Part shown: one piece after another, positions 1-64,000 of the stretch | Numbering within the stretch: position 1 is the first letter of the stretch | Layout: each line of letters opens with the position of its first letter | IMG/VR virus record: IMGVR_UViG_3300028840_007026 | Coordinates: 1 to 64,000 of that record | Direction: 5' to 3' (one strand) | Origin: a virus | Length of the DNA stretch: 64,000 nt | Made by a program: the position numbers and the translations under genes | The notes under the pieces: model-generated | What the model was told of the DNA's origin: nothing | Seen by the model: only the letters and a program-made list of their open reading frames with translations | Database searches by the model: none

Positions 1-595
1 AAGTAATACTTTTATTCCCTATCCTTGTTACTTTATAAACCTGATCGCATATTGCTATTAGTTCATCATCATGGGAAACCATAATTACTTGTATTCCCAG
101 GTTGGTTGACAGGAACTTGAGCATTTGACCGGTTTTTGTAATTAGTTTCCCGGTAAAGCGAAACGGTTCATCCAGTAAAAGGACATTTCTTTTCCTTGGG
201 TTTTCCATGTGCCAGAGAATAATCTTTAAAGCAATGGAGATGACGTCTATAATGCCTCCTCCCATATCTTCTTTCGGGTCTAATTCCTGTCCATATTCTT
301 CTATAATTGGATAAGCATAGACCCGATTATTTTTACTTTCGAATCTCATCTTAAAAGAGAAGTCTCTATCTTCAAATACGGATTGTATAGCAAGTGTAAC
401 AAGATTCTCTATACGTTCCTTTGTCTCTTGTTGTGTTAGTTTTGAAACCTCTGTAAACACTGTCCTTGCCTTCTCATGAGCACTAATTTCCCTTTTTATA
501 GAGGCGATTTTGCCCTTTGAAGACCTCACGCTTTTTCTAACGAGAATCTTTTTTGCGATTAGACTATCGTAGAGTGCATAAACAGATGCTGTCAT
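1..595 (-). CDS. SbcC/Rad50-like ATPase, C-terminal half (runs off window edge; absent from ORF track)
   Basis: Manual translation from ATG 595: MTASVYALYDSL...coiled coil...DPKEDMGGG (signature-like), VLLLDEPF (Walker B/D-loop), IQVIMVSHD (H-loop); no stop before position 1. Confidence 0.85.
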   Translation of the reverse strand, partial: MTASVYALYDSLIAKKILVRKSVRSSKGKIASIKREISAHEKARTVFTEVSKLTQQETKERIENLVTLAIQSVFEDRDFSFKMRFESKNNRVYAYPIIEEYGQELDPKEDMGGGIIDVISIALKIILWHMENPRKRNVLLLDEPFRFTGKLITKTGQMLKFLSTNLGIQVIMVSHDDELIAICDQVYKVTRIGNKSIT

Positions 596-840
596 CTCAA
601 CTTCTCCTCTATTTTGGAAAGTTTCTTCTCAGCTCGGATAAGCAATTGCCTTTCCTTTAAAGAGAGTTTTTCAATCTTTTCAAAGAGAGTGTTCAATTGT
701 CGTTTAACATGATTTGGACTTAATCCATATTCTTTTATCTTTTTCTCATAACGTCTCAATTCATGTTCATAAACTTCGATGGTTGTTTGTGCAGCTTGTA
801 GTCTTGTCTGTAATGCTTTAATTCTCTGTTCGATTCCCAT
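592..840 (-). CDS. Small coiled-coil protein (82 aa) in the SbcCD locus
   Basis: Heptad-rich charged helix; overlaps both neighbouring genes. Confidence 0.7.
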   Translation of the reverse strand: MGIEQRIKALQTRLQAAQTTIEVYEHELRRYEKKIKEYGLSPNHVKRQLNTLFEKIEKLSLKERQLLIRAEKKLSKIEEKLR

Positions 841-1723
841 TTATAATCTCCATTATAATTTGTTTCACTCTTCTCTCTTTTATTTTTCTTATAAATTTTT
901 TTATTTTTTCTTTTCTCAGTTCTTTCGGATTGATATTTTTTAATGCTACAGTGAATGCTTCCAATTCACGTTTGGATATTTTCTTGGGATCGATGTGATC
1001 TCGAGTGAGTACTTCTTCTGGAGGTCGGCAAGGAATATAAACTTCTTCAAGTGAAAAATCATCTGAATCCCATACGAAAAATTTAGGATTGTGGCCGAAA
1101 TTATAACTATTTGCCTCTAACCTAAGTAGTGGACCAGTATTTACAAGTTGCCTACCGTTTATCTTGGCAGTAAAGGATCTATGGATATCTCCAACCAAGA
1201 TGAGATCATATCTATCATGCTTTTTAAGGAAGTACTTTGGATGTGTATAGTCGTGACCAGACCATTCCTCTTTTTCAGCAATTGATTTGTGTAGTACAAG
1301 GATATTCTTGTGATTTCTGGTCGGAGTTGGGATTTTCTCTCCCCAATTAGCTCCATAGATGGAAACATCTTCCATGGCGACCGGATCGGAACTAAGAGGG
1401 GAGATCATCCCAGACCTGATTAGGGTAAGCATAGTTGTTGGAGCTTGAGAAGTTTTGGAACGCAAATACATATCGTGTTGTCCAAATACTGTCATGAATG
1501 GTATTTTATATAACTTGAGTTTTACCATGTAGTAATCAAGGACTGTCCAACTTCTCGATTGATCTGACAAATCTCCAGCTTGGAGAATTGCATCGATTTC
1601 TTTTTCAACAGCATAGTTGAGAATGAAAGAAAATTTACTATCAAACGTTTCTGATATGTTGTCTTTTCTTGCTACCGGAATCTTATCAGTAGCATGGATA
1701 TCACTTAGTAACAGAAATTTCAT
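818..1723 (-). CDS. sbcD: SbcD/Mre11-like metallophosphoesterase nuclease
   Basis: SDIH, AGDL, GQHD, LVLH and GDIH motifs. Confidence 0.9.
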   Translation of the reverse strand: MKFLLLSDIHATDKIPVARKDNISETFDSKFSFILNYAVEKEIDAILQAGDLSDQSRSWTVLDYYMVKLKLYKIPFMTVFGQHDMYLRSKTSQAPTTMLTLIRSGMISPLSSDPVAMEDVSIYGANWGEKIPTPTRNHKNILVLHKSIAEKEEWSGHDYTHPKYFLKKHDRYDLILVGDIHRSFTAKINGRQLVNTGPLLRLEANSYNFGHNPKFFVWDSDDFSLEEVYIPCRPPEEVLTRDHIDPKKISKRELEAFTVALKNINPKELRKEKIKKFIRKIKERRVKQIIMEIINGNRTEN

Positions 1724-2651
1724 TTCTCAACCTCATAACCGTTGATTGTTTTATTGGACTAAGACAGATTGGGCATTTACGGGCATTTTTCAATTCTTCA
1801 ATAAACTCATTTGCCCGTTTTTTTACTTCTATTTTACTCGCTCTGATTGATTTTTTAATTTCCTGATACTTCTCAAGTACTTCGCACTGTTCATCTATCA
1901 ATTCGATTTCGGAACTAACCTTATTCAGTTCATCTATTATGCTGCGAAGTCCTAATACCTTTTTCTCACATTTAATCTTTAGTTTTATATCTTGAATTGT
2001 GGAATAATTTTCTTTCAGCCGGTCGTATTTCTTCTCAGCTTTTAATCGTTCTTTTTTGAACATGTTTGCTTCAAATAAAATTGGTTCAACATCTTCCAAT
2101 CCATCCATTTTATCAAGAACGATTAAACTTTTTTCTAATTCTACTTCAAAAACGGTTTTCTCAGCTTTCAAAGTTCTCAATTTTGAATTGACAGTATTAA
2201 TCCACTCATCGAAGTCATCCATACCAGTAGCAGCATTAATAACCTTGGAAACTTCTGATGGTTTAGAAGTTACAAGAAATGGTGGATCAAACTGGTCTTG
2301 AAAATTGATTTCTGAAATGTTGAGAGCTTGTGTAATTTCATCAGGAACTTGTCTACCGAATTTTCTAAATTTATTGCCGTTTAAGGAGTACTCTGCTACG
2401 CCTTTCCCCTTTTTAATGGAGACGGTAGAATTCTCCTTGGTAGTTACTTCTACCTCCGCGATTAATTTTTCATCCTTATTCCGTACAAAGCCAATTCCCG
2501 CCGGTTGAAGGAAGATTAAGAGACGTAATGCTCTTAGGATGTTTGTTTTCCCGGATTGGGATACACCTATAATTCCATTGATCCCAGGACAGAAATTAAA
2601 GCTTGCATTTTCGTATGACCTGAAGTTTCGCAACTTTACTGACGGTACCAT
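1701..2651 (-). CDS. SbcC/Rad50-like ATPase, N-terminal half ending at the zinc hook
   Basis: LRNFRSY, Walker A GVSQSGKT, Q-loop FQDQ, coiled coil, CPIC near the C-terminus; likely start MVPSVK. Confidence 0.85.
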   Translation of the reverse strand: MVPSVKLRNFRSYENASFNFCPGINGIIGVSQSGKTNILRALRLLIFLQPAGIGFVRNKDEKLIAEVEVTTKENSTVSIKKGKGVAEYSLNGNKFRKFGRQVPDEITQALNISEINFQDQFDPPFLVTSKPSEVSKVINAATGMDDFDEWINTVNSKLRTLKAEKTVFEVELEKSLIVLDKMDGLEDVEPILFEANMFKKERLKAEKKYDRLKENYSTIQDIKLKIKCEKKVLGLRSIIDELNKVSSEIELIDEQCEVLEKYQEIKKSIRASKIEVKKRANEFIEELKNARKCPICLSPIKQSTVMRLRNEISVTK

Positions 2652-2907
2652 ATTTTCTTTCCTTATGTTCTCTGTTCTCAATAAAGTTTTTTTGCCCGTT
2701 GAAAACCTTCCACGCGTCCCGGTAGTATCTCACTTTATGGATGTACGCTCTATGCTTTTGAATATCGTCAATTAGTCTGTTGAGTTTTACTCTCAACCGT
2801 TCTCCGGGAGTATCCATCCCTTTGTCGAACTTTTTTGCATCTTCTTCCATCTCTTCTAACTTGGATTGGAAATATTTTACCATTGCATACGAACTAAATT
2901 TCTCCAT
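2596..2907 (-). CDS. Hypothetical protein (103 aa)
   Basis: ORF coupled to the upstream stop, with AGGAG RBS. Confidence 0.6.
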   Translation of the reverse strand: MEKFSSYAMVKYFQSKLEEMEEDAKKFDKGMDTPGERLRVKLNRLIDDIQKHRAYIHKVRYYRDAWKVFNGQKNFIENREHKERKYGTVSKVAKLQVIRKCKL

Positions 2908-3896
2908 TACTCATCTCCTTTTAAAAAAATAGTTTTCCACTTCTCCCATTTCTCGGGCTTTAAAAAGGAATAGAGCCCATACAATTCGAAGACTGACATA
3001 AACTTATTTTTTTCAAACTTATTTCGCTTTATTAATAAACGAGACAAGTCCTCTTCACGATAAGGAGTAGTTACAATTGGTAGATTAGTTTTGATGATCG
3101 CTTTCCCGTCTTCACTTTCAATGCGATCAAATACTTTCCCTTTTGTCAATTTTCCATTCAAATACTTTAACCCCATTGACGTAGCTTTTTTTGGATCTGC
3201 TACCCCCTTAATTCCACGAACATTATCACTGTCACATCCACCGATTGCTTTTGCCAGAGCCCACTTATTTGGTTTTATGCAGTAATCACTTTTCAACTTC
3301 TCCTTGGTAAAAATTTTTTTAGTAGTTGGATCGAAAATTGAGCAACAATCAAGACATTGATACATATCCATATCTCTTGTTACCATAACAACATCGGAAC
3401 ACGTACTGAGACGCCGTGAGAAGACGGCGAGAAGGTCATCGGCTTCAAAACCGGGAACCATATAACTATTCGAGAATCCAAGCTTAGGGACAACGAGATT
3501 GCGTAGTTCTTCCCTCTGTTTTATAACGGATTTTTGTTGTTCGATTTCTTCTGGAGTCATATCTCTATTTCTACGATGTTCCTTGTATCCCCTGTAATCT
3601 TGCTCCCTGTAAGTCCATTCAGAATCCCAGCAAAAGAAAAATCTTTTTGTATTGAACTTTTCAGCTATTAGCAATAATTTTGACAGGAAACCAAATATGA
3701 CACCAGTTTCTTTCCCATTATAAGACAAATTTCCATATGAGTAAAAGGCAGCATACGTTAGAGCAGAGCAATCTACAACGATTGCATTAGAATCTTTTCT
3801 TACGAGCTTCGACTTCCTTTTCGAATTCTCTTTCGACTGCTCTCCACTTTTTTTCTGTGAGGGCCACCATTTCATCTTCCAATCCTTTTTTCTCAA
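2907..3896 (-). CDS. 5'-3' exonuclease / flap endonuclease (PolI N-terminal or T4 RNase H-like); start uncertain
   Basis: IVVD, YRGYK..R, EADD, TRDMD, GGCDSDNVRGIKG motifs. Confidence 0.9.
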   Translation of the reverse strand: MRKKDWKMKWWPSQKKSGEQSKENSKRKSKLVRKDSNAIVVDCSALTYAAFYSYGNLSYNGKETGVIFGFLSKLLLIAEKFNTKRFFFCWDSEWTYREQDYRGYKEHRRNRDMTPEEIEQQKSVIKQREELRNLVVPKLGFSNSYMVPGFEADDLLAVFSRRLSTCSDVVMVTRDMDMYQCLDCCSIFDPTTKKIFTKEKLKSDYCIKPNKWALAKAIGGCDSDNVRGIKGVADPKKATSMGLKYLNGKLTKGKVFDRIESEDGKAIIKTNLPIVTTPYREEDLSRLLIKRNKFEKNKFMSVFELYGLYSFLKPEKWEKWKTIFLKGDE

Positions 3897-4896
3897 TGTA
3901 TTTTATAAAAGCATTACGATCACTGAATTTCCTTTGCCCGTCAATTGTCATTTTTTGTTTTTTGGTAAAAACGTATTCTACCATTCCGGAAATATCATCG
4001 ATTCCGTAATCAAAAAGGATATTGAAGTTTGCTTCCCTAAATGGTTTTGCAACTTTACTTCTTTCAACCTTTGCAGCAGAGCGGATTCCAAATACTCTTT
4101 TTTCTCCCAATTTCACCTTTGCCATTTTTTCAATTTCACGAATCCATGCAACTTGGTGAGTATAGAAATCCAATGCTTTCCCACCTGCGCGATAGGTTTT
4201 CTTCCCAAATTTGGCTCCGATTTTTACTCTCACTTGGCTGACAATGAAAAGTGTAGCATCCTTTTCGTTACGTTCCATTTGGCCTGAAATTTTGGAAAAG
4301 AATTTACTTGCAAACTTTTGTTTTTCTACCTGCATTGAACCTTTTTCTTCTTTGTTTTCAGCAATCGCTTCATCGAAACGTTTATGTGCTTCCATACTGT
4401 CGATGGCGTCCCATGAATCTATAATGTAAAGTAGAAATTCTCCCTTTTTTAAATTTCTCATTCTCTTGGCATAGTCACGGCAAGTTTCTTCAATACTTTT
4501 AATGCAAACCCATTCCACTGCAGCCTCAAATTCTTCCCCATACATAAGTTCAATAGGGAAGTCCATTGCTCCTTCAGCATTATTGTAAACAATAGTAATT
4601 TTTTTGATCTTAGCGAAGTTTTTCGATTTGATTTTTTTGATGTTTTTGAAACACCAGAAGGCGAGTTCAAGGGCACAAACTGTTTTCCCACTACTACCGT
4701 CACCAACTATGTTTAGAATTCTTGCTCTTGCCCATCCACCGGAATTTCCAATGCCACTAAGAGCAAGGTTGAAATTGGTTGAACCAGAACTGAGAAATTC
4801 TACCCTTTCAACTTTTTTTACTCGTTTTTTGATTCCATTAGAAACACTATCGGCCATCGACCGGACTGGGGTTTTTCTTTTCTTTAATTTTCTCAT
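3787..4896 (-). CDS. recA: RecA/UvsX-like recombinase
   Basis: SSGS..NLALSG..GG, Walker A GDGSSGKT, IIDS, SQVR, GGKALDFY, KVAKPFREA. Confidence 0.9.
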   Translation of the reverse strand: MRKLKKRKTPVRSMADSVSNGIKKRVKKVERVEFLSSGSTNFNLALSGIGNSGGWARARILNIVGDGSSGKTVCALELAFWCFKNIKKIKSKNFAKIKKITIVYNNAEGAMDFPIELMYGEEFEAAVEWVCIKSIEETCRDYAKRMRNLKKGEFLLYIIDSWDAIDSMEAHKRFDEAIAENKEEKGSMQVEKQKFASKFFSKISGQMERNEKDATLFIVSQVRVKIGAKFGKKTYRAGGKALDFYTHQVAWIREIEKMAKVKLGEKRVFGIRSAAKVERSKVAKPFREANFNILFDYGIDDISGMVEYVFTKKQKMTIDGQRKFSDRNAFIKYIEKKGLEDEMVALTEKKWRAVEREFEKEVEARKKRF

Positions 4897-4918
4897 GGAA
4901 GTTCCTCTTATGGTGGGA

Positions 4919-4986
4919 TGTGGGGGGAGCAAGGGCTGATGAGAATGGAGGATTTTTTTAGGTTCCCTTTTGGTGCTCCCCCCACA
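4919..4986 (-). terminator. 13-bp inverted repeat downstream of SSB (terminator or processing stem)
   Basis: tgtggggggagca ... tgctccccccaca with a large loop; no clear U-tract. Confidence 0.45.
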
Positions 4987-5003
4987 ATTTGTAAGGAATG
5001 AAG

Positions 5004-6203
5004 TTATTCGAGTCCTAATTCTGCAATAATTTCATCCCTAAGATCGTCTGCATCTTTTCGTGAGAAGTCCTCAAGGTCAATATCCAAGGCCTCCTCTTCC
5101 ACAAGCTTTTTCAACTTGCGGAAATTCATCTCTTCGATTTCTTCGACGGTGTAATCCGGTTCGTCGTCGTCATCATCGTCGTCGTCATCATCGTCGTACT
5201 CTGCTTCCAATGCTTCTTTTATGTTGTCAACGTTTCTTGAGAAGAACCTTTTCCCTCCTTTGATCTTAACGTCCAATCCGTTGTCTTCGCAGAAGTCCCG
5301 GAGTTCGTCGTTGTCCTCAAGATCATCCAGCTCAGAAAGCAGATCCCGAAGAGTATTGTCTTCGCTATCACCACTATCGTCATCACTATCATCATTACGA
5401 TTACTACCGCTACGACCGAAAAACATTTTTTTAATGTCTTCATAAGAATGAATCTCCACTATTTCATCCAGGCAATGAGCGGAATCCAGGAGATCGTCGG
5501 ATATGGTGTAATCCCTTTCATCAAAGGAATGAGCGACATACTCTGCGAAGTCATCCTTACTCTGTGCCGGTTCAATTGTAAATGAAATACTCTTCCCCTC
5601 TTCTTCATCAAAGAAAAGGATATTTTGTTCATCACGTCCACCACGAGTAGGCTTTTTGGAGAGAGTGATAATGTGTTTCTGGAAGTAGTGATTACTCACA
5701 TCCCAAACTTGAACACCTTTTTTCTCCTCTCCCCTGTCGTAGCAAACAATGTTGTAAATGTAACGCTCCTTGGGGAACAACGGTTTAACCATCTTCTCCC
5801 AATCGGAACCATTATCAATTAACCGTTGTCGCTCTTCACAGATCGGGCAATCCTTTCCCCATGTTTTCAACGGACAAATAACCAATTTGTTTCCCGGCCC
5901 GACATTGCGATGCAGGAAGTAGCGGAATGTGTAGTGGACTTCTCCCGGTTCATCACCGTCAACGTTGTACTTCCCAACCTCATAGGGAATAATGTCGATA
6001 ATGTGAGAGCCATCTCCCGGACGCCATATGGTAACATCGGCGTCACCCCTGATCACCCCCATACCGCCTTCAGCTTGCTGCTGGGACTTCTTCATGCGGT
6101 CCAAAAGCTTGTTCTTCTGGAACCGCCGGTTTTTGTTTCTTCCACGAGTTGATCTTTTTTTGCGGTCTAATCCCTTCTTTCTTTTTTTACTTTTTCTCGA
6201 CAT
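5004..6203 (-). CDS. gp32-like single-stranded DNA-binding protein with long acidic C-terminus
   Basis: H...CPLKTWGKDCPICE Zn motif, RYIYNIV, GVQVWD; D/E-rich tail; lies next to RecA. Confidence 0.8.
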   Translation of the reverse strand: MSRKSKKRKKGLDRKKRSTRGRNKNRRFQKNKLLDRMKKSQQQAEGGMGVIRGDADVTIWRPGDGSHIIDIIPYEVGKYNVDGDEPGEVHYTFRYFLHRNVGPGNKLVICPLKTWGKDCPICEERQRLIDNGSDWEKMVKPLFPKERYIYNIVCYDRGEEKKGVQVWDVSNHYFQKHIITLSKKPTRGGRDEQNILFFDEEEGKSISFTIEPAQSKDDFAEYVAHSFDERDYTISDDLLDSAHCLDEIVEIHSYEDIKKMFFGRSGSNRNDDSDDDSGDSEDNTLRDLLSELDDLEDNDELRDFCEDNGLDVKIKGGKRFFSRNVDNIKEALEAEYDDDDDDDDDDDEPDYTVEEIEEMNFRKLKKLVEEEALDIDLEDFSRKDADDLRDEIIAELGLE

Positions 6204-6348
6204 TTTTTTCTCCTTCGTTGACGTTAGTCATTGCTTCCCTAAATGATTTGAAAAATGCGAAACTTCCGACTCTGACTACTATGTAAAAGAAAATTAATCC
6301 AATGACAATACTCATGCCGTAACCAGCAATTTGTATAAGTTTATCCAT
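6187..6348 (-). CDS. Small single-TM protein (53 aa; absent from ORF track)
   Basis: MDKLIQIAGYGMSIVIGLIFFYIVVRVGSFAFFKSF...; GAGG RBS; fills the gap between genes. Confidence 0.6.
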   Translation of the reverse strand: MDKLIQIAGYGMSIVIGLIFFYIVVRVGSFAFFKSFREAMTNVNEGEKNVEKK

Positions 6349-6838
6349 ATCCTCTTCGCCTCCTTAATTTTCTTTTTTCCCTAACTCGATCAATTAGGGT
6401 TTTCTCAACTACCCTTTGTCGAGTTCTGGAATCCGTATTTGGATCAGCGAAGTAGAATTGTGCGTTAGTTTTGACAAGCCCTTCAAGGGAAGATTTCCTA
6501 TGTTCAAAGGCTCGTTCAGCTTTACTCAAAAGCTTTTCAATTCTCAATGCTTCCAGGTAACGTTTGAACATTTTTTTAACTTTAGAGTTCACCACTACAG
6601 TTGCGCGAACCATTGCTTCTGTTGGTTTATCTGGAAGATCGTAGAGTGCAGGATGTTTTCTCACCCTTAGTTCTATCTCAGCTTTCATTACGTCGTATTT
6701 GTCTTTTGCAGCCGTCGTATCAACCGAAGCAGATGCTGCCATTTTAGCCCAATCGTAAAAAAGCTGAGGTTGTCTAATCAGTTCTTCAACTAAATTAGAT
6801 TTCTCAATATCAATGTCTGTTTCGAAATCTCTACTCAT
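6341..6838 (-). CDS. UvsY-like recombination mediator
   Basis: Helical; IDIEKSNLVEELIRQPQLFYDW, KPTEAMV, AFEHRKSSL resemble phage UvsY-like proteins; next to SSB/RecA. Confidence 0.6.
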   Translation of the reverse strand: MSRDFETDIDIEKSNLVEELIRQPQLFYDWAKMAASASVDTTAAKDKYDVMKAEIELRVRKHPALYDLPDKPTEAMVRATVVVNSKVKKMFKRYLEALRIEKLLSKAERAFEHRKSSLEGLVKTNAQFYFADPNTDSRTRQRVVEKTLIDRVREKRKLRRRRGYG

Positions 6839-7227
6839 TCTTTATACTCCCAACCTTCCATTTTGTCGGCGAGATATTGGCAGTAATGGCATATTTTGAA
6901 CAAATCGAGAAGTTGCTGTCCTTCTCCTTTTACTTTTTCAACTTTCCCCAATCGCTTGAAGTAATGACTCATCTTTCCGATGATTTGTTCTGTATTCATC
7001 CCTTCCATGTGTTCATCCGGCCAGTCACCGTAGAGTTCAACCACATAGTCCCTAATGTGGTCCCTAACTTTTTGGGAGAACTTCATCCATCTCCATTCTT
7101 TGGTTGAAATATTAAGTGACTTTCGTACTTCGTCTTGCCTCTCATCAAAAGTCATACCTTCATCAAAGGTAGAATAACTCATGCCGCCATGAGATTCACC
7201 AGATGCTGCTACGTCTTCTTTCCCCAT
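6835..7227 (-). CDS. Hypothetical protein (130 aa)
   Basis: ORF with RBS, coupled to the downstream gene. Confidence 0.6.
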   Translation of the reverse strand: MGKEDVAASGESHGGMSYSTFDEGMTFDERQDEVRKSLNISTKEWRWMKFSQKVRDHIRDYVVELYGDWPDEHMEGMNTEQIIGKMSHYFKRLGKVEKVKGEGQQLLDLFKICHYCQYLADKMEGWEYKE

Positions 7228-7271
7228 TTTCTTCCCCCTTTTATTTGTTTAGTTTATTATAACCTGTGAAA

Positions 7272-10200
7272 CTATTTTTTAGGAAACTTTAGTTGTTTGA
7301 GAAGTTCCTTAAATCTTTTCATACCAGCGTCATAATAAATTTTATTGTCCGGATTATGCATAGTAGCGGCAGGATGTAAGCAGTAAACAACCCATGCACC
7401 AAAGTATTCATTCCATATTACTTTTCCTGAGATGTTGGTAATCCCCGATTTTTGATTGCGAAAGAATTGTAAACCAGTGTTGCCAAAAGAAAGTATTACA
7501 ATCGGTTTTACTTCTTTTAATTCATTGACAAGCCATAGTTGGGAACATGTTTTTATCTGTTCCGGAGATGGTTTTCTGCTATCTGAAGGGAAGCATTTGA
7601 CTATATTGGAAACGTGGAAAAGTTCTCTTTTATATGATCTCAATGTCTTCCAAATCATGTTTCCACTTCTACCAACAAAACCTTCCCTTTGTTCATCTTC
7701 ATCTTTCCCAGGTGCTTCCCCAATTATTGCGACTGGGTACTTCCCTGGACTTGGTGGAACCGGTGCTTTACATTCATTTCTAAGGTCACATTTTTCACAT
7801 AATCCAAACTTCCTATGAGATGAAAAACTTCTACTTCTCCACAATTTTTTTCTGTTTACAAGTTGTCTGAGAACTTTAGAATCCCCGTTGAGTGCCGGAT
7901 CAAGTTTGTCCAGACGTAAGTTGTTTTCAAACAACCTATATAATTTTTTATACTCTACTTTTGGATTTGTTACAATTCTAAATTTAAAAAGGTCTTTGAT
8001 TGATCTTGTTATCTCAGGATTGTGAGGATCATATGCACCAATTTTATCGAGAAGTCCACCAAACTTGCCACCAATTTTTACTACCTGATTTTTCTTTTTC
8101 TTGCCAAAAAACTTTTTGATATTTCCCTGTGGTTTATCCCCTATTCCTGATGCTGCTTGAATTGCTTTCTTTTCACCAATCCCTTTTACTTCTATGAAAG
8201 GGATATATAAACAATCTTGATTTGCTTCCCAATTGATCGCTTGACTCTTCCCTACTTTGGGTAGCATTATTCTTAGACCGAGTTTATATGCTTCTTCAAT
8301 GATTTCTTTTTTCTTCCCTTCAGCACCAAAGGTAAGGGAAGCACAAACAAACTCTGTGGGGTAGTATAACTTCAACCATGAACACCAGTATGCGAGAATT
8401 GCGTATTCGACAGAGTGACTCTTATTAAAACCATATAGAGCCCACTTCTCTAAACCCGACCAAAACTTCAACGCTTCTGATTTATTGAAATATCCAGTTT
8501 TTCTACAACCACGAACAAACATATCCTTGTACTTCCCGAATTCCTTGACACTACGTTTTTTACCGATAATTTTTCTAACCTTGTCGGCTGTTGAATAAGG
8601 GAGTCCAGCCATTTTTGAAATAACTTGCATCACCTGTTCTTGGTAGACGAGCAGTCCGTAAGTATCTTTGGTGATCTTCTCATATTCTTTATGCATGGGT
8701 TCCCATTTTGCACCATGCTTTCTTCTAATATATTCAGCAGTCATTCCTGAATTGGCTGGTCCTGGTCTGACAAGTGCTACCGCGTCGGATATATGGTTGA
8801 AACTTTCTACTCCCATTTCCATGATAAGTGATGTCATGGCATATGTTCCAAGTTGGAATACTCCAGTAGTTTTACCATCACTTATTTCTTTGAAAACCTT
8901 TTTATCGTTTAAATCTATTTTCTCAAGATTAATTTCTCTACTGTAATTTCTTCTAATTAATTTTTTTGTTTCACTGAGAATAGATAGTAATTTTAAACCA
9001 AGTGCATCCAGTTTCATCAATCCAACATATTCTGTATCTTCCTTTTCCCAATTTACTATCGACAATCCTTCTTGAGTTCTCAGATTACATCGACCGCTTG
9101 TTCCTATAGGTTCACGGGAAATAACAAGTGCTGCTGCATGCTGTCCATATCCTCTTACTTGACCTTCAAGTTGTTTGGCGTAAGTAATTACTTTTGGATA
9201 CTTGGCAGCATATTCAGCGCACTCTGAATAGGCTTCAATCGCGTCATGGATACCAGTATGATCGTCATTGTCTTCAACAAGTTTTGTAAATGCTTCCGTT
9301 TCAGACCAATGAACCCCAAAAGCCCTACCAACATCCTTTAAAACTGCTTTCGCTTTCATACGGTTAAAACTACTCACGGCAGCTACCTTTTCATGTCCAT
9401 AAACAGTTTCTAAATGCTGCCGGACAAGGTGTCGTTTGGTATGTTCAAAATCAATATCTATATCAGGGTAGTCGATCCTATCTTTGTTGATGAAACGAGA
9501 AAAAATCAAATCATGTTCTATCGAATTGACGGAAGTAATTCCAAGCAAATAAGCCATTATACTACCGCCGACAGAGCCGCGACCAGGACCAACGAGAATA
9601 TTATTCTCCTTGCACCAATTAACCGTTTCCCAAACCATTAGAAAGTACCGTTCAAATTTCTTTTCTATGATTAGATCATACTCTTCCTTTAAACGGTTGT
9701 AGTAAAGCTTATCTCTTTTAATATTTTTAGCATGTCCGCATTTCTCAACGTAACCTTTGTTGCAAAGGTCCCAAAGAAAAGCTCTTGCTTTACTCGGATT
9801 TATCGGCACGTTAGGAACCCGAGGTAAGGCGATATCTTGTTTAGCTATGGTAAACCCTGAGCACTTTTCAGCAACTTCCAAAGTATTCCTCAAATACTCC
9901 CTTCTAAACTTGTGTTTGTTATTTTTAAATGTGAGTTCCATTTCTTTTGCTTTTTTCAAATACAACCCTTTGATAGAAAAACGGAACCGATTCGGATCAT
10001 CCATTTTCGCTTTTCTCTGAATAGCGAGTAAAACTTCCTGAGCTTTATGGTGCCACCGTCTAACGTAATGGCAATCGTTAGTAGCAAGTACTTTAATTCC
10101 ATATTTTCTGGCGAGTTTTATTGCTTCTTTATTCCATGAAAATTGCTTTTTGATGTCATGGGGCATTACTTCAACATACAAGTCATTTCCAATAGAATCG

Positions 10201-10664
10201 TACAGGTCACGAAATAACTTTTTCCCTTCTTTGAACACGTTAGCAAAGGAGATGAGACAAGCTGTTGATATACACAATCCTTCGCAATATTTAAGGAGTA
10301 TTTCGAAGGTTACTCGTGGCTTGTAGTAAAAACCCTCTGTATTTGCGAATGTAAGTATTTTACAGAGGTTTCGAAAACCGGTTTCATTCTTTATCCATAC
10401 ACAGGCATGACCGCGAAGTTTATTTCTATCAAGGTTTGGGACGACATATAACTCACATCCCAGGATTGGCTTTACTTCATGCTTTTGGCAAGCCTTTTGA
10501 AACTTTATAAGACCATCCATACAACCATGATCTGTCAAGGCGATTGCTCTTTGCCCTATTTCTGCAGCCCTTGCTGCATACTGGTCTACGGTACCCATAC
10601 CATCCAAAGCTGAGTACTCACTGTGTACATGAAGATGAACGTAGTCTTCTATTCTTTTTTTCAT
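7272..10664 (-). CDS. dnaE: DNA polymerase III alpha (DnaE) fused to a C-terminal family-4 uracil-DNA glycosylase
   Basis: PHP (HLHVHS, TDH, NDCHY), GPGRGSVGGS, PDIDIDF, KLDALGL, YQEQVM, YGFNKSH; C-terminal CEKC, GEAPG..E..FVG, NIVKC, HPA. Confidence 0.95.
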   Translation of the reverse strand: MKKRIEDYVHLHVHSEYSALDGMGTVDQYAARAAEIGQRAIALTDHGCMDGLIKFQKACQKHEVKPILGCELYVVPNLDRNKLRGHACVWIKNETGFRNLCKILTFANTEGFYYKPRVTFEILLKYCEGLCISTACLISFANVFKEGKKLFRDLYDSIGNDLYVEVMPHDIKKQFSWNKEAIKLARKYGIKVLATNDCHYVRRWHHKAQEVLLAIQRKAKMDDPNRFRFSIKGLYLKKAKEMELTFKNNKHKFRREYLRNTLEVAEKCSGFTIAKQDIALPRVPNVPINPSKARAFLWDLCNKGYVEKCGHAKNIKRDKLYYNRLKEEYDLIIEKKFERYFLMVWETVNWCKENNILVGPGRGSVGGSIMAYLLGITSVNSIEHDLIFSRFINKDRIDYPDIDIDFEHTKRHLVRQHLETVYGHEKVAAVSSFNRMKAKAVLKDVGRAFGVHWSETEAFTKLVEDNDDHTGIHDAIEAYSECAEYAAKYPKVITYAKQLEGQVRGYGQHAAALVISREPIGTSGRCNLRTQEGLSIVNWEKEDTEYVGLMKLDALGLKLLSILSETKKLIRRNYSREINLEKIDLNDKKVFKEISDGKTTGVFQLGTYAMTSLIMEMGVESFNHISDAVALVRPGPANSGMTAEYIRRKHGAKWEPMHKEYEKITKDTYGLLVYQEQVMQVISKMAGLPYSTADKVRKIIGKKRSVKEFGKYKDMFVRGCRKTGYFNKSEALKFWSGLEKWALYGFNKSHSVEYAILAYWCSWLKLYYPTEFVCASLTFGAEGKKKEIIEEAYKLGLRIMLPKVGKSQAINWEANQDCLYIPFIEVKGIGEKKAIQAASGIGDKPQGNIKKFFGKKKKNQVVKIGGKFGGLLDKIGAYDPHNPEITRSIKDLFKFRIVTNPKVEYKKLYRLFENNLRLDKLDPALNGDSKVLRQLVNRKKLWRSRSFSSHRKFGLCEKCDLRNECKAPVPPSPGKYPVAIIGEAPGKDEDEQREGFVGRSGNMIWKTLRSYKRELFHVSNIVKCFPSDSRKPSPEQIKTCSQLWLVNELKEVKPIVILSFGNTGLQFFRNQKSGITNISGKVIWNEYFGAWVVYCLHPAATMHNPDNKIYYDAGMKRFKELLKQLKFPKK

Positions 10665-12055
10665 TTTTTCCTCATGAAGTTTCGGATACCCTCTTTGTGA
10701 ATAATTGGTTTTGTTTGGCCGAAAAAATCTTTCATCATTTTGGCAGACTTGGTTATGATTAAAGGATCTGTAGTTCTTCTCGTTTTTCTATCTTGAAAAA
10801 ATCCTGCTTTTTTGCCTTTGCTGAGATTGATAAATTGTTGAGCTTGAAACTTCCTGTCAAAGTGTTTCATTAGCTCGTAATTGTTTTCTATTATACTTCT
10901 CCATTTCTTCTTTGGAAGGTTGCACGCAGCATCAACCCTTTCCGCAAACTCCTTAGGAGTGGCGTCGTGGGGAATCATAATATAATTTTTATTAGGCTGA
11001 AAAATTGGGCTTATCCCCTCTGAGTTGTCGGAGATTCCAAAGTTTCTTCCAATTGGAACTACTCCCATTGCACAGGCATCAATAAATACTCTGTTGAAAT
11101 GTCCACCAGCTTTTGCAAAGTGTAATTGCCAACTCGCGTCAATCAAACATCTCACTTCGCTGAGAAGTTCATCCCTAAAACCTGGAGTAATCCAATGGTG
11201 CCAAATCATTCCATGTTTAAGAGCAAGATCCCATATTCTCATCTTTTTTCGTTCATATTTGCGAGGTAGATCTGGATCATATTTTCTGGAACAGAAATAC
11301 TCTTCCTTACATTTATCTGGACTGGTCATGTAGGCTTGTTCCCTACCTCCACCTGCCATATGAATTTTATCCAGATGCATATAAGGAATGGCTCTCAATA
11401 TTTCTTCGCAGCGTTTATATGCTTTGTAGGTTTGAAGACTAAGGAAGCCCTTAGAACGCTTGTGATAGTTATATTTTCTTTTATACTGAGACAAATCTTT
11501 CCCATTAAGGATCAGCGCGCTCTGGACGTCTCCCAGCTTCATATTGTTATATCCGGCCATGTGAACTGTGGCAATTCCGGAAATGTTTTCTTTAATTTCA
11601 TAAATGTATGGGTAGTTGTTTATGAGATGAGGGTCATGGGAGCAAAGTACATTACAACTATTTGCTTTATATAATTCTATCCAGTCCAGGTTTCCCTTGT
11701 TTTGCTTTTGTCTTGTCGGGACAGGAATCATCCACAGAACCATATCGTACTTGCTGAGAATACGTTTTGCTTTCCGGAGGTTTTTCTCACCTTTGTATGG
11801 AATCTTTCTTTCGAGTGGAAAGTTCCAACCTTTCATTTGATGGGCAGCGTAAAGACAACCCTGATACCAAGGATCTTTTTTATTTCTAATCAACTGGCGG
11901 TCACTGTACTTCCCTTTCATAAACTTATCTTGCCAAGCGAGAAGATAGTAATCAACAGTATGTCCTAATTCCATAAAACCTGCGATAGCATTTTCTACGC
12001 AGCTAACGATCCCGCCGAGGTTGTCTAATGGAAACATGGTAACTGCAATTTTCAT
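10661..12055 (-). CDS. GT-B fold glycosyltransferase, probably DNA-modifying
   Basis: N-terminal GGI....L...GHTV, YKRCEEILRA, FIDACAMGVVPI; located in the replication module. Confidence 0.7.
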   Translation of the reverse strand: MKIAVTMFPLDNLGGIVSCVENAIAGFMELGHTVDYYLLAWQDKFMKGKYSDRQLIRNKKDPWYQGCLYAAHQMKGWNFPLERKIPYKGEKNLRKAKRILSKYDMVLWMIPVPTRQKQNKGNLDWIELYKANSCNVLCSHDPHLINNYPYIYEIKENISGIATVHMAGYNNMKLGDVQSALILNGKDLSQYKRKYNYHKRSKGFLSLQTYKAYKRCEEILRAIPYMHLDKIHMAGGGREQAYMTSPDKCKEEYFCSRKYDPDLPRKYERKKMRIWDLALKHGMIWHHWITPGFRDELLSEVRCLIDASWQLHFAKAGGHFNRVFIDACAMGVVPIGRNFGISDNSEGISPIFQPNKNYIMIPHDATPKEFAERVDAACNLPKKKWRSIIENNYELMKHFDRKFQAQQFINLSKGKKAGFFQDRKTRRTTDPLIITKSAKMMKDFFGQTKPIIHKEGIRNFMRKK

Positions 12056-13704
12056 TTTCTCCCCCTCGTATAGTCCTTTATTCCCTTAGTTTTTATTCCC
12101 GTCATTAATGTGAGTAGTTTATCATACACACGACTTGGGCGGAAACCCCTATATATTAAGCGTTCGCCGCCTTTTTCAAAAGCAACGATCGGCCTATTAT
12201 TTCCAAAATTTCCAGTTCTTAGTAGCAGAATACTTGCTACGATATTTTGAGAACGGGTGAACTTGAATCTACCTTCCGCTACCGTTTCACCAATGGCAGG
12301 ATTTGGATTGAAGTTGTGGAAGTTCTCATTATCAATTGTATCTTTGAGAATATTGAATCCATTTTCCAATGTCCAATTCATTGCAATGGTTATTTGCATC
12401 AACTCTTGCAATTCCTTTTTATTGAAGTTTTCAGTTTCAATAAAAAATGCTTGAGTGTTGATTGGGTCGTAATTCTCATTCGTGTAACCAGCTTCCAAAC
12501 ATCGATCGAATAGTGATGTTCCTTTATTCAATCGGAAGTGAGAAGCCCAAACAATACAGCCTTCGTTATGAACGTCAATCATGGTTTGCAGCATGGTTTC
12601 TATCGTCTCAGCAAAAGGGTAACCAAGAATAATCAATACAAAATTATTCTTTTCCAATTTCTTCCAATTGCTTACTGCTTTTTTCCAATGCTTGAGAACA
12701 TTGGTTTTATTCATATCTTCCAGGACGCCTGGATCTGTGCTTTCTACAGGAAATCTCATTCTCCTGAAACCAACCTTGTACATCAACTCACTGAGTTCAG
12801 GATCGGCAGTAGCATAAACCGGGATACCTTGTGATGCTTTGATTCTTATTTTCTTCAATTCCGGTTCATCAAGAAACAAGTTGAGAACTTTTTTGAAATG
12901 TTTAATCCCCCTTTTCCCTGGACATGGATTGTCGTCTTCTATAATGATATTTTTTACTTTCCATTCATTGACGTAATGCTTAATTTCTTTTATGCATCGT
13001 TCCGGTGTTTTAGTTCTCCATTTTCTACCATGTATCAAATGGCTGCTGCAAAATGAGCAGTTATGTGGACATGCACGGGAAAAGGTGACGTACATTTGTT
13101 TCACGTCCCGTTCATCTAATAGCAATTTACGGGAAGGAAATGGTAGTTGATTCATATCGGGGAAAAAGGTTGTTCGCTGTTCATTTAATTTACTACTGCG
13201 ATCAACTATGGCTTCATGTGGAAAGCCATAAATGAAGTTATAGAGTGCATCTTCTCCTTCTCCAATACAGATGTAATCTGCTTTGGAATGTTCGAAGATA
13301 TGCTGTGGAAAGGTTGTTGCATGTGGACCTCCCATTATCACAATTCTCGTTGGATCTACTTTTTTAATTAAATCGATTACATGGTATGCACCGGTCCAAT
13401 TGGAAGACATTAGAGAAGATACACCGACAAATTGATTATATTTTGGAAGATTCCTTCTAAGCCATCTTTCAATTAGTAAGTCGTCGTATCCCCAGCGAGT
13501 ATATGTGCTCTGACCGGTTTTGAGCTGGTTTGGACGGGTCGTTTTGCTTTTCATTGGTGGATATGAGAAGTCCTTGACACGAGACTCTACGCCTTTTGAC
13601 TCCAGGTATGCTGCTATATACAGGGGACCAGTAGGAAATGGAGCTCTTGACATAAGATAACTTTTGCCTTCGTATGGAGGATATATCAATAATACCGGTT
13701 TCAT
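12052..13704 (-). CDS. Cobalamin-binding (class B) radical SAM enzyme
   Basis: PTGPLYIAAYL, VGVSS, MGGPHAT, GEGE (B12-binding domain); SRACPHNCSFC; IEDDN. Confidence 0.9.
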   Translation of the reverse strand: MKPVLLIYPPYEGKSYLMSRAPFPTGPLYIAAYLESKGVESRVKDFSYPPMKSKTTRPNQLKTGQSTYTRWGYDDLLIERWLRRNLPKYNQFVGVSSLMSSNWTGAYHVIDLIKKVDPTRIVIMGGPHATTFPQHIFEHSKADYICIGEGEDALYNFIYGFPHEAIVDRSSKLNEQRTTFFPDMNQLPFPSRKLLLDERDVKQMYVTFSRACPHNCSFCSSHLIHGRKWRTKTPERCIKEIKHYVNEWKVKNIIIEDDNPCPGKRGIKHFKKVLNLFLDEPELKKIRIKASQGIPVYATADPELSELMYKVGFRRMRFPVESTDPGVLEDMNKTNVLKHWKKAVSNWKKLEKNNFVLIILGYPFAETIETMLQTMIDVHNEGCIVWASHFRLNKGTSLFDRCLEAGYTNENYDPINTQAFFIETENFNKKELQELMQITIAMNWTLENGFNILKDTIDNENFHNFNPNPAIGETVAEGRFKFTRSQNIVASILLLRTGNFGNNRPIVAFEKGGERLIYRGFRPSRVYDKLLTLMTGIKTKGIKDYTRGRK

Positions 13705-13712
13705 ATTTTCTC

Positions 13713-13952
13713 CTATTTTCTTGCCGGAGTTAATCTTTCAAATACTACTCCGTGAGATTCATTATCGCAATCGGGGCATTTAAAAAGAAAAATTTCTTCA
13801 CCATGCCTCGGCCCAATCCCCATGCTCAATACTGTTACAAAATCAAATACCATCCAGGTTTTGCAAGTATGGCAGTAAATTTGTCGAGTACCTTTTGGGC
13901 GTCTTTTTAATTTTCTCATTATTTTTTCAAATCGATCCCTTCGTCTAACCAT
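13713..13952 (-). CDS. Small zinc-ribbon protein
   Basis: CHTC ... CPDC. Confidence 0.6.
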   Translation of the reverse strand: MVRRRDRFEKIMRKLKRRPKGTRQIYCHTCKTWMVFDFVTVLSMGIGPRHGEEIFLFKCPDCDNESHGVVFERLTPARK

Positions 13953-15340
13953 CTTTGTTCATATTCACTTGGAGTATATGTAAAAACAAGGTTATCATTT
14001 TCGTCCGGTCTAACAGGCATTAACTTCCCGTGAAAGTAATTGCGTGGATTGGATGGACTTCTAAGGTTATTCCAAACCCTATTTGCTATTCTACCGTAGT
14101 TGATTCCATGTCTACGGGAAGCAGTCATATCACTAACACAGATATGGTCCTGCCCAAATTGAGGATCGGAAAGATATGTATCTATATCCGGTCTAAATAC
14201 TTCCGTGAACTTCAACTGCTTGAGACGACCGGTAGTATGATATTGTTTTCTCGCTTCTTTCAAAGCAAATGTTAACTGATTGTGAGTCCAGTTGCATAAT
14301 TCTGGATTTTCAGGGTACTCATCAGGCATTCCACAGCAACTCCCGGACATGTTCAACTCCTTAAAATCGGGATCGGAACATGCGAAGAGTACGTCATTTT
14401 TTACGCAAAACTTGTACATTATTTTTACGAATTGCTCTTTAACCAGACGGTTTAATCTCATGTATCCACCGCGTTCACTGGGAGACAATGTTTTGAAGTA
14501 CTTCACTGTATTCTTAGTTCCAATGAGTTCTCCGAGCCACTTATATCGCTTGAGTAGACCTTCATTACTACGGATATCAATGGCAACAAATTCCGTGCTG
14601 ATCGCTTTAATCCCAGCCTCCAGACAGCGGTACAGCATATCTTCCAAGCCATCATCTGTAATGCCAATGATAAACGGCCGAAGTCGAAGGATGGTGTAGT
14701 AACCCATATCACTGAGAAGTTTGATCGCTTTGATTCTTTCACTTGTGACGGGTACACCAATTTCTACCTTTTTTGACATTTCATCGGATGGTGAGATGAT
14801 TGAAACCTGAAAGGCAAAGTTTCTATTATCTGCGTAGCGCTCAAATAAACGCTGGTAGCGTCGGCTGCGGATAGTGTAACCCTTGAATGAGAAGAGTGTC
14901 GGATATTTTGTTTTTGCCAAATGGTGGATCAATTCATAACCCAATCTGTTCGTCTTCTCGAAATTGCAGAATGGGTCAGCCATACCTCCCCAATGGAGAA
15001 GAAATCTTTTTTTGAAAAAGTGCTCGTGGAAAGCACTCATTCTGTAACCCTTCGGCTCATTGTTGATGGCTCGAATAATGGCGGGAATAGGTGCAGCATG
15101 GATCTTCGTACTGAAACTGGAATTGTTTGTTTTTTGCATGTAAGCAAAACAGTACGTACAACCTAATGAGCAATGAGAAAAATGGTCAAATGTCATAGGC
15201 ATTGAGCAGTCCATAAATTCACTTGAAATACGTGGACTGATATAGCTCATGGCATGTTTATCGCTTCGATCGATTTTAATGTTCTTATTTCTTTTTACGA
15301 ATCGAAGACTCTCTTTCCTAATTTCTTCATGGATTTTCAT
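13919..15340 (-). CDS. Radical SAM protein, spore-photoproduct-lyase-like clade
   Basis: CSLGCTYCFA, GGMADPF, ERIKAIKLL...LRLRPFIIG, C-terminal CCG. Confidence 0.8.
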   Translation of the reverse strand: MKIHEEIRKESLRFVKRNKNIKIDRSDKHAMSYISPRISSEFMDCSMPMTFDHFSHCSLGCTYCFAYMQKTNNSSFSTKIHAAPIPAIIRAINNEPKGYRMSAFHEHFFKKRFLLHWGGMADPFCNFEKTNRLGYELIHHLAKTKYPTLFSFKGYTIRSRRYQRLFERYADNRNFAFQVSIISPSDEMSKKVEIGVPVTSERIKAIKLLSDMGYYTILRLRPFIIGITDDGLEDMLYRCLEAGIKAISTEFVAIDIRSNEGLLKRYKWLGELIGTKNTVKYFKTLSPSERGGYMRLNRLVKEQFVKIMYKFCVKNDVLFACSDPDFKELNMSGSCCGMPDEYPENPELCNWTHNQLTFALKEARKQYHTTGRLKQLKFTEVFRPDIDTYLSDPQFGQDHICVSDMTASRRHGINYGRIANRVWNNLRSPSNPRNYFHGKLMPVRPDENDNLVFTYTPSEYEQRWLDEGIDLKK

Positions 15341-15735
15341 AAGTGAATCTTCCTTCCACTCTTGGTTTTTAAAATGAGTTTTTTCTTCTCACGTTTATAG
15401 ATTAAACGACCGGATTCCAATAGTTCAAGGAATAACATAAACACTTCCACATCCCAGGTGTTGTATTCTTTGTACTGACTTATACGGATAAATTTCATCC
15501 ACCGTTGGATCACTTTTTCATTGGGAAATGTGAGTGTCAATGTCTTCTTTTTGAATGCTGTTCTACCAATCTCTCCACCTTTGTATGGTGCAAGGGGAGA
15601 AGGCTTTAAGAGAGCTTGTTCCAATTTTCTCAACTCGAACTTGTCTTTACACTTATCAACTAAGCGAAAGAATTCCTCTATTGTAACATCCTCTCTTGAT
15701 TTATTGCCTAAAAATTTTGTAATATCTTTCGGCAT
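15337..15735 (-). CDS. Hypothetical protein (132 aa) with an N-terminal PIP-like motif
   Basis: ORF coupled to the radical SAM gene; starts MPKDITKFLG. Confidence 0.6.
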   Translation of the reverse strand: MPKDITKFLGNKSREDVTIEEFFRLVDKCKDKFELRKLEQALLKPSPLAPYKGGEIGRTAFKKKTLTLTFPNEKVIQRWMKFIRISQYKEYNTWDVEVFMLFLELLESGRLIYKREKKKLILKTKSGRKIHL

Positions 15736-15738
15736 TAC

Positions 15739-16113
15739 TTACTCCCCCTTTTTCAGACCGAAGTATCGCTCAGGTTTTTCATCTTGGAGACGTAATAGAT
15801 CGATTATTTGCCTTGCATGATATTTACTACAACAATACTTCTTACCAATGCTTTCAACCAGTTTAGGTTCAACCGTTTTGCTTTTCCTTGCAAACTTTAG
15901 AAATGGAACTCTGTTAGACTTTGGAACACAATTGAGTAATTCACTTACGAGATTATTTGGAATCTTTCCCATGACTTCGTTTATTTGAATTGAAAGTAAA
16001 CAGGTTGTAGGGTTGAAACTGAGAATCTTATTTACCATCCACGAATTCTCAATCTCAACCTTTTCCCTGTTTGTGAAAAGTTCCTTTGCCTGTTCAAAGG
16101 GATTCTTACTCAT
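15739..16113 (-). CDS. Clamp-loader A subunit (T4 gp62-like)
   Basis: SWMVNKILS-type motif; size; directly downstream of the AAA+ loader subunit. Confidence 0.55.
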   Translation of the reverse strand: MSKNPFEQAKELFTNREKVEIENSWMVNKILSFNPTTCLLSIQINEVMGKIPNNLVSELLNCVPKSNRVPFLKFARKSKTVEPKLVESIGKKYCCSKYHARQIIDLLRLQDEKPERYFGLKKGE

Positions 16114-16122
16114 CTTTTTATC

Positions 16123-17049
16123 CTATTTAGTGGACCTGAAATCGAGTTCCAATTCCTGAATACTCATGATCTCCAGAATGCAAGCGGTAGCATTAATTTC
16201 CTTGTCGGCAACAAAATTATCCTTGTACATATATTCGGCAATTGCTACCATTACGTCGGAACGAATTCCTTCGTCTTCAATGCTACCGCTGTACTGGTTA
16301 AACAGCCACTTATATATCCGGGTGAAGTCTGTATTATTTATCCACATTTGACGGATTGCAAATACTTTTCCTTCGTTGAGAAAACGGATAAGATCTCCAA
16401 CGACAATCTTATCCAAGAAGTTTTTTCGCAACTTCCCAAAACGTGAAGAACTTTGCAGATTGTTTATAATGCTGCGAATGTCTGGATAATAACGTTCAAC
16501 TATTTCTTTCAAAGTTTTGGTGTTGTATTCGACTTCTTCGTTTCTTAGAATTTTTTTGCAGAAATGGAGAAGTTTAGATTCCGGTAGTGTTTCGAATTGG
16601 AATAATTGACAGCGCGATCTTAATGCGGCAGTAATTTTGTAGATGTTATTGCAGGTGAAAATAAACCTGCAATTTGAATGGTAGGTTTCGATGGTATTTC
16701 TCAAAGCATTTTGAGCATCCGGTGTAAGTCCATCTGCTTCATCAAAGAAGACAATATTGATCTTGTCTGAATCTCTGGGCTTACTTGTTGCAAACTGCTT
16801 CACGGTCGTTTTAATAACGTTTATTCCACGGTCTGAGGAGCTTGCATTAAGCCGAAGACAACCGGCTGCAACCCAGTCTATTAGTATATTGGCAAGTGTT
16901 GTTTTTCCGCTTCCTGGTGGTCCGTGGAAAAGTAAATGGGGGATTTCAAGGTCGTCGATAAAACCTTGCATCGCATCAAAAGTTTCCCTTGGGAGAACCA
17001 TTTGCCTGAGGCGATTTGGTCGATATTTTTCAAACCAGATGTTTGTCAT
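16123..17049 (-). CDS. Clamp-loader AAA+ subunit (RFC small / gp44-like)
   Basis: WFEKYRP, GPPGSGKT, LNASS.RGI, DEAD, AQNALR, SRC motif. Confidence 0.95.
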   Translation of the reverse strand: MTNIWFEKYRPNRLRQMVLPRETFDAMQGFIDDLEIPHLLFHGPPGSGKTTLANILIDWVAAGCLRLNASSSDRGINVIKTTVKQFATSKPRDSDKINIVFFDEADGLTPDAQNALRNTIETYHSNCRFIFTCNNIYKITAALRSRCQLFQFETLPESKLLHFCKKILRNEEVEYNTKTLKEIVERYYPDIRSIINNLQSSSRFGKLRKNFLDKIVVGDLIRFLNEGKVFAIRQMWINNTDFTRIYKWLFNQYSGSIEDEGIRSDVMVAIAEYMYKDNFVADKEINATACILEIMSIQELELDFRSTK

Positions 17050-17051
17050 TT

Positions 17052-17840
17052 TTAGTCACCTTCCTGTTCTTCCATTGGCGTCAGTCCCCAAATTACTTCG
17101 GGTTCCATTACTACGATCGGGTAGCCATCAGCCAAACCAATCACCGGTGGTTCCTCTTCATCTATTTCCACTACCCCGAGGACTTTTGCCAAATTTTCTC
17201 CATTGGTTTTGATGGTGAATTCTGCTTCATCATCGTTTTCAAAATTATCGGATATTTCAATGGAGAACTTATGTTCCGTATTTGTACCAATGGTGAACAC
17301 GATGGAATCTCCAACATCAATGGTCACAACCTTGCTATTGTTTAAACCAATGTAGGAAATCAAATCTTTTGCATCGTCCTTGGTCAGTTCGAATGTCACC
17401 TCCGGAATGGAAGTAAACTGGTCCCAATAATCTTGTTCATCATCTTCATCCATTCTGAGACGAGTAGAAATCATTTCCGGATTGGATGTGAGATAACTGA
17501 GTTTCCGAACAAAATTTTTATTTCCAATAAACAGCCTTTCCTTTTCTTCGCTCATTTCTGTAAAAATCTTTTCAGTGTTGATGGAGCCGAGAAATTTGAT
17601 AACCGTTTCAATATTCCCCAAACCGACGTGAAGGGAAACCCCCTTAGAAGCTACTGAGGCTGTTTTAGTTAATACGATTATGTTGTTTGTTATGTCTACA
17701 ACTTCGGCCAGAGCTACGCCTCCTTCGATGGTCAAAACACATTCGTTTATGGCTCCGCCGAGATAAATCTTTCGCAGGGTTGAAAGTAGTTGGTTTCTTA
17801 CGATGGTGGACTTTTCACGTTTTTTTAATTTCTTTCCCAT
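17052..17840 (-). CDS. Sliding clamp (PCNA/gp45-like)
   Basis: Acidic, 262 aa; INECVLTIEGGVALAEVVDITNNIIV resembles the PCNA N-terminus; adjacent to the loader genes. Confidence 0.7.
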   Translation of the reverse strand: MGKKLKKREKSTIVRNQLLSTLRKIYLGGAINECVLTIEGGVALAEVVDITNNIIVLTKTASVASKGVSLHVGLGNIETVIKFLGSINTEKIFTEMSEEKERLFIGNKNFVRKLSYLTSNPEMISTRLRMDEDDEQDYWDQFTSIPEVTFELTKDDAKDLISYIGLNNSKVVTIDVGDSIVFTIGTNTEHKFSIEISDNFENDDEAEFTIKTNGENLAKVLGVVEIDEEEPPVIGLADGYPIVVMEPEVIWGLTPMEEQEGD

Positions 17841-17869
17841 TGAGTATTTCTCCTTCGAATAAAAGAGTC

Positions 17870-17917
17870 AAAAAAAAGACCACCGACCTCCAAGAATGGA
17901 AAGGAAACCGGTGGTCT
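17870..17917 (-). terminator. Intrinsic terminator
   Basis: AGACCACCG...CGGTGGTCT stem followed by a U-run on the minus strand. Confidence 0.65.
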
Positions 17918-17948
17918 AAATTGTAATACTATTGGCGAACGTTATTGC

Positions 17949-19052
17949 TTAGTCACCGAGTGTCGCAATCACGCCTCCATCGGTTCCGCTGCCGTCCGTG
18001 GTGAGGACAACCGTGCAGCTTTTGCCAATGTTGCGAATGAGATTCCGCATGACCAAACCGTACAATTGGCTCGGCTCCTTTTTCTTCTCCTTCGCAATGG
18101 GTTTGGCGATTTCATGGATGGTGGCACCCTCCCGAATTGCGTCGTAGATTCTCGCCGGAATGGAATCCCGTCGCATACCCTTGGGGTAGTCGTCTCCACC
18201 CTTGTCTTTGCCTTTTCCCTTCTTTCCCTTTTTCTCGTCTTCGTCTTCGTCACCGGATTTCTCTTCCATAGCCTCAACGATTTCCTCAATCTTATCGTCA
18301 AGGTTTTTCTTCGTGACTTTGATTTTCAGGTTATTCTCCTTGACAAAAGCCTTTACTTCTTTAAGGCTCATGTCTTCGAGCTCCTCGGTCAAGGCGTCGG
18401 CGTCGAATTCCTCGGCCTCGTCGTCGGCGTCGTCGTCGTCGTCTTCTTCGGCACCGGATTTCTCTTCCATGGCCTCGACGATTTCTTCGACCTTGTCTTC
18501 CATATTCTTCTTTGTGACCTTGATCCCCAAGTCATTCTCCTTGATGAAAGCTTTCAGCTCCTTGAGGGACATTTCCTCGAGTTCTTCGGTCAATTCGTCG
18601 GCGTCGAATTCCCCGGCGTCGGCCTCGTCGTCGTCTTCTTCTTCTTCTTCTCCATCGGAGCTTTTTTCTTCCATGGCCTCGACGATTTCCTCGATCTTCT
18701 CATCGAGGTTTTTCTTCGTGACCTTGATCCCCAAGTCGTTCTTTTTCACGAAAGCCTTTACTTCCTTGAGGCTCATTTCCTCGAGTTCTTCGGTCAATTC
18801 GTCGGCGTCGAAGTCGTCGGCGTCGTCGTCATCATCATCGGCTTTCTTTTTTGTGTCAGGCACCTGATCCTCATAGAAATCGAGAATTTCATCGGGAATC
18901 TTCCCGAGCTTCCCGTCGTCGTCCATCTTCTCGATGGCGGACATGAAGTCTTCCAGGAGGTCTTCGACGTCAGATTTGATGTTGATCTTCTTTTTGAGAA
19001 GACGGTTCAGTGCCTTGACATGTTTCTTCAGTTCTTTCTTGTCGATCGCCAT
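17949..19052 (-). CDS. Highly acidic repeat protein with helical repeats and a C-terminal HTH-like domain
   Basis: Three copies of DADELTEELEEMSLKEVKAFVKxNxLxIKVTKKNLDEKIEEIVEAMEEKS; C-terminal RRDSIPARIYDAIREGATIHEI; GC3-rich codons. Confidence 0.8.
   Translation of the reverse strand: MAIDKKELKKHVKALNRLLKKKINIKSDVEDLLEDFMSAIEKMDDDGKLGKIPDEILDFYEDQVPDTKKKADDDDDDADDFDADELTEELEEMSLKEVKAFVKKNDLGIKVTKKNLDEKIEEIVEAMEEKSSDGEEEEEDDDEADAGEFDADELTEELEEMSLKELKAFIKENDLGIKVTKKNMEDKVEEIVEAMEEKSGAEEDDDDDADDEAEEFDADALTEELEDMSLKEVKAFVKENNLKIKVTKKNLDDKIEEIVEAMEEKSGDEDEDEKKGKKGKGKDKGGDDYPKGMRRDSIPARIYDAIREGATIHEIAKPIAKEKKKEPSQLYGLVMRNLIRNIGKSCTVVLTTDGSGTDGGVIATLGD
18255..18815. repeat. Three ~200-nt coding tandem repeats
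   Basis: tcggcgtcgaa recurs near 18397, 18598 and 18802. Confidence 0.85.
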
Positions 19053-19147
19053 TTTTCTCTCCTTAATTAATAATGAATGTTTTGCCCTTTATTGGGCGAT
19101 TGGGAAACGTTCCCGACAAATGTGACTGAATGATAACAGGTGAAATA

Positions 19148-20806
19148 TTAATTTTCTTGTGAAACTCGATATTTTTTTTCTTTTTCCCAAATCCTAACAT
19201 TTTCCAGTATCGGCTGGCTGGTAGCCAATCTCTGAGTTATTAAAACTTCGTTTGAAATGGCAAATTCCTGGTGTCTGTGGAAAAGTACACCAATCCTTGC
19301 GATTCCCAATTTCTTCTCGTGGTCCATTTGGTTTAAAGCAATTCGCAAATCCAAGTGAGCATCTTTAGTTTTACTTTCACTCGTTGATAATTGATCCAAT
19401 TGGTATTGAGTTCTTGAAGCCTTGTTCGCTTGATCCGCATTAATAACTAAGCAGTTTAATTCACCAGCGAGTTGAGAAGCCTGTTTCCATTTCCTGTCAA
19501 CTTCATGCCTCATATTATCATCACTTGACTTCCCACTATTTGCTGTAATGTCAAGGTAGTCGAGTAAAATTATTTCTGGGACCCATTGGTGTTTTTCAAT
19601 ATATCTGTAAATGTAATTCTTTATTTCTTCAAATGTACGAGAAAACCTTGGGAAGCACTTGACTCTAAAGTTTGCAAGTGCTTTTTCTCTATATTGTCTA
19701 ATGGTTTTTTTAACTATGCTTGGATGTAAAGCTTTAAGTCGAGAGGAATCAAACCATATCGTTGGAAGGAATCTTTTTGTTTTGTGGGCATTGCTTCTAA
19801 TTTTTGGATTATTGAGACATTCGGTACAACTATTCCATCCACGGTTGTTTATATATGAGTAATTTGCTCCCGGATTTTCTATTAAATGGTGACCTCTTCT
19901 TTTAAATTTTCTTGCCATTTTCGGAATTCTACATGTTCCAAATTGATTATTTTCACAATCGAGAATTGGATAGATCATTCTACCAGCTTTATGTGGGTCA
20001 ACTGTGCGTGAGATTCTTTTCTGCATTCTCATTCTTTGAAGGGATTCTGATAGCTCTAAGTTGATTTTAAGTACTTTTCTCCCTTGATATAATGCAGCAT
20101 CATACCCAATTTCATCGAGTAAAAAACTTTTACCACCCTTCTCAACTGCCGTTACAGCGACTAACCAAGATCGCCTCAGCGGGCCGATTAACCTGCCCAG
20201 ATCACCTTCAAACTCATAGACAACTTCGGAATTAAGATTCCCGGCAATGGCCGACTCTTCTACATCTCTTTGTGAAAACGGTAGTATTATCCCCATGTTC
20301 TCATCTTCGATTTCATCGGAATCTATATCTGTCCATCCGCTGAATACTTTCGAAGCCTTTTCCACTTCATCATGAGCCAATAAATCTTGGGCTTTTTCTA
20401 TTCTCAGGGATAACTCGCATATCCTAATAAAATTTGGAAGATCAAAAAGTATTACATCTTTCGTATTAGTTCCTTCGTCTTCGAAAATATCGTACAGGTC
20501 AGATAGGCTCGAAAGGTTTTTCTCCATTACATCCCGTGCAGATTTACTACCAAACTGTTTTCCCCTTTTCTTGTGTTCCCAAATTTGTTGAATTCCATGA
20601 GCCGGTTGTCTACCAGTTTTTGCGTAGTACTTAATCACCCATTGAAAAATCTTTTTGTTATCGTTTGTAAAGTAATTTGATTTCAATTCACCTGCAACAT
20701 ACCTCCTGTAACATGCATCGCAAACATCATTGTCCATAATCATGTAACTGAGAACTTTTGCTTCCTTCTCGAAATGAGTATTTAAACTTTTTTTCTCAAT
20801 TATCAT
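19148..20806 (-). CDS. dnaB: DnaB-like replicative helicase with a Cys-rich insertion
   Basis: Walker A AVEKGGKS, INLELSE, LLDYLD, ADQAN. Confidence 0.8.
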   Translation of the reverse strand: MIIEKKSLNTHFEKEAKVLSYMIMDNDVCDACYRRYVAGELKSNYFTNDNKKIFQWVIKYYAKTGRQPAHGIQQIWEHKKRGKQFGSKSARDVMEKNLSSLSDLYDIFEDEGTNTKDVILFDLPNFIRICELSLRIEKAQDLLAHDEVEKASKVFSGWTDIDSDEIEDENMGIILPFSQRDVEESAIAGNLNSEVVYEFEGDLGRLIGPLRRSWLVAVTAVEKGGKSFLLDEIGYDAALYQGRKVLKINLELSESLQRMRMQKRISRTVDPHKAGRMIYPILDCENNQFGTCRIPKMARKFKRRGHHLIENPGANYSYINNRGWNSCTECLNNPKIRSNAHKTKRFLPTIWFDSSRLKALHPSIVKKTIRQYREKALANFRVKCFPRFSRTFEEIKNYIYRYIEKHQWVPEIILLDYLDITANSGKSSDDNMRHEVDRKWKQASQLAGELNCLVINADQANKASRTQYQLDQLSTSESKTKDAHLDLRIALNQMDHEKKLGIARIGVLFHRHQEFAISNEVLITQRLATSQPILENVRIWEKEKKYRVSQEN

Positions 20807-21774
20807 TTCTTTGTTATCTCCTTCCAGTTGTGGACAAAAACTTTATCGCCATATGATGAACGGTTGAATTTGATCAATGCCTCCGGTAGTAAATGTGAAT
20901 AGAAATTTTGATACTGGACAAATCGAAGTTGAGTAATTCTCAATGTTTTATATTTGCACAGTGCGTCACAAATAAAGTCTACCAGCCAAAACGGATCTTT
21001 GAAATCGTTTAGTTTAGCCCAATTGGAAAGATAATTTGACCAGCGAATAAATATTGATTTCTTCTCAGGTCCGTTAATATTTGAGACGTTTGGTTGATAC
21101 TTTTTCCAAGCTACCATCAATGCTTCTGTCAACGGTTTATTTCTATCTTTCGGAACGAATGAATATTTATCGTAAAGATATTTTCTGCCGTTGAGACTTT
21201 CTTCAAACCACGATCTGGGAATGTTTTTAAAAGCAGTTTTATTTACCAAACTTTCGTAATTACTTTTTTCATAACTGAAGAAGTCACCAAGTGTAAATCC
21301 GTAATTGGTGTATGCAAAGTAGTACTTGAAGTCCGGGCGACTGAATAACGAGTGACAACTTTCAATTGCTGCTATAATCTCTGGAGTAGAGTGTTTTTTA
21401 AGTGCTTTCGTAATTTGATTCATAGCTCTTGAAGTTGTTTTTGAGATGACTGGTCTGTGATGAGCAAATATCCCTTTTTGACTAACCCATACTTTAAAAA
21501 TCATGTAGTGAGAATTAGTTTCAAATTTTAATTTTCCACTACTCTTATCATTTCCACTTCTTTTGAACAGGAATTCATTCCTTTCAACGTTTTTCTTATG
21601 CCTTTCAACCATTTTGCGACTCGCTTCGATGGATTCTTTTACCAGTGTTTCTGGTATTGCATAAACTCTTCGATGAATTCTTCCACTACCGAATTTTGAG
21701 TCTTTTATCCAAATTACAGAGCCTCCCCGATTATACAGATATTTTTTTATCTCAAGCATAGTTTTTCTTTTCAT
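20803..21774 (-). CDS. Hypothetical basic protein, possible initiator or helicase loader
   Basis: 323-aa ORF coupled to DnaB and next to the candidate origin; function inferred from position only. Confidence 0.55.
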   Translation of the reverse strand: MKRKTMLEIKKYLYNRGGSVIWIKDSKFGSGRIHRRVYAIPETLVKESIEASRKMVERHKKNVERNEFLFKRSGNDKSSGKLKFETNSHYMIFKVWVSQKGIFAHHRPVISKTTSRAMNQITKALKKHSTPEIIAAIESCHSLFSRPDFKYYFAYTNYGFTLGDFFSYEKSNYESLVNKTAFKNIPRSWFEESLNGRKYLYDKYSFVPKDRNKPLTEALMVAWKKYQPNVSNINGPEKKSIFIRWSNYLSNWAKLNDFKDPFWLVDFICDALCKYKTLRITQLRFVQYQNFYSHLLPEALIKFNRSSYGDKVFVHNWKEITKK

Positions 21775-22046
21775 GTCACTTACCTTCCGATCGTTATGTT
21801 CCAGATGTTTTTAATCGCCTCAACTACCCCCCCTCAGACTCCCCCCCTTATGTTTATATTTACTTCGTAAATTAATATAAACATTGGGGGTATTGAATAA
21901 AGTTTTAATGTTTTTAACACAACATCCCTTTTGACCTGATATTGAGTACTACCTGAACTCCACTCACACGACTGCTACGCTCGGCAGAGCCTCGCTCCGA
22001 CAGTCGTTTGGGAACGCGCTGCGCGACGTTCCCCAGAGGAAGTTTT
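21775..22046. other. Candidate replication origin / structured intergenic region
   Basis: C-tracts; AT-rich inverted repeat atgtttatatt...aatataaacat; GC hairpins acgactg...cagtcgt and gggaacg...cgttccc. Confidence 0.4.
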
Positions 22047-22979
22047 TTATTTTTTAACAAGTTTTAATTCTCTCATGAGAAGATATGCATCCTCCTGGGA
22101 TAAACTTCCTGGGTCGGACATTTCCTTGATTGAAATAATATTGATTTCCCTTGCTATCGAAAAGCATTGTTTTGCGAGCATCCTTGCAGCACGAATCCCT
22201 GGATCGTCATTATCGAATAGGATATGGAGGGTAGTTAAATTCTTCCTGATCAATTCAGCTATTTGCTTCTCGTGGTACATAGTTCCAAAAAAACTAACAC
22301 TACCGTCTCCAAGCCTCCAAACGTCTGTGGGTCCTTCCACAACTACTGCCGAGCCGCCTTCAGGAACCGAATCCAAGCCGTAAACAAAGTGTTTGGGGTT
22401 TGGGTAGTATTTCTGAGGCGCAGCCTTGTAACGGAGCTCTGAGGCGTCCGTAACATCTCGTGAAGTAAACGTTATTATCCTGCCGTTTTTGATTACAGGA
22501 ATGATAATTCTAAATTTGTAAGGACCATGTATTCCAACTGCTCGCAATTTATATTTGGGAATTATTTTGTGGGGATTGAAGTTTCTTGAGATGAGATAAT
22601 TTGTATGAAGTTTTGGAAAGTGCCTAAGTGATTCTTCCGGTAGTTTTAGTGTTATTTCTCCATTGACAATTTTGTCAATATAATTTTGTGAACTTGATTC
22701 ATAACCGTCTTCTTCTGGTGGAATTTCTGTCTCATCGAAATCTCTTACATATTCTCGTGCTTCCTTCGATGAGATATTGCATACATTGGTGAGAACCCTA
22801 ATTAGTGATTTACCTCCGCATTTCCAGCAACGACAGCGTAGCGTGGAAAGATTGATTCCGAGATGATTACTACTATCATCACAAAATGGACAGGTTAAAC
22901 CAATCCATCCCCGATTGACGTTTTTACCAGATGTCCAAATCCTCACGTCATGTTCTTCGAGAAGTTCAATTAGGTCCAT
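22047..22979 (-). CDS. DNA primase (Zn finger + TOPRIM)
   Basis: CPFC..H..CWKC; RIIIPV; VVEGPTD; FDNDDPG; DP. Confidence 0.9.
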   Translation of the reverse strand: MDLIELLEEHDVRIWTSGKNVNRGWIGLTCPFCDDSSNHLGINLSTLRCRCWKCGGKSLIRVLTNVCNISSKEAREYVRDFDETEIPPEEDGYESSSQNYIDKIVNGEITLKLPEESLRHFPKLHTNYLISRNFNPHKIIPKYKLRAVGIHGPYKFRIIIPVIKNGRIITFTSRDVTDASELRYKAAPQKYYPNPKHFVYGLDSVPEGGSAVVVEGPTDVWRLGDGSVSFFGTMYHEKQIAELIRKNLTTLHILFDNDDPGIRAARMLAKQCFSIAREINIISIKEMSDPGSLSQEDAYLLMRELKLVKK

Positions 22980-23015
22980 TTGAAATACTCCTCCATACTA
23001 CCGATTCTCTTTGAT

Positions 23016-24419
23016 TCATATCCATTTTTGTTCCATGTAAATCTGAATTCGTTGCACGGTATGTTCGGCTAAGAAACGATATCCGTCGAGAAAATCGACT
23101 AAAGTAATTTTACTTTTCCCTACGGATGTTCTCAATCCTCTTCCCATTGCTTGTAGGATAATTCGCTCTGCTTTCATTCCATGTGCTAATATTATCTTGT
23201 TCAACGATGGTATATTCACCCCTTCCCGCCAAACTCTCGAACAAATTACTACTGGAATTTTTCGTTCCTTCAATTTGTTTTTAATTTTTGTTCTCACCTC
23301 CTTATCTGTGGCACCATAAACAAACGGAACTTTTATCCCTTTTAATCTTAACATATGTTTCAGGTTTTCTCCATGCCGCGTGTTTTCTATGATTACAAGA
23401 ACTGTATGCTTTTTCTTGACAGCTTTTAAAACTTCGGCAACAATCAACTCATTGCGATATTTGTTATTTGTAATCCCCTCATCGTACATTCCTTTGTAAC
23501 TTCTACCAGCTTTCTCAACGACAGTATGTTCCAGTGGAACTGGTAGTAGTTTAACCTCTGGCTTCGCAATGATACCTTTCCTAATTCCTTGCTGCATGCC
23601 GAGTTCCGCGATTATTGGCCCGAAAAAACCTTCACAAATTAGTCTTTCTTTTCCTTTTACTGGAGGAGTAGCACTCAACCCAATTTTAACTGGAGACAAA
23701 TTGTATTCCATAGTTTTGCCGTATTGGGATTTTTTACTTGTTACTTTATGACATTCGTCTACAATTGTGACGTCAAAAAAATCGCACCATTCGGTAGGTG
23801 AGTACTTTGAAAATGTTTGGATTGTGGAGACAACAATAGGATTTTTAGTTTTTTTTATTTTACGGAAGGAAGGTTTGTATCCATCACCGAGTGCAAATAC
23901 TTTTTGCTTTCCTGGTAATAGATTTATTTCTTCGATAGTTTGTGAGAGGAGGTCCTTCGTATGACATAGGAATAAACGAGGTGAGTTTCTATATAGTGAG
24001 AAAATGCCGAGGGCGATAATTGTCTTGCCAGTGCCAGTGGGAAACTTAATTATGCCTCTTGAGAGCCTTCTAACGGCTCTGATGGCTCGTTTCTGGTCAC
24101 GGCGAAAGGTTATGCCTTTTAAACTTGGTCGGCTGTTAGATGGCCTGAGAATTTCGAGATTGCTCCGATCAATAGACAAAAAAAATCCGGTCCGTTCCGC
24201 GTACTTTTCAATACGTGGAAGCAGACCGGACAGTAGTGTTCCACCGGAGTTTTTACTACCGGTGATTAAATGTTGTTTGGTGACCGTGTTCTTGCCACCA
24301 AATCTCCCCCTCCTCCAACTGACGTTTTCATACTCAAGGCAAGGAAGTAGTAATTCTCTTGCTTCTTTATTTGCCTTGGAATGAATACTGTCAAGTGCGG
24401 TTACAAGTGCTTTACCCAT
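23016..24419 (-). CDS. Superfamily 2 helicase (UvsW-like)
   Basis: PTGTGKT, DECH, SAT, EGVNIP, QAMGRGLR. Confidence 0.9.
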   Translation of the reverse strand: MGKALVTALDSIHSKANKEARELLLPCLEYENVSWRRGRFGGKNTVTKQHLITGSKNSGGTLLSGLLPRIEKYAERTGFFLSIDRSNLEILRPSNSRPSLKGITFRRDQKRAIRAVRRLSRGIIKFPTGTGKTIIALGIFSLYRNSPRLFLCHTKDLLSQTIEEINLLPGKQKVFALGDGYKPSFRKIKKTKNPIVVSTIQTFSKYSPTEWCDFFDVTIVDECHKVTSKKSQYGKTMEYNLSPVKIGLSATPPVKGKERLICEGFFGPIIAELGMQQGIRKGIIAKPEVKLLPVPLEHTVVEKAGRSYKGMYDEGITNNKYRNELIVAEVLKAVKKKHTVLVIIENTRHGENLKHMLRLKGIKVPFVYGATDKEVRTKIKNKLKERKIPVVICSRVWREGVNIPSLNKIILAHGMKAERIILQAMGRGLRTSVGKSKITLVDFLDGYRFLAEHTVQRIQIYMEQKWI

Positions 24420-24742
24420 TCTTGTATTTCCCTTATTATTTGCTGAGCAACCCAATTGCTTTTGAAAACCTTTGCGAGATGTTTGTGAATACTTCTTACA
24501 GTAACTTCATGCCTACGTGGAGTAGCAATTAAATCGACTATTTCATTCGGGGAATTGAGAATAATATCAATCAACTCTTTTGCTTCGTTACTCAATCTCT
24601 CCCATGCTTGAATCTTTATTAATGCCTTTTCTGCGGATATTTCTTTCGCCGGTAGTATTTCATCTTCCGGATCAGCAGAACAATCATTTTTAAAAATCTC
24701 ATATGCTACTCTATAATCGTTTTCACTAAGTTTTATTGGCAT
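24401..24742 (-). CDS. Hypothetical protein, weakly sigma region 4-like
   Basis: AWERLSNEAKELIDII helical pattern. Confidence 0.5.
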   Translation of the reverse strand: MPIKLSENDYRVAYEIFKNDCSADPEDEILPAKEISAEKALIKIQAWERLSNEAKELIDIILNSPNEIVDLIATPRRHEVTVRSIHKHLAKVFKSNWVAQQIIREIQEWVKHL

Positions 24743-24755
24743 TTCTGGTTTTCCG

Positions 24756-25250
24756 TTATCGCCTCCTTAATGTTCTTTTTTTCTCTGTGGGGCGACGTTT
24801 TAATGTTCTCGTTTTTGGTAAGAGTACATCAAATGCCTTTGTTAAGGGGGATTTATTTTCTTTTCCATCTCTTCTTTTTAAAACCCTTTTTTGATTCCCC
24901 GGATCGGCTATTTCTTCTTTTCTCAGTAGCCTCCTCGGGGTTACAATAGGGACCAAATCGAGAAAATACCTCTCGATGATTGGTCTGATTTCTTTATCAA
25001 ATTGTCTACAGTTTTTACACAACTCCCATGATAGTAAGTTTTTCTCATTCCTCCTTCGTGCTATACATTGGTTGTAATTGAGTCTGCAACCAAAGTTATC
25101 ACAGTTGAAAATCGTTGGATTGAAGTACTTGCATTGCTTACTGTCAGCTTGTACTTTTTTCTTTGACGCGATGCACCGCTTAGTGTAGCCGTTGGATTCC
25201 CTTTTTACTACATCAGACCGGCACCACCAATGGCAGTTGGAACATGACAT
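24756..25250 (-). CDS. Cys-rich putative Zn-binding protein with a basic repeated tail
   Basis: Many Cys; three xLKRR-type repeats; AGGAG RBS. Confidence 0.65.
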   Translation of the reverse strand: MSCSNCHWWCRSDVVKRESNGYTKRCIASKKKVQADSKQCKYFNPTIFNCDNFGCRLNYNQCIARRRNEKNLLSWELCKNCRQFDKEIRPIIERYFLDLVPIVTPRRLLRKEEIADPGNQKRVLKRRDGKENKSPLTKAFDVLLPKTRTLKRRPTEKKRTLRRR

Positions 25251-25299
25251 TCTCTTCTCCTTTTTAAAAGGAAAAGCTCCGAATGACTCGGAGCTCTTG

Positions 25300-25328
25300 A
25301 GTATACCAAATTGTGCTATAAAAGTAAA
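25300..25328 (-). promoter_or_regulatory. Sigma70-type promoter for the replication operon
   Basis: TTTACT-17 nt-TATACT with an extended TG; followed by a gagctccga...tcggagct hairpin and RBS. Confidence 0.65.
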
Positions 25329-25336
25329 GAGGCGCT

Positions 25337-26461
25337 CTATTCGGTGCTTTCCTGGTTTTCAATGATATCGTAAAAGTCATTTTCGGAAGACTTTTGCCTG
25401 ATGATCATAACCGGAAAACCATCTTTGACCAGTTTCCTTATTACTGCTTTCAATTTTGCAGTGGTATCCCTTCGACTGCAATTGAATTGCTTTTCAACTG
25501 CTGAACACAATTCACCGTAGTAAACACCTTCGCTCATCATTTCAGAGATGAGTGCGTGAATGCTTTTCTTCCGGTAGCCGAAGCGGTTCAGACCGTAGCG
25601 GTTGTTTTCTCCGCGACGTTTCAGAACCCTTTCTTCCTTTTGCGAAGTTTCTTCCTTCTGTGGAGTTGGAGTTCTCCGTTTGAGAATTCTCGGAGCAGGA
25701 GTATTCGGATCAACTTTCATGTCAAGGTCAATGCCGTGACACTTGTTAGCTGCCTTGAATGCCGCTGCACAAGCGGATACGAAATCCTTCGGTGGAGTTT
25801 CGAATTTGTTCTCCCATCGGATTTTCATATTGTTGAGAAATTTGATTGCTGTCGGAACTACTTTTGCAGCAACACGATTGAATACTGTCGTTTTGGTTGG
25901 GATGTGAATGATACGTCCGAATTCATCACCGTCAGTTACATAGTAGGAATAGGAAAATTGCTTCCCTTCTACCGGACCGACTTCGTTCGACTTGGTACCT
26001 TCCTTCAGGAACTCTTTGTAGTTCTCTTCGGATAATTTCTTTTTGCTCACTTCTTTGGTACCAGTGGAATCCAGTTCATCTACCCGTTTGATAACGTTTT
26101 TAATCTTGCCAGACAGTTCATCCAGCTTTTTGATAATCAGGTCTGCGATAAACGGGTCCAGGTCCTGTTTTGGAGAGCCTTCAGGAGCCTCTTCAGGTTC
26201 CCTTTCGGGAGGCCTTTGGTTATGGTTGTCGGCTTCCGGTTTGCTTTCAGGATCTGCTTTCCCAGCTTGAGCTCTTGCCAATATTGCTCGCTTATGGTCA
26301 GCATACCGTTGACACTTCGAACAGGTGATTTCTTCCGGACTGGCTTCGATTGGTTTGAGTAATCTTCTACCGTCGCATCTTGCAACAACCAAACCATCCA
26401 GCATTTTACTGTAATGGATTACTTCGCCTTTGGTTGTTTTACCATACTTTGCATCAGCCAT
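25337..26461 (-). CDS. Multidomain hypothetical protein (N-terminal Zn motif, C-terminal HTH-like)
   Basis: H..C..CSKC; C-terminal GYRKKSIHALISEMMSEG; AGGAGG RBS before MADAKY. Confidence 0.7.
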   Translation of the reverse strand: MADAKYGKTTKGEVIHYSKMLDGLVVARCDGRRLLKPIEASPEEITCSKCQRYADHKRAILARAQAGKADPESKPEADNHNQRPPEREPEEAPEGSPKQDLDPFIADLIIKKLDELSGKIKNVIKRVDELDSTGTKEVSKKKLSEENYKEFLKEGTKSNEVGPVEGKQFSYSYYVTDGDEFGRIIHIPTKTTVFNRVAAKVVPTAIKFLNNMKIRWENKFETPPKDFVSACAAAFKAANKCHGIDLDMKVDPNTPAPRILKRRTPTPQKEETSQKEERVLKRRGENNRYGLNRFGYRKKSIHALISEMMSEGVYYGELCSAVEKQFNCSRRDTTAKLKAVIRKLVKDGFPVMIIRQKSSENDFYDIIENQESTE

Positions 26462-26567
26462 TTTTAATCCTCCTTTGAGTGGGTTGAGTAAATACGTCAG
26501 TGTTAACAATATAACACGTTTCGCATTAATTTAGTACGCCAAACTATTTTGGAATACTAAATTAATG

Positions 26568-26585
26568 GGGGAGCCGAAGCTCCCC
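26568..26585 (-). terminator. UUCG hairpin after the last early gene, followed by a 13-bp inverted repeat (26524-26567)
   Basis: GGGAGC TTCG GCTCCC; cattaatttagta...tactaaattaatg. Confidence 0.5.
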
Positions 26586-26592
26586 AATTGGG

Positions 26593-26823
26593 TTAAACAT
26601 AGGGACTTCTCAACGGGACGTGAAGTCGAGACTTGCTACGCTTGGACGGATCCCTGCGAACTTCTCGAGCAGTTGCCATATAATGCTCTGTGATATCTCT
26701 CCAATGGTGGAAACAAAAAAGATGTTTTTGGGTCGGTTTCCGATCTGCGACGTTTTTCTTAATGGGTTTTCCACAGATCTCACATCGGCGATTGCTCATT
26801 TCGGTGTACGGAACCTTTTTCAT
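26593..26823 (-). CDS. Small Zn-finger protein
   Basis: CEICGKP...CFHH; AGGAG RBS. Confidence 0.65.
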   Translation of the reverse strand: MKKVPYTEMSNRRCEICGKPIKKNVADRKPTQKHLFCFHHWRDITEHYMATAREVRRDPSKRSKSRLHVPLRSPYV

Positions 26824-27167
26824 TTCTTCTCCTTAATTAGATATGACATTGAAAGTACTGCTTCCTTAATCGCTTTATGGCCGAGTTCGTAAAAGTAATA
26901 GAGTACAACGAACGTCTCATACGAACCTTGTTGAAGTGGAATATAATCGCCAATTAAAGAACGGAGAATGTCGGGATTGTCATATGCATCATCTGCTGCA
27001 CAATCCCTTTCAGAACCGTAACCACGATGGTTGAAATCCTCATCTACTGCTACCATATCGTAAACTGCTGACTGGAGCCAGTTGATGTAGTTCTCAACAC
27101 CATCTTTGATTTGTTCTTCTGTGAGCTGCTTCATGGTTTCATAGTTTTGCAATTGTAGATCTACCAT
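26820..27167 (-). CDS. Hypothetical early protein (start MVDLQL; the ORF-track extension overlaps the ribozyme)
   Basis: AGGAGG RBS upstream of ATG 27167. Confidence 0.7.
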   Translation of the reverse strand: MVDLQLQNYETMKQLTEEQIKDGVENYINWLQSAVYDMVAVDEDFNHRGYGSERDCAADDAYDNPDILRSLIGDYIPLQQGSYETFVVLYYFYELGHKAIKEAVLSMSYLIKEKK

Positions 27168-27190
27168 AATAATCCTCCTATAAGTAGTAA

Positions 27191-27259
27191 AGGTTGCCTC
27201 ATCAGTAATAGGGTTCCTATCCCTATCAGACGAGGGGAGCAATTTCCCCTCGTTTCGGC
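27191..27259 (-). ncRNA. Type II hammerhead ribozyme HH1
   Basis: GCC-GAAA-CGAGGGGA(loop)UCCCCUC-GUC/UGAUAGGG(AUAGGAA)CCCUAUUA-CUGAUGA-GGC; pseudoknot AGG/CCU; cut predicted at 27229/27228. Confidence 0.92.
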
Positions 27260-27441
27260 TACAATTTTTTCATGATCCAATCAGCATGAGTATATTGGTA
27301 ATAATGCATCATGTGGACCAATTGGTTGTGAATCTCCATAACTCCGGCTGGACAATGATCAGGGCTTTTCCATGTTGCTTCAATTTCTTCTATCTTTCCC
27401 ATAAAGGTTTTTCTTTCTACCAGCATTATTCTTTCGTTCAT
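27259..27441 (-). CDS. Hypothetical early protein (~60 aa)
   Basis: GAGGAG RBS; the stop codon overlaps HH1 stem II. Confidence 0.6.
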   Translation of the reverse strand: MNERIMLVERKTFMGKIEEIEATWKSPDHCPAGVMEIHNQLVHMMHYYQYTHADWIMKKL

Positions 27442-27445
27442 TTTT

Positions 27446-27778
27446 TTACTCCTCATTTATAGAAGGTAGGTCTCTAATACTGTCCCACAAATTTCTCTTT
27501 TCCAGTTCGATAGCATTATGAATAATTCTTTCATAACACTTGATGAAACGTTTGAACTTGGAAAGATCACCGTTTTCCCATGCGTAGACGATATGCATCG
27601 AAATTCCAACGAGCATCAATAACTGCTCATGTACTGTCGATTGAGTCTTTGCAATCTTGAGATGATGGTAGCAAAGATCGTTTGGAATGTCTGTATCTTC
27701 TTTCCATTTTCTTTTTTCACAAACTTTTTCTTTAACCGGGACTTTCCTTGCCTTCCTTTTTGGTTTTTCTACTTTCAT
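27446..27778 (-). CDS. Hypothetical early protein (start MKVEKP)
   Basis: AGGAGG RBS downstream of HH2. Confidence 0.7.
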   Translation of the reverse strand: MKVEKPKRKARKVPVKEKVCEKRKWKEDTDIPNDLCYHHLKIAKTQSTVHEQLLMLVGISMHIVYAWENGDLSKFKRFIKCYERIIHNAIELEKRNLWDSIRDLPSINEE

Positions 27779-27805
27779 AATAAATCCTCCTGTTAGTTGG
27801 TAGTT

Positions 27806-27870
27806 ATGAGCAAATCTCATCAGGCATGGTAGCTCATTTCCATGCGACTCCCCGAAGGGAGTTTCGAATT
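27806..27870 (-). ncRNA. Type II hammerhead ribozyme HH2
   Basis: UC-GAAA-CUCCC(UUCG)GGGA-GUC/GCAUGG(AAAUGAGCUA)CCAUGC-CUGAUGA-GA; 6-bp pseudoknot AUGAGC/GCUCAU; cut at 27846/27845. Confidence 0.92.
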
Positions 27871-27961
27871 AAAGGTTAAACATGAGAATAGTAAAAATGT
27901 AGATGACAACGAGAATAAGAAGACCAGCGAAGATCTCAAGAATAATTTCCAGATCCTTCAT
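27869..27961 (-). CDS. 30-aa hydrophobic membrane peptide (absent from ORF track)
   Basis: MKDLEIILEIFAGLLILVVIYIFTILMFNL; ATGA overlap with the upstream gene; stop abuts HH2. Confidence 0.6.
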   Translation of the reverse strand: MKDLEIILEIFAGLLILVVIYIFTILMFNL

Positions 27962-28266
27962 GTTGTTTCCCTTTCGTTAGAAATTTTGGCAATTTCCCTG
28001 AACGTGATTGGGTTCACATACATCTTGCAAAGTGGGGAGTATTTGTCTTTCGTGCCCTTTAAAGCAATTTTAAGGCATGATTGACAGTAATTCAAATCGT
28101 CGTAATATTGAAACTGCTTCACAAATGTTTTCTCAACCGGTTGGACGTAATAACATCCACAAGCGATTGCACATCCGCATAAGGAATACTCTTCTCCAGT
28201 TTCTTCATCCGTTTCGAACAAATGAATCTTTCGGGTCAACCAATACTTCATTTGATGGTATAACAT
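27958..28266 (-). CDS. Hypothetical early protein with Cys/His motif
   Basis: H..SLCG..CQSC; AGGAGG RBS. Confidence 0.65.
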   Translation of the reverse strand: MLYHQMKYWLTRKIHLFETDEETGEEYSLCGCAIACGCYYVQPVEKTFVKQFQYYDDLNYCQSCLKIALKGTKDKYSPLCKMYVNPITFREIAKISNERETT

Positions 28267-28575
28267 TTAGCCTCCTATCACTCGACCGTAAGTAGTAATT
28301 AGTTCCCTTCCCACCGGAGTTTCAGTTGAAATCATAGAATCCTTGGAAAGGCAGTAAATACATTCCGTTTTTTTCGGTAGACAAATCCTCAATGCGGAAT
28401 AGACTACTGCTATTGTGACGGTTATGACTGGGATGATGATAGTAAACCAGAACATGATAAACGAGGCTGGTACAACAACAAACCAAGCGAGAATTTCGGT
28501 CCATATATCACCGAATCGCTCGTTCCTTGGTTTCCCGATTACTCCACAATTCTTGCAAATTAGTTCCTGTGACAT
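28267..28575 (-). CDS. Membrane protein with a split Zn ribbon flanking hydrophobic segments
   Basis: CKNC - hydrophobic stretch - CIYC. Confidence 0.7.
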   Translation of the reverse strand: MSQELICKNCGVIGKPRNERFGDIWTEILAWFVVVPASFIMFWFTIIIPVITVTIAVVYSALRICLPKKTECIYCLSKDSMISTETPVGRELITTYGRVIGG

Positions 28576-28603
28576 GATAAATCCTCCTGTTAAGTAGTAA
28601 TAA

Positions 28604-28672
28604 AGGGTACCTCATCAGTGCGTAGTTCCCTAATCTACGCAGACGGGAGAAAAAAATTTCTCCCGTTTCGGC
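28604..28672 (-). ncRNA. Type II hammerhead ribozyme HH3
   Basis: GCC-GAAA-CGGGAGAAA...UUUCUCCC-GUC/UGCGUAG(AUUAGGGAA)CUACGCA-CUGAUGA-GGU; pseudoknot AGGG/CCCU; cut at 28642/28641. Confidence 0.92.
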
Positions 28673-29542
28673 TTAGACGTCCAGTTTACGTTTTACCTTG
28701 AAGTCAGGAACAGCTTTAATTTGTTTTGCGATCTTCTCCATCTTTTTCGAAACTTCTCCACGGAAGTCCTCGCTGTTCCTAAGTTTGTCGGCAGAGGTTT
28801 TCTTCATTTGGATGCGAAGGGATCTCATTATGGATTTCATTTTCTTCCCATCAATATTGTCTTTCCAGAGATCATCCCACTTGCCAAGAAACTTATCAAG
28901 GGCATTAATCGTTCCAGCGTTGATCTTGTCATTGTCGCACTGTTCTTTTAATTTCTCAATGCGAGCGAGCAACGTGCTGCCAATGATATTGACAGCCATC
29001 ATCTCCATCTCATTTGCCATGGATTGAAACTTCTCCCTTTCCCTTTTGTACATCGAAGCAGTTAGTATACCTGCATCTTTATCGGGAAGTTGAAACTGGA
29101 AAAATCTCCAAAAGAAATCATGTTTTGCTCTGATTGAATCTGCCGAAGGGTAGTTTGTTTCATCGTAGTACTCGGGGTACTTGGTTTTAAAGCTACGCTT
29201 TAATGACCCCATTTTCTTAACAAGCTTATCCGTGAGTTCAGCGTATTCGGCTTTGAGTTCAGTAAACACCTTGTCCAAATACTCAATCTTGTGTTTGGGT
29301 ACCCAGAACACTCCGTCGACAGGAAACGGCATGGAACTATTGAGAAGTTCCCTTTTTGTTGCCCGTTTTACTGCGAGAAGATCGTCGATGATAGTTCTAT
29401 CATCTACCAGATCCTGGACACCGCGAACGATTTCAGACGGAACATCAGGTCCCAGCTTGTCTTTACTCAGTTTGGTGTAAGCTCCCCAACGGCTAACTTT
29501 CAATTGACAAAGGACGCCTTCATTTAATTGTTCGACTTTCAT
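28673..29542 (-). CDS. Helical early protein, DUF3150-like
   Basis: LKVSRW, PFPVDGVFWVP, YPSADSIRAKHDF pattern; family call from memory. Confidence 0.55.
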   Translation of the reverse strand: MKVEQLNEGVLCQLKVSRWGAYTKLSKDKLGPDVPSEIVRGVQDLVDDRTIIDDLLAVKRATKRELLNSSMPFPVDGVFWVPKHKIEYLDKVFTELKAEYAELTDKLVKKMGSLKRSFKTKYPEYYDETNYPSADSIRAKHDFFWRFFQFQLPDKDAGILTASMYKREREKFQSMANEMEMMAVNIIGSTLLARIEKLKEQCDNDKINAGTINALDKFLGKWDDLWKDNIDGKKMKSIMRSLRIQMKKTSADKLRNSEDFRGEVSKKMEKIAKQIKAVPDFKVKRKLDV

Positions 29543-29567
29543 AAATCCTCCTATAAGTTAGTAGTAA

Positions 29568-29628
29568 AAGTTGCCTCATCAGATAACAAGTTCTTATCTT
29601 GCTATGACCGCCCGAAGGCGGTTTCGGC
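29568..29628 (-). ncRNA. Type II hammerhead ribozyme HH4
   Basis: GCC-GAAA-CCGCC(UUCG)GGCG-GUC/AUAGCAAG(AUAAGAA)CUUGUUAU-CUGAUGA-GGC; pseudoknot AAG/CUU; cut at 29606/29605. Confidence 0.92.
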
Positions 29629-30035
29629 TAATATTCCAATGTAATCAGAATATCCCCATTGGTGTCCTTCTCAGTAAATACACCCTCAATTTCCGTGTAG
29701 TCAATGTTCTTCAATACTACACTGGAATTGTACTTTTGGAGCGTCAACCCGAGCAAATCCATTGTTGAACATTCCTCACCGTATGGTCCTATTACTGTAC
29801 GATCGCTACCAAAGTGATCATACCTAATACTACCGTCTGGACTTATTGCTAACGGGTATGCCCAGCCTTTGAGATGGACCTCTGCGATTGCATTGTTAAC
29901 ACTATTATGACCATAGTGTTTAACTGCAAAGGCTTTCCCACCCAAGTACTTTACTCGATGACCGAGTTCTTTACAGATGGTACAGAAAGTTTCAACGTCA
30001 GTCACTTTTTGTGCATAGCGAGTTGTATGGCTCAT
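29628..30035 (-). CDS. DUF1257/Ycf35-like protein
   Basis: MSHTT..KVTD, GWAYP, YDHFG, LQKY, GDILITL. Confidence 0.7.
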   Translation of the reverse strand: MSHTTRYAQKVTDVETFCTICKELGHRVKYLGGKAFAVKHYGHNSVNNAIAEVHLKGWAYPLAISPDGSIRYDHFGSDRTVIGPYGEECSTMDLLGLTLQKYNSSVVLKNIDYTEIEGVFTEKDTNGDILITLEY

Positions 30036-30082
30036 TTTTATTTCCTTTTTAGTTTGGTAGTAAAATGTTTTTTGAGAATTAA

Positions 30083-30295
30083 TCATCCGCACCATTCACT
30101 CGGAAGACCATTTGAGATTGTTTCTTTGTTTTCCCAGTAGCTATCCTTATAGTTACGCTGCTGGTCATTACCACCGAACAACTTGTCAAGGAATGCGGTT
30201 GCTTCTTCACAGCTACCGCCTTTAAAGTTGAATGCTTCGACACGTACTGAACCATTTTTCCCTAAAGTGATTTTTACTTTACGTTTTTCTTCCAT
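30083..30295 (-). CDS. DUF2997-like protein
   Basis: ITLGKNGSVRVEAFNFKGGSCEEATAFL. Confidence 0.8.
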   Translation of the reverse strand: MEEKRKVKITLGKNGSVRVEAFNFKGGSCEEATAFLDKLFGGNDQQRNYKDSYWENKETISNGLPSEWCG

Positions 30296-30323
30296 TTTAT
30301 CCTCCTATAAGTTAATTGTGTTA

Positions 30324-30389
30324 TGGCTTGCCTCATCAGTGCTACCGTAGCCAGTGGTAGCAGACGGGCCTGAATCGGCCCGTTTCGGC
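30324..30389 (-). ncRNA. Type II hammerhead ribozyme HH5
   Basis: GCC-GAAA-CGGGCC(GAUUCA)GGCCC-GUC/UGCUACC(ACUGGCUAC)GGUAGCA-CUGAUGA-GGC; pseudoknot UGGCU/AGCCA; cut at 30363/30362. Confidence 0.92.
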
Positions 30390-30392
30390 GAG

Positions 30393-31805
30393 TTATTTAT
30401 CGATGCGACGTCTTCCCGGCCGTTTAACTGTTCGCGTTTCCATAACGGTTTCAGCGGGTATCGTTCGGCCTTTTGCCCAATCCCTTAGTCTTGCAATGCT
30501 TTCCCCTGCCGTTTTTGCTTGTGGAATAATGGCTTTCGAAGCCTCAATAAGCGATACTCCTCTCATGTCGGCAATGTGAACCAATGCTTCGATTTCAGCG
30601 CCGGAGAAGTCAACAAGTGAAGGTGTTTTTTGTTTTGGGAGATTCGCATTTACCCTGTAGTGTTCCAGAATAGAACTTGCAACTTTTTGGGAAGGGTAGT
30701 CGATGAAAAAGGGAGATGAATCCCAGCGACCAGGACGCAAATACTCGTTTGGAATTCCCTCAAAGCTATTTGCTGTCCCAACAATGTAAACCCCTTTCGG
30801 ACGGTTTTGCAGAAAGTCTAACCACCGACCAGTCGCACGTCGTGTTGTACCACTATCGAGCGAACCATCGCTATTACTACCAGCGAACTGCTTTTCGAAT
30901 TCGTCGATGAGAACTACACATTCACCAATTGAACAAATGATTTCGATCGCAGTATTGATATTCTGGTCGGTTTCCCCTTGAAACTTAGAAAATAACGAAC
31001 CCATATTGATGGAAAGACCGAATTTCTTAGTCTCACCGACAATTGCTTTCATTAGGGTAGTCTTACAACATCCCGGAGGGCCGATCGTAATAATGCCTTT
31101 TGCTTTTGGATTATCGATCGTCGAAAGGATAAACTGCTTTATGTTATCGTATCCAACCACATCCTTGAACGTAAGATTTCCATCGAGAACATCGAGAAAA
31201 CCGGTTTTCCGTATTGCTTGAGCCTTGTGCTCGTTGATCGTCTCAATACTAAAACCTTTTCCGTTCGACTCAACTAATGAAAGCGCGAGAACGTTATCAA
31301 GTTCACTTCGACTCAACCCCTTACAACTGTTAGCTACTTTCGTTATTTCTTCGGGTGAAAGGTTTTTGTCTGCCATTTCTTGAATCGCGGTAGTAATTTC
31401 AGGACCGTTAGGAAGTGGAAGATCAATAAGAACATACTCTTTTTCCAGCTCCACCGGTAGTTTTTTTGAATGGGACACGCAGATAATTGCTTTCCCCTGA
31501 GATGACCAGAGTTTAGCATTGTCTTTTATGTGCTGAATGACCTGAGGCTTTTCAGCAAACCAGTGCCAATTGTAAAGAAAAATAACCGTTAATTCTTCGG
31601 CCTGATCCAGAACCTGAAGCGGTTCTCTCGGGTCGTTTCCTTTTGCCAAGGACCATTCCCTGACGGAGTACTTCCCGCCATCTTTACGTTCAAAGTTTTT
31701 AATGGTTTCATACACCTTTTCCCTTACGAAGTCATGCTCAGAAGTTCGGAGCCAAAACGTTGAAAAACCTGCACGTAGATAATTAATGATCTTGTCAGCT
31801 TTCAT
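30393..31805 (-). CDS. Ycf46-like AAA+ ATPase
   Basis: LPVELEK, GPPGCCKT, IDEFEK, TAN, LRPGRWD, FSGAEIE, LRDWAKGR. Confidence 0.85.
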   Translation of the reverse strand: MKADKIINYLRAGFSTFWLRTSEHDFVREKVYETIKNFERKDGGKYSVREWSLAKGNDPREPLQVLDQAEELTVIFLYNWHWFAEKPQVIQHIKDNAKLWSSQGKAIICVSHSKKLPVELEKEYVLIDLPLPNGPEITTAIQEMADKNLSPEEITKVANSCKGLSRSELDNVLALSLVESNGKGFSIETINEHKAQAIRKTGFLDVLDGNLTFKDVVGYDNIKQFILSTIDNPKAKGIITIGPPGCCKTTLMKAIVGETKKFGLSINMGSLFSKFQGETDQNINTAIEIICSIGECVVLIDEFEKQFAGSNSDGSLDSGTTRRATGRWLDFLQNRPKGVYIVGTANSFEGIPNEYLRPGRWDSSPFFIDYPSQKVASSILEHYRVNANLPKQKTPSLVDFSGAEIEALVHIADMRGVSLIEASKAIIPQAKTAGESIARLRDWAKGRTIPAETVMETRTVKRPGRRRIDK

Positions 31806-31830
31806 AAATCCTCCTATAAGTTAGTAGTAA

Positions 31831-31897
31831 AGGTTACCTCATCAGTACCCAAGTTCCTATCTTAGGTAAACGGGAGAAGTATTTCTCCCGTTTCGGC
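31831..31897 (-). ncRNA. Type II hammerhead ribozyme HH6 (GUU cleavage triplet)
   Basis: GCC-GAAA-CGGGAGAA(AUAC)UUCUCCC-GUU/UACCUAAG(AUAGGAA)CUUGGGUA-CUGAUGA-GGU; pseudoknot AGG/CCU; cut at 31869/31868. Confidence 0.88.
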
Positions 31898-32221
31898 TTA
31901 TGCTGTTTCAACTCTGTATCTTGGATCGTATTCCCAGTCACTACTGTCTGGGAACAACCTCAAGAATATTTCGTAAGCTTTGTAACCGGAAGTTCTCCGG
32001 TTGTATTCTTTTTTGATTTCTTTCATGCTACGAATACCATACTCGGAAAACAGCCTTTCGAATTCGTTTTTTACTCCCTTGAAATAACCTCTGTACATAT
32101 CCTGGAAACACTCTCCTGGTGCACCCCACAGAGACATATCATTATCCATTGCTTCTATGTCTTCCGCCATTTGATAGAATTTACTCAGGATCATTCCAAA
32201 TGATTTTTTCCAATCTTTCAT
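31898..32221 (-). CDS. Hypothetical early protein (start MKDWKK)
   Basis: AGGAGG RBS downstream of HH7; stop abuts HH6. Confidence 0.7.
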   Translation of the reverse strand: MKDWKKSFGMILSKFYQMAEDIEAMDNDMSLWGAPGECFQDMYRGYFKGVKNEFERLFSEYGIRSMKEIKKEYNRRTSGYKAYEIFLRLFPDSSDWEYDPRYRVETA

Positions 32222-32241
32222 AATTCCTCCTTTGTGGTTGT

Positions 32242-32304
32242 TGACTTGTCTCATCAGCGGTCAGGTTGTCACCCTGTACCGGACTCCCCAAAGGGAGTTT
32301 CGAC
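32242..32304 (-). ncRNA. Type II hammerhead ribozyme HH7
   Basis: GUC-GAAA-CUCCC(UUUG)GGGA-GUC/CGGU(A)CAGG(GUGACAA)CCUGACCG-CUGAUGA-GAC; stem II covaries (GUC/GAC); pseudoknot UGAC/GUCA; cut at 32282/32281. Confidence 0.92.
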
Positions 32305-32516
32305 TATGCTACTTGAAGATCGAGCGAAGCGTAATCAACACGAGCCCAAAACTCGTCCCATGATTCGTCTTCGTTTAACGGTTGAGAGTAGTAAACACAT
32401 TTCCCGTTTTCTTCAATTTCAACATGCCACTCGTTCCACTTCTCAAGGTATCTCAGGATAAAGGTTTGTCCGTCGATAATTTCTTTTTCTTTGATTGAGC
32501 GATCGATCTTTTTCAT
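32304..32516 (-). CDS. First early gene, small acidic protein (70 aa)
   Basis: TAAGGAGG RBS; the stop overlaps HH7 stem II. Confidence 0.7.
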   Translation of the reverse strand: MKKIDRSIKEKEIIDGQTFILRYLEKWNEWHVEIEENGKCVYYSQPLNEDESWDEFWARVDYASLDLQVA

Positions 32517-33150
32517 AATGCCTCCTTAATAAGATTCATATATTTGCCTGTCCCAAACACTTTAAAGCCTTCAAACGGCTCCTGAGGGCTCCACTCAAAG
32601 GCTTTAAGGTGGAGGCGAATATAAATACTCGCCTCCGGGTAGGCTCAACTTAAAAGGAGGAGGATATATTGCATAGCTGCGACAGTACTGAGAATATTCC
32701 TGTCGGTTTTCCAAATGATTCCGACTTGGTTTTACTTAACTTATTCAAACCAATTGTTCCTTGTCGGCACGTTTTTTTTCAAATGGGTTTCACTATGGCT
32801 TGCCAGCACATATTCAGCATAGTTTCAACCGGTGGCCGGTGGTTTTCTATGCTGCCTGGTATCAGAAGTTCGAGATTTTTTAATCTTGCGTTATCAACGG
32901 AATGTTTTTTTCTACCATATCCGAATCCGGATTTTTATCCGGCCGTTTTTTTGTTTCCTCGGAAACGTTTTCGGTCATGCAATTTTACTCACATGGAAAA
33001 TGCGAACTTAGGTAGTAGTTCGATCCCGTTTTTTCAACCAGTATTTTAAAAGAAAAAAGTCGCAATATGTTTTGTTTTATCAACAGCCTTTCGGTCATTG
33101 AATAGCTGAACGCGACCAGTGCAGCGGGTGAACATGTTTTAAAAGAACAT
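32517..33150 (-). ncRNA. Candidate long structured leader / ncRNA of the early operon
   Basis: No credible sense ORF; many hairpins with A-rich linkers; long-range atattgc/gcaatat pair. Confidence 0.45.
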
Positions 33151-33205
33151 GTTCTTGATATCACAATAAATTAAAAAACACAACATCTTTTTTTATTTTT
33201 TTTGA
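33143..33205 (-). promoter_or_regulatory. Putative early promoter with UP element and a palindromic operator
   Basis: A-tracts; TTGTGT-17 nt-TATCAA with TG extension; 14-bp palindrome AAGAACATGTTCTT at 33143-33156. Confidence 0.5.
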
Positions 33206-33304
33206 ATAGGTGATCGTACGGAAAATAACACAATTCCAGCCATTTATATTTGATGTCAGGTTACCCCTAAAAATATTTTTTTGCACAAGTTAACATAATC
33301 CCTA

Positions 33305-33332
33305 TTGAATTAAGCCTGAAAATAGCTATATT
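33305..33332 (+). promoter_or_regulatory. Putative rightward promoter for packaging/structural genes
   Basis: TTGAAT-16 nt-TATATT. Confidence 0.4.
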
Positions 33333-33576
33333 ACAGCCAACCTACCTGGTAGCGGGTAACCCCTATCTGGCCTATGTTTTACTACCCCTTGAGACCAGTT
33401 AGAGCACAATACTATTTCGGCCTGAGAGAGACTATGTGTCAGTTCGCCAAGGGGGTTTTCGGCAAATCCTCATTTCGGTGATAAGGCAAATAAGGAAGAT
33501 AGATATTGCCTTATGGAAAGGAGTGTTTTAATGGGTCACTTTATAGTAGTAAACCTTTAGATGTGAGAACTTGGAT

Positions 33577-34113
33577 ATGGCAAGACCGGGAAGACAACTA
33601 AGGAGAAGGCATACAGGGAGACAAAGAAACTTTACTCCACGAGTAAGGACTTTGTTGTATGCTGCAATTCGAGCAGATCTACCATATAAAAGGGCTTGTG
33701 AGATCTGTGGAGTCAACTACCGGAATTTCAATTATTGGATGCAAAGGGGAAAGACGGATCCAGAACATAGTATATATACACAGTTCAGAAGATATATCCG
33801 TAGGATTGAGGCGAGAAAAGAAATCCAACTCCTTGAAGTAATTGATAAGGTAGCAGTCGGGAATTACAAGATAAGGGAAATGGAGATATCCTTTTCTCCT
33901 GATAAGGGACGCTCCTGGAAGACGAAGACGAAGATAATCAGGCCTGACTGGAAGGCAGCTGCATGGCGATTGGAGAGAAAATACAGAGATGACTATGGAC
34001 AGTTTGATCCGACGGTGATTACTTCCAAGTCCCCTGAAGAAATAGCTCAGGAGATAAGGGATGCAACACTTGAATTGGAAAGATCTGTTCCAACGGAGGA
34101 GGAAATAGCATGA
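33577..34113 (+). CDS. terS: Terminase small subunit
   Basis: HTH (ACEICGVNYRNFNYW) and DWKAAAWRLERKY; coupled to TerL. Confidence 0.75.
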   Translation: MARPGRQLRRRHTGRQRNFTPRVRTLLYAAIRADLPYKRACEICGVNYRNFNYWMQRGKTDPEHSIYTQFRRYIRRIEARKEIQLLEVIDKVAVGNYKIREMEISFSPDKGRSWKTKTKIIRPDWKAAAWRLERKYRDDYGQFDPTVITSKSPEEIAQEIRDATLELERSVPTEEEIA

Positions 34114-35510
34114 GCATTAATCCCCCTTCTATGAATTCTATTCTCAACGTGACGCCATTGCGATATCACCCTGTACAAGCGAAACTATGGAGAAGCAAAA
34201 CCCGTTTTGATATAGTATATGCAGGGAGAAGATCAGGCAAAACGGAAATAAAAGGAAAGAGACAAGCAGCAAAAGCAGCATTAGAAGGAAACGAAGGTAG
34301 ATTCCCTAATTGGAGAGGATTTGTCTCAGCTCCTACACGTGATCAGGCCAAAACTATCTACTGGGAAGACCTTAAGAGATTACTACCTCCCCCGCTGAGA
34401 GCACGACCTGCCAGCGAATCCAAGTTAACCTTATATGTCTATAACAAGTACGGAACGATTTCAGAACTCCACGTTTTAGGAATGGACAGGCCGGAACGTG
34501 TTGAGGGTAGTCCTTGGGACTGGGGATTACTTGATGAATATGGGAATATGAAACCGGAAACATGGGGAGCACATGTACGTCCGGCTCTATCAGATAGGAA
34601 AGGGAAGTGTTCGTTTATTGGTGTACCGGAAGGGAGAAATCATTATTATGATCTGGTTAAAGATGCTGAAGCGAGTACTTTAGTTGATTCCAGCGGGAAT
34701 AAGGTATGGTCCACATATCATTGGTTGAGCGAAGATATATTAGATGCAGATGAAATCATTCAGGCAAAACAGGATCTTGATGAACTGACATACGAGCAGG
34801 AGTATTGTGGATCGTTTGTAGTCTTCTCAGGTCTGGCATACTATAAGTTCAATTCCCACTTGCATACGTCTGGATGCAAAAAGCATTACGATCCATCTTC
34901 TCCGCTAATCTTTTGCTTCGACTTCAACGTTGCACCGGGAACTGCGAGTGTACTGCAAGAAATGTCGGATGTAGATGAATGGCCTATTTCGCAGGTTCCT
35001 ATTGTCGGTCATACGATTACTTCCCAGATTGGAGAAGTTTATATAAAACGAAACTCCAACACTGAGAAGGTATGCGATAAACTGATCGATGACTGGGGGG
35101 ATCATACAGGACTTGTTTTTATATATGGGGATGCGACTGGCGGTGCTGGTGGTTCTGCGAAGGTGAGAGGATCTGACTGGGATCTGGTGAAGCAGAAACT
35201 CTATCCACAATTTGGGAATCGGCTTGTATTCAAAATAAGAAAAAGTAACCCCAGAGAACGACGTAGAATTAATTGCGTGAATTCTCGTCTCATGTCCATG
35301 ACAGGCAATATCCATTATCAGGTAGATAAATCTTGTGTAAACACAATAAAGGATTTTGAGGGAGTAAAGATCCTGGAAGGTAGTGTTGGAGAAATTGACA
35401 AGAAATCAGATCCAATGCTTTCCCACTTAACGGACGGAATTGGCTACTATATCGAACGTGAGTTCCCGATTATTAAGTTGCAGCCACAGACGTCCAAATT
35501 TTGGAAGTAA
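34110..35510 (+). CDS. terL: Terminase large subunit
   Basis: AGRRSGKT, APTRDQAK, LLDE, EQEY, DFNV, HLTDGIGY. Confidence 0.95.
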   Translation: MSINPPSMNSILNVTPLRYHPVQAKLWRSKTRFDIVYAGRRSGKTEIKGKRQAAKAALEGNEGRFPNWRGFVSAPTRDQAKTIYWEDLKRLLPPPLRARPASESKLTLYVYNKYGTISELHVLGMDRPERVEGSPWDWGLLDEYGNMKPETWGAHVRPALSDRKGKCSFIGVPEGRNHYYDLVKDAEASTLVDSSGNKVWSTYHWLSEDILDADEIIQAKQDLDELTYEQEYCGSFVVFSGLAYYKFNSHLHTSGCKKHYDPSSPLIFCFDFNVAPGTASVLQEMSDVDEWPISQVPIVGHTITSQIGEVYIKRNSNTEKVCDKLIDDWGDHTGLVFIYGDATGGAGGSAKVRGSDWDLVKQKLYPQFGNRLVFKIRKSNPRERRRINCVNSRLMSMTGNIHYQVDKSCVNTIKDFEGVKILEGSVGEIDKKSDPMLSHLTDGIGYYIEREFPIIKLQPQTSKFWK

Positions 35511-35523
35511 AGGAGAAAAAGAA

Positions 35524-35973
35524 ATGGCGAACCCTTTTGAATACAACGACGTGGAGAAGGTTATTAATTACGCTTGTGGATCAAATAAACTATGCTTCTA
35601 CCAGGATAGGGAAAGCGGAACGGAAGATTATCAGGTAGTATCGTATACTCAGATTGGTGGTTCACTTTCCCCTATCCCCTGTAAGTTTGAACCCTTTTGC
35701 GAATTCAAGCTCCCGAAGGCGAACATAAGACCGGTTCAGATAGTGAGGCACAATTTCGATTTTAAGAAGATGGCCGAGGCAATGGGATTGCATGATGAGA
35801 AGACCGATCCTCCATCTAACGATGGTCCCTTTCGCGGTGCGGAGTTTACGAAGGAGCACTTTGAATCGAATGCAGAAGAACTGCTTGAACGACTTAAGGA
35901 CCGTCCACAGGAAAACCACGGACTCTTGAGAACTTCCGAAGACGTAGGTGTCCCGGATAAGGAAAGTAAATAA
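35524..35973 (+). CDS. Hypothetical protein (start MANPFE)
   Basis: AAGGAG RBS; coupled to the next gene. Confidence 0.6.
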   Translation: MANPFEYNDVEKVINYACGSNKLCFYQDRESGTEDYQVVSYTQIGGSLSPIPCKFEPFCEFKLPKANIRPVQIVRHNFDFKKMAEAMGLHDEKTDPPSNDGPFRGAEFTKEHFESNAEELLERLKDRPQENHGLLRTSEDVGVPDKESK

Positions 35974-38900
35974 TGCCTGAAGTAAAAAGAACTGATCCCA
36001 AACGAAGACCGGACCTCTTTTATCTTCCCGATGGACAAGGCGAATATACTCTTGCATCCGAAGAGGTAGATCCAATTCTTTTTACTCATTCCGTTGGGTC
36101 TATTAAAGTAGTAGCAAAAAAGGTTTTCGATGGGATTGCTTACTTTGTTTTCAAGTCAGACATAAGCCAAATATGGTGGAAAAGGGATGCATTAGCGAAT
36201 CCAATACTGGTAGCAGAGTGTCAACTGGTTGGACAGGTTTATCTTAACGACTCATGGAACAACTACCCCTTTGAATTCTCCGAAGCCAATGTCTCAAGCC
36301 AAGGAGACGGCCGATACCGTGCGATCCAAACACAAGGCAATAACCTATTTGCTATGGAATGGGACTGGTCTCAGGGAAGTGGGAAGCAGTCCTTTTTTAT
36401 TGATGTTCCTGGACAGCTTGTGCGTTTGAGATGGCAATGTAGGGTACTTGAAAGTGCTATCGCCAATCCGGAACAGGGGAAACAAGGTCTCAGTTATTCA
36501 ACCCATGATTATCCCGGAAATGTAAATCACGGTAGTCAAGCAGATCCGGAGGAGGGATGGGTACAGCACTGGTGGACGTTCGAGCCAGACGGGTTTACTT
36601 GCGATGTAGAAGATGAAAGAACTCCTCTCCAACGTTATAATGAAGGAGCAGGACTGGTAGTCGATCCATATCTTGTTATAGATGAGCAAGCTACTTACGT
36701 AGATGTTACCTGTGACGGGTACGTCGCAAGGGTTCATTATGGAGGTGGTCAATACCATGCTATAAGTATTCGGGATCCAAATAATGTTTCTACTGAGTGG
36801 ATTCGTATGGGTTCACTGGTGAGACAATCAACTACCTCATATGCTCTTGCACAGGATGCTGGTGTTGCTGTCACTATCAAGGAGATGAACAGTGTTCGGG
36901 TAGTAATCAAATTGACAGGGGATTTTGAAACCGGTGCATATGCGAGTCTGACTAATGAATCGGGTTCGGAAATGTGGTACTACCTTTACACAGATCGTAT
37001 CCTCCAAAGAATAAAGTTCAATGCTACTGGATCGATTACTTTCGATACATCTATTTATCATGGTCAGTGCTATGCAGATATCCAAACTGCAAACGTAGCA
37101 AATGAAGTTTCTAAGTATGAGTCTTCGGGAAGTGAAGCGACTCAAAGTGTAACAGCGGAAAGAAATGACGCTGATTATCTTGCCGTTCTATCTGATGAGA
37201 TAGACATTATGGGAATCAATCTTCTTCACGATCTTGGAGGTGGTACTGCTCCTTATACTCAAGTTCTGGTTACTGGTGGAGACAGAATAGGTTTTCGTTG
37301 GAGCAATGGTACTGTTACTGCTCTTTCTGAAATGGCTGTTTTATGGGTACTTGATTCCGCGGATAGAAGCGGTTCAGCTAAGAAATACGACAGTACAAAA
37401 CGACTTGCCATTGGGGACCAGTGGAAAGACCTAAATATTGAGAACTGGGATGATGCAACATACCATACCGATCTTGTTGGATACTGGACGTGTGATGATG
37501 ATGCAGCGAGTACTACCATACTCGCCGAAGTAGGCAGCAATGGAGCGCTTGCAGGTGGGAGTAATACCGAAGACGTTTCAAGTGTAACTGCTCGACAAGG
37601 AACGAGCTTTTTGCTTGATGGTTCAGCGGACATTATAAACTTGTCAACTTGTTTCAATACCGATTTGACAAACAAGAATCTATTCACGGTAGTAATAAAT
37701 GCAAGGCCTACGTTTGCCTATAACGTAGCAGTTGACCAGCTTTTACTCACAATAGGATCCTCTTCTACTAATCGCCTTATGATTGGCTATCGTGCATCTA
37801 CTGATCAATGGACGATTTATAACGATATTGCTAATGCGGGAGTTACTACCTCATATGGGAGAGTATATACTTCAAGCGTTCAAATGCAAAAATGGGTGAC
37901 TGTAGTAGTGGCTGTTGACCTGACAAACGATGTGGTAGCACTGGCAGTTGATGGAAGAATACTTGCGACGGAATCTGTAACCCAGAGCTGGAGTGCTACT
38001 CCTACTTATCTCTATGTCGGTTCAAACATCTCAGAAAATACTTTTTGGACTGGGTATATTGACGAGATTACTTTACTCGATGGATATCTTCCCTATCAGT
38101 TATCTCCTTATGTAGAAGTTTTTACTCCCGTAAGGGATTGCTATATTCCTAAGAACCTGACGATCGATGGTTTTGCTTCCGATGGCGGATTACACGTTAT
38201 TCCGAATTCAAACCATAAAGTAAAAGTAGTATGGGACCGATTGCGTTATAGCAATATTCTCGTACTTGATTCCACCAGTTTTCTTGATACATTAAATGTT
38301 GAACGACTTTCATCATGGTGGAGGTTTGATGATGATGCAGCGAGTACTACCATTCTGGCTGAGAATTATGGGTCCGGGAAAACCAACGGGACATTAGGCG
38401 GAGGGGACAACACTGAAGATAAGCAACAAGTTGGAGCACTTGGAGGTTCCTTTCTTTTTAATGGAACAGATGACTACGCGGATTTAAGCTCTGCTCTAAG
38501 TGATATTTCCTCAACAAATAAATTTACTGTTTCCTTGAGAGTAAAACCTAATTTCACTTATTCGAATAGTACTTCCCGGATGATCTTAGAAATTGGGTCA
38601 AGTTCATCGGATAGAGTATTACTTTACTGGTCAACTGGTAATGCTATAGTTTTCCAAAATGATATATCGGATGCATCTACAGCCTACGATCTGGTTACAG
38701 TTTCTTCGACGTATGAGACTCAGCAATGGTGGGATATTCATTTAATGGTTAACCTGGATGCTGATTGCATCATCGTTGCCGTTAATGGGGTTGTAAAGCT
38801 GAGATTGGTTGCTACCGAAAGTTGGAATGCAACACCTACTTATTTCTATGTGGGAAGGAACATCTCGGGTTCCAGCAATTATTGGCCTGGATACGTTTGT

Positions 38901-39698
38901 GACGTTAAACTATATAATGGACCAATTTGTCTCGGTGGCGGAGGTCCACTACCGTTGAGCAATGATGATTCCGATTTCTCCATTGCGAATAGCGATGTAA
39001 TCTTTCATACACTTCTCCGCGATATTACTTCCCCAACTGCGGAGGTGGCAGGTGGTTCTTCCACAATTACAGTCGGGGGAAGTCCTTCTCTCGAAAGCGA
39101 TATGAATGGGGTATCAAATGCTTCCATTCTATTTGATGCGAGTGGGGATATTCTTACTTTTCCCACTTCTGGGAATCTGGATATTTCTCAGGGTTCGATC
39201 ATGTTTTGGTGGAAGAGTGTTTCTGCATTTGATGATAGTAATGATCGAGTACTTTTTGGTGGACGTGGAGCAAGTAATGATGCGGGGGATTTTGTTATCA
39301 TCAAAACAAGTACTCCACAGTTGTATCTTTTGACTGTGGATAGTTCTTCTAATATAATTTATATCTATTTCAATGCTGCGCAAATAACTGCTTGGACGAC
39401 TTGGACTTCGCTTCGGTTTGTTTGGAGTTCAAGTGTTCCTGTTTATAGTACTCACCATATGGCAATGTTCATTGACGGTCAGTATCGTACTCCTGCAGGT
39501 GGTTCAAATCATACTTCTCCCTGGACGGCAGGTACACCTCAGACAACACAAGGGATTGGGAATGATCAGCAAGATACCGCCGACTTTGCGAACGGTTATA
39601 TGTCCCGCTTGAGTATTACTGATAATCCGTTTACTCCCGAAAATTGGTCCTCTTATGGAATTCCTTTAAGGACTCTTTTATTGGACGTGAGGGAATAA
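35973..39698 (+). CDS. Large virion-associated protein with tandem LamG/ConA-like domains
   Basis: Repeated W..DDDAASTTILAE...GG.NTED...SFL.DG..D...WxGY(I/V)xxxxLY units; third unit SQGSIMFWW. Confidence 0.75.
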   Translation: MPEVKRTDPKRRPDLFYLPDGQGEYTLASEEVDPILFTHSVGSIKVVAKKVFDGIAYFVFKSDISQIWWKRDALANPILVAECQLVGQVYLNDSWNNYPFEFSEANVSSQGDGRYRAIQTQGNNLFAMEWDWSQGSGKQSFFIDVPGQLVRLRWQCRVLESAIANPEQGKQGLSYSTHDYPGNVNHGSQADPEEGWVQHWWTFEPDGFTCDVEDERTPLQRYNEGAGLVVDPYLVIDEQATYVDVTCDGYVARVHYGGGQYHAISIRDPNNVSTEWIRMGSLVRQSTTSYALAQDAGVAVTIKEMNSVRVVIKLTGDFETGAYASLTNESGSEMWYYLYTDRILQRIKFNATGSITFDTSIYHGQCYADIQTANVANEVSKYESSGSEATQSVTAERNDADYLAVLSDEIDIMGINLLHDLGGGTAPYTQVLVTGGDRIGFRWSNGTVTALSEMAVLWVLDSADRSGSAKKYDSTKRLAIGDQWKDLNIENWDDATYHTDLVGYWTCDDDAASTTILAEVGSNGALAGGSNTEDVSSVTARQGTSFLLDGSADIINLSTCFNTDLTNKNLFTVVINARPTFAYNVAVDQLLLTIGSSSTNRLMIGYRASTDQWTIYNDIANAGVTTSYGRVYTSSVQMQKWVTVVVAVDLTNDVVALAVDGRILATESVTQSWSATPTYLYVGSNISENTFWTGYIDEITLLDGYLPYQLSPYVEVFTPVRDCYIPKNLTIDGFASDGGLHVIPNSNHKVKVVWDRLRYSNILVLDSTSFLDTLNVERLSSWWRFDDDAASTTILAENYGSGKTNGTLGGGDNTEDKQQVGALGGSFLFNGTDDYADLSSALSDISSTNKFTVSLRVKPNFTYSNSTSRMILEIGSSSSDRVLLYWSTGNAIVFQNDISDASTAYDLVTVSSTYETQQWWDIHLMVNLDADCIIVAVNGVVKLRLVATESWNATPTYFYVGRNISGSSNYWPGYVCDVKLYNGPICLGGGGPLPLSNDDSDFSIANSDVIFHTLLRDITSPTAEVAGGSSTITVGGSPSLESDMNGVSNASILFDASGDILTFPTSGNLDISQGSIMFWWKSVSAFDDSNDRVLFGGRGASNDAGDFVIIKTSTPQLYLLTVDSSSNIIYIYFNAAQITAWTTWTSLRFVWSSSVPVYSTHHMAMFIDGQYRTPAGGSNHTSPWTAGTPQTTQGIGNDQQDTADFANGYMSRLSITDNPFTPENWSSYGIPLRTLLLDVRE

Positions 39699-39699
39699 A

Positions 39700-41109
39700 A
39701 TGACTGAGATCAAATACGGGACTGAATTTAAAACAGTTTGGCTACCAGACGGTAGACGATTGTTTGTTCAATCTGATGGTAATACTCAAACGACAGGTGA
39801 CATTTGGAATATAGCGTTTGATATAACCACGACCACGACCACGAGTACAACGACAACAACTACGAGTACATCAACTACAACTACTACCAGTACCACGAGT
39901 ACTACGAGTACTACGACAACTACGGAGCCTCCGCTTTATGCTTGGGATCCTGATAAGTGCTCATCGAACATAACTCTCAGCAATGGCAATCGAACAGCAG
40001 AATGTACCGTTGATACGACTGTAAGTTCCGTTATTTCTAAGTGGGATAAGAGTTCAGGTAAGTGGTACTGGGAAATTGAAATTGATGCCGTCAACGGTTA
40101 CTTTCAATCGTTTGGCATTTGCGATCAAGACATTGGAACCGACTTTGACAAAGACATTCGGACCGGATGGAATGAGTCTTGGTCGCTTTTTCGGTATCTA
40201 TCAACGACGGCACGCGCTTATCATGACGGCATTTATGGCACTTATAGTATTAGCTTCGGTGCTGCCGGAACCGTCATTATGCTTGCGCTTGACCTTGACA
40301 ACAATCGGTTTTATGCTGGAGTTGACGGGACATGGGTGAACAGCGGCGATCCGGCGGCCGGAACCGGGTATCTTTACGAAGACGCCACTATAGACGCGGT
40401 TATTGCAGCTTGTTACTCACCTCGTTATGATGGAGATATAATAACATCCTGTTTTAGAAATAGCGAATTAAATTATACTCCTCCGACTGGGTATGTTGCT
40501 CCGGATCAAGAGCAACCGACTACAACTACAACTACTACCAGTACCAGTACCACGAGTACTACATCAACTACAACTACTACCAGTACCACGAGTACTACGA
40601 GTACTACGACAACTGCACCTCCGACGACGACGAGCACTACGTCAACCAGTACTACGTCAACCACGAGCACTACGACAACAACTGTTCCACCGACAACAAC
40701 CACTACCACTACATCGACTACCAGTACTACCAGTACTACATCAACAACGAGTACGACCAGCACGACAACGACCAGCACGACAACGACGAGTACAACAAGT
40801 TCTACTACATCAACGTCAACAACGAGTACTACATCAACGTCAACAACGAGTACTACATCAACGTCAACGACGAGTACTACGTCAACGACGAGTACAACAA
40901 GTTCCACTACGAGTACGACGGTCAGCACGACAACCACGACTGGAACAACTACTACCAGTACGACGGTCACGACCACTACGATTGATCCGAATACTATTGC
41001 TGTAAGCGTGAGTGCTACTGTAAAATTGCCTACTATTTTAGGAAGCAGCAAACAACCGAGCATTCTGGCAACTGTTTCACAACCAACTATCACTGTAACG
41101 GGAGATTAA
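39700..41109 (+). CDS. SPRY/B30.2-domain protein flanked by mucin-like Thr/Ser tracts
   Basis: ITLSNGNRT, SSGKWYWEI, VIMLALDLDN, YTPPTGY; long T/S runs. Confidence 0.8.
   Translation: MTEIKYGTEFKTVWLPDGRRLFVQSDGNTQTTGDIWNIAFDITTTTTTSTTTTTTSTSTTTTTSTTSTTSTTTTTEPPLYAWDPDKCSSNITLSNGNRTAECTVDTTVSSVISKWDKSSGKWYWEIEIDAVNGYFQSFGICDQDIGTDFDKDIRTGWNESWSLFRYLSTTARAYHDGIYGTYSISFGAAGTVIMLALDLDNNRFYAGVDGTWVNSGDPAAGTGYLYEDATIDAVIAACYSPRYDGDIITSCFRNSELNYTPPTGYVAPDQEQPTTTTTTTSTSTTSTTSTTTTTSTTSTTSTTTTAPPTTTSTTSTSTTSTTSTTTTTVPPTTTTTTTSTTSTTSTTSTTSTTSTTTTSTTTTSTTSSTTSTSTTSTTSTSTTSTTSTSTTSTTSTTSTTSSTTSTTVSTTTTTGTTTTSTTVTTTTIDPNTIAVSVSATVKLPTILGSSKQPSILATVSQPTITVTGD
40517..40980 (+). repeat. Low-complexity ACN-codon repeat encoding poly-Thr/Ser
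   Basis: Recurrent acgagtactac / acatcaacg units. Confidence 0.85.
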
Positions 41110-41112
41110 AAG

Positions 41113-41466
41113 ATGGCGGTAACACTTAAAACACGAGCGAAGGAAGGTTCTCAGTATGTTATAAGCCTCACTTTCAAAAACAGTGCCGGAGCACTCGCTG
41201 TACCAAGTGCAGTCAGATGGACATTGACCAATTGCGACAGAGAAGTAATTAACAATAGGCGACACGTAGTAGTAGCACCTGCAGCCAATATTGACGTAGT
41301 CTTGTCTGGGGCTGACCTTGGAGTCACGGAGTTTGGCTCCACAGCAACGAGGAAGTTCCTTGTGGAAGCAGTTGATAATGGTTTACCGATAGTGGAAGAA
41401 TTTACTTTCAAGATTGAGCAATCACTTATTTATCCGATAACTACTACCACATCAACTACCATATAG
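41113..41466 (+). CDS. Small beta-rich virion protein with Thr tail
   Basis: Ig-like strand pattern; ends ITTTTSTTI. Confidence 0.65.
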   Translation: MAVTLKTRAKEGSQYVISLTFKNSAGALAVPSAVRWTLTNCDREVINNRRHVVVAPAANIDVVLSGADLGVTEFGSTATRKFLVEAVDNGLPIVEEFTFKIEQSLIYPITTTTSTTI

Positions 41467-41475
41467 GAGAAGCGA

Positions 41476-42333
41476 ATGGAAATCATTAATCTCGGCGACG
41501 GTTCTTATAAGAATTGCCATATATACGAAGATGAGAATACTCATGAAGCGTATATGGCCGTCACCGATATGCTAAATGGTGGAATTACTGTTTTTCGTAG
41601 AACCAGTGGAATACTCGAATGGGAATTCGTTAAAACCTTTTACATGGGATGGGGAGCAATGTGGGCTCCTTACGTAGTGAAGATCGAAGACAAAATATGG
41701 ATTTATGTTTGTGATACCGCTGGAGTAAATCCATATTACGAAACCATGAGAATTTATCGTTTCATGGTGTCGGATACGTTTGACAATGTTGAACTTGATA
41801 TTGAACGAGTAAACGTAAACATGGATCGGGACCACCTTGCAATGATAGATCCCTGTATGTTTTACTACCAAGGATGGTGGTATCTCGCGGTAGCAATATT
41901 ATGGGATCCGGAGAACTTACGATGGTGGGATATTGCCGTATTTGCTTCACGCAATCCTCATGGTCCATTTGAATTGGAAACGATGCAATACATTGGGATA
42001 GGCGATCAACATTTGATACCGGATGTTGTCAATATTGATGAGGCTTTTAAATTTATCCCTTCGTTTGATAATCATCTCCATTGTGTTTACTCATGCGGGG
42101 ATTCTGGTGTGAAGACTGGTTATTCAGTGCTTGGACATATGGTTTCCGAGGGTATGTTCAGCGAAGGCTACCTTGACTGGGTAGTTAAACCGGTAAGACT
42201 TCTTAGAAATTATGAACGGTTAATTACTGCTCCAACATATTATCAAGGGAAGATGTTCGCCACTACTTCTGAGAATGAGGTGACCGGTTTGCAAACTGGT
42301 TTTGATATAGCTGTTTTGTCTGAATTCGATTAG
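41476..42333 (+). CDS. Five-bladed beta-propeller glycoside hydrolase-like protein (GH43-like)
   Basis: MWAPYVVK, MIDPCMF, S.NPHGPF, DEA motifs. Confidence 0.6.
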   Translation: MEIINLGDGSYKNCHIYEDENTHEAYMAVTDMLNGGITVFRRTSGILEWEFVKTFYMGWGAMWAPYVVKIEDKIWIYVCDTAGVNPYYETMRIYRFMVSDTFDNVELDIERVNVNMDRDHLAMIDPCMFYYQGWWYLAVAILWDPENLRWWDIAVFASRNPHGPFELETMQYIGIGDQHLIPDVVNIDEAFKFIPSFDNHLHCVYSCGDSGVKTGYSVLGHMVSEGMFSEGYLDWVVKPVRLLRNYERLITAPTYYQGKMFATTSENEVTGLQTGFDIAVLSEFD

Positions 42334-42344
42334 GAGATTAAATC

Positions 42345-43931
42345 ATGGCAACAAAGAATGAGAAGAGAACAGCAACACCAAAAAACCCTGACTTGACCGT
42401 CGATGAGTTGAAAGCAACACACGAACTCCACCAGCTATTTAAAAGCGAATGGGAGTTCTTATATGCTGCTTATCAGGGAGCGCGAGAACTTGTTAATCTT
42501 GGTTACCTTGTAAAGCACGAGCGTGAAACCAGTGAGAATTACGAAGCTCGTAAAAAACAGGCATATGGTTTCGGTTATTCTCAGTCGATTGTGGATACAT
42601 TGAACTTCTACCTGAACAAGAAAGCAACAAAGAGAACAGTTCCTCAAAAGATTGAAAGCGATGCACTGTACGAATTGTTTTCTGAGGATTGCAATTTGGA
42701 AGGTGATGGGATCGACGAGTTTATTACCGAGCAGAGTAGGCTCGCTTCCATTATGGGTTACACGGGAGTACTTGTTGACAAACCTTCTACCGTGTTTTTT
42801 AATCGACAAGAGCAAATAGATATGGAAGTACATCCGTATCTTTGCTCATACTATCCACAAGCTATTCTGGATTGGAAGATTGAACGGGATCAGTTTGGTC
42901 GGCCCGTTTTAACTTACCTGAAACTTCTCCAGGACAGTGGACAATATTTGCTTTGGTTTCAGGATCAATTTGAGATTTGGGAAATACCATTCGATGAAGA
43001 TGGTAGCCCAAGAACAGATCAGGAAAAGGCCGAGTTGGTCGAATGTAGAACTCATACTCTGAATGAGATTCCGTTTGTTTTTATCATCAATAAGAAGTGG
43101 AGAATTCGCCCCATCGGTAAATCGGATATATCTGACATAGCAAGAATTGATGTGAGTATTATCCGGAACCTTTCACAAGGAGAGGAAGTTATTGACTACT
43201 CCGCGTTTCCAATGATGAGAAAAGCTGCATTGGAAGGTCGCCCTGATCAGGTGGTAGACAAATCGGATGAAACTGGTCCGACGGCAGTACTCAGTTTTGA
43301 TCCGGACAATCCGGATTCCAAGCCTGACTGGTTGCAGTCCGAATCCAAGGATCCGATTGATGCAATTGTTGTATGGATTGGGTTAAAGATAGCAGAGATC
43401 TACCGTGCGAGTAACATTGGCGGGATGGCTGCAAACGAAGTTTCCACGGTAGCAAAGTCTGGTTCTGCTCTCCAGTCCGAGTTCCAACTTCTCAATTCCA
43501 GCCTTGTGAGAAAAGCAGTCAATCTTGAGAAGGCGGAGTCGAGAATATATTGGTTCTACTACAAGTGGGAATTTGAGGGAGAAGAAAAAGAACTTATCAA
43601 GGAAACGAAGATTGAGCGTGAGCGCACATACGACGTGGAGAACTTGGCTCAGGACCTTGATAACGTTATTACTTCCACGAGCATAGTTGTCAGCAACAAA
43701 TTTAAAGAAGCGATGCAAAAGAAAACTGCTCGCAAAATGCTACCTTCCTGGAACGATACTCAGATGCAAGAAATTGACGATGAGATCGAACAGGGAATTG
43801 AAGAGGAGGCGAACAGGCCGAAGCCTGGAGATCCAGATTACTACGATCCATTTATGGAAAAACCTGAAACGGACGATAGTGAAGACAAAGTACTCCCATT
43901 TCAGAAAAAGACTTCCGGCGAGAAGGAGTAA
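42345..43931 (+). CDS. Portal protein
   Basis: ERET.ENYEARK, VLVDKP, ILDW, EIPFV, KSGSAL; downstream of TerL. Confidence 0.85.
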   Translation: MATKNEKRTATPKNPDLTVDELKATHELHQLFKSEWEFLYAAYQGARELVNLGYLVKHERETSENYEARKKQAYGFGYSQSIVDTLNFYLNKKATKRTVPQKIESDALYELFSEDCNLEGDGIDEFITEQSRLASIMGYTGVLVDKPSTVFFNRQEQIDMEVHPYLCSYYPQAILDWKIERDQFGRPVLTYLKLLQDSGQYLLWFQDQFEIWEIPFDEDGSPRTDQEKAELVECRTHTLNEIPFVFIINKKWRIRPIGKSDISDIARIDVSIIRNLSQGEEVIDYSAFPMMRKAALEGRPDQVVDKSDETGPTAVLSFDPDNPDSKPDWLQSESKDPIDAIVVWIGLKIAEIYRASNIGGMAANEVSTVAKSGSALQSEFQLLNSSLVRKAVNLEKAESRIYWFYYKWEFEGEEKELIKETKIERERTYDVENLAQDLDNVITSTSIVVSNKFKEAMQKKTARKMLPSWNDTQMQEIDDEIEQGIEEEANRPKPGDPDYYDPFMEKPETDDSEDKVLPFQKKTSGEKE

Positions 43932-43938
43932 TCCTTAA

Positions 43939-46900
43939 GTGGATCCGAAAAAGAAAATAGGTCCGAAGCAGGTCCAGGTTGTATCGGAGAAAACCGATTC
44001 ATTCCTTGGTCAAGCTGTCGGAAGAAATCAAGATCGAATGGCGACCGCGATTAGGAATCTTGAGAGAAAAATGATCAACTCCTTAAGATTAATCGAGACG
44101 GACAGAACTGGTCGTATTGAAAGCGTGAAAGTAAATCTGAAACAAACACAAGCTGTCCACAAGGAAATGCTCAAGAACTTCGAAGAGACATATGGGGTAG
44201 CAGCCAGACAGCTTGTTTCGGACTTTGATGATATTGACAATTTTATTCAGAGTTCTTGGACGTACTTGAATGAAAGTGCTGACTTTACTGGTATTGAAAA
44301 GAATATGAATCGTTCTCTCCGTAGGAGTACAGCGAGAACTTTTGAGCAGTTTGGAACGGAAGCCCAAAGGAGAATAGATGATGCACTTTACTCTTCCATA
44401 GTCGGTGGAACATCCTATTCAACATTGGTTGCTGCTGTAACTGGAGCACTCACGGGACATAGGGATGCTCGCGGTAGATCAATGGCTGCATATGCGAAGC
44501 AATATGCTTTTGACGCGACAATGAACTACCACAATGATGTCAACTTAGGGAAAGCGGAAGGGTTAGGAATATTTCATTTTCTTTATGTTGGTGACATTAT
44601 TGGTAGTACTCGTAAATTTTGTCGTAGGCGAGCAGGGAAGGTTTATACACGAGGACAAATCAACTCATGGAATCAGCACCAATGGGAAGGGAAAGCAGGG
44701 CCAGCATTTACTCATAGAGGCGGATACAATTGTCGCCATCATTGGCGTCCAGTTAGACCGGAATGGCTCGGTGATCGCACTCAGGTAGATATAGCCGATT
44801 GGAGAATAGGGGATACAATTGGTGCGAAACCATCTCATTTGAAGAAGACCGAAGGTGCACGTGGATGGCTTGACTACACTAAAACTGAGAGAAATTATCT
44901 TTCAATTTTACATAAAGTTTCAAAGCGCGGAGGTGAAGGGTTAACTTCGAAACAGCGGTATGTGAAGTTTTTTCACAATGGCATGAATGCTGAGGAGAGG
45001 AGACTTTTCAGAGAAGCATTGGAAGCAGAGGGAATAGAGGTCCCTGAGATATTAAGGAGCAAGGGCAAAACCATTAAGCCGAAGCCGATCGAGCCTTCAC
45101 CTCCGCCTCCCAAGCCTGAGAAGGTGATTAAACCACAGCCGGATAACATGGTCAAGCCGAAACCAAAAAAAGGAAAACCGGACCCGAATTTAAAGACTTT
45201 AAAGCAGTATCCACCGGAAGTGCAAAAGAAGTTGAAGAGTATTCGGCACAAGCTTGTGAAGGGATATGACTTTAAACCTAATTCTCCACTAACAAAATAT
45301 TGGTTTGATTTGGATATAGCTGATAGGGAGAACTTGGTAGCATTATGGGAAAGCGAGGGATTGATAGTCCCGAAAGATATAAGAAAGGGAGTTGGATTAG
45401 TAAAACCTTCGCCGAATAGAAAATTAACTCCGACAAAACCAAAGGAAGATAAACTTACACCGAAGAAAGTAGCTCCACCTCCAACACCGAACAAGAAAGA
45501 GGTGGTAGTAAAACGAGACAAGTATCTTCCACCGGGAGCAGAAATAGATCGCAATCTTCCAAATATGGATTTCAAGTTTAAGGATCCGAATACGATCCAT
45601 ATTTTGAATGAGGATTTCGAGTCCGTTGGTAACGTTAGATTTTTTACTCTCATGGACGGGGATCATAAAGAATTTTTCATCGATATGATCTACGTAGATA
45701 AAAAGTATCAGGGGAAGGGATATGGTACAGCACTTATAGATGATCTACTCGAACTTGCAGACCAGCATGGAGTGACAAGATTAGGTGGAGAATCCATGAC
45801 TTCTGCATTGAGAAAAGTACTCGATAAGAAATTGGGGAAACCAATCTTTATTGGGGATCCAGACTACATAAAGAAAGATTTGTCGGGGATCGATGTAATC
45901 TATGAGGTGAAGCCAAAAGTTAAAAAAGTAAAAGTTGATCCAGTTAAAGTAGCAAGGGACAAGTTTGAAGTAGCACAGAAGAAATATTTAGGTGCCAAAA
46001 CTCGGACAGCGAAGAAAAAAGCACTTGTGGAGTATGAGGAGGCGAGAAGGGATTATGCTGTAGTAGCACCGAGTGATGTGCATAATCAGTTGAGAAAAGA
46101 TATTATCGGCGAAATGGGAATGCTTTCCTATAAAGAAGAGGAAGTAATATTCAAAGGCACAAGACATCTTGGATACGAAGTTCTCACTGAGATGAAATTG
46201 TCTGGACTAAGAATTGATGTAGCACAGTTAGGACGTGCAAGTTATAATCCAGATTCCAAAACGTTAAGCTTTTTCCACTACCGGAATATAGGGAAAAAAG
46301 AATTTGGCACGAGAGTAATAGCTCATGAAGTGGGTCATGCCGTGGATTCCTATATGTCCAACAAGGGAAGGGATCTTAACTGGAAACTTGGTTTTTGGGA
46401 TGATACAAATCCGTGGGCAGGGAAAAGGGATGCAATAAAATACCATAAATGGTATGAGGATAGCAGGGTAGGAGGAAAAGCATGGTTCAATAATGGTGAT
46501 GGACAGTATCACATTGGGAACTGGGTAAGTGATTATGAAGGGAGAATTTATCCACATCCAACGGCGAGGCATCCAGAGTTTTTCTCAATGGGTTCTGAGC
46601 GTTATGCCAAGGCACTTGAATCTGAGTTGAATGATCTTAAAAGTAGATTGAGACTTGTCGCACTTGATGAAGATGCTTTTTATGGTGATTTAGAGAGAGT
46701 AAGGGAATCGCTGAAAGGTCCAGTAAAGAAAGCAGATCGTCTGAAATTAGATCAATCGAAGAAAAGATTGAGAAATTGGGTTCATGCTGCTCGTTTGGCT
46801 ACTGGCAAGACGGATTTGGAAGACTATTTAGGGAAGAGACTTTCTAATCCAAAAAACTTTGACCACCTTCCATGGGGAAAGCAAATAAAGCATTATCCAG

Positions 46901-47067
46901 AATATGCTCAATGGATGCAGGATTTCTATCGTAAAACGAGAAAAACACGTCCACTCACTGGTGGAGACGCCTTTGAAGAACTTTTTGAAGAAGTAGAGCA
47001 ATCAGGAAAGAGTCATCTTGAAAAAGTAGCAAATACTGACCTTGAGAAATTGGGGATCAAATTATGA
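43939..47067 (+). CDS. MuF/minor head protein fused to GNAT and HEXXH metallopeptidase domains
   Basis: TRKFC...GGYNCRHHW; Pro/Lys linker; IYVDKKYQGKGYGTALI; IAHEVGHAVD...PEFFS. Confidence 0.8.
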   Translation: MDPKKKIGPKQVQVVSEKTDSFLGQAVGRNQDRMATAIRNLERKMINSLRLIETDRTGRIESVKVNLKQTQAVHKEMLKNFEETYGVAARQLVSDFDDIDNFIQSSWTYLNESADFTGIEKNMNRSLRRSTARTFEQFGTEAQRRIDDALYSSIVGGTSYSTLVAAVTGALTGHRDARGRSMAAYAKQYAFDATMNYHNDVNLGKAEGLGIFHFLYVGDIIGSTRKFCRRRAGKVYTRGQINSWNQHQWEGKAGPAFTHRGGYNCRHHWRPVRPEWLGDRTQVDIADWRIGDTIGAKPSHLKKTEGARGWLDYTKTERNYLSILHKVSKRGGEGLTSKQRYVKFFHNGMNAEERRLFREALEAEGIEVPEILRSKGKTIKPKPIEPSPPPPKPEKVIKPQPDNMVKPKPKKGKPDPNLKTLKQYPPEVQKKLKSIRHKLVKGYDFKPNSPLTKYWFDLDIADRENLVALWESEGLIVPKDIRKGVGLVKPSPNRKLTPTKPKEDKLTPKKVAPPPTPNKKEVVVKRDKYLPPGAEIDRNLPNMDFKFKDPNTIHILNEDFESVGNVRFFTLMDGDHKEFFIDMIYVDKKYQGKGYGTALIDDLLELADQHGVTRLGGESMTSALRKVLDKKLGKPIFIGDPDYIKKDLSGIDVIYEVKPKVKKVKVDPVKVARDKFEVAQKKYLGAKTRTAKKKALVEYEEARRDYAVVAPSDVHNQLRKDIIGEMGMLSYKEEEVIFKGTRHLGYEVLTEMKLSGLRIDVAQLGRASYNPDSKTLSFFHYRNIGKKEFGTRVIAHEVGHAVDSYMSNKGRDLNWKLGFWDDTNPWAGKRDAIKYHKWYEDSRVGGKAWFNNGDGQYHIGNWVSDYEGRIYPHPTARHPEFFSMGSERYAKALESELNDLKSRLRLVALDEDAFYGDLERVRESLKGPVKKADRLKLDQSKKRLRNWVHAARLATGKTDLEDYLGKRLSNPKNFDHLPWGKQIKHYPEYAQWMQDFYRKTRKTRPLTGGDAFEELFEEVEQSGKSHLEKVANTDLEKLGIKL

Positions 47068-47381
47068 TTATTCGTATTCCAGTAATGGACATGACCAATG
47101 GAAATGAAGGGATTCTCCAATACGACGATAATCCGGATCAGAAGTTTATTCAATGGGGATTATTGGACGGGACGGAAGCACTCCGTGAGAAGTTGCAGAA
47201 GTATTTCAGCACGGAAAGGAAATTCGATATCCCCGATAATGCTTCGATAGATGGGTATGAGGAGCACAGTGGGAAACCGATTTCGGATATTGATTTCTTT
47301 CAACTCAGTTTATGTGGATTGTTTAGGGATATTGATGTGAAACTCGGGAAAGCCTTAAACATAAGGGAAACGGAAGAATAA
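47064..47381 (+). CDS. Small acidic protein, candidate immunity partner of the MuF effector
   Basis: ATGA overlap with the MuF fusion; 105 aa. Confidence 0.5.
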   Translation: MIIRIPVMDMTNGNEGILQYDDNPDQKFIQWGLLDGTEALREKLQKYFSTERKFDIPDNASIDGYEEHSGKPISDIDFFQLSLCGLFRDIDVKLGKALNIRETEE

Positions 47382-47863
47382 TGGGATGGGAAGTAAATCA
47401 TAGAACCGGGATGGGAGTATATGTCCCGGAATATTTCAAGGTTGTGGAAGTATTCCCTCCTGAAATGGAACCGTTTTTCCACGAGAATCTTGTTTGGCTC
47501 TATATCGATTCAAGAGTACTCGTAACAATGGATCGTTTACGGAGCCGATACGGACCTGCTATCATGAATACATGGGGTCTAAGCGAAGCGACACGTGAGA
47601 AGTTTGGCACTCATCAATGGAGGGGATGGCGTCCACGGAATTGTCCGGTGGGAGCAGAACTCTCATATCATAAAATTGGTAGTGCTGTTGATATGGTGTT
47701 CACCGATGTCAGTGCGGAAACAGTGAGAAGAGAGCTTTTGGAAAATCCTTTTGATGAGACGTTTCAGTTTGTAACGTCTATTGAAATGACTACCAATTGG
47801 TTTCACTTCGCCGTCTGTCCACACGACAAGGTGAACAATGGGGTGGAGAAGTTCTACCCCTGA
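47381..47863 (+). CDS. Peptidase M15-like endolysin
   Basis: GWR....GAELSYH..GSAVD...WFH Zn-peptidase motifs. Confidence 0.75.
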   Translation: MGWEVNHRTGMGVYVPEYFKVVEVFPPEMEPFFHENLVWLYIDSRVLVTMDRLRSRYGPAIMNTWGLSEATREKFGTHQWRGWRPRNCPVGAELSYHKIGSAVDMVFTDVSAETVRRELLENPFDETFQFVTSIEMTTNWFHFAVCPHDKVNNGVEKFYP

Positions 47864-47900
47864 TTTATTCACTTTTTCGCTCTCTGAGCAAAAAGGAGGC

Positions 47901-48782
47901 ATGGACATGCCAACGAAAGAATGGAAGCTGAAAATGACAGAGGATGGAGCACCGGTAGTTGATGGTACGAAAGTAGTTTACATCGATCCCGATGGGAAAG
48001 ATGTAGCGCTTGATCCCGTAGCAATGTACGGGAAGATTATCGTGCTCAACAAGGAGTCGAAAACCAATCGCCAGAAGGTTGAAGCGGCAGAAGGTATTAC
48101 TTCCCTTTTTAAGGGAGTGGAAGATGTCGCTGAGTACAAAAAGCGAGCGGATGAGGCTCTGGAAACTGTGGCAAATTTCAATGACAAGGACTACCTGAAG
48201 GCTGACAAAGTGGAGAAGTTGAAACAAGATATGTCTTCGTCCTATGAGCAGAAGTTGGAAACCCAGAAGAATTCTTTTCAGGGTGCCCTTGCGAAAAAAG
48301 ACGAGGTTATTTCGAGTAAGGACAGCCAGATCCACAAGCTTTTGGTGTCCAATAACTTTGCCGTGCATCCTCTTTTTGGTGGTGCAAATCCGAAGACTCA
48401 TCTCAACCCTGCTATGGCCGAAGCCTACTTCGCGAAGCACTACCGCGTAGAGGTAGCCGATGATGGGGTTGAGTTACTGCTCCGTGCTTATAAGGATCCT
48501 GGGAAGTATGAGGATCCGATTTACTCACGTGAGAATCCCGGCGAGTATGCCACTTTTCAAGAGGCTATGAACGAACTCTGGGACAAGTTCCCTGGGAAGG
48601 ACGCCCTTATGAGTGCAGGTAAACCGGGTAGTGGATCGGGTAGTGGATCGGGTGAGCATACCGAAAGTGACGACGAATTGGCTTCCCTCAAAAAAGCCCA
48701 TGCAAAAGCTCATGAAGAGGGAAGAGCAAAAGATGCAATTGCTCTGAAGAACAGAATTTTTCGTTTGGAAAATCCCAAATAA
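47901..48782 (+). CDS. Capsid scaffolding protein
   Basis: Coiled coil, IYSRENPGEYATFQEA, GSGSGSGSG; precedes the MCP. Confidence 0.75.
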   Translation: MDMPTKEWKLKMTEDGAPVVDGTKVVYIDPDGKDVALDPVAMYGKIIVLNKESKTNRQKVEAAEGITSLFKGVEDVAEYKKRADEALETVANFNDKDYLKADKVEKLKQDMSSSYEQKLETQKNSFQGALAKKDEVISSKDSQIHKLLVSNNFAVHPLFGGANPKTHLNPAMAEAYFAKHYRVEVADDGVELLLRAYKDPGKYEDPIYSRENPGEYATFQEAMNELWDKFPGKDALMSAGKPGSGSGSGSGEHTESDDELASLKKAHAKAHEEGRAKDAIALKNRIFRLENPK

Positions 48783-48837
48783 AAGCTTTTCATGGCAGCG
48801 TTAATTTACTTATAAACCGAAATAAGGAGAAGAAAAA

Positions 48838-49800
48838 ATGGCGAATACAAACGCTGCTGCAACTTCCTGGAATTGCCCCAACTACACCGGTGAACTTTTT
48901 CTCATTGGTGCCAATCAGACGCCTTTCCTGAACATGATCGGAGGGCTTCAAGGGAATTCCATTCGTGTGACCGCGGACTTCCAGTTCCCGCTGGGACAGC
49001 CTTGGGCGCTGGAGTCTGCTTCTCAACCGGCGGTGACGGAAACCGCTTCCATGACGGCTCCGACGGCGTGGACCTATGTCCGCGATCAGGATGTCAACAC
49101 CTGTCAGATTTTCCATCGGTCCGTTACCGTCAGCTACGCAAAACAGTCCGTTGTCGGCCAGATCACCGCCGACAGTACTACCGGTTTGGTCGATCGGACC
49201 GATCCGCAACCCGTCCAGAATGAACTGGACTTCCAGATCTCCGCTCATATGCGGCAGATCGCGGTGAATACCGAGTACACTTTTCTCAACGGTGCCTACC
49301 AGCAGGCAACATCCGCTGCGGTCGCCGCGAAAAGTCGTGGAATCATCACCGCATGTACTACCAACACCGTCAATGCAGCTGCCGCCGCGTTGAGCAAAAC
49401 CCTCCTGGATCAACTGCTCAGAACGATGGCCGGTAGTGGAGCGGAGTTCTCCAATCCCGTGATTTTCGTGAATGCCCTGAACAAACAACGGCTCAGCGAG
49501 ATCTACGGGTATGCTCCGCAGTCGCGCAATGTCGGCGGTTTTAACATCAACCAGATCGAAACCGACTTCGCAGTACTCGGAGTGATCTGGGCTCCGCATG
49601 TTCCTGCAGGTACTCTGCTCATTGCCGATCTGGCTTACTGCTCCCCCGTGTTCCTGCCGGTTCCCGGGAAGGGAGTACTGTTCTACGAAGAGCTGAGCAA
49701 AACTGGTGCCGCTGAGAAGGGACAGATCTACGGTCAAATCGGTCTTGACTACGGCCCGGAAGAGTATCACGGAACCATTACGAATCTCGCAACCACGTAG
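48838..49800 (+). CDS. Major capsid protein (HK97 fold, DUF5309-like)
   Basis: TPFLNMIG, NTCQIF..SV.VS, ELSKTG.AEKGQIYG; GC3-rich. Confidence 0.9.
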   Translation: MANTNAAATSWNCPNYTGELFLIGANQTPFLNMIGGLQGNSIRVTADFQFPLGQPWALESASQPAVTETASMTAPTAWTYVRDQDVNTCQIFHRSVTVSYAKQSVVGQITADSTTGLVDRTDPQPVQNELDFQISAHMRQIAVNTEYTFLNGAYQQATSAAVAAKSRGIITACTTNTVNAAAAALSKTLLDQLLRTMAGSGAEFSNPVIFVNALNKQRLSEIYGYAPQSRNVGGFNINQIETDFAVLGVIWAPHVPAGTLLIADLAYCSPVFLPVPGKGVLFYEELSKTGAAEKGQIYGQIGLDYGPEEYHGTITNLATT

Positions 49801-49862
49801 TAAACGCGAGGTGAGTAAACGGCTATAGTCAAAATTGATAACTTCTCACAGGAGGATTTCAC

Positions 49863-50021
49863 ATGGGAGCACGTGACCGAATTAACATGGAAACCAATCC
49901 CGGTCTGGAGCCGTCTTTTCGCAGATGGGCGAAGGATGTCAACGACGCCATTGCAGCCGGAACGGGATGGGTTACGACAACCACTACCACGACTACATCG
50001 ACGACCACAACGACAGCGTAG
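49863..50021 (+). CDS. 52-aa putative capsid decoration peptide with a poly-Thr tail (absent from ORF track)
   Basis: AGGAGG RBS; MGARDRINMETNPGLEPSFRRWAKDVNDAIAAGTGWVTTTTTTTTSTTTTTTA. Confidence 0.75.
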   Translation: MGARDRINMETNPGLEPSFRRWAKDVNDAIAAGTGWVTTTTTTTTSTTTTTA

Positions 50022-50048
50022 TAGTCTGGTCTAAGTAGGAGAAGAAAA

Positions 50049-50600
50049 ATGGCAAAGTCACAACAGAAACTGTATCGGTTTTATCGTTCAAACCTTGCTA
50101 CAATTGTATGGAACCCTGAGAAGAACAAAGCACTGTGCGAATTCGTTGATGGACAGTACTACACGGAAGATGCACAGGTCGCTCAAAAACTGGCTGATCT
50201 GGGTTATCCGCAAATTCCGCTGGATCTGGACGAACCTCCTGATGTGTTTTTTCAGAAGGGAAAGAGTCTGGAAGAGGGTGAGAATATCCCTATCATGTCC
50301 CGCGGAGTTACGGAAGATGTACTCTTGGAACAGGAGCAGAAACGGGCTGAGCAAGAAAGGCTGATTGCGAAGAGTAAAGCTACCTCTGTGGAAGGCTCAG
50401 AGCCCACTGACAGCGCGATCACATCACCCGCTGACATTGCCCTTGGCCGGGAAAAAGATAAACCGAAAACAGAAACGAAGGTGTCAAAACCCAAACGAGC
50501 AAAACGGTCGCCGACGAAGAAAAAGGCTCCGGTGAAGAAGTCCGAAAAGAAACCGGAGAGAAAAGTGAAAAGGCGACTGAGAAAACCCAAAAAGGAATAG
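50049..50600 (+). CDS. Hypothetical protein with a Lys-rich C-terminus
   Basis: RBS; FVDGQYYTED..LGY. Confidence 0.65.
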   Translation: MAKSQQKLYRFYRSNLATIVWNPEKNKALCEFVDGQYYTEDAQVAQKLADLGYPQIPLDLDEPPDVFFQKGKSLEEGENIPIMSRGVTEDVLLEQEQKRAEQERLIAKSKATSVEGSEPTDSAITSPADIALGREKDKPKTETKVSKPKRAKRSPTKKKAPVKKSEKKPERKVKRRLRKPKKE

Positions 50601-50608
50601 GTGAGTAA

Positions 50609-51046
50609 ATGCCTTATTCAACGGATCAAGACATTGCAGCAATCAGACCGAATATCCTTGAGTTTGGGGTTACGGACTGGACTGCAATGCACGTAAAGGC
50701 AGCTGAGAAGATAAATCGAACTCTTATCCGACGTTGGTATAAAACGGCTGCACAGGAGTACTCACTCGATTGGCGTGACAATGAGTTCTCATCTGAACTG
50801 ATAGATGCTAATCAAGTTAAGGACCTGTCCAGTTATAAAGCGTTGGAGCTCATCTACCTTTACTTGATGAAAGATTCCCCAGAAGCCGATGGTTTTGAAC
50901 GCGAGATGAAGATTTTCCGTGACCTGTACAATCAGGAATTGGAAGAAGTACTCGCGACCGGCGTGAATTACGACTGGGATGGCTCTGGGGCTATTGTGGA
51001 CACAGAGAAGTATCACCATGTACCAAGGAGACTTGTTCGTGTCTGA
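50609..51046 (+). CDS. Head-tail adaptor/connector
   Basis: MPYST..DI pattern; size and position. Confidence 0.65.
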   Translation: MPYSTDQDIAAIRPNILEFGVTDWTAMHVKAAEKINRTLIRRWYKTAAQEYSLDWRDNEFSSELIDANQVKDLSSYKALELIYLYLMKDSPEADGFEREMKIFRDLYNQELEEVLATGVNYDWDGSGAIVDTEKYHHVPRRLVRV

Positions 51047-51500
51047 ACCTGTAACAATATTCGGATTAAGGGATGTAATTCTCGATTTGCTGTTCTTACG
51101 AACGCACATTGAGAGTGAACCCATAATGCGTGAGATTGGTCTGTTCTTAACTTCTCAGATCCAAATTAGAACGGCCGAAGGTAGGGATGTACATGGCGAA
51201 CCGTTTGAACCTTATTCTGAAGGATATGCCGAATTGAGAAGACGGTCCGGACGGTCTGCTAACAAGGTTAACCTTTTCATGACTGGTTCTATGATGTCTT
51301 CAATGGATTTTAACACAACCGAAAACACGGTTGAACTATTCTTTCAGGGTAGTAAAGATCCAACTGGAATGAGCAATCCTGAAAAGGCTTATTACCTTAA
51401 TGAGAACCGTGAGTTTTTTGCTGTTAGTGAAGAGGACAGGATAAGAGTTAGAGAAATTATCCGTAATCACATTCGCCGTATCCGGCGACGAAGGAGATAA
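51039..51500 (+). CDS. Virion morphogenesis / tail completion protein
   Basis: PYS..YA..R, VNLFMTGSM, REFFAVS. Confidence 0.7.
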   Translation: MSEPVTIFGLRDVILDLLFLRTHIESEPIMREIGLFLTSQIQIRTAEGRDVHGEPFEPYSEGYAELRRRSGRSANKVNLFMTGSMMSSMDFNTTENTVELFFQGSKDPTGMSNPEKAYYLNENREFFAVSEEDRIRVREIIRNHIRRIRRRRR

Positions 51501-51503
51501 AAG

Positions 51504-51956
51504 ATGGCTGCGAACTCAAAACGTGAGCAAATCATCGTAAGCGTAAAGGAGGATTTGGAAACGATTCCCTCTATTGCTACCGTAAAAAGGTCACTGCCGA
51601 CGTTGAAGGATTTGGAGAACTTTGCAGTCACCCAATTTCCGGTAATCGCAATGGTTGCAGGTTTGCCAGTTCCAAGGCCTCACGTAGTTGGCAGACGTAC
51701 AGCGGGAAAGGATGTGTTTATTTCAGATTTGAACATCTCACTTTACTGCTATTTCCAAGACAATGTGGAACCCGATACACAACTCAGCAACATACTCGAC
51801 GACCTTTGGGCAACACTTTATGCGGATCCAACGAGGGGAGAACTTGCTATCGGCACTACGTTAAAACCCGAATTTTATAGAGGTTACTGGGAGCCTTTCT
51901 ATGCTTTCAGAGTAGACGTTGTAATACAATATTCTCACAAAACAGGAGGGATATAA
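51504..51956 (+). CDS. Tail terminator-like protein
   Basis: SKREQII, LYADPTRG; position before the tail tube. Confidence 0.6.
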   Translation: MAANSKREQIIVSVKEDLETIPSIATVKRSLPTLKDLENFAVTQFPVIAMVAGLPVPRPHVVGRRTAGKDVFISDLNISLYCYFQDNVEPDTQLSNILDDLWATLYADPTRGELAIGTTLKPEFYRGYWEPFYAFRVDVVIQYSHKTGGI

Positions 51957-52504
51957 TGGCAACTCCGCATTCAACCGATAACTACGTCGTTGGAAAGGGT
52001 ATCCTTTACATCGGCGAATGGACAGGGACTACTCCCCCTACGGATCCTTCGGGGTTTACCGATTTGGGGAACTGTCCGAGTTTGGAAATCGAGCCTTCTG
52101 TAGAACGGCTCCCTCACTACTCCTCCAGAACAGGGTTGAGAACAAGGGACAAAAACCCGATCATCCAGTCCGAGTACTCACTCAACTTCGATCTGGACGA
52201 GTTCGCGGCAGTAAACCTCGCCCGTTTTCTCATGGGCGAAACCAGTGGGAATCTGGTCTACGCGCTGACTCAACCGGACAAGGAATACGCTTTGAAATTC
52301 ATTTCCGACAACCCTTTGGGACCCCAGTACACATGGAGATTCCATCGGGTGACTCTATCCCCAAACGGTGCCCTGCAACTGATTGGAGAAGAGTATTTGG
52401 TTATGTCGATTTCGGCGGAAGGGTTGTCGGATACGGCGAACAATCCAAACAGTCCGTATGTGACAACCACCTTCGTGACCACCACGACAACCACTACCGT
52501 CTAA
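51956..52504 (+). CDS. Major tail tube protein with a poly-Thr C-terminus
   Basis: YVVGKG.LY, DLGNCP, HYSSR.G, FISDNP.GP; ends VTTTTTTTV. Confidence 0.8.
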   Translation: MATPHSTDNYVVGKGILYIGEWTGTTPPTDPSGFTDLGNCPSLEIEPSVERLPHYSSRTGLRTRDKNPIIQSEYSLNFDLDEFAAVNLARFLMGETSGNLVYALTQPDKEYALKFISDNPLGPQYTWRFHRVTLSPNGALQLIGEEYLVMSISAEGLSDTANNPNSPYVTTTFVTTTTTTTV

Positions 52505-52524
52505 TAAAAGGAGTACTTCTAAAA

Positions 52525-52968
52525 ATGAGATTGACTGAGCGTATAAAAATTGATGACAAGGAATACACCGTTAGAGAATTAACAGTTGAGGAAATTATCA
52601 ATCTTTTTTCCAGTCAACCATCCTCTAACGACAGCAATCCCACCGAAAGATCCATTGAGAAAAAGGTAGAAAATGTAATTGGCGATTTCTTTGATGGTGG
52701 TGGATATCTTTCAACTTTTCTCAAGCTCGCCATGCCCGGAACTACCCTTGGGGATCTTATCAAACTTGCACCTTCCGAGCTGATGCAAATTTGGGAGAAG
52801 GTAAAGGAAGTCAACAAGTATTTTTTCGATCTGGCCCAGACACTGGAGCTGGGCAAGCAACTCACGAAGGCTGGAAGAGAGCTGCTGGAGAACTTTTCTC
52901 AACTTGCTGTCAGCTTATCGAAGCGGGTCATGGAGAAGGAGTATTTAGATATGGATATTCCTTCCTAA
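52525..52968 (+). CDS. Tail assembly chaperone (gpG-like)
   Basis: VRELTV.EI, LAPSEL, KEVN..FF; lies between tube and TMP. Confidence 0.75.
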   Translation: MRLTERIKIDDKEYTVRELTVEEIINLFSSQPSSNDSNPTERSIEKKVENVIGDFFDGGGYLSTFLKLAMPGTTLGDLIKLAPSELMQIWEKVKEVNKYFFDLAQTLELGKQLTKAGRELLENFSQLAVSLSKRVMEKEYLDMDIPS

Positions 52969-53093
52969 TCAATGCTCTAAATGCTCACCAGAGATTGAGA
53001 ATTAGAAGACAACAGGATATCGGTGAAGCATTTAGGATCGCCCGTTTTGCAAATAAAAAAGAATGGCGAAAGTTTATAAGGCAAAGGACTTAA
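52821..53093 (+). CDS. Frameshift extension of the tail chaperone (gpGT-like)
   Basis: In-frame T TTT TTC at 52821-52827; the -1 frame stays open to 53093 (LIEAGH..VFRYGYS). Confidence 0.55.
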   Translation, partial: FFRSGPDTGAGQATHEGWKRAAGELFSTCCQLIEAGHGEGVFRYGYSFLINALNAHQRLRIRRQQDIGEAFRIARFANKKEWRKFIRQRT

Positions 53094-53096
53094 AAA

Positions 53097-55967
53097 ATGG
53101 CAGATGAACAGATCACAATACTTGTCCGGCTGAGGAATCTCGCCGGGAAGCAAATTGGTGCGATTCAAAAGGGGATGAAAGGTCTCCAGAAAAGCGTTTA
53201 TTCTGTGGGGAAAGCATTTACTTCCCTTCAAGCTAAAGTCGCCGGACTCGGCTTGACTCTTAGTGCTGGACTTATAACGCGATCTGTTATCAATACTTTT
53301 AAGGAATACGATGATACACTACGTGCCGCTGGTGCGGTAACAGGCGCGACCGCGGAAGAGTTTAAGACTCTGGGGCAGGTTGCTGAGAAAATGGGTAAAA
53401 CTACTAAATTCTCAGCGGCTCAGGCGGCCGATGGCTTGCGATTACTTGGTATGGCAGGGTTTAGTGTTATCGAAGCAACCGAAGCCCTTCCTGGGGTTCT
53501 CCAGCTTGCTGCCGCTGGAGCGTTAGAATTAGGACAGGCTGCAGACATTGCTACTAATGTTCTCGCTGGTTTCGGTCTCGAAGTAGAAGATTTATCCGCA
53601 GTAAATGATGTTCTCGCCAAAACATTTACTTCCAGTAACTCCACTCTGGTAGAACTTGGGGAAGCCTTTAAACTCGTTGGTCCGATTGCAGCTGGTGTAG
53701 GTTCTGATTTCGAAGACTTAGTTGGGTCACTTGGCAAGTTGCATGATGCTGGTTTGAAGGGAACCCTTGCAGGTACTGCTCTTCGTGGAGCTATTGATGC
53801 TCTTCTCAATCCAACAAAAGAAGAAGCGAAGTTGATGAAGGAACTTGAGCAACGAATGGGGGGAGTAGCACTCCGAGTTAGGGATAATGAAGGCAATTTC
53901 ATCGGCTTCGTGGAAATTATAAGACAACTTGAAGCGGCAGGATTGAAAGGTGATGAAGCATTGAAGCTTTTTGGACTCCGTGCTGGTCCTGGTATGGCAG
54001 CACTTCTCAGCGTTGGATCCAAAGAGCTTGATAAATACGTTGATGATCTTAAGGATGCTGGTGGAACTGCGAAGCAAATAGCTGAAGATATGGAAGCAGG
54101 GATCGGAGGTGCTTCAAGGAGAACCGCTGCAGCAATGGAAGGAGTAAAAATAGCACTTGGCAGAGCCTTTGAAGAGGAGTTGATTCAAGGGTTTGACTAT
54201 ATAACTGAGAAAATATCTGCTTTCATAGAAGAAATCGATCGTCTCGATAGAGAGGGAACCCTTGAGGAATGGGGAAAAGTCGCAAAGGAAAGTATTCAGG
54301 TAGTAATGAAGTTCCTTGGGAAATTGATTGAAGAAGTGATGATCGTTGGACGTGCAATGGGAACGGTAGCACTTGCGATTGAAGGTTTGTTCACCGGCAA
54401 CTTTACTGCTGCCGGTGAATCTCTTCGGGGCGTGAGTAAAGCGTTCCACGAATTTGCAGGACTACCTTGGAAGGAATCTGGAGATGATGTAATTGAAGTT
54501 TTTCACAAAATAGATGAGCAGGGAAACGTAGTTTCCAAAAATATCATTAACCGCAGCAAACAAGAAAGGGAAGCACTTGAGAAGGACATAAGTGCTCTTG
54601 ATCGTGCTCTTGAGTCAATGAGAAATAAGACCGAAGGGAAGACCGGTCCAATCGGTCGAAGGCCTACGAAAACAACTGTCACCGCTGAAATCAAGCCCGA
54701 AATAACCGATGTAACCCAATTAAAAACAGAAGCAATGAAGATCAAGTCCATTATCGAGCGAGAACTTGTGGAACTTGATGCAGCCTACGCTGGTGGATTG
54801 GTTACTTTGGAAGATTACTTCAAAGAACGTGAGCGGAAAATAATTGAGGCAGCGGAATCAGAAATCAAAGTACTACAAATTTCCGCTGATCGTGAAACGG
54901 ATATAAATAAACGGGCATTAATGGATGCGAGGATCTTCACAATGAGGCAAGAGTTAAAACAAAACCTGTTTGAGTTGGAACAGGAAGCACTTGCCGAACG
55001 TGATAAGTTGAGACAGGAAGAAGTAGAGCTTGAGAAAAAGGCAGCACTTGCAAAAGAAATAATTGCGAGACAATTTAATAACGTTAAAGCGAGACTTGCA
55101 TCGATGGAAGGTGCAGGTCTTGAAACCCAATTCGCAAAGGAGATTGCAGATCTACAGGAACGTCAAGATCGTGAAATAGCAATGCTTGAAGAGCATAATG
55201 CAAAAAAGGAGCAAATAAACGAGCTCTATAGGCAACATGAATTGGAGAAGCAAAAGGTAGCGGAGGATCAAGCGAGAAGAGAACTCCAATACAGGTTAAC
55301 TACTGCTTCGGAAGTAGCTGGTGGACTTGCCAATATCATGGAGGAAATGTACGATCTTTCCGGCAAGAAATCGAAGGAAATGTTCTACCTCGTTAAGGCA
55401 GCGAAGATTGCTGAGGCGACAATCAATGTGGCAAATGCTGTCACCGGAGCACTTGGAGCTCCACCTTATAGCACTGGAGCAATTGTAAACGCTTCGATTA
55501 TAGGTGCAATGGGAGCAGTACAAATAGCAAAGATCGCAGCGACAAACCTTGCTGAAGGTGGAGAAGTTCCTGGGCATTCCCCTCACAAAAAAGCGGATAA
55601 TATTCCGGCTCATTTGACTGCCGGTGAATGGGTTCAGCCGGTTGATACAGTGAGATACTACGGTACAGGTATTATGGAAGCATTGAGAAAAAGATTAATT
55701 CCCAGAGAACTTTTCTCAGGGTTTTCCATGCCGTCTGTACCACGTTCAACAAGGGTGGCTCGTTTCGCTGAAGGTGGTGCAGTAGCTGGTCCGCAGATGG
55801 TGACGCCAGAAGCAGGTGCGAAAGAGGAGAAAATTGACATTGTGAATGTAATTGACCAATCTGTTTTTGACCGGTACTTATCTTCTACTCCAGGTAAGAA
55901 AACCGTTTTCAATGTCATTAGAGGCAATGCCTACGAACTTAAAAATATATTAGCGACGGAGGTCTAA
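53097..55967 (+). CDS. Tape measure protein (TP901-like core)
   Basis: TTKFSAAQAA, LGMAGF, AADI, GLKGTLAGTALR; C-terminal AEGG motifs. Confidence 0.95.
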   Translation: MADEQITILVRLRNLAGKQIGAIQKGMKGLQKSVYSVGKAFTSLQAKVAGLGLTLSAGLITRSVINTFKEYDDTLRAAGAVTGATAEEFKTLGQVAEKMGKTTKFSAAQAADGLRLLGMAGFSVIEATEALPGVLQLAAAGALELGQAADIATNVLAGFGLEVEDLSAVNDVLAKTFTSSNSTLVELGEAFKLVGPIAAGVGSDFEDLVGSLGKLHDAGLKGTLAGTALRGAIDALLNPTKEEAKLMKELEQRMGGVALRVRDNEGNFIGFVEIIRQLEAAGLKGDEALKLFGLRAGPGMAALLSVGSKELDKYVDDLKDAGGTAKQIAEDMEAGIGGASRRTAAAMEGVKIALGRAFEEELIQGFDYITEKISAFIEEIDRLDREGTLEEWGKVAKESIQVVMKFLGKLIEEVMIVGRAMGTVALAIEGLFTGNFTAAGESLRGVSKAFHEFAGLPWKESGDDVIEVFHKIDEQGNVVSKNIINRSKQEREALEKDISALDRALESMRNKTEGKTGPIGRRPTKTTVTAEIKPEITDVTQLKTEAMKIKSIIERELVELDAAYAGGLVTLEDYFKERERKIIEAAESEIKVLQISADRETDINKRALMDARIFTMRQELKQNLFELEQEALAERDKLRQEEVELEKKAALAKEIIARQFNNVKARLASMEGAGLETQFAKEIADLQERQDREIAMLEEHNAKKEQINELYRQHELEKQKVAEDQARRELQYRLTTASEVAGGLANIMEEMYDLSGKKSKEMFYLVKAAKIAEATINVANAVTGALGAPPYSTGAIVNASIIGAMGAVQIAKIAATNLAEGGEVPGHSPHKKADNIPAHLTAGEWVQPVDTVRYYGTGIMEALRKRLIPRELFSGFSMPSVPRSTRVARFAEGGAVAGPQMVTPEAGAKEEKIDIVNVIDQSVFDRYLSSTPGKKTVFNVIRGNAYELKNILATEV

Positions 55968-55969
55968 TC

Positions 55970-56986
55970 ATGATTCTCACCCCTCAATTTAAAACAGGAA
56001 CGGTTCCCGGTTTTGCTGGTGGGAATAACGTAGGCTTATTGCAAACCCTTGTGACATGGTTAACGAGCAACCCTGGAGTGAGTGGATTAGACTGGTCCTT
56101 GGAATTTGATGATGAGGCAAGAGATGATGATGGGACCACTTCGTCTTATGGTTCGACGTATAGGGAAGTAATTCTCTATAATGATGGGCTGAGTGGAAAT
56201 GAGAACATCTTCATTGGAATGCGAGAATTCTATTATATCAGTTCTCAGCTTTATGGGTGGAACTTGAATGGATATACTTCCCTTCCGTCCACGTGGAACG
56301 GTGCTGCTGCAACAACTCACCAATTGAGCGACTTTAGTTCTACTACCAAAAGTTGGACAATGCTGCCTTCGCTTCAGTTGTTTAATGCCGAGATGGCTTA
56401 CTGGTTTTATGCTACCTCAGAGTTTGTATTCGTTGCTGTTCGTGTCGGTTCGAGTTATTACCAGTGCTACCTTGGGAACGGGGCGAGATTAGGCTCTCCT
56501 GAGTCCTACCCATATCCTCTCGTAATAGCTGGGAGTGAAAGAGGGGATACCAGCTATCAGGATGGTGGATTTGGACCAGTGAGACCGATGAATGATATAA
56601 ATGAGTGCTCCAATTTTATAGTGGATCCAGCGGGTACATTTAAAAAGTTTAGTGGGGATCTTCTCGTTATTCCCATGCAGGCGAATACAAATACTTCTCC
56701 TTTGGTAACATCACCGAATGGTGCTGCTATTCTCATGCCTGTTTTTTATATAACAGACACGAATGTCACTTGTGTCCAGCTTTATAACGTAGCTGCCTAC
56801 CGGAATTTGAATACCCAGAGTGAAGAGGAAGTAGTTGATAGCGACAGCAACCTTTGGAGAATATTTGCACAGGGTAAAAACGACTATGAGTATGATTGGC
56901 TCGCTGTTTTAGAGCAACAAAATTATACTACCACTACCACTACGGTTACATCAACAAGTTCTACCACCACTACGACGACGGTTTAA
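55970..56986 (+). CDS. Virion structural protein with a poly-Thr tail
   Basis: YPYPLVIAG motif; position after the TMP. Confidence 0.7.
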   Translation: MILTPQFKTGTVPGFAGGNNVGLLQTLVTWLTSNPGVSGLDWSLEFDDEARDDDGTTSSYGSTYREVILYNDGLSGNENIFIGMREFYYISSQLYGWNLNGYTSLPSTWNGAAATTHQLSDFSSTTKSWTMLPSLQLFNAEMAYWFYATSEFVFVAVRVGSSYYQCYLGNGARLGSPESYPYPLVIAGSERGDTSYQDGGFGPVRPMNDINECSNFIVDPAGTFKKFSGDLLVIPMQANTNTSPLVTSPNGAAILMPVFYITDTNVTCVQLYNVAAYRNLNTQSEEEVVDSDSNLWRIFAQGKNDYEYDWLAVLEQQNYTTTTTTVTSTSSTTTTTTV

Positions 56987-56996
56987 GGAGTAAACC

Positions 56997-58118
56997 ATGA
57001 TATTAGATTATATTACCCATGTCAATGTACCCGATGGAGTAGAAGCAATGGATTATGTTCGCCAATTTGCTGTTTCCAAAGGTTGGTCGCAAATTGAGTG
57101 GAGAAAATGGTTTGATTGGGAATATAATTCTACCCTCGGTGTGAATGAATGGAGTAGTGATTCAAGTGCTGCTTACCTTTGCCTTCAAAGTTCCGGTTAC
57201 GGTTCGACGGTCCTTAGGTTTAAAATGGCTTTGACTCTTGGTAGAAGAACTCATGTTCATCATTACTTTCATATTGCTGGTGTTTCTAACACTACTTACG
57301 TTTCAGGTGATAGTTCATATAGGTTACATCCATATTGTCAATATGCTTTAACTTCTCCCAAACTTACAACGGATTATCCCTATGAAAGAGATCCAGCAAT
57401 GGACCTTTCATATTCCACGATTGATAAAATGTGGATCTTTGGGGATGATAAATGGATATGTGCTTTCGTTGATTTTGATGGGAACAATGTTCATGCTTTC
57501 CACTTTGGTCAATTTGAGATGTTTGAAACTGCTCCTACCTCCGGTATGGTTTTCGGCCATCATACCCAGTACAGTACCAGTGTTGCTCCGGTTCTATATG
57601 AACACCATAATGTAAGTAGTACTGATTCTGGATCTGCATTCTGGCCGAAAGTATATTCTACTTATTTGTCTCGCAGAGTATCAAGTATGGATTTTTGCTA
57701 TGATACATCCGGTAGTGGAAACGGTGCCAGTCATATATTTGCTGCCAGTCCTTATATAACGTTAGCTTGTAATGTGACTCCGCGGTATTCAGGGTGGAAT
57801 GGTGTAGGTGCAGGTAGAATATGGGATTATGTGAGTGGACTTCAACTACTCACTACTGATCCAAACACAAGTATTCCAAACCTTATCAATGCAGTTAGCC
57901 CGAACACCTATTCGAACAGACGCGTGATGATGAAGCCGGTTTTCTTTACCTATGATGGTGCTACTACCTATGTTCCATTCTGCAAAGCGAATTACTATAT
58001 TATTCCATGGGGTGGATTGTCAATTGGGGAAATACTCACCTACGGTACTGAGCAATATGTAGCATTTCCGCTCGGTCACATTACAGATCCTTACGGAGTA
58101 GCTATAAGGATAGCATAA
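56997..58118 (+). CDS. Virion structural protein
   Basis: FHFGQ, GEILTYGTEQYVAFP; tail module. Confidence 0.65.
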   Translation: MILDYITHVNVPDGVEAMDYVRQFAVSKGWSQIEWRKWFDWEYNSTLGVNEWSSDSSAAYLCLQSSGYGSTVLRFKMALTLGRRTHVHHYFHIAGVSNTTYVSGDSSYRLHPYCQYALTSPKLTTDYPYERDPAMDLSYSTIDKMWIFGDDKWICAFVDFDGNNVHAFHFGQFEMFETAPTSGMVFGHHTQYSTSVAPVLYEHHNVSSTDSGSAFWPKVYSTYLSRRVSSMDFCYDTSGSGNGASHIFAASPYITLACNVTPRYSGWNGVGAGRIWDYVSGLQLLTTDPNTSIPNLINAVSPNTYSNRRVMMKPVFFTYDGATTYVPFCKANYYIIPWGGLSIGEILTYGTEQYVAFPLGHITDPYGVAIRIA

Positions 58119-59194
58119 TGCCAAATTATTTTCTCACATCGAATGATGATATGGTAGCCGTATCCGGCGAATCCACAACTGTTGCAAGAGATCAAAGCAG
58201 TGATCTTGGAGTAGGTGGAGTTCCATGGGATACACTTTACTACCCATTTCACAGTATGTCTTTTGACTATACTCATAAGGCTCTTAGGTTTCCCGGTAAT
58301 GCGATTTATATGAATAATTATGCTTATGATTTCATTTACAATCGCATATGGGTCACTTCTCTCATTGAATTTGGATTGATTTCAGAGCTGAGTACTGGAT
58401 ACGTTTACATTTGGAATTCAAACCTGACATTTTCTGTGGCTCTCACCTCCTTTACAGATCCGGGTGATGTGGGAATACAAATTGATACTGTTACAGTGCC
58501 GACTTATATTACACCTAATAACTATATCAGCTACGCGGTATATGTTCCCATTGCTGGTCCGGCTGAACAGGATACTACTTACGAATGGGTAGTATATGGA
58601 CAAAGCAGGGAAACACGCGTGACCGCGACACGGCTAATTCCGTTTGTCTACGACATTGATTGGGTGAATGATGAGGATTTGCTCTATGAGTATTTTACTT
58701 CTGTTTATAGAGCGAAAACAACTCATGAGCAGAGAAGATCGATGATCAATAGTCCGATAAGAAAATCGACTTTTATCATCACTTTAGAAAAACAGCTTGC
58801 GAACCATTTCCAAGGGAAGATGAGAGGTTCCATTGGAAAGTATTTTGTTGTACCTATTTACAGTGAATTCTTTACTACCTCAACAAGTTTGTCCGGTGCG
58901 ACTACCATTATTGGAAATGAAGATTTGACATACTACTGGAATCTTCAAAAGTATTGTGACTACATTTTGATCGTTGACCATGAATCAAGGTTGGTTGAAT
59001 CGAAATCTATTTCCGGTATTGCAGGTAGTACTATATCTCTCTACAATGCAGTTAATAAAACATTTGATAATACGAGGGTAGTCATATATCCAGCTTATGT
59101 TGGAGTGATTTCTAATCTGACGATGAGAAATTATACGAGCAATATAGTTCGGGCAAATATTAGTTTTCAGGAGGTGAGAGCGAATGGCGTCTGA
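58118..59194 (+). CDS. Tail-tip structural protein
   Basis: DW....YEYFT, EQRRS; tail module. Confidence 0.65.
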   Translation: MPNYFLTSNDDMVAVSGESTTVARDQSSDLGVGGVPWDTLYYPFHSMSFDYTHKALRFPGNAIYMNNYAYDFIYNRIWVTSLIEFGLISELSTGYVYIWNSNLTFSVALTSFTDPGDVGIQIDTVTVPTYITPNNYISYAVYVPIAGPAEQDTTYEWVVYGQSRETRVTATRLIPFVYDIDWVNDEDLLYEYFTSVYRAKTTHEQRRSMINSPIRKSTFIITLEKQLANHFQGKMRGSIGKYFVVPIYSEFFTTSTSLSGATTIIGNEDLTYYWNLQKYCDYILIVDHESRLVESKSISGIAGSTISLYNAVNKTFDNTRVVIYPAYVGVISNLTMRNYTSNIVRANISFQEVRANGV

Positions 59195-59813
59195 TATTCA
59201 AACATTAGATGACTTGGAAATATTTCCATTCTACCCCAATTATGACAAGGGAGTAGATGTAAACATTTTGGGGGGATATGAAGTAACCCAATTTGGAAGA
59301 TATTCCCCTATGGATATCGTGGAAGATACGGCAGACAAGCAATTAACAGTGTTGATGAATTTAGTACTTACCACGAAACAAGAGAAGTACAATTTTCTCC
59401 AATTCATGGATGATCACAAAGGACAGTTGAAGAAGTTTTGGCTCTATGCAAATGTAAATGAATTCAATTTGAAAGAAGCAATTGCAGCAAGTGCTTCCAC
59501 AATGCTCGTTGAGGATACTGAATATCATAGTTATTACAAGGTTGGGGATCGAATATACTTTTACTTAAAAACGGGTGACGTGATTGTAAGAAAAGTTCAA
59601 TCCGTAACATACGATGCAATTGGAGAAGATATTACAATCACGTTTACTACCCAGATGCCAGCATATGAAATCGGTTTGAACGATGTGTATGAAATCGGCA
59701 GAGTGCTCTGCTGCCGTTTTGATCACGACTCTTTTGAAGTTCCGAATAAGAATACTACCGTAGCAACAACGAAAGTCCGGTTTTTAGAATTACCAAAGGA
59801 GTATCCATCATGA
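59184..59813 (+). CDS. Tail-tip (distal tail-like) protein
   Basis: F.DDHKGQLKKFW, CRFDHD. Confidence 0.6.
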   Translation: MASDIQTLDDLEIFPFYPNYDKGVDVNILGGYEVTQFGRYSPMDIVEDTADKQLTVLMNLVLTTKQEKYNFLQFMDDHKGQLKKFWLYANVNEFNLKEAIAASASTMLVEDTEYHSYYKVGDRIYFYLKTGDVIVRKVQSVTYDAIGEDITITFTTQMPAYEIGLNDVYEIGRVLCCRFDHDSFEVPNKNTTVATTKVRFLELPKEYPS

Positions 59814-60610
59814 CGGATTATAGTAGCAATTTGGCAGCGGTTGAGCAAATACCTTTCATAGAACTATATAAGTTCCAGAGAGGTTTTGAGTACTTTCGGT
59901 ACACCAATCATGAAGCAGATGTAGTGTTTCAAGATGAGAGTTATATATCGGCAGCCATTACGAGAGGCGAATTCAACGTCGATACAAACTTGTCTACCGT
60001 TTCAACTACTGTGGGAGCAGCCATCTTCGATGACTTTGGAGTTTACATTGCTACTCAACCATCCAATAGAACAAGGTTGTCGATTCGCAGAGCAGTATCA
60101 GATGATCTAACTGAGTTTGTAGTTATATTTGATGGATGGGTGACCGGAGTACAATTTAATGAGAATAACGAAGCGTCCTTGTCTGTAGAACAGAAGTCAA
60201 ATGTTCTCAGTAAGGAAGTGGATATGTTTACTCATTCTTGTGTATGTAATCATAATATCTTCTACGGTGGATGTTCTCTTGATGTAATCCAATATCGTCT
60301 CGTTACAAGCAATATAACAGTAATCGGTTCCGACATTTATAGTACCGAAGTGGATACTTATGATGATGGATATTTTACTGGTGGTGAGGTTTTCGTAACC
60401 GACGATTCCCGCATGATCACAAATCATGTGGGTAATAAGCTAACTTTACACGTACCGTTTGATTCACGCGTTGTGACGGGCTCTGAGATAACAATTCTTC
60501 CCGGTTGTGACCGTTTAATTACTACCTGTATAAATAAGTTTGATAATTTGGTCGATTTCCTTGGAATGCCTTTGATCCCAAGTAAAAATCCAGTTATATG
60601 GGGATTCTAA
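59810..60610 (+). CDS. Baseplate hub protein, DUF2163/BR0599 (GTA-like)
   Basis: C.H.IF.GGC, PGCDR..TTC..KFDN..DFLGMP.IP..NP. Confidence 0.85.
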   Translation: MTDYSSNLAAVEQIPFIELYKFQRGFEYFRYTNHEADVVFQDESYISAAITRGEFNVDTNLSTVSTTVGAAIFDDFGVYIATQPSNRTRLSIRRAVSDDLTEFVVIFDGWVTGVQFNENNEASLSVEQKSNVLSKEVDMFTHSCVCNHNIFYGGCSLDVIQYRLVTSNITVIGSDIYSTEVDTYDDGYFTGGEVFVTDDSRMITNHVGNKLTLHVPFDSRVVTGSEITILPGCDRLITTCINKFDNLVDFLGMPLIPSKNPVIWGF

Positions 60611-60615
60611 TTCAA

Positions 60616-61125
60616 ATGGAATACAGACCAGCATTTACAAATAATGAAGCACTTTGGAAGCAATTCCAGGAAGAACTTTATTCCTGGAAAGCGACTGAGT
60701 ATAAATGGTTGCAGGTTGCGAAAGGGATGTATGCCGATTGCTCAACATACATTTGTCAATCCCTTGTCAATATAAAAATACTTAGGCAATTTGACTTCCC
60801 TAAAACCGTTAGCAGGGTTTGGTTTCGGGATCCCAATGACGACCAAATCTTTCAACACATGGATGAAAATTTTAAGCGTTATTCGGACAGTAAATTCTCA
60901 TGGCAATTTTTTAGAGTAGATGAGGAATTCGATTCGTATCTCAAGGGCGACATTGTTTTGTTTATTGTCAGGAGAAATATAAGAGTATTTAATCATGCAG
61001 GAGTTTATTTAGGCAATGAGAAAATGATACATAACAGTGAGGGATCATGTGTGAGATTTTCTGATTTTGATCATCGGTGGAAAAGAGTTTGTAAGGGAAT
61101 CTTTCGTTTACAGGAGTGGATATAA
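60616..61125 (+). CDS. NlpC/P60 tail-associated peptidase
   Basis: ADCS, GDIVLF, HAGVYLG..MIH. Confidence 0.85.
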   Translation: MEYRPAFTNNEALWKQFQEELYSWKATEYKWLQVAKGMYADCSTYICQSLVNIKILRQFDFPKTVSRVWFRDPNDDQIFQHMDENFKRYSDSKFSWQFFRVDEEFDSYLKGDIVLFIVRRNIRVFNHAGVYLGNEKMIHNSEGSCVRFSDFDHRWKRVCKGIFRLQEWI

Positions 61126-64000
61126 TGGCATTACTACCGTACCTCGGATATGCTTTGATGGTAATAGGTCTCGCCTATAGTGTTTATATGATGACTAAAG
61201 GTGGACCGGAGATGGATTCTTTAGATCCATCCACCATCGATGACTTTGCTATTACTACCGCAGATGAGGGTTCCAAGGTTCCTCTCATTTATGGTATCAA
61301 AAAGGTTACTGGAAATATCATCTACTATGGTGGACTGCGAGCAAAACCGATAACTGAAACAGTTCAGTCAGGTTGTAGTTCTGAAAAAGTAATCGTTGGT
61401 TATGACTACTACATTGACATTTGGATGACTTTAGCTCATGGACCTGTTTCACTGCTTGCAACTTATGTTAATGAGGAATTGACTGGAGTACTTGGAACAG
61501 GAGAAATTTCATATCATCAGAGAATATTTTCTAACGGTGTTCCGGGAAATGGCGTGGATGCTCCTATTGCTGGACAGAGCCCACTACCAGGTATTGCTTG
61601 GATTTACTATGAGCAGTTGTACCTTGGAGAAAATGTTCAGTCAGTTCCAACAATACATTATGTACTTCAATGCCTTCCAACTGCTCACCCGTTTTCCTAT
61701 GTTGAAACTGGAAATGGTGGAGTGAACCCTGCTACCGTAGTTTATGATTTGTTGGTGAGAAGTGGAGTTGATTATGACGGTGTAAATGCTACCTCTTTTG
61801 AAAATGCTTCCCTGTACTGGTTCAATAAGGAGTATGGGTTGCATATGGTTTATAAAAATGCGATCAAGTGTAGAGACGCAATAAAAAAGGCATTGCAGGT
61901 AGTTGGTGGATCATTTACGGAAGATACTGACGGGAAGTTTTATCTGATTCCGTTTGATGAAACAGAAACATCTTCTGCTACTCTTGATTTCGATCAAGGA
62001 GAAGTGAGAAATTTTAAATTTTATCGCCCAATGTGGGATACGTTATATTCTGATTTTGTTGCAACATATATTGATAGAAATAAGGACTATTCAAAGAGAA
62101 CCGTAAGGGCTTATAATCCGGCACTTCACAGAATTCTTGGTAGAAGAGTTGAACAAGCTGTAGACTTAAAACATTTTATTGATTTAGATGTAGCGAGTAA
62201 ACGTGTATGGGAGATAATGAAAGAAGCGACTTATCCTGGAGCTCAAATTGAATGTGAAGTTCCATTTAGATTTTCTGGACTTCTCGTTGGACAAGTTGTA
62301 ACAGTAAATAATTCTCGCTTCGGAATTTCCAATGCCAAATTCCGGTTGATGACAAAAAACATAAAGGGTTTGGACGAGAACTTTTTCGGTGTTTCCCTTA
62401 AACAGATGACCGAAGAGTTATACGATTCAAATTGGGAAACCAGTGGAGGTAGTAATTGGGAAATTCCAGACTATACTCCTGACCCACTTTACAAAGCGAG
62501 TGTTTGGCAATTACCTTTTAACCACATGACAGGGACTGGGGATTACAATACTGGTTTTTACCTTGTTCTCGCTGCTCGTAAGAACTTGCATGAATCAGGT
62601 TACTACCTGAGATATTCCCAAAATGGGAACGTTTATGATCCAGTTGCAGGGGATGCATTTTCTCAGTATGGGACACTTGATGAGGCTTACGGTATAACGA
62701 ATGAAATTGATGAAACGGTAGGATTCACATATACACCGTATAGAGAAGATCCAGCATTCGATAGTATAGCGATTGAAGATGCTATTAATATGAATCGAAT
62801 GGCTCTCATCGAAGATGAGTTGATTGGTTTTACTACCGTTACAAATAATGCGAATGGAAGCATTACTCTTACCGGTATTATTAGGGGAATGTTGGGTACC
62901 ACGATTGCAGCACATAACTCAGGGGTAGATATTTGGATATTTACCCCGACAACTCCTGGCTTGATCTTCTCAAGTGCAGATTCAAGTTTTTATCTAATGT
63001 TCCAACCACATTCAATTTCAGGAGTAGTCGCAACTGAAGATGCAACGGTTATAAATGTCACGAAGGATTCCACTAAACTTGTTCCTCCGGCTCCAGTAGT
63101 AAGTGTTGAGAGAACTGCGACGGATGACTTTACTATCACATGGTATCCATTTACGGGAGCTTTTATAGGTGCAGGTCAAACGGGAGAAGAGTCGTTCAAT
63201 ACTGCCGTTCCTTATGCTGGTCCGGGAGCAGGATTGAATGCTTACAAATTTAATTATACTGCAATTGTCTACCACTACCAAACCAAGTCCGTGGACTTCA
63301 CTTATCCCTATGCCACATATGATTTAAGGGCTACGTGGAAGTTGAACAATAATGCTGTTACGGCCGAAGCGAGACCATCATTACCTTCAGTTGGTAGTAC
63401 AACTTGGGCAGGTAGAAATATTCCAAACGCTACCACTGGCTTGTTGAAGATTGATTATGGAATGGAGAACTTTATAGAATTCATTGACTACAATGCTGAT
63501 ATTATTGATAACTTTTTTAATATGGCAAGTCTTCTGGATGTGAGTTTGACTTCTCTTGCAGATGAAGATTACCTTATGTATGACCATGCTTCAGGAAAGT
63601 TTGTCAATGTCGATTTGGCTACAATGAATGTAGAAGTGACCACCACTACATCCACGACAACTACTACCACTACGAGTACAACTACTACGTCAACAACCAC
63701 CACGACAGCAACGACAACCACCGGGACTACTGTTCCTGGCGGGACAACTACTACGGCTCCACCGGAAGCATATTCTACCGGTTTGAGTTTAATTGACGAT
63801 ACTTCCCCTCTTACAAGTACGCTGGACTATAGAGCTTCGGCGGTTGACGGAAACTACGATACAAAGATTTTCTCATCTGCCCCGTCTGGAGTTGATGAAC
63901 CTGATTTCCAGGAAAGGGAAGGTTGGTTGAGCGACAGGTCCATCGGTAAGAATCTTGAATCTCCGACTCTCTGTTATGGAATGAAGATAGTGATGCGAGC
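61125..64000 (+). CDS. Central tail-tip / host-specificity protein (GTA megatron-like), truncated by the window
   Basis: ATG 61125 overlaps the NlpC stop; EG.KVPLIYG, GNIIYYG, NPA..VYDLL; in-frame poly-Thr at about 63640-63760; frame spot-checked only. Confidence 0.8.
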   Translation, partial: MALLPYLGYALMVIGLAYSVYMMTKGGPEMDSLDPSTIDDFAITTADEGSKVPLIYGIKKVTGNIIYYGGLRAKPITETVQSGCSSEKVIVGYDYYIDIWMTLAHGPVSLLATYVNEELTGVLGTGEISYHQRIFSNGVPGNGVDAPIAGQSPLPGIAWIYYEQLYLGENVQSVPTIHYVLQCLPTAHPFSYVETGNGGVNPATVVYDLLVRSGVDYDGVNATSFENASLYWFNKEYGLHMVYKNAIKCRDAIKKALQVVGGSFTEDTDGKFYLIPFDETETSSATLDFDQGEVRNFKFYRPMWDTLYSDFVATYIDRNKDYSKRTVRAYNPALHRILGRRVEQAVDLKHFIDLDVASKRVWEIMKEATYPGAQIECEVPFRFSGLLVGQVVTVNNSRFGISNAKFRLMTKNIKGLDENFFGVSLKQMTEELYDSNWETSGGSNWEIPDYTPDPLYKASVWQLPFNHMTGTGDYNTGFYLVLAARKNLHESGYYLRYSQNGNVYDPVAGDAFSQYGTLDEAYGITNEIDETVGFTYTPYREDPAFDSIAIEDAINMNRMALIEDELIGFTTVTNNANGSITLTGIIRGMLGTTIAAHNSGVDIWIFTPTTPGLIFSSADSSFYLMFQPHSISGVVATEDATVINVTKDSTKLVPPAPVVSVERTATDDFTITWYPFTGAFIGAGQTGEESFNTAVPYAGPGAGLNAYKFNYTAIVYHYQTKSVDFTYPYATYDLRATWKLNNNAVTAEARPSLPSVGSTTWAGRNIPNATTGLLKIDYGMENFIEFIDYNADIIDNFFNMASLLDVSLTSLADEDYLMYDHASGKFVNVDLATMNVEVTTTTSTTTTTTTSTTTTSTTTTTATTTTGTTVPGGTTTTAPPEAYSTGLSLIDDTSPLTSTLDYRASAVDGNYDTKIFSSAPSGVDEPDFQEREGWLSDRSIGKNLESPTLCYGMKIVMR

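What the first reader, a model, noticed from the sequence alone, without database searches (positions are those of the whole stretch)
10661..15735. Candidate oxygen-independent DNA hypermodification cluster: GT-B + B12 radical SAM + SPL-like radical SAM
Seen: five tightly coupled genes lie between the clamp loader and DnaE-UDG. Established: spore photoproduct lyase-type radical SAMs do radical chemistry on thymine-derived lesions in DNA, class B B12 radical SAMs usually methylate unactivated carbons, and phage GT-B enzymes glycosylate hydroxymethyl-pyrimidines. Inference: this may be an anaerobic substitute for TET/JBP-type oxidation, with radical activation of a base, glycosylation and C-methylation giving an unknown base. 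No thymidylate-synthase-like hydroxymethylase or TET gene is visible in this window, but one could lie outside it.
Basis: partly seen in the sequence, partly recalled or inferred. Interest (0 to 1): 0.8.

Follow-up and report, generated by a model that had tools for sequence, protein, structure and literature searches.

The report
Radical-SAM phage DNA sugar-modification cluster
An uncultured 81-kb sediment phage carries DNA-type sugar-transferase and radical-SAM genes inside its replication operon but none of the known enzymes that prepare a base for glycosylation, so a photoproduct-lyase-like radical SAM enzyme probably does that step without oxygen.

Summary
In detail: five co-oriented, mostly overlapping genes fill 10661-15735 (minus strand) between the clamp loader and a DnaE-UDG polymerase.

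They fall into two modules.
- **Core pair:** a 132-aa protein plus an SPL-like radical SAM. The pair is kept across this phage family (53 loci).
- **Accessory pair:** a B12 radical SAM plus a GT-B. It is seen in only a few relatives.
- The 79-aa ORF is a poorly conserved filler.

The GT-B belongs to a viral family that sits beside a TET/JBP dioxygenase or a thymidylate-synthase-like gene in 73 of 80 IMG/VR loci. This complete genome has neither of those, and no C5-methylase or ThyX.

Downstream of the SPL-like enzyme, relatives carry TAGT glycosyltransferases, amino-acid:DNA transferases or a kinase resembling 5-hmdU DNA kinase. All of these need a hydroxymethyl-type handle. Five of 10 long family members examined are fused to a TAGT domain.

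Best reading (about 0.55): the SPL-like enzyme makes the acceptor on thymine without O2, the GT-B glycosylates it, and the B12 enzyme tailors the product. No chemistry was tested.

Earlier notes of this scan reached the same reading on at least eight other genomes. My literature searches found no paper describing it.

The parts
15337..15735 (-). 132-aa partner protein of unknown fold, translationally coupled to the SPL-like radical SAM
   Evidence: ORF, with a 4-nt overlap onto the rSAM start. Homologs lie directly upstream of the rSAM in 36 of 53 loci (cluster c4). No Pfam, PHROG or NCBIfam hit. AF2 model: pLDDT 86.5, pTM 0.46. No PDB relative: Foldseek best E 0.49; VIA wide best Z 3.4. Atlas best score 0.79.
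13919..15340 (-). SPL-like radical SAM enzyme (473 aa), the proposed entry enzyme
   Evidence: Radical_SAM hit: 29.4 bits against a cut-off of 29.5, 29.8 bits. NCBIfam PA0069 and Rv2578c families match, but far below their cut-offs. CX3CX2C motif at C57/C61/C64. C45 and C335/C336 are conserved in 86-95% of 82 divergent relatives. AF2 model pLDDT 90.6. SPL is the best PDB fold match. 488 homologs; 189 representatives at E<=1e-30.
13713..13952 (-). 79-aa ORF with two CxxC pairs (zinc-ribbon-like); a variable filler gene
   Evidence: ORF, sequence. No family hit apart from a chance-level S27e match. One positional homolog (L147, 37% over 67 aa, E 2e-9). Other relatives carry unrelated small genes in this gap. 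No Rfam element in 7000-18000.
12052..13704 (-). B12-binding (class B) radical SAM enzyme (550 aa), the proposed tailoring enzyme
   Evidence: PF02310 E 2.1e-14 and PF04055 E 1.2e-15. 23 NCBIfam class-B families match, all far below cut-off. CX3CX2C motif at C212/C216/C219 is invariant. The protein belongs to a tight clade of about 45 proteins at >=40% identity, after which identity drops to <=30%. All 4 IMG/VR loci lie next to the SPL-like rSAM and a GT, as do most of the 19 metagenome loci.
10661..12055 (-). GT-B (GT4-like) glycosyltransferase of a viral family linked to TET and TS genes (464 aa)
   Evidence: 57 homologs, 26 with PF00534. Atlas structural neighbours are GT4 clusters at TM 0.62-0.81, and the feature search also lists T4 AGT. 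237 IMG/VR stretches encode relatives. Of the best 80 loci, 55 have a TET/JBP gene and 18 a TS-like gene close by.
7272..10664 (-). DnaE-type polymerase with a C-terminal UDG domain (downstream flank, same operon)
   Evidence: Pfam PHP, DNA_pol3_alpha, finger and UDG domains. 4-nt overlap with the GT stop.
15739..17049 (-). Clamp loader small and large subunits (upstream flank, same operon)
   Evidence: phrog_225 for 15739-16113. AAA, DNA_pol3_delta2 and Gp44_lid for 16123-17049.

Best explanation
This is a phage DNA hypermodification cluster built into the replisome operon.

Proposed pathway:
1. The SPL-like radical SAM enzyme, probably helped by the co-translated 132-aa protein, acts on thymine in phage DNA. 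A 5'-deoxyadenosyl radical abstracts a hydrogen from the C5-methyl group, which is the carbon that SPL chemistry handles.
2. The allylic radical is oxidised and takes up an oxygen from water. This may involve the extra conserved cysteines (C45, C335, C336), either as an auxiliary cluster or as a covalent catch.
3. The result is a 5-hydroxymethyl-type handle made without O2. It fills the role that TET/JBP dioxygenases or thymidylate-synthase-like hydroxymethylases fill in other phages.
4. The GT-B enzyme then puts a sugar on that hydroxyl.
5. The B12 radical SAM enzyme tailors the product, most likely by methylating an unactivated carbon of the sugar or of the hydroxymethyl carbon.

What is shown and what is inferred:
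- Shown here: gene identities, folds, gene order, co-occurrence, fusions, and the absence of the known entry enzymes.
- Inferred: every chemical step, the target base, and the order of the GT and B12 steps.
For: 1. **The GT-B is a DNA-base GT by association.** Of the 80 best IMG/VR loci of its family, 55 carry a Tet_JBP gene and 18 a Thymidylat_synt-like gene within a few genes. One representative of each neighbour cluster was checked by Pfam, at E 1.8e-24 and 2.6e-21. TET was confirmed in 5 of 5 records. Partner type is clustered on a quick GT tree: 7 changes against a shuffled mean of 23.5.

2. **The usual partners are absent.**
- G000 is a complete genome (DTR, CheckV 100%). It has no PF00303, PF12851, PF00145 or PF02511 match at E<=1.
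- Across rSAM-bearing IMG/VR records, PF12851 is found in 0 of 37 and PF00145 over cut-off in 0 of 37.
- PF00303 is found in 4 of 36 records, and in 0 of the 6 that are >=90% complete. G001 (100% complete) also has none.

3. **The SPL-like rSAM is the constant gene and its downstream neighbours vary.** They are TAGT PF20691 (25 loci, E 2e-15), ADDT PF18724 (6 loci, E 8e-11), and a P-loop kinase like M6 gp54, the 5-hmdU DNA kinase (24% identity, pairwise E 2e-11; phrog_800 E 1.5e-15). The window's GT-B and a weak T4-BGT-like protein also occur. Of 42 distinct loci, 30 carry at least one such gene in the fetched flank. A 31st carries one across a contig end.

4. **Fusions.** Of 10 long representatives of the rSAM family examined, 5 carry a TAGT domain on the same polypeptide. 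One of those also has a P-loop kinase. A sixth carries an FkbM methyltransferase.

5. **Fold.** SPL is the best solved match.

6. **The B12 rSAM clade is tied to this context.**
- IMG/VR: 4 of 4 loci lie beside the SPL-like rSAM and a GT.
- Metagenome loci: 14 of 16 with upstream DNA have the SPL-like rSAM, and 10 of 12 with downstream DNA have a GT.
- GTs occur without the B12 enzyme in more than 25 loci. This makes the B12 enzyme a tailoring step, not the entry step.

7. **Precedents read in passages.** An SPL-like rSAM (M6 gp53) acts on modified thymine in DNA (PMC8989533). Phage T-dioxygenases make 5hmU after replication and are linked with GTs, P-loop kinases and AADTs (PMC13229309).
Against: - No chemistry was tested, and the whole case rests on association.
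- I know of no characterised radical SAM enzyme that hydroxylates a DNA base (recalled, not searched exhaustively).
- The only characterised phage SPL-like enzyme, M6 gp53, is a tailoring isomerase and not an entry enzyme.
- 4 of 36 rSAM-bearing records do have a TS-like match. In L131/L138 a weak TS-like protein directly follows the rSAM.
- 11 of 42 distinct loci show no recognisable acceptor-using enzyme. Three of those are too short to judge.
- The kinase's match to Pfam 5-hmdU DNA kinase is below cut-off: 19.8 against 27 bits.
- The window GT itself has no Pfam hit.
- The genome has poly-Thr virion proteins and other transferases, noted by earlier readers. Those could be another GT substrate.
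- Most absences were scored on incomplete viral contigs.
- The 132-aa partner has no recognisable fold, so its role is a guess.
Confidence: 0.55

Rival explanations
1. The SPL-like radical SAM is a tailoring enzyme that acts after another step, as M6 gp53 isomerises N-alpha-glycinyl-thymine. The acceptor would then be made by an unrecognised protein (the 132-aa protein or another ORF), or the GTs would act directly on an unmodified base.
For: The only characterised phage relative is a tailoring isomerase (PMC8989533). The window enzyme shares 22% identity over 225 aa with it. Fusions with TAGT show a shared pathway but not the order of steps. Several neighbours remain unannotated.
Against: ADDT, the enzyme that makes gp53's substrate, is present in only 6 of the loci and is absent from this genome. 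The rSAM is the one constant gene while every known acceptor-using enzyme varies around it. No known entry enzyme is present in 8 of 8 near-complete genomes. The 132-aa protein has no enzyme-like fold match.
Confidence: 0.17
2. The B12 radical SAM is the O2-independent hydroxylase, as BchE replaces the oxygen-dependent cyclase. It sits directly upstream of the GT-B, where TET sits in other phages. The SPL-like enzyme would then do a separate, conserved job.
For: The B12 gene overlaps the GT start by 4 nt, in the position TET holds in most TET loci. BchE is among its NCBIfam hits at E 3.3e-18, far below cut-off. The B12 clade always occurs with a GT.
Against: The B12 gene is absent from most loci where TAGT, ADDT, kinase or GT-B follow the SPL-like rSAM: it is present in 4 of 53 loci. 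L099 and L116 have the GT-B without it. The B12 gene is never seen without the SPL-like rSAM where upstream DNA exists, apart from 2 of 16 short contigs. Most characterised class B enzymes are methylases (recalled).
Confidence: 0.1
3. The cluster does not modify DNA. The SPL-like enzyme repairs radical or UV lesions during replication, and the GT-B and B12 enzyme modify virion proteins (the poly-Thr tags) or host surface molecules.
For: SPL itself is a repair enzyme, and the gene lies among replication and repair genes such as RecA, an Mre11/Rad50-like pair and gp32. Earlier readers noted poly-Thr tags on virion proteins and other transferases in this genome. The window GT has no direct DNA-GT family hit.
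Against: The GT family is tied to TET or TS in 73 of 80 loci. The rSAM's neighbours are DNA-specific families (TAGT, ADDT, a kinase like 5-hmdU DNA kinase). rSAM-TAGT fusions exist. The genes sit in the early replication operon, not the late virion module.
Confidence: 0.06

Closest known systems
Phage 5mYOX (TET/JBP) + glycosyltransferase hypermodification clusters. Sources: PMC8256090, seen only in a search listing and abstract start; bioRxiv 10.1101/2023.12.21.572611, passages.
   Same: The window's GT-B family is the one found beside TET/JBP genes (55 of 80 loci) or ThyS-like genes (18 of 80). The logic is the same: a base is given a hydroxyl handle and then glycosylated, and the genes are clustered.
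   Different: No dioxygenase, ThyS-like gene or C5-methylase is present in the complete genome. A radical SAM pair takes their place. The preprint's main text contains no occurrence of the word 'radical'.
Phage thymine dioxygenase pathways, ParB-dependent and ParB-independent (PMC13229309, passages)
   Same: The handle is made on thymine after replication. [quoted passage not shown] No C5-methylase is needed. A small helper protein is encoded next to the entry enzyme in one subclass.
   Different: The entry enzyme here is a radical SAM, not an Fe(II)/2-oxoglutarate dioxygenase, so it would not need O2. The 132-aa helper shows no ParB match by Pfam or by fold search.
Pseudomonas phage M6 thymidine hypermodification cluster, gp51-gp54 (PMC8989533, passages; locus)
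   Same: It contains an SPL-like radical SAM of similar length (gp53, 480 aa) that acts on DNA. Next to it lies a 5-hmdU DNA kinase (gp54), whose homolog follows the window-type rSAM in L001, L003, L004, L088 and G001.
   Different: M6 makes 5-hmdU with a TS-like enzyme (gp58), and gp53 is a late isomerase. The window enzyme is only 22% identical to gp53 over 225 aa. The window genome has no ADDT or TS-like gene, and no PLP-enzyme gene was seen among the proteins I scanned.
Spore photoproduct lyase (PDB 4fhc, 4fhf and related entries)
   Same: It is the best solved fold match, at Z 18.0 over 275 residues. Both are radical SAM enzymes, and SPL works at the thymine C5-methyl carbon in DNA (established knowledge).
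   Different: Identity is 11-13%. There is no sequence-level match to PDB chains. The window enzyme has an extra C-terminal region of about 150 residues with a conserved Cys-Cys pair. The gene context points to modification, not repair.
Class B (cobalamin-dependent) radical SAM enzymes such as Fom3, GenK, Mmp10 and BchE (names recalled; Mmp10, TsrM and CysS structures appear as hits of the other enzyme)
   Same: The 550-aa protein has the N-terminal B12-binding domain followed by a radical SAM domain with CX3CX2C.
   Different: It reaches none of the curated NCBIfam cut-offs: best 78.7 bits against 360. It forms a phage-only clade tied to DNA GTs. Its substrate is unknown.

Membership tests
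Spore photoproduct lyase (SplB) proper | Radical SAM CX3CX2C cluster motif | tested here: met
   C57/C61/C64 are invariant in A2. PF04055 scores 29.4 bits and 29.8 bits, against a cut-off of 29.5.
Spore photoproduct lyase (SplB) proper | SPL fold as the nearest solved structure | tested here: met
   The Foldseek top 6 hits are all SPL, at E 2e-6 to 9e-6. VIA Z is 17.9-18.0, against 15.6 for the next family.
Spore photoproduct lyase (SplB) proper | Sequence-level membership in a curated SPL or related equivalog | tested here: not met
   NCBIfam gives only PA0069 (44.7 bits against 360) and Rv2578c (38.1 against 430). No PDB sequence match to SPL, whether by single sequence or by profile.
Spore photoproduct lyase (SplB) proper | Catalytic H-donor Cys and Tyr relay at the SPL positions; lyase activity on spore photoproduct | not tested
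   The tools gave no residue-level structural alignment. Activity needs a bench assay.
M6 gp53-type glycinyl-thymine isomerase | Close homology to gp53, and a context with an amino-acid:DNA transferase and a PLP decarboxylase | tested here: not met
   22% identity over 225 aa, pairwise E 3e-5. No ADDT or PLP enzyme among the window cluster genes. ADDT occurs in only 6 of the related loci.
Class B (B12-binding) radical SAM enzymes | N-terminal cobalamin-binding domain plus radical SAM domain with CX3CX2C | tested here: met
   PF02310 scores 53.8 bits (cut-off 32.1) and PF04055 58.5 bits (cut-off 29.5). C212/C216/C219 are invariant.
Class B (B12-binding) radical SAM enzymes | Assignment to a characterised subfamily (methylase, BchE, PhpK and so on) | tested here: not met
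   All 23 NCBIfam hits are far below their cut-offs. Identity to cellular relatives is <=30%.
Phage GT-B DNA glycosyltransferases linked to 5mYOX or ThyS | GT-B / GT4-type fold | tested here: met
   The Atlas model matches GT4 clusters at TM 0.62-0.81. 26 of 57 homologs carry PF00534. The window protein itself has no Pfam hit at E<=0.01.
Phage GT-B DNA glycosyltransferases linked to 5mYOX or ThyS | Encoded beside an enzyme that makes a 5-hydroxymethyl pyrimidine (TET/JBP or TS-like) | tested here: not met
   This holds for 73 of 80 family loci but not for the window. No PF12851 or PF00303 match in the complete genome.
Phage GT-B DNA glycosyltransferases linked to 5mYOX or ThyS | Transfers sugar to a base in DNA | not testable with these tools
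   Needs an enzyme assay or nucleoside LC-MS.
ParB-dependent entry-enzyme pairs (helper = ParB homolog) | The helper protein has a ParB N-terminal domain | tested here: inconclusive
   No Pfam hit for the 132-aa protein. No ParB among the fold matches. The model's pTM is only 0.46.

The most novel reading that the evidence does not exclude
The SPL-like radical SAM enzymes of this family, with their small partner, are a third and oxygen-independent way to put a hydroxymethyl-type handle on thymine in DNA. The two known ways are TS-like hydroxymethylases acting on nucleotides and TET/JBP dioxygenases acting on DNA. In this phage the handle is glycosylated by the GT-B and then C-methylated by a dedicated B12 radical SAM, giving a base that has not been described. 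An even bolder variant is not excluded: the conserved Cys45 and Cys335-Cys336 could deliver sulfur or form a covalent enzyme-DNA intermediate, so that the handle is not an alcohol at all.
Probability: 0.45. Interest if true: 0.9.

Novelty: new variant of a known kind. Interest (0 to 1): 0.8.

Why it matters
All known routes to glycosylated or amino-acid-decorated pyrimidines in phage DNA start from one of two enzyme types. One is a thymidylate-synthase-like hydroxymethylase. The other is an O2-dependent TET/JBP dioxygenase.

A radical SAM entry enzyme would matter in several ways:
- It would explain how phages of anoxic habitats build such bases.
- It would add a new reaction type to radical SAM enzymology, namely functionalisation of a DNA base methyl group.
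- It would offer an oxygen-free tool for writing 5hmU-type marks.

The family is large: 189 representatives at E<=1e-30. It comes with a varied set of downstream enzymes, including TAGT, GT-B, ADDT, a kinase, a SPASM rSAM, a B12 rSAM, APS kinase and an FkbM methylase. It therefore points to many undescribed DNA bases and to new ways of evading restriction.

The prediction can be tested directly with two or three recombinant proteins.

Tried and rejected
**Searches that found nothing**
- DNA-level search of 10000-16200 against 50,697 phage records: no match.
- Single-protein scan of IMG/VR with the GT: no pattern match. It was superseded by the alignment scan.
- PDB sequence searches with the GT, the rSAM and the rSAM profile gave only chance-level hits.
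- Rfam scan of 7000-18000, to see whether the gap holding the 79-aa ORF hides a ribozyme like those reported elsewhere in this genome: nothing at E<=0.1.

**The 132-aa partner**
- No family, fold or Atlas relative.
- The ParB-helper idea taken from earlier notes could be neither confirmed nor excluded.

**Readings considered and dropped**
- The five genes as one co-inherited unit. Relatives L001-L004 keep the rSAM pair but lack the B12 rSAM and the GT-B.
- The SPL-like enzyme as an M6 gp53 ortholog. Identity is low and the context is different.
- The B12 enzyme as the general entry enzyme. It is too rare among the loci.

**Weak or uncertain results**
- The Pfam hit of the relatives' kinase to 5-hmdU DNA kinase is below cut-off. 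I rest instead on the pairwise match to M6 gp54 and on phrog_800.
- L116's 'GT-B' sits on a very long branch in the quick tree and should not be counted as a sure member.
- The careful tree did not finish, so only the quick tree is reported.

**Sequencing runs**
- No RNA holder is listed.
- Two runs hold the whole stretch (sediment metagenome, seawater metagenome). Both may be the source of this DNA.

**Literature**
- Searches found no paper that gives an SPL-like radical SAM the entry role.
- The library lacks most subscription journals, and supplements were closed. The co-occurrence tables of bioRxiv 2023.12.21.572611 and PMC13229309 could list radical SAM neighbours that I could not see.

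Full report
**What is in the sequence**

The stretch 10661-15735 holds five minus-strand ORFs of 132, 473, 79, 550 and 464 aa. Four of the five junctions, counting the one into the polymerase gene, are overlaps of 4 or 34 nt. The fifth is an 8-nt gap.

Upstream lie the two clamp-loader subunits (15739-16113, phrog_225; 16123-17049, AAA/Gp44_lid). Downstream lies a DnaE-type polymerase with a C-terminal UDG domain (7272-10664).

The wider operon is a T4-style replisome. It includes gp32-like SSB, RecA, an Mre11/Rad50-like pair, a DnaB-like helicase, a Toprim primase and an SF2 helicase. The record is a complete 81,355-bp virus genome with direct terminal repeats and a CheckV completeness of 100%.

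**Identities of the five proteins**

- **550 aa.** This is a class B radical SAM enzyme, with B12-binding and Radical_SAM domains both above cut-off. No curated subfamily is reached.
- **473 aa.** This is a radical SAM enzyme with CX3CX2C at C57/C61/C64.
  - Its AlphaFold model is confident, at pLDDT 90.6 and pTM 0.92.
  - The six best PDB matches are all spore photoproduct lyase, at Foldseek E about 2e-6.
  - By VIA the match scores Z 18.0 with 275 residues aligned, against 15.6 for the next family.
  - About 150 C-terminal residues lie outside the SPL match.
  - Across 82 divergent relatives (median identity 29%), C45 (86%) and the pair C335/C336 (95%) are conserved in addition to the cluster triad.
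- **464 aa.** This protein has no Pfam hit of its own. It is a GT-B all the same: 26 of 57 homologs carry PF00534, and the Atlas model aligns to GT4 clusters at TM 0.62-0.81.
- **132 aa.** This protein has no family or fold relative.
- **79 aa.** This ORF has two CxxC pairs and one positional homolog. Other relatives carry unrelated small genes in that gap.

**The cluster is two modules**

Four related IMG/VR loci (L001-L004) keep the 132-aa protein and the SPL-like enzyme between the clamp loader and DnaE-UDG, at 61-68% identity. They lack the B12 enzyme and the GT-B.

The full five-part order recurs in L006/L149 and in L151. The series B12 rSAM, GT-B, DnaE recurs in L159. A 79,760-bp contig filed under a Thermoplasmatales MAG carries the three enzymes as consecutive locus tags.

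**What the GT-B family does elsewhere**

An alignment-based scan found 237 IMG/VR stretches that encode relatives, and I examined the best 80.

I clustered the neighbouring genes and checked one representative per cluster by Pfam. This showed a Tet_JBP gene in 55 loci and a thymidylate-synthase-like gene in 18, nearly always within two genes of the GT.

Of the 7 remaining loci, one is the window's own relative and two are cut at the GT.

A quick tree groups the GTs by partner type (quick method only). The family therefore belongs to the phage GT-B enzymes that a preprint describes as acting on 5-hydroxymethyl pyrimidines made by 5mYOX or ThyS enzymes (10.1101/2023.12.21.572611, passages).

**The usual partner is missing**

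| Family | This genome (G000) | Other rSAM-bearing records |
|---|---|---|
| PF00303 (TS-like) | none at E<=1 | 4 of 36; 0 of 6 that are >=90% complete; G001, complete, none |
| PF12851 (TET/JBP) | none at E<=1 | 0 of 37; positive control 5 of 5 |
| PF00145 (C5-methylase) | none at E<=1 | 0 of 37 over cut-off |
| PF02511 (ThyX) | none at E<=1 | not tested |

With no C5-methylase present, the only methylpyrimidine on offer is thymine.

**What surrounds the SPL-like enzyme**

The family is large: 488 homologs, and 1669 / 751 / 189 representatives at E<=1e-3 / 1e-10 / 1e-30.

In 52 IMG/VR loci plus the window, the enzyme is constant. The 132-aa partner is present in 36 of these 53 loci. The genes between the enzyme and the polymerase vary:

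- TAGT, the TET-associated glycosyltransferase: 25 loci, E 2e-15.
- A SPASM radical SAM: 19 loci.
- ADDT, the amino-acid:DNA transferase: 6 loci, E 8e-11.
- A P-loop kinase.
- APS kinase, an FkbM methylase, DUF2284, and weak T4-BGT-like and PIG-L-like proteins.

The kinase matches M6 gp54 at pairwise E 2e-11 and phrog_800. M6 gp54 is the 5-hmdU DNA kinase, and in M6 it lies next to the SPL-like gp53.

Of 42 distinct loci, 30 carry at least one enzyme that uses such an acceptor. A 31st has one across a contig end.

Five of 10 long family representatives examined are fused to a TAGT domain. One of these also carries a P-loop kinase domain.

**The B12 enzyme**

Its clade is small, about 45 proteins at >=40% identity. 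After that, identity falls to <=30% in cellular proteins.

All 4 IMG/VR loci lie beside the SPL-like enzyme and a GT. Among the 19 metagenome loci, the SPL-like gene is upstream in 14 of 16 that have upstream DNA. A GT is adjacent in 10 of 12 that have downstream DNA: three GT-B and seven TAGT.

GTs are common without the B12 enzyme. This fits a tailoring role and not the entry step.

**Mechanism proposed**

1. The SPL-like enzyme abstracts a hydrogen from the thymine methyl group in DNA.
2. The radical is oxidised and captured by water, which gives a hydroxymethyl-type handle.
3. The GT-B glycosylates that handle.
4. The B12 enzyme methylates a carbon of the sugar or of the handle.

Only the gene-level facts are shown. 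All of the chemistry is inferred.

Two precedents read in passages bear on it. M6 gp53 is an SPL-like radical SAM that acts on modified thymine in DNA (PMC8989533). Phage T-dioxygenases make 5hmU after replication and have the same downstream partners (PMC13229309).

**Against the reading**

- There is no biochemical test.
- The characterised relative is a late isomerase.
- A few rSAM-bearing records have TS-like genes.
- About a quarter of the loci show no recognisable acceptor-using enzyme.
- Many contigs are incomplete.
- The genome also has candidate protein-glycosylation features noted by others.

**Prior notes and literature**

Earlier AI notes of this scan describe the same kind of cassette on at least eight other genomes. 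I treat these as leads, not as evidence.

One lead from them, a ParB-like helper, was tested here with an inconclusive result.

Seven literature searches found no paper that gives an SPL-like radical SAM this role. Supplements and most subscription journals were out of reach.

**Verdict**

This is a new variant of a known kind of system, and it can be tested directly at the bench.

Noticed in passing
relatives of window 13919-15340: P0101, P0112, P0122; L114-L116, L125, L126, L134, L136: Several SPL-like rSAM genes in relatives carry intein or Hint domains (PF14890, PF07591), or appear as split or very long ORFs of 779-1121 aa. This pattern is usual for essential, highly conserved phage genes.
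   Followed up: no
L101, L105-L107, L109, L114, L115, L135: In several relatives the DnaE polymerase is encoded as two ORFs of about 410 and 460 aa, sometimes with a small gene between them. This could be a split polymerase or an intervening element.
   Followed up: no
L094, L095, L096, L098, L108, about 10998-11603: An APS kinase gene (PF01583, E 1.6e-57) sits with the TAGT and a SPASM radical SAM between the SPL-like rSAM and DnaE. This hints at a sulfated modification.
   Followed up: no
P0275: An 888-aa protein fuses a B12-binding radical SAM to GT4-type glycosyltransferase domains. This is a fusion of the two enzyme classes that are neighbours in the window.
   Followed up: no
P0018, P0093, P0190: A 79,760-bp contig deposited under 'Thermoplasmatales archaeon SG8-52-4' carries the GT, B12 rSAM and SPL-like rSAM as consecutive locus tags. 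It matches this phage family in size, so it is probably a phage contig binned into an archaeal MAG.
   Followed up: partly
L131 and L138, 8314-9726: A 470-aa protein directly after the SPL-like rSAM has a weak thymidylate-synthase-like match (E 4e-4, below cut-off). It is an exception that could bear on the entry-enzyme idea.
   Followed up: partly
L042 and L082: Here the GT homolog is longer (482-485 aa). Small reverse-strand ORFs lie where the TET gene sits in sister loci. This could be a lost or disrupted TET gene.
   Followed up: no
L018, 10001-17849: In an unrelated phage the same GT family, paired with a TS-like gene, sits directly upstream of a DnaE-type polymerase and near a clamp loader. 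The genomic slot is the same as in the window, but the entry enzyme is the classical one.
   Followed up: partly
L085 10561-11049 and 13103-13648; L154, L155, L164 gaps: HD-domain-like and phage-metallopeptidase-like small genes recur in the variable region next to the SPL-like rSAM in relatives.
   Followed up: no

What the first reader, a model, noticed from the sequence alone, without database searches (positions are those of the whole stretch)
27191..32304. Array of seven type II hammerhead ribozymes punctuating a phage early operon
Seen: seven intergenic elements on the coding (minus) strand share the order stem II 5' - GAAA - stem III hairpin - GUH - stem I hairpin - CUGAUGA - stem II 3'. 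The catalytic core is invariant. The stems differ in sequence but stay paired. Each element starts at or within a few nt of the upstream stop codon and ends about 15-25 nt before an AGGAGG. Established: this is the hammerhead consensus, and isolated type II hammerheads are known from bacterial, phage and metagenomic DNA. Inference: the early transcript cuts itself, without host RNases, into pieces of 413, 1506, 757, 964, 796 and 617 nt between predicted cut sites. Each piece gets a 5'-OH plus 5' hairpin and a 3' hairpin plus 2',3'-cyclic phosphate. That would act as a natural insulator that standardises and stabilises each mRNA, analogous to RNase III processing of T7 early RNA. I do not recognise a described seven-copy system of this kind.
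Basis: partly seen in the sequence, partly recalled or inferred. Interest (0 to 1): 0.95.

Follow-up and report, generated by a model that had tools for sequence, protein, structure and literature searches.

The report
Seven hammerhead ribozymes between phage genes
An uncultured 81-kb phage carries seven well-formed self-cutting hammerhead RNAs between the first genes of its replication arm; this layout has been known in phages since 2011, so it is a clear but ordinary example.

Summary
Seven type II hammerhead motifs lie on the minus strand at the stated places, each in a gap between genes. All seven have an intact catalytic core, paired stems that covary, and a covarying loop I/3'-tail pseudoknot. 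The whole 81,355-bp phage record holds exactly seven. A model built only from relatives' copies finds the same seven (44-69 bits; next best 14). Rfam scores one above its cut-off and four just below, and does not report two.

No RNA or cleavage data exist, so cutting, the single transcript and 'early' timing are inferred.

The idea is not new. Perreault et al. 2011 described clustered hammerheads flanking phage genes, proposed cutting of long transcripts into gene-length mRNAs, and showed cleavage for three arrangements.

Relatives found through the neighbouring AAA ATPase carry 2 to at least 15 copies. This scan has also noted such arrays on other DNA (107 notes, at least 93 genomes).

What is added here: related phages without hammerheads fill the same junctions with a permuted pistol-like motif or long conserved hairpins. 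That suggests the junction device itself is what selection keeps.

Verdict: a new member of a known kind.

The parts
32248..32304 (-). HH1, a type II hammerhead. The pseudoknot tail runs on to about 32242. Predicted cleavage is after C 32282. It lies between a 70-aa ORF (32516-32304) and a 107-aa ORF (ATG 32221).
   Evidence: Rfam 28.6 bits. R2 49.5 bits. Pseudoknot of 4 bp. Stem I has a bulged A.
31836..31897 (-). HH2. Predicted cleavage is after U 31869 (H17 = U). It lies directly upstream of the AAA ATPase gene (ATG 31805).
   Evidence: Rfam 33.1 bits. R2 68.8 bits. Pseudoknot of 3 bp.
30330..30389 (-). HH3. Predicted cleavage is after C 30363. It lies between the ATPase gene (stop at 30393) and the DUF2997 gene (ATG 30295).
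   Evidence: Rfam 38.8 bits, above the cut-off of 37. R2 60.8 bits. Pseudoknot of 5 bp. The minimum-energy fold is the hammerhead fold.
29573..29628 (-). HH4. Predicted cleavage is after C 29606. It lies upstream of the DUF3150 gene (ATG 29542).
   Evidence: Rfam 31.7 bits. R2 56.4 bits. By my reading its pseudoknot is 3 bp (AAG with CUU), a change on both sides against AGG with CCU in HH2 and HH7. The script scored it 3 bp through another pairing (UAA with UUA).
28609..28672 (-). HH5. Predicted cleavage is after C 28642. It lies upstream of a 102-aa ORF (ATG 28575).
   Evidence: R2 63.2 bits. Not reported by Rfam. Stem III of 10 bp. Pseudoknot of 4 bp.
27815..27867 (-). HH6. The pseudoknot tail runs on to about 27806. 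Predicted cleavage is after C 27846. It lies upstream of a 110-aa ORF (ATG 27778).
   Evidence: R2 44.0 bits, the weakest of the seven. Not reported by Rfam. Stem II has only 2 bp. Pseudoknot of 6 bp.
27196..27259 (-). HH7. The pseudoknot tail runs on to 27191. Predicted cleavage is after C 27229. It lies upstream of a 115-aa ORF (ATG 27167).
   Evidence: Rfam 34.6 bits. R2 69.3 bits. The minimum-energy fold is the hammerhead fold, z = -4.2.
27167..32247 (-). Seven standardised leaders inside this span, one after each hammerhead. Each has a G-poor spacer of 16-23 nt, then AGGAGG, then 4-7 nt, then ATG. The predicted 5' UTR after cutting is 60-67 nt.
   Evidence: 3 G in 138 spacer bases, against 22.6% G on this strand, and all 3 lie in the pseudoknot part. 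Repeat families D4-D7.
26820..32516 (-). The genes cut apart by the array: 70 aa | 107 aa | AAA ATPase 470 aa | DUF2997 70 aa + 135 aa | DUF3150 289 aa | 102 aa + 102 aa + a frame of about 30 codons | 110 aa + 60 aa | 115 aa.
   Evidence: Pfam PF00004 8.7e-18, PF11211 3.4e-08, PF11348 7.9e-11.
32530..33560 (.). About 1 kb with no convincing gene, between the leftward (replication) arm and the rightward (terminase and structural) arm. It is the presumed site of the promoter for the array.
   Evidence: The promoter scan was not informative: 28 sites against 19.7 +/- 5.0 in shuffles.

Best explanation
These are seven functional type II hammerhead ribozymes in the first 5.3 kb of the leftward (replication) arm of a complete 81-kb tailed phage.

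Proposed mechanism. As the polycistronic RNA is made, each ribozyme folds once its 3' strand (CUGAUGA, the stem II 3' strand and the pseudoknot tail) has emerged. It then cuts after H17.

In the type II layout the two products are held together only by the 2-3 bp of stem II. They should therefore part at once, and religation is unlikely.

The upstream product ends with its stop codon, a few nucleotides, the GC-rich stem III hairpin and a 2',3'-cyclic phosphate. The downstream product begins with a 5'-OH on the first paired base of the stem I hairpin. It then has a uniform 60-67 nt leader: hairpin, pseudoknot, G-poor spacer, AGGAGG, ATG.

The likely use is to turn one transcript into up to eight units of one to three genes each. 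Each unit would have defined, structured ends and a context-independent ribosome-binding site, so stability and translation of each unit would be uncoupled from its neighbours and from host endonucleases.

Shown here: motif, stems, covariation, positions and conservation in the lineage. Inferred: cutting in vivo, a single transcript, and any effect on stability or translation.
For: - Core and helices are intact in 7 of 7 copies.
- Stems covary among the seven copies: 14 of 19 pairs change on both sides, and 0 of 500 shuffles reach that. The same holds among 39 distinct copies from relatives: 95.5% paired against 62.2% in shuffles, and 17 of 19 pairs change on both sides.
- Each loop I pairs with its own 3' tail better than with other copies' tails. 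For the window, 6 of 5000 shuffles reach the observed sum. For all 36 distinct loop-and-tail combinations, 0 of 5000 do.
- The genome holds exactly seven copies. A model built from relatives only finds them at 44-69 bits, next best 14.4.
- Placement is regular in 7 of 7 copies: the stop codon ends 2-6 nt before GAAA, AGGAGG follows 16-23 nt after stem II, and the predicted leaders are 60-67 nt. Across 45 copies examined, 40 have an upstream ORF stop within 25 nt and 41 have a Shine-Dalgarno site plus start codon.
- The lineage keeps the feature. With model R1, 48 copies, all on the gene strand, lie in 7 of 10 ATPase-linked loci. Rfam scores 36 of these above its cut-off. Further copies are in L143 (11), L144 (3) and L142 (2).
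- A hammerhead sits directly 5' of the ATPase gene in 10 of 10 hammerhead-bearing loci where that junction is visible. L008, L009 and L010 are near-identical phages, so these are not ten independent cases.
- Relatives without hammerheads have other repeated structured elements in the same junctions.
- From the literature (passages read): type II hammerheads with this pseudoknot cleave fast, tandem prophage hammerheads cleave in vitro, and one triple arrangement cleaves in E. coli (PMC3088659). Three type II hammerheads near phage-like genes cleave in Desulfovibrio vulgaris cells (PMC8782182).
Against: - There are no RNA or biochemical data for this phage or its relatives.
- Only 1 of 7 copies passes Rfam's cut-off, and 2 of 7 are not reported by Rfam at all.
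- Stem II has 2-3 bp, and the minimum-energy fold predicts it in only 3 of 7 copies.
- Three copies have pseudoknots of only 3 bp. In one construct of Perreault et al., shortening the pseudoknot from 6 to 4 bp lowered the rate about 20-fold.
- Two complete relatives (records G007 and G008) and locus L148 have no hammerhead, so the device is dispensable or replaceable.
- No promoter or terminator was identified. One transcript and 'early' timing are assumed from gene order alone.
- The benefit (stability, insulation) rests on analogy.
Confidence: 0.7

Rival explanations
1. Conditional or graded cutting. The ribozymes are real, but their role is to set different expression levels or timing. Copies of different speed (pseudoknots of 3 to 6 bp, stem II of 2 or 3 bp) would cut at different rates. 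Cutting might also depend on whether a ribosome sits on the stop codon that abuts stem II. The aim would be regulation, not uniform insulation.
For: The stop codon ends 2-6 nt before GAAA in 7 of 7 copies, so a terminating ribosome would cover the 5' part of the ribozyme (inference from recalled ribosome footprint size). Pseudoknot length varies from 3 to 6 bp, and pseudoknot length changes the rate by orders of magnitude in vitro (PMC3088659). Relatives keep copies with a U4-to-C core change in the same slot in three loci of closely similar phages. Perreault et al. raise regulated cleavage for phage hammerheads.
Against: All seven cores in the window are consensus. The leaders are strikingly uniform at 60-67 nt, which suggests standardisation more than grading. 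No ligand-binding or sensor domain is visible.
Confidence: 0.15
2. DNA-level role. The repeated unit of ribozyme plus ribosome-binding site mainly serves as a short homology that lets gene cassettes be shuffled or acquired. Alternatively it spreads as a selfish element, and RNA cutting is secondary.
For: The order of conserved units differs between relatives, and the break points lie at the junction elements. The DUF2997 plus 135-aa pair lies after the ATPase gene in the window, L011, L144 and L148 but before it in the other eight loci compared. The 375-aa gene also moves. Copies within one genome can be nearly identical: L009 and L010, and HH2 and HH4 share an 89%-identical 65-nt stretch. Small genes between the ribozymes (five small ORFs of 70-112 aa tested; one more matched only L006) had no match in the 12 loci compared.
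Against: Break points must be intergenic in any case. Stems differ in sequence but stay paired, which DNA homology does not need. The catalytic nucleotides and the pseudoknot are kept. Unrelated RNA devices occupy the same slots in relatives, which points to an RNA-level function.
Confidence: 0.08
3. Ligation or circularisation. The pieces between two hammerheads carry a 5'-OH and a 2',3'-cyclic phosphate. These are the ends used by RtcB-type ligases (recalled) or by the hammerhead's reverse reaction. The pieces would be joined into circular or spliced RNAs.
For: The end chemistry follows from hammerhead cleavage. Six internal units are flanked on both sides. Perreault et al. name this possibility.
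Against: Perreault et al. looked for spliced or circular products and found none (their data not shown). In the type II layout with a 2-3 bp stem II, the two ends of one unit belong to different ribozymes and nothing brings them together. No ligase gene was seen among the array genes.
Confidence: 0.04
4. The motifs are chance look-alikes or decayed, inactive relics.
For: Six of seven copies are below Rfam's cut-off and two are unreported. One of 100 shuffles gave 7 matches to the loose pattern.
Against: All seven are on one strand, in gene gaps, with full stems, covariation and a pseudoknot. An independent model scores them 44-69 bits, against 14 for the next best hit.
Confidence: 0.02

Closest known systems
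Type II hammerhead ribozyme (Rfam RF02276; Perreault et al. 2011, PMC3088659)
   Same: The core is the same: CUGAUGA, GAAA, the A15.1-U16.1 pair and H17. Stems I and III are capped and stem II is open and short. A pseudoknot joins loop I to the tail just 3' of stem II. The setting is bacterial or phage DNA.
   Different: Nothing essential differs. Stem III loops are longer than the Rfam consensus in some copies. Three pseudoknots have 3 bp, whereas the paper says most type II examples have four or more. Only one copy reaches Rfam's cut-off.
Clustered hammerheads flanking genes in prophages, such as the triple arrangement around ardA in Agrobacterium tumefaciens, and Clostridium scindens and Azorhizobium caulinodans (Perreault et al. 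2011)
   Same: Several hammerheads lie on one strand and bracket single genes or short gene blocks of a phage transcript. The proposed role is the same: cutting long transcripts into gene-length mRNAs.
   Different: This case has seven copies in 5.3 kb of a free (direct-terminal-repeat) phage genome, all of type II. Each abuts a stop codon and is followed by a standardised leader. The passages I read name tandem and triple arrangements; I could not see their Figure 3 or supplements, which may show larger clusters.
RNase III processing of phage T7 early mRNA (recalled textbook knowledge; no call)
   Same: Works alike: a polycistronic early transcript is cut at structured intergenic sites into units of one or a few genes that end in hairpins.
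   Different: T7 uses a host protein enzyme on long double-stranded hairpins. Here the RNA would cut itself and leave a 5'-OH and a cyclic phosphate. A relative (L013) has 25-bp hairpins in the same slots that might be such protein-cut sites; this is untested.
RiboJ-type synthetic ribozyme insulators (PMC6206723; only the title and the start of the abstract were seen, in the listing)
   Same: Works alike: a hammerhead-derived self-cutting element upstream of a ribosome-binding site removes the upstream context and leaves a 5' hairpin.
   Different: RiboJ is engineered, is used singly after promoters, and has a different hammerhead topology (recalled). The present elements are natural, of type II, and placed between genes.
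Type II hammerheads shown to be active in Desulfovibrio vulgaris by cyPhyRNA-seq (PMC8782182)
   Same: The same ribozyme type, next to phage-like genes. Two of the three lie about 300 nt apart. Cleavage was seen in cells and in vitro.
   Different: There are only three copies, in a bacterial chromosome. One relative of the present phage lies on a contig binned with a Desulfobacteraceae genome, which is a weak hint of a related host group.

Membership tests
Hammerhead ribozyme, type II (RF02276) | Conserved core: C3 U4 G5 A6 N7 G8 A9, G12 A13 A14, the A15.1-U16.1 pair, and H17 not G | tested here: met
   7 of 7 copies have CUGAUGA and GAAA. The A-U pair is present in 7 of 7 (columns 10 and 33). 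H17 is C in six copies and U in one.
Hammerhead ribozyme, type II (RF02276) | Three helices around the core, with standard pairs next to the core (the criteria listed in the methods of Perreault 2011) | tested here: met
   Stem I has 4-8 consecutive pairs; HH1 has 8 with a bulged A. Stem II has 2-3 pairs and stem III 6-10. The pairs next to the core are standard in 7 of 7. RNAfold predicts stems I and III in 7 of 7 and stem II in 3 of 7.
Hammerhead ribozyme, type II (RF02276) | Type II topology: stems I and III closed by loops, stem II open | tested here: met
   The order stem II 5' strand, GAAA, stem III hairpin, UH, stem I hairpin, CUGAUGA, stem II 3' strand is found in 7 of 7 copies.
Hammerhead ribozyme, type II (RF02276) | Pseudoknot between loop I and the tail 3' of stem II | tested here: met
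   3-6 Watson-Crick pairs in 7 of 7 copies. Own tails beat shuffled tails: 6 of 5000 shuffles reach the observed sum for the window, and 0 of 5000 for all 36 combinations. A first, looser version of the test discriminated poorly.
Hammerhead ribozyme, type II (RF02276) | Score at or above Rfam's gathering cut-off (37 bits) | tested here: inconclusive
   1 of 7 copies is above (38.8 bits). Four are below (34.6, 33.1, 31.7, 28.6). Two were not reported at E up to 10. In relatives, 36 copies pass.
Hammerhead ribozyme, type II (RF02276) | Mg2+-dependent self-cleavage after H17 | not testable with these tools
   No RNA run holds this DNA. This needs in vitro transcription.
Clustered phage hammerheads that process polycistronic RNA (Perreault 2011) | Several hammerheads on the coding strand flanking single genes or short gene blocks of a phage or prophage | tested here: met
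   Seven copies bracket units of 1-3 genes. The phage identity rests on terminase, portal, tape measure, DNA polymerase and helicases, and on a virus record with direct terminal repeats.
Clustered phage hammerheads that process polycistronic RNA (Perreault 2011) | Products of the expected sizes from the native polycistronic RNA | not testable with these tools
   Only predicted sizes are available: 413, 1506, 757, 964, 796 and 617 nt.

The most novel reading that the evidence does not exclude
In this phage lineage the gene junction is a modular slot for a cutting or processing device followed by a standard ribosome-binding site, and unrelated RNA devices can fill it.

The same junctions, for example directly 5' of the AAA ATPase gene and of the DUF3150 gene, hold different elements in different relatives:
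- type II hammerheads in the window and at least seven relatives;
- a pistol-like motif whose first hairpin has moved to the 3' side, in L014;
- a 25-bp imperfect hairpin in L013;
- two hairpin families with conserved internal loops and covarying stems in L147;
- other hairpins in L006.

If this is right, selection acts on a break (or a defined end) at the junction, not on the hammerhead as such. At least one of the unclassified junction motifs would then be a new self-cleaving ribozyme or a permuted form of a known one. Others would be sites for host RNases. This would be a natural swap experiment bearing on the unresolved function of bacterial and phage self-cleaving ribozymes.
Probability: 0.3. 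Interest if true: 0.7.

Novelty: new member of a known kind. Interest (0 to 1): 0.35.

Why it matters
What small self-cleaving ribozymes do in bacteria and phages is still called largely elusive (review PMC6765202, passages read). This phage adds no new principle, but it is a clean case:
- seven consensus ribozymes;
- uniform predicted leaders of 60-67 nt;
- a complete genome;
- a set of relatives in which the same junctions carry hammerheads, a pistol-like motif, long hairpins or nothing.

That set makes the processing hypothesis directly testable with reporter constructs and in vitro transcription. It also supplies natural parts of the kind that synthetic biology builds by hand as ribozyme insulators.

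Tried and rejected
- RNA evidence: no RNA holder was listed for 27100-32600, only DNA runs. I therefore did not use read laying.
- Cultured relatives: the best match to the ATPase in 50,697 phage records is 28.9% identical, from Mycobacterium phages. There is no tractable close relative.
- Promoter and terminator scan of 24000-34500: 28 promoter-like sites against 19.7 +/- 5.0 in shuffles, and 15 terminator-like sites against 9.1 +/- 3.2. No site is usable as evidence, and the host's promoter type is unknown.
- First pseudoknot test, with a 12-nt tail: own mean 3.70 against swapped mean 3.02, too permissive. I replaced it with a 9-nt tail and a permutation test.
- My strict regular-expression parser found no copy in L011 and L012. 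Their copies have an extra U after CUGANGA, as the model alignment shows. I took the counts for those loci from the covariance-model searches instead.
- Rfam at E up to 10 did not report HH5 and HH6.
- Widening the pistol-like motif of L014 with a degenerate pattern: 11 stretches matched. Only the source genome had several matches (4), and the 10 others look like chance matches without a P3 hairpin. The pseudoknot of that motif therefore could not be tested for covariation.
- Pattern for L147 motif A: only the source contig matched.
- Pattern for L147 motif B: it was too loose.
- Literature search for a permuted pistol: no listed title or abstract start describes one. I saw the listing only, so this is weak evidence of absence.
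- Searches for DUF2997, DUF1257 and DUF3150 gave nothing relevant to ribozymes.
They may show larger clusters than the 'triple' named in the text.
It is not a census.

Full report
WHAT IS THERE

The window is the first 64 kb of an 81,355-bp virus record with direct terminal repeats. Genes run leftward from about 32516 to position 1. They include an AAA ATPase, two helicases, a DnaB-like helicase and a DNA polymerase. Genes run rightward from about 33571: terminase, portal and tape measure. About 1 kb between the two arms, 32530-33560, has no convincing gene.

The finding covers the first 5.3 kb of the leftward arm. The genes there are mostly small and unknown. They include the ATPase (PF00004), a DUF2997 protein and a DUF3150 protein.

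A loose hammerhead pattern matches 7 times, against 1.74 expected, and all matches are on the minus strand. A parser that demands all three helices gives, for 7 of 7 copies, the type II order with stem III of 6-10 bp and stem II of 2-3 bp. Stem I gives 4-8 consecutive pairs, and HH1 has a bulged A. H17 is C in six copies and U in one.

The cut sites are 32282, 31869, 30363, 29606, 28642, 27846 and 27229.

Among the seven copies, 14 of 19 pairs change on both sides while staying paired. Cells are 93.4% paired against 64.4% in shuffles, and 0 of 500 shuffles reach either value. That alignment was fitted to the model, which favours the structure.

Each loop I is complementary to the first bases after stem II over 3-6 bp. 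Swapping tails between copies destroys the match: 6 of 5000 shuffles reach the observed sum. By my reading, HH4 pairs AAG with CUU in the register where HH2 and HH7 pair AGG with CCU, which is a change on both sides. The script scored HH4 at 3 bp through a different pairing.

RNAfold predicts stems I and III in all seven copies and the short stem II in three.

INDEPENDENT SCORING

Rfam's type II model (cut-off 37 bits) gives 38.8, 34.6, 33.1, 31.7 and 28.6 bits for five copies. It does not report HH5 and HH6, even at E up to 10 on a 1.6-kb stretch.

My first model, R1, was built from the seven copies themselves, so its scores are circular. I therefore built a second model, R2, from 48 copies found in related phages. 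Rfam scores 36 of those above its cut-off.

R2 finds the same seven copies at 44.0-69.3 bits over the whole genome. Nothing else scores above 14.4 bits. There are thus exactly seven, and all look genuine. HH6 is the weakest.

ARCHITECTURE AROUND THE RIBOZYMES

The upstream stop codon ends 2-6 nt before GAAA in 7 of 7 copies, so it abuts or overlaps the stem II 5' strand.

After the stem II 3' strand comes a 16-23 nt spacer that is almost free of G: 3 of 138 bases, against 22.6% G on this strand, and all three lie in the pseudoknot part. Then come AGGAGG, 4-7 nt, and ATG. The predicted leaders after cutting are 60-67 nt long.

No other repeated intergenic element occurs in the leftward arm. I found no minus-strand terminator-like site inside the array. 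The nearest lies at 26585-26568, about 600 nt beyond HH7, and it lacks a good U tract.

HOW IT MOST LIKELY WORKS

Hammerhead chemistry is established. It gives a 2',3'-cyclic phosphate on the upstream piece and a 5'-OH on the downstream piece. With this anatomy:
- The upstream piece ends one base after the stem III hairpin.
- The downstream piece starts on the first paired base of stem I.
- The two pieces share only the 2-3 bp of stem II, so they should separate at once.

From recalled knowledge of bacterial RNA decay, RNase E and RNase J favour 5'-monophosphate single-stranded ends, and 3' exonucleases are slowed by terminal hairpins. Such ends should therefore protect each unit. The G-poor spacer should keep each ribosome-binding site open whatever lies upstream. 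All of this is inference; nothing here measures it.

It is the idea of Perreault et al. [quoted passage not shown] They saw the expected products from three tandem arrangements in vitro, and from the A. tumefaciens triple arrangement in E. coli (passages read).

A 2019 review still calls the purpose undefined (passages read). Three type II hammerheads near phage-like genes cut in Desulfovibrio vulgaris cells (passages read).

RELATIVES

Searching IMG/VR with the ATPase gave 10 loci. A profile of the ATPases added 7 more.

With model R1, 48 hammerheads, all on the gene strand, lie in 7 of the first 10 loci:

| Locus | Copies |
|---|---|
| L015 | 11 |
| L007 | 9 |
| L009 | 8 |
| L010 | 6 |
| L012 | 6 |
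| L008 | 4 |
| L011 | 4 |

Among the new loci, L143 has 11, L144 has 3 and L142 has 2, while L147, L148, L151 and L152 have none.

Whole-record searches add four more copies beyond L015 in its 95-kb record, giving at least 15. They add five more at the other end of the L011 record, giving about 9.

A contig binned with a Desulfobacteraceae genome holds 3 copies next to a 47%-identical ATPase. Binning of phage contigs is unreliable, so this is only a hint of the host group.

Unrelated viral contigs also hold clusters. Among 80 loci picked by an exact pattern, L093 has 10 hits, and L088, L030 and L018 have 4 each.

Seven copies is therefore a middling array. Earlier notes of this scan report arrays of 10-33 copies on other DNA. 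I did not check those.

THE SAME SLOT, DIFFERENT DEVICES

The ATPase, DUF2997, 135-aa, DUF3150, 375-aa, 164-aa, 113-aa and helicase genes form a shared module whose order varies between relatives.

A hammerhead lies directly 5' of the ATPase gene in all 10 hammerhead-bearing loci where that junction is visible: the window, L007, L008, L009, L010, L011, L012, L015, L143 and L144. L008, L009 and L010 are near-identical phages, so these are not ten independent cases.

Relatives without hammerheads have other repeated elements in that slot and in the slot 5' of DUF3150, each followed by a standard ribosome-binding site.

- L014 has six copies of a motif that matches Rfam Pistol weakly: 29.1 and 27.1 bits against a cut-off of 34.5, with two of the six copies reported. 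The motif lacks the 5' hairpin. Instead it has a 3' hairpin whose stem covaries and whose conserved loop is complementary to the pistol pseudoknot strand. I reached this reading before seeing that note, but I could not test the pseudoknot, because I found no diverged copies.
- L013 has seven copies of a 25-bp imperfect hairpin with two compensatory pairs.
- L147 has two hairpin families with conserved internal loops. In them, 4 of 27 and 8 of 21 predicted pairs show compensatory changes. They have no Rfam match.
- L006 has other hairpins.
- L148 has no evident junction element.

This pattern supports an RNA-level function of the junction. It also shows that the hammerhead itself is replaceable.

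RIVALS

- Graded or translation-dependent cutting. For it: pseudoknots vary from 3 to 6 bp, the stop codon abuts the ribozyme, and relatives keep U4-to-C variants.
- A DNA-level role as a recombination linker. For it: unit order differs between relatives, and some copies within a genome are nearly identical. Against it: covarying stems and unrelated devices in the same slot.
- Circularisation. Perreault et al. found no such products (their data not shown).
- Chance or decay. The evidence above excludes this for practical purposes.

VERDICT

The novelty claim is wrong.

This is a new member of a known kind, and interest is modest. The lineage-wide exchange of junction devices is the part worth following up.

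Noticed in passing
L014 6491-11560 (IMG/VR record of 65,560 bp with direct terminal repeats): Six junction elements match Rfam Pistol only weakly (29.1 and 27.1 bits, cut-off 34.5). They lack the 5' hairpin. They carry instead a 3' hairpin with a covarying stem and a conserved loop complementary to the pistol pseudoknot strand, so they look like a permuted pistol layout. They sit in the same gene junctions as the hammerheads of the window.
   Followed up: partly
L013 4816-9812 (complete relative with direct terminal repeats, no hammerheads): Seven copies of a roughly 110-nt junction element. Its core is a 25-bp imperfect hairpin with two compensatory pairs, followed by a standard ribosome-binding site. 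It could be a site for a host double-strand RNase, or an unknown device.
   Followed up: partly
L147 2980-3063, 6897-6980 and 9634-9717; also 1607-1682, 2352-2391, 6236-6292 and 8450-8481: Two further junction hairpin families with conserved internal loops and covarying stems (4 of 27 and 8 of 21 predicted pairs with compensatory changes). They have no Rfam match, and one pattern scan found motif A only in its own contig.
   Followed up: partly
L011 and L012 (all hammerhead copies); L008 2685-2758, L009 6921-6994, L010 4776-4849, L015 10622-10709: Core variants in relatives. In L011 and L012 there is an extra U between CUGANGA and stem II, and N7 is C or A. Elsewhere there is a U4-to-C change (CCGAUGA), kept in the slot just 3' of the ATPase gene in three loci of closely similar phages. 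Their activity is unknown.
   Followed up: no
window 23016-31805 and loci L006-L015, L143-L148: A shared gene module (AAA ATPase, DUF2997, 135-aa, DUF3150, 375-aa, 164-aa, 113-aa, helicase) whose unit order is permuted between relatives. The break points lie at the RNA junction elements.
   Followed up: partly
L152 376-2548: A distant relative (ATPase 27% identical) has four tRNA genes on the gene strand upstream of the module. These could be another way to punctuate a transcript.
   Followed up: no
window 18220-18828: Three tandem 204-nt repeats (75-81% identical) inside the 367-aa ORF at 17949-19052, with GTC/GTCGTC-rich runs on the plus strand. That suggests an acidic repeat protein.
   Followed up: no
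window 26568-26585 (minus strand): A 7-bp GC-rich hairpin with a UUCG loop after the 76-aa ORF, about 600 nt beyond the last hammerhead. It may mark the end of the ribozyme-punctuated unit, though it has no good U tract.
   Followed up: no
L164 (contig of 83,343 bp in a Desulfobacteraceae metagenome-assembled genome): Three type II hammerheads next to a 47%-identical ATPase, one of them directly 5' of it. This is a weak hint that the host group is Desulfobacterota.
   Followed up: partly
L006 1617-11916: A 12-nt motif (CGCGAACTGGGA and close variants) recurs at least nine times, some in tandem and one in the junction 5' of the ATPase gene. Its nature is unknown.
   Followed up: no

What the first reader, a model, noticed from the sequence alone, without database searches (positions are those of the whole stretch)
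27191..32304. Covarying loop I / 3'-tail pseudoknot shows each ribozyme is independently maintained
Seen: in every copy loop I is complementary to the bases 1-3 nt after stem II, and both partners change together: AGG/CCU (HH1, HH6), AUGAGC/GCUCAU (HH2), AGGG/CCCU (HH3), AAG/CUU (HH4), UGGCU/AGCCA (HH5), UGAC/GUCA (HH7). Stem II also covaries (GCC/GGY versus GUC/GAC). Established: loop I-stem II tertiary contacts are needed for fast cleavage at physiological Mg. Inference: these are selected, active ribozymes, not decaying repeats. Differences in pseudoknot length and the GUU triplet of HH6 may tune cleavage rate per gene.
Basis: partly seen in the sequence, partly recalled or inferred. Interest (0 to 1): 0.75.

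Follow-up and report, generated by a model that had tools for sequence, protein, structure and literature searches.

The report
Seven hammerhead ribozymes between phage genes
Seven intact self-cutting hammerhead RNAs sit between the early genes of an uncultured phage, each held in shape by its own matching loop-and-tail contact; this is a dense, well-preserved example of an arrangement known since 2011, not a new kind of element.

Summary
The minus strand of 27191-32304 holds exactly seven type II hammerhead ribozymes. No others occur in the 81-kb phage genome.

The pairing exceeds chance. Only 27 of 20000 tail shuffles and 2 of 5040 tail permutations reach the observed 28 bp.

Two orthologues in relatives carry compensatory changes:
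- HH4, in the pseudoknot (AAG/CUU versus GAG/CUC).
- HH6, in stem I.

This is the published type II architecture, including the pseudoknot, its disrupt-and-restore kinetics and ribozyme clusters flanking phage genes (Perreault 2011). It is therefore a new member of a known kind. This scan has also noted similar arrays on other DNA.

What I add:
- Each unit is a compact stop codon, ribozyme, 60-67-nt leader, SD and ATG module. These modules fill all seven 82-97-nt gaps of the early operon.
- Relatives carry 3-14 such units.
- The junction before the AAA ATPase gene holds a hammerhead, a canonical pistol, a permuted pistol or an unidentified hairpin element, depending on the phage.

Cleavage, and any tuning of its rate, remain untested.

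The parts
27191..27259 (-). HH1, type II hammerhead. Stem II GCC/GGC. Cleavage after GUC, between 27229 and 27228. Pseudoknot: loop AGG 27218-27216 with tail CCU 27193-27191. The upstream stop codon UAG (27261-27259) overlaps stem II by 1 nt. Next ATG at 27167.
   Evidence: (58.5 bits)
27806..27868 (-). HH2. Stem II is only UC/GA plus a U.U. Cleavage between 27846 and 27845. 6-bp pseudoknot: AUGAGC 27837-27832 with GCUCAU 27811-27806, one nt further from the core than in the others. Follows the UAA of a 30-aa hydrophobic ORF (27961-27869). Next ATG at 27778.
   Evidence: (32.8 bits)
28604..28672 (-). HH3. Stem II GCC/GGU. Cleavage between 28642 and 28641. Pseudoknot: AGGG 28631-28628 with CCCU 28607-28604. 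Next ATG at 28575.
   Evidence: (44.5 bits)
29568..29628 (-). HH4. Stem II GCC/GGC. Cleavage between 29606 and 29605. Pseudoknot: AAG 29595-29593 with CUU 29570-29568. Precedes the DUF3150 gene (ATG 29542). Its orthologue L021:2512 has GAG/CUC.
   Evidence: (31.7 bits Rfam)
30324..30389 (-). HH5. Stem II GCC/GGC. Cleavage between 30363 and 30362. Pseudoknot: UGGCU 30353-30349 with AGCCA 30328-30324. Lies 3 nt after the stop codon of the AAA ATPase gene. Next ATG at 30295.
   Evidence: (38.8 bits, above Rfam cut-off)
31831..31897 (-). HH6. Stem II GCC/GGU. GUU cleavage triplet at 31871-31869, cleavage between 31869 and 31868. Pseudoknot: AGG 31858-31856 with CCU 31833-31831. Precedes the AAA ATPase gene (ATG 31805). 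Its orthologue L023:1296 has GUC and a 4-bp pseudoknot.
   Evidence: (33.1 bits)
32242..32304 (-). HH7. Stem II GUC/GAC. Stem I has one bulged A. Cleavage between 32282 and 32281. Pseudoknot: UGAC 32271-32268 with GUCA 32245-32242. Follows the first gene of the operon (32516-32304). Next ATG at 32221.
   Evidence: (28.6 bits)
25337..32516 (-). Leftward early operon that the ribozymes punctuate, in order:
- 70-aa ORF, then HH7
- 107-aa ORF, then HH6
- AAA ATPase (30393-31805), then HH5
- 70-aa ORF and a ~135-aa ORF, then HH4
- DUF3150 protein (28673-29542), then HH3
- two 102-aa ORFs and a 30-aa ORF, then HH2
- 110-aa and 60-aa ORFs, then HH1
- 115-aa and 76-aa ORFs
- terminator-like hairpin, then a 374-aa ORF
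Each ribozyme is followed by an A/U/C-rich leader and an AGGAGG SD.
26568..26585 (-). The only minus-strand terminator-like hairpin in 25000-33800 (GGGGAGC UUCG GCUCCCC, then an A/U-rich tail). It lies after the last ribozyme-led block.

Best explanation
These are seven functional type II hammerhead ribozymes built into the leftward early operon of an uncultured 81-kb tailed phage.

Each one is part of a compact junction module. The stop codon of the upstream gene lies 0-3 nt from stem II, or overlaps it by 1 nt. The ribozyme follows, then a G-poor leader, an AGGAGG SD and the ATG. The ATG is 60-67 nt after the cleavage site.

Inferred mechanism. As the polycistronic RNA is made, each ribozyme folds into stem III and stem I hairpins. 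A 2-3-bp stem II closes the core, and the loop I/3'-tail pseudoknot of 3-6 bp holds stems I and II parallel. The RNA then cuts itself after GUC (GUU in HH6). This would turn one transcript into a promoter-proximal piece, six internal pieces of about 413, 1506, 757, 964, 796 and 617 nt, and a last piece of about 660 nt if transcription stops at the hairpin at 26568-26585 (arithmetic). Each piece carries 1-3 tightly coupled genes.

Every upstream product ends in the stem III hairpin with a 2',3'-cyclic phosphate. Every downstream product begins with a 5'-OH, the stem I hairpin and the same kind of leader. Each gene block therefore gets context-independent ends and a standard translation start. 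This works like T7's RNase III sites or the synthetic RiboJ insulator.

Shown here: the motifs, their folds, their placement, covariation and conservation. Inferred: cleavage in vivo and its effect on mRNA stability and translation.
For: Motif and fold.
- All 7 have the complete catalytic core and type II topology.
- Stems III and I are the minimum-energy fold in 7 of 7. Stem II is part of that fold in 3 of 7. z-scores run from -1.7 to -4.9.
- The clade model R1, built without window sequences, finds 7 of 7 and nothing else in the window.

Covariation across 45 distinct clade hammerheads.
- Stem I is 98.3% paired, with 8 of 8 pairs showing double changes.
- Stem III is 97.5% paired, with 7 of 8.
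- Stem II is 86.4% paired.
- The whole-structure covariation score is 0.753, against 0.208 shuffled (0 of 500).
- The pseudoknot was not part of the model's structure. It is 78.4% paired, against 68.7 shuffled (0 of 500), and is best among seven registers.
- My own loop/tail test on 48 distinct combinations gives 166 bp, against 123.3 +/- 5.9 permuted (0 of 5000).

Orthologous compensatory changes in HH4 and HH6.

Placement. All seven gaps of 82-97 nt hold a ribozyme. The other junctions are -4, 0, -4, 4 and 47 nt. Cleavage-to-ATG distance is 60-67 nt in 7 of 7.

Clade. Matches to the Rfam type II model in 7 of 10 related virus records number 3, 5, 7, 8, 9, 10 and 14.

Same junction, other elements. 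Before the AAA gene, other relatives carry a canonical pistol (L045, 68 bits) or a pistol-like unit with its first hairpin moved to the 3' side (G010). This argues that RNA processing is what the junction needs.

Literature.
- Type II pseudoknot disruption lowers kobs 20- to more than 100-fold at 0.5 mM Mg, and restoration rescues it. Clustered prophage hammerheads cleave in vitro, and one set cleaves in E. coli (PMC3088659; passages read).
- Three type II hammerheads near phage-like genes self-cleave in Desulfovibrio vulgaris (PMC8782182; abstract and passages).
Against: - There is no experimental or transcript evidence for this phage.
- Rfam's own model passes its cut-off for only 1 of 7.
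- Three pseudoknots (HH1, HH4, HH6) are only 3 bp. The 2011 paper says a majority of type II examples have 4 or more. In its test construct, shortening 6 bp to 4 cost about 20-fold. These three could therefore be slow.
- HH6 also has GUU, found in 1 of 67 clade hammerheads.
- In the column-based count, 'pairs with a change on both sides' for the pseudoknot is not above shuffles (3 versus 2.7; 366 of 500).
- Three related virus records have no hammerhead (two complete, one a 35% fragment), so the ribozyme is not indispensable to the operon.
- The biological role of bacterial and phage self-cleaving ribozymes is described as largely elusive (review PMC6765202; passages read). The insulation and stability role is therefore inference.
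Confidence: 0.8

Rival explanations
1. The stop-ribozyme-leader-SD modules are above all recombination joints. In this reading, repeated about 90-nt units let phages swap, permute and acquire early-gene cassettes, much like the repeated promoter/stem-loop units described for T4-type hyperplastic regions (recalled, not checked). Self-cleavage would be secondary or merely tolerated.
For: - Blocks bounded by ribozymes occur in two orders. The window, G003, L021 and L023 have AAA | 70-aa + ~125-aa genes | DUF3150. G001, G002, G004, G005, G006, G009 and G010 have the 70-aa + ~125-aa pair before AAA.
- Most genes in the ribozyme-bounded slots upstream have no homologue in the other records.
- Ribozyme subtype does not follow the slot at larger distances. 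In G002, G007 and G008 the copies are 89-94% identical within a genome, as expected from gene conversion or recent spread.
Against: - No recombination breakpoint was mapped to a ribozyme at nucleotide level.
- In the window the copies are only 47-82% identical, which is poor substrate for homologous recombination.
- Strict conservation of the catalytic core and compensatory changes in stems and pseudoknot show selection on the RNA fold, which a pure DNA joint would not need.
- The two readings are not exclusive.
Confidence: 0.25
2. The pieces between two ribozymes are joined end to end. This would happen by the reverse hammerhead reaction or by an RtcB-type ligase, giving circular or spliced mRNAs. 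The 3' half of one unit and the 5' half of the next could together rebuild a complete hammerhead.
For: - Loop I and the tail both lie in the downstream product.
- Five of seven units share the GCC/GGY stem II, so hybrid hammerheads between neighbouring units are sterically possible. This is inference.
- Cleavage leaves the 5'-OH and 2',3'-cP ends that such ligation needs (established chemistry; PMC8782182 abstract).
Against: - Perreault et al. state that they looked for spliced or circular products of clustered hammerheads and could not detect either (passage read).
- A stem II of 2-3 bp should let the products part quickly.
- There are no data for this phage.
Confidence: 0.05
3. Some or all copies are inactive relics or plain structural repeats. 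They would act as hairpins for stability or termination, and the core motifs persist only because the repeats are young.
For: - Rfam scores are below the cut-off for 6 of 7.
- Pseudoknots are only 3 bp in HH1, HH4 and HH6, and HH6 has GUU.
Against: - The copies are old: mean identity is 65%. Yet all 7 keep every core position and all helices.
- Orthologues at 65-68% AAA protein identity keep them through compensatory changes.
- 0 of 500 shuffles reach the observed covariation.
Confidence: 0.05

Closest known systems
Type II hammerhead ribozyme with loop I/3'-tail pseudoknot (Rfam RF02276; Perreault et al. 2011, PMC3088659)
   Same: - Same permuted order: stem II strand, GAAA, stem III hairpin, NUH, stem I hairpin, CUGANGA, stem II strand.
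- Same very short stem II.
- Same pseudoknot between loop I and the nucleotides just after stem II.
   Different: - Only HH5 reaches Rfam's gathering score.
- Three of the seven pseudoknots are 3 bp, shorter than the '4 or more' said to hold for the majority.
- One copy uses GUU.
Clustered hammerheads flanking genes in prophages (Perreault et al. 2011, Figure 3 legend and text; triple arrays of Clostridium scindens, Azorhizobium caulinodans, Agrobacterium tumefaciens)
   Same: - Several ribozymes within a few kb, each between genes of a phage operon.
- Variable genes between them.
- The same proposed role: processing a long transcript into gene-length mRNAs.
   Different: - Seven units here and up to 14 in a relative. 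The tested published arrays have three. I could not see the figure or the supplements, so the largest published array is unknown to me.
- Here the phage record has terminal repeats and is not a prophage.
- Every unit abuts a stop codon and carries a standard leader and SD.
RNase III processing sites in the phage T7 early transcript; synthetic RiboJ ribozyme insulator (both recalled, not checked in a call)
   Same: They work alike. A polycistronic early RNA is cut between genes. The products keep a terminal hairpin and translate independently of upstream context.
   Different: - T7 uses a host protein enzyme on double-stranded hairpins, whereas here the RNA would cut itself.
- RiboJ is engineered from a satellite RNA hammerhead.
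- Neither is a family that this element could belong to.
Pistol ribozymes in ribozyme-rich phage neighbourhoods (Weinberg et al. 2015, as summarised in PMC10085705 and PMC6765202)
   Same: Relatives of this phage carry a canonical pistol (L045) or a permuted pistol-like unit (G010) at the very junction where the window has HH6.
   Different: It is a different ribozyme class. None is present in the window.

Membership tests
Type II hammerhead ribozyme (RF02276) | Conserved catalytic core: CUGANGA, GAAA, G10.1-C11.1 and A15.1-U16.1 | tested here: met
   7 of 7 have CUGAUGA followed by G, and C followed by GAAA, with U at 16.1.
Type II hammerhead ribozyme (RF02276) | Type II topology: stems I and III closed by loops, stem II open and short | tested here: met
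   Stems III and I are minimum-energy hairpins in 7 of 7. Stem II is 2-3 bp formed by the two ends.
Type II hammerhead ribozyme (RF02276) | NUH cleavage triplet at the stem III/stem I junction | tested here: met
   GUC in 6 copies and GUU in 1 (HH6). The rule that H may be A, C or U is recalled.
Type II hammerhead ribozyme (RF02276) | Pseudoknot between loop I and the nucleotides immediately 3' of stem II | tested here: met
   7 of 7, with lengths 3, 6, 4, 3, 5, 3 and 4 bp. 27 of 20000 shuffles and 2 of 5040 permutations reach the observed sum. The definition comes from passages of PMC3088659.
Type II hammerhead ribozyme (RF02276) | Score at or above Rfam's gathering threshold (37 bits) | tested here: inconclusive
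   1 of 7 passes (38.8 bits). Three score 28.6-33.1 bits and three are not reported at E<=10. A clade-specific model scores all 7 at 32.8-58.5 bits.
Type II hammerhead ribozyme (RF02276) | Site-specific self-cleavage giving 2',3'-cyclic phosphate and 5'-OH ends | not testable with these tools
Clustered hammerheads flanking phage genes (Perreault 2011) | Several hammerheads within a few kb, in intergenic positions of one phage transcription unit | tested here: met
   Seven units in 5.1 kb, all on the minus strand and in all seven gaps of 82-97 nt. The phage context rests on PolIII alpha, DnaB, primase, tape measure and terminal repeats.

The most novel reading that the evidence does not exclude
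In this phage clade the gap between early genes is a standard slot, made of a stop codon, a self-processing RNA, a leader and an SD. The slot's occupant is interchangeable. The same orthologous junction before the AAA ATPase gene holds one of the following, depending on the phage:
- a type II hammerhead
- a canonical pistol
- a circularly permuted pistol
- a two-hairpin element ending in UGGCAAUCA
- a 60-nt irregular hairpin

If so, two things follow. First, the modules are natural cistron insulators, and they also serve as joints for shuffling early-gene cassettes. Second, the two unidentified occupants are processing elements too, possibly new self-cleaving classes.
Probability: 0.3. Interest if true: 0.65.

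Novelty: new member of a known kind. Interest (0 to 1): 0.4.

Why it matters
What bacterial and phage self-cleaving ribozymes are for is still called largely elusive (PMC6765202; passages read).

This array does not answer that question, but it offers a compact test system:
- seven diverged yet intact units in one operon
- fixed spacing to the next start codon
- natural compensatory variants in orthologues
- close relatives in which the same junction holds a different ribozyme class or an unidentified element

That makes several things directly testable in a heterologous host:
- whether the ribozymes insulate and stabilise each cistron
- whether pseudoknot strength sets the cleavage rate
- whether the unidentified neighbours cleave themselves

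As a structural observation, the covarying pseudoknot itself is textbook for this ribozyme type.

Tried and rejected
- No RNA holder listed. The look-up of sequencing runs returned 7 runs, none on record as RNA. I therefore did not use read laying, and expression could not be examined.
- No DNA match in the phage collection by blastn. The best protein match to a cultured phage is 28.9% identity (AAA ATPase of mycobacteriophages), so no cultured relative was found.
- Exact-pattern scans for the HH1/HH4/HH6 core plus leader found nothing in viral or metagenome contigs. The window's own record may be left out of these scans.
- The pistol-like core pattern of G010 occurs only in G010 itself.
- The idea that a weak stem II is compensated by a long pseudoknot, suggested by HH2, is not supported: rho -0.08, p 0.58, n=49 distinct hammerheads.
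- My first regex scan found only 3 of 7 because of lazy matching. I replaced it with the exhaustive scan.
- A relaxed-core scan gave one extra hit inside the AAA gene (31709-31594, core CCGAAGA, loops of about 40 nt). I dropped it as spurious before the counts.
- The MAFFT alignment A1 of the seven copies is not structurally consistent, so I did not use it for a model.
- One search was my own bracket error, with the pseudoknot one column out of register. Its '+1' slide equals the correct.
- In alignment A5, HH2 and the G003/G004 hammerheads (which have an extra nucleotide after the core) sit one column out of register. They count as unpaired, which lowers the pseudoknot figures.
- The promoter and terminator scan gave no convincing promoter (22 found versus 15.9 expected).
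- PHROGs and Pfam name only 2 of the 10 array proteins I submitted.
- I did not identify the G006-type and G009-type elements. Rfam gives only microRNA-like hairpin matches far below threshold.
- Supplementary files and figures of Perreault 2011 could not be seen. They may list larger arrays or relatives of this phage.
- The statement that I found no published natural permuted pistol rests on one search (26 papers, 20 listed, judged from titles and abstract starts only) and on the introduction of PMC10085705.

Full report
WHAT IS THERE

The window is the first 64 kb of an 81,355-bp virus record with direct terminal repeats, rated 100% complete.
- Replication genes lie on the minus strand up to about 32.5 kb: a PolIII alpha-UDG fusion, a DnaB-like helicase, a Toprim primase, a clamp loader and radical SAM enzymes.
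- Virion genes lie on the plus strand from about 33.5 kb, including a tape measure and tail proteins.
- About 1 kb of non-coding DNA separates the two sets.

The stretch 27191-32304 is the start of the leftward operon. Its named products are an AAA ATPase (30393-31805) and a DUF3150 protein (28673-29542). The other eight ORFs I submitted have no significant family match.

THE SEVEN RIBOZYMES

Seven CTGATGA words on the minus strand each lie 45-58 nt downstream of a CGAAAC.

All seven read the same way: a stem II strand, GAAA, a stem III hairpin, GUC (GUU in HH6), a stem I hairpin, CUGAUGA, the other stem II strand, then a tail. That is the type II hammerhead order.

Three independent searches agree on the count.
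- My descriptor scan of the whole genome on both strands finds these seven and no more.
- Rfam's Hammerhead_II model passes its cut-off only for HH5 (38.8 bits against 37). It gives 33.1, 31.7 and 28.6 bits for HH6, HH4 and HH7, and reports nothing for HH1-3 at E<=10.
- I built a covariance model from 11 hammerheads of three related phages, with none from the window. It finds exactly the seven in the 64-kb window, at 32.8-58.5 bits.

Stems III and I are the minimum-energy structure in 7 of 7. Stem II is included in that structure in 3 of 7. z-scores are -4.9, -2.2, -3.7, -2.5, -2.5, -3.8 and -1.7.

THE PSEUDOKNOT

The summed Watson-Crick run is 28 bp.
- Shuffled tails give 18.96 +/- 2.39, and 27 of 20000 reach 28.
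- Dealing the seven tails among the seven loops reaches 28 in 2 of 5040 permutations: the identity and the HH1/HH6 swap.

HH4 differs from HH1 and HH6 by G to A in the loop and C to U in the tail at paired positions.

Stem II covaries as stated: GCC/GGC or GGU, against GUC/GAC.

There are five distinct pseudoknot types, not seven.

IS IT MAINTAINED?

The seven copies are 47-82% identical to one another, with a mean of 65%. They are therefore old, yet all keep the core and all helices.

Using the AAA ATPase as a handle I fetched two sets of relatives:
- 10 related loci from virus contigs (42-65% identity)
- 30 loci from metagenome contigs (40-68% identity, some being the same phages again)

Counts in the 10 virus records at E<=0.01 with RF02276:
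- Seven hold 3, 5, 7, 8, 9, 10 and 14 type II hammerheads.
- Three hold none. Two of these are complete records and one is a 35% fragment.

On the model-based alignment of 49 hits (45 distinct rows):
- Stem I is paired in 98.3% of cells, with 8 of 8 pairs showing double changes.
- Stem III is paired in 97.5%, with 7 of 8.
- Stem II is paired in 86.4%.
- Whole-structure covariation is 0.753, against 0.208 shuffled (0 of 500).
This alignment is fitted to the stems, so the stem figures lean towards the structure.

The pseudoknot columns were not in the model. Its four core pairs give these figures:
- 78.4% of cells are paired, against 68.7 +/- 2.4 shuffled (0 of 500).
- Covariation is 0.357, against 0.211 shuffled (0 of 500).
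- The six slid registers give 17.6-55.1% paired.
- The count of pairs with a double change (3 against 2.7) is not above shuffles (366 of 500).

My own loop/tail test covers 67 hammerheads with 48 distinct combinations. It gives 166 bp, against 123.3 +/- 5.9 (0 of 5000).

The best evidence comes from orthologues. L021 (68% AAA identity) and L023 (65%) share the window's gene order: AAA, ribozyme, the 70-aa and ~125-aa genes, ribozyme, DUF3150.
- The L021 unit before DUF3150 is 81% identical to HH4. Its stem I is identical, but its loop is AUGAGAA where HH4 has AUAAGAA, and its tail is CUC where HH4 has CUU. That is an A-U to G-C change in the pseudoknot.
- The L023 unit before the AAA gene is 83% identical to HH6. 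It carries a C-G to G-C swap in stem I, has GUC where HH6 has GUU, and has a 4-bp pseudoknot (UAGG/CCUA).
- The slot of HH5 holds a different subtype (AAGC/GCUU) in both relatives.

Some relatives have copies that are nearly identical within a genome: 0.89-0.94 in G002, G007 and G008. The units therefore evolve partly as a multi-copy family and not strictly one by one.

ANATOMY OF THE JUNCTION

- In 7 of 7, the stop codon of the upstream ORF lies 0-3 nt from stem II or overlaps it by one base. For HH2 the upstream ORF is an unlisted 30-aa hydrophobic ORF.
- In 7 of 7, a strong SD (AGGAGG) and an ATG follow. The ATG is 60-67 nt after the cleavage site and 20-28 nt after the pseudoknot tail.
- All seven gaps of 82-97 nt carry a ribozyme. 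The remaining junctions in the array are -4, 0, -4, 4 and 47 nt.
- The 131-nt gap after the last block carries the only terminator-like hairpin on this strand.

The ribozymes thus delimit translationally coupled blocks of one to three genes.

HOW IT MOST LIKELY WORKS

I infer co-transcriptional self-cleavage at each unit.
- Upstream pieces would end in the stem III hairpin with a cyclic phosphate.
- Downstream pieces would begin with a 5'-OH, the stem I hairpin and a uniform leader.
- This would separate the blocks physically and give each the same translation start.
- It parallels RNase III processing of the T7 early RNA and the synthetic RiboJ insulator (both recalled).

Published passages that I read support parts of this:
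- Pseudoknot disruption in a type II hammerhead lowers kobs 20- to more than 100-fold at 0.5 mM Mg, and compensation restores it.
- Triple prophage arrays cleave in vitro, and one cleaves in E. coli.
- The authors proposed processing into gene-length mRNAs and could not detect circular or spliced products (PMC3088659).
- Three type II hammerheads near phage-like genes cleave in vivo in Desulfovibrio vulgaris (PMC8782182).

Nothing was measured for this phage.

TUNING

- GUU is 1 of 67 in the clade, and the HH6 orthologue has GUC. The window's HH6 is therefore a derived and probably weaker version.
- Three 3-bp pseudoknots may be slow, judging by the published deletion series. That series used a construct with a one-pair stem II.
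- Stem II length and pseudoknot length do not trade off.

WHAT ELSE THE COMPARISON SHOWED

The junction just before the AAA gene is occupied by different elements in different relatives.
- A type II hammerhead in the window, in 7 of the 10 related virus records and in several further metagenome loci. L032 is one of these: R1 missed its hammerhead at E<=0.01, but Rfam scored it 60.3 bits.
- A canonical pistol in L045 (68 bits).
- In G010, a pistol-like unit whose pseudoknot hairpin lies 3' instead of 5'. There are six copies. Rfam Pistol scores only 29.1 and 27.1 bits. The loop GCAAGA pairs with UCUUGU, and the helices covary among copies. An earlier report of this scan reached the same reading.
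- Two hairpins followed by UGGCAAUCA in G006, L025 and L022.
- A 60-nt irregular hairpin in G009, with two compensatory changes in its basal helix.
- Nothing in L046.

Hammerhead-bearing and hammerhead-free relatives are equally close to the window (65-68% AAA identity).

Blocks bounded by these units occur in two orders across the clade, and most slot genes are unique to one record. This fits interchangeable 'separator' modules and possibly cassette shuffling. No breakpoint was mapped.

COMPARISON WITH WHAT IS KNOWN, AND VERDICT

The element meets every sequence-level criterion of type II hammerheads and of the clustered phage arrangement published in 2011.
- The covarying pseudoknot is the defining tertiary contact of that type.
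- This scan has also recorded similar ribozyme arrays on other phage DNA.

It is therefore a new member of a known kind. It is real, intact and unusually tidy. I rate it of moderate interest as a test system, not as a discovery of a new mechanism.

Noticed in passing
L013 4491-4576, 4811-4893, 5887-5975, 7428-7516, 8508-8590, 9443-9530 (record G010): Six pistol-like units sit right after stop codons, at the slots where the window has hammerheads. The pseudoknot-forming hairpin (loop GCAAGA, pairing with UCUUGU) lies 3' of the GU site, not 5' as in canonical pistols. Rfam Pistol scores only 29.1 and 27.1 bits (cut-off 34.5). An earlier report of this scan (e1-5894886) reads them the same way.
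   Followed up: partly
L012 2816-2926, 3233-3340, 4313-4422, 5569-5679, 5890-6000, 7428-7538, 7708-7812 (record G009): Seven copies of an about 110-nt unit at the same kind of slot. Each has a 60-nt irregular hairpin with strictly conserved internal loops, and the basal helix shows two compensatory changes in one copy. A leader follows in which CUCCU could pair with the SD. Possibly an RNase III-type site or an unknown processing RNA.
   Followed up: partly
L005 957-1070, 2945-3075, 3869-3982, 5044-5158, 7429-7540; L022 about 4900-5000: In the relatives closest by AAA protein (65-66%) the slots hold about 105-125-nt units. Each has two hairpins followed by a conserved UGGCAAUCA(A/C) just before the SD, and some begin with CCGCGAACUGGGAC. 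There is no meaningful Rfam match, and no look-alike in the scan's notes.
   Followed up: partly
L045 654-722: A canonical pistol ribozyme (68 bits) lies directly before the AAA ATPase gene of a 44%-identical relative. This is the junction that holds HH6 in the window.
   Followed up: no
L008 6923-6994, L009 4782-4834, L007 2691-2743, L015 2062-2123: Four clade hammerheads have CCGAUGA instead of CUGAUGA, a U-to-C change at a normally conserved core position, with intact stems and pseudoknot. Seventeen others, all in G003 and G004, carry an extra nucleotide between the core and stem II.
   Followed up: no
window 32517-33570: About 1 kb without a convincing ORF lies between the divergent early and virion operons. 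On the minus strand it contains four CCGAAA words and several A-runs. No Rfam match at E<=10.
   Followed up: no
window 27869-27961 (minus strand): An unlisted 30-aa hydrophobic ORF (MKDLEIILEIFAGLLILVVIYIFTILMFNL) overlaps the stop codon of the previous gene by 4 nt and ends right at HH2.
   Followed up: partly
window 26490-26523 (minus strand): After the terminator-like hairpin there is a GCGAAAC followed by a 6-bp hairpin. It looks like the first half of a hammerhead but lacks stem I and CUGAUGA. It may be a remnant or chance.
   Followed up: no
window 27806-27823 (minus strand): In HH2 the tail GCUCAU can also pair with AUGAG of the catalytic core. This small hairpin is part of the minimum-energy fold and would compete with the pseudoknot.
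   Followed up: no
window leaders 27168-27190, 29543-29567, 30296-30323, 31806-31830 (minus strand): The leaders after the ribozymes are G-poor and share UACUAACUUAUAGGAGG or UUAACUUAUAGGAGG. This resembles the T7 gene 10 'epsilon' translational enhancer as I recall it; I did not check this in any call.
   Followed up: no
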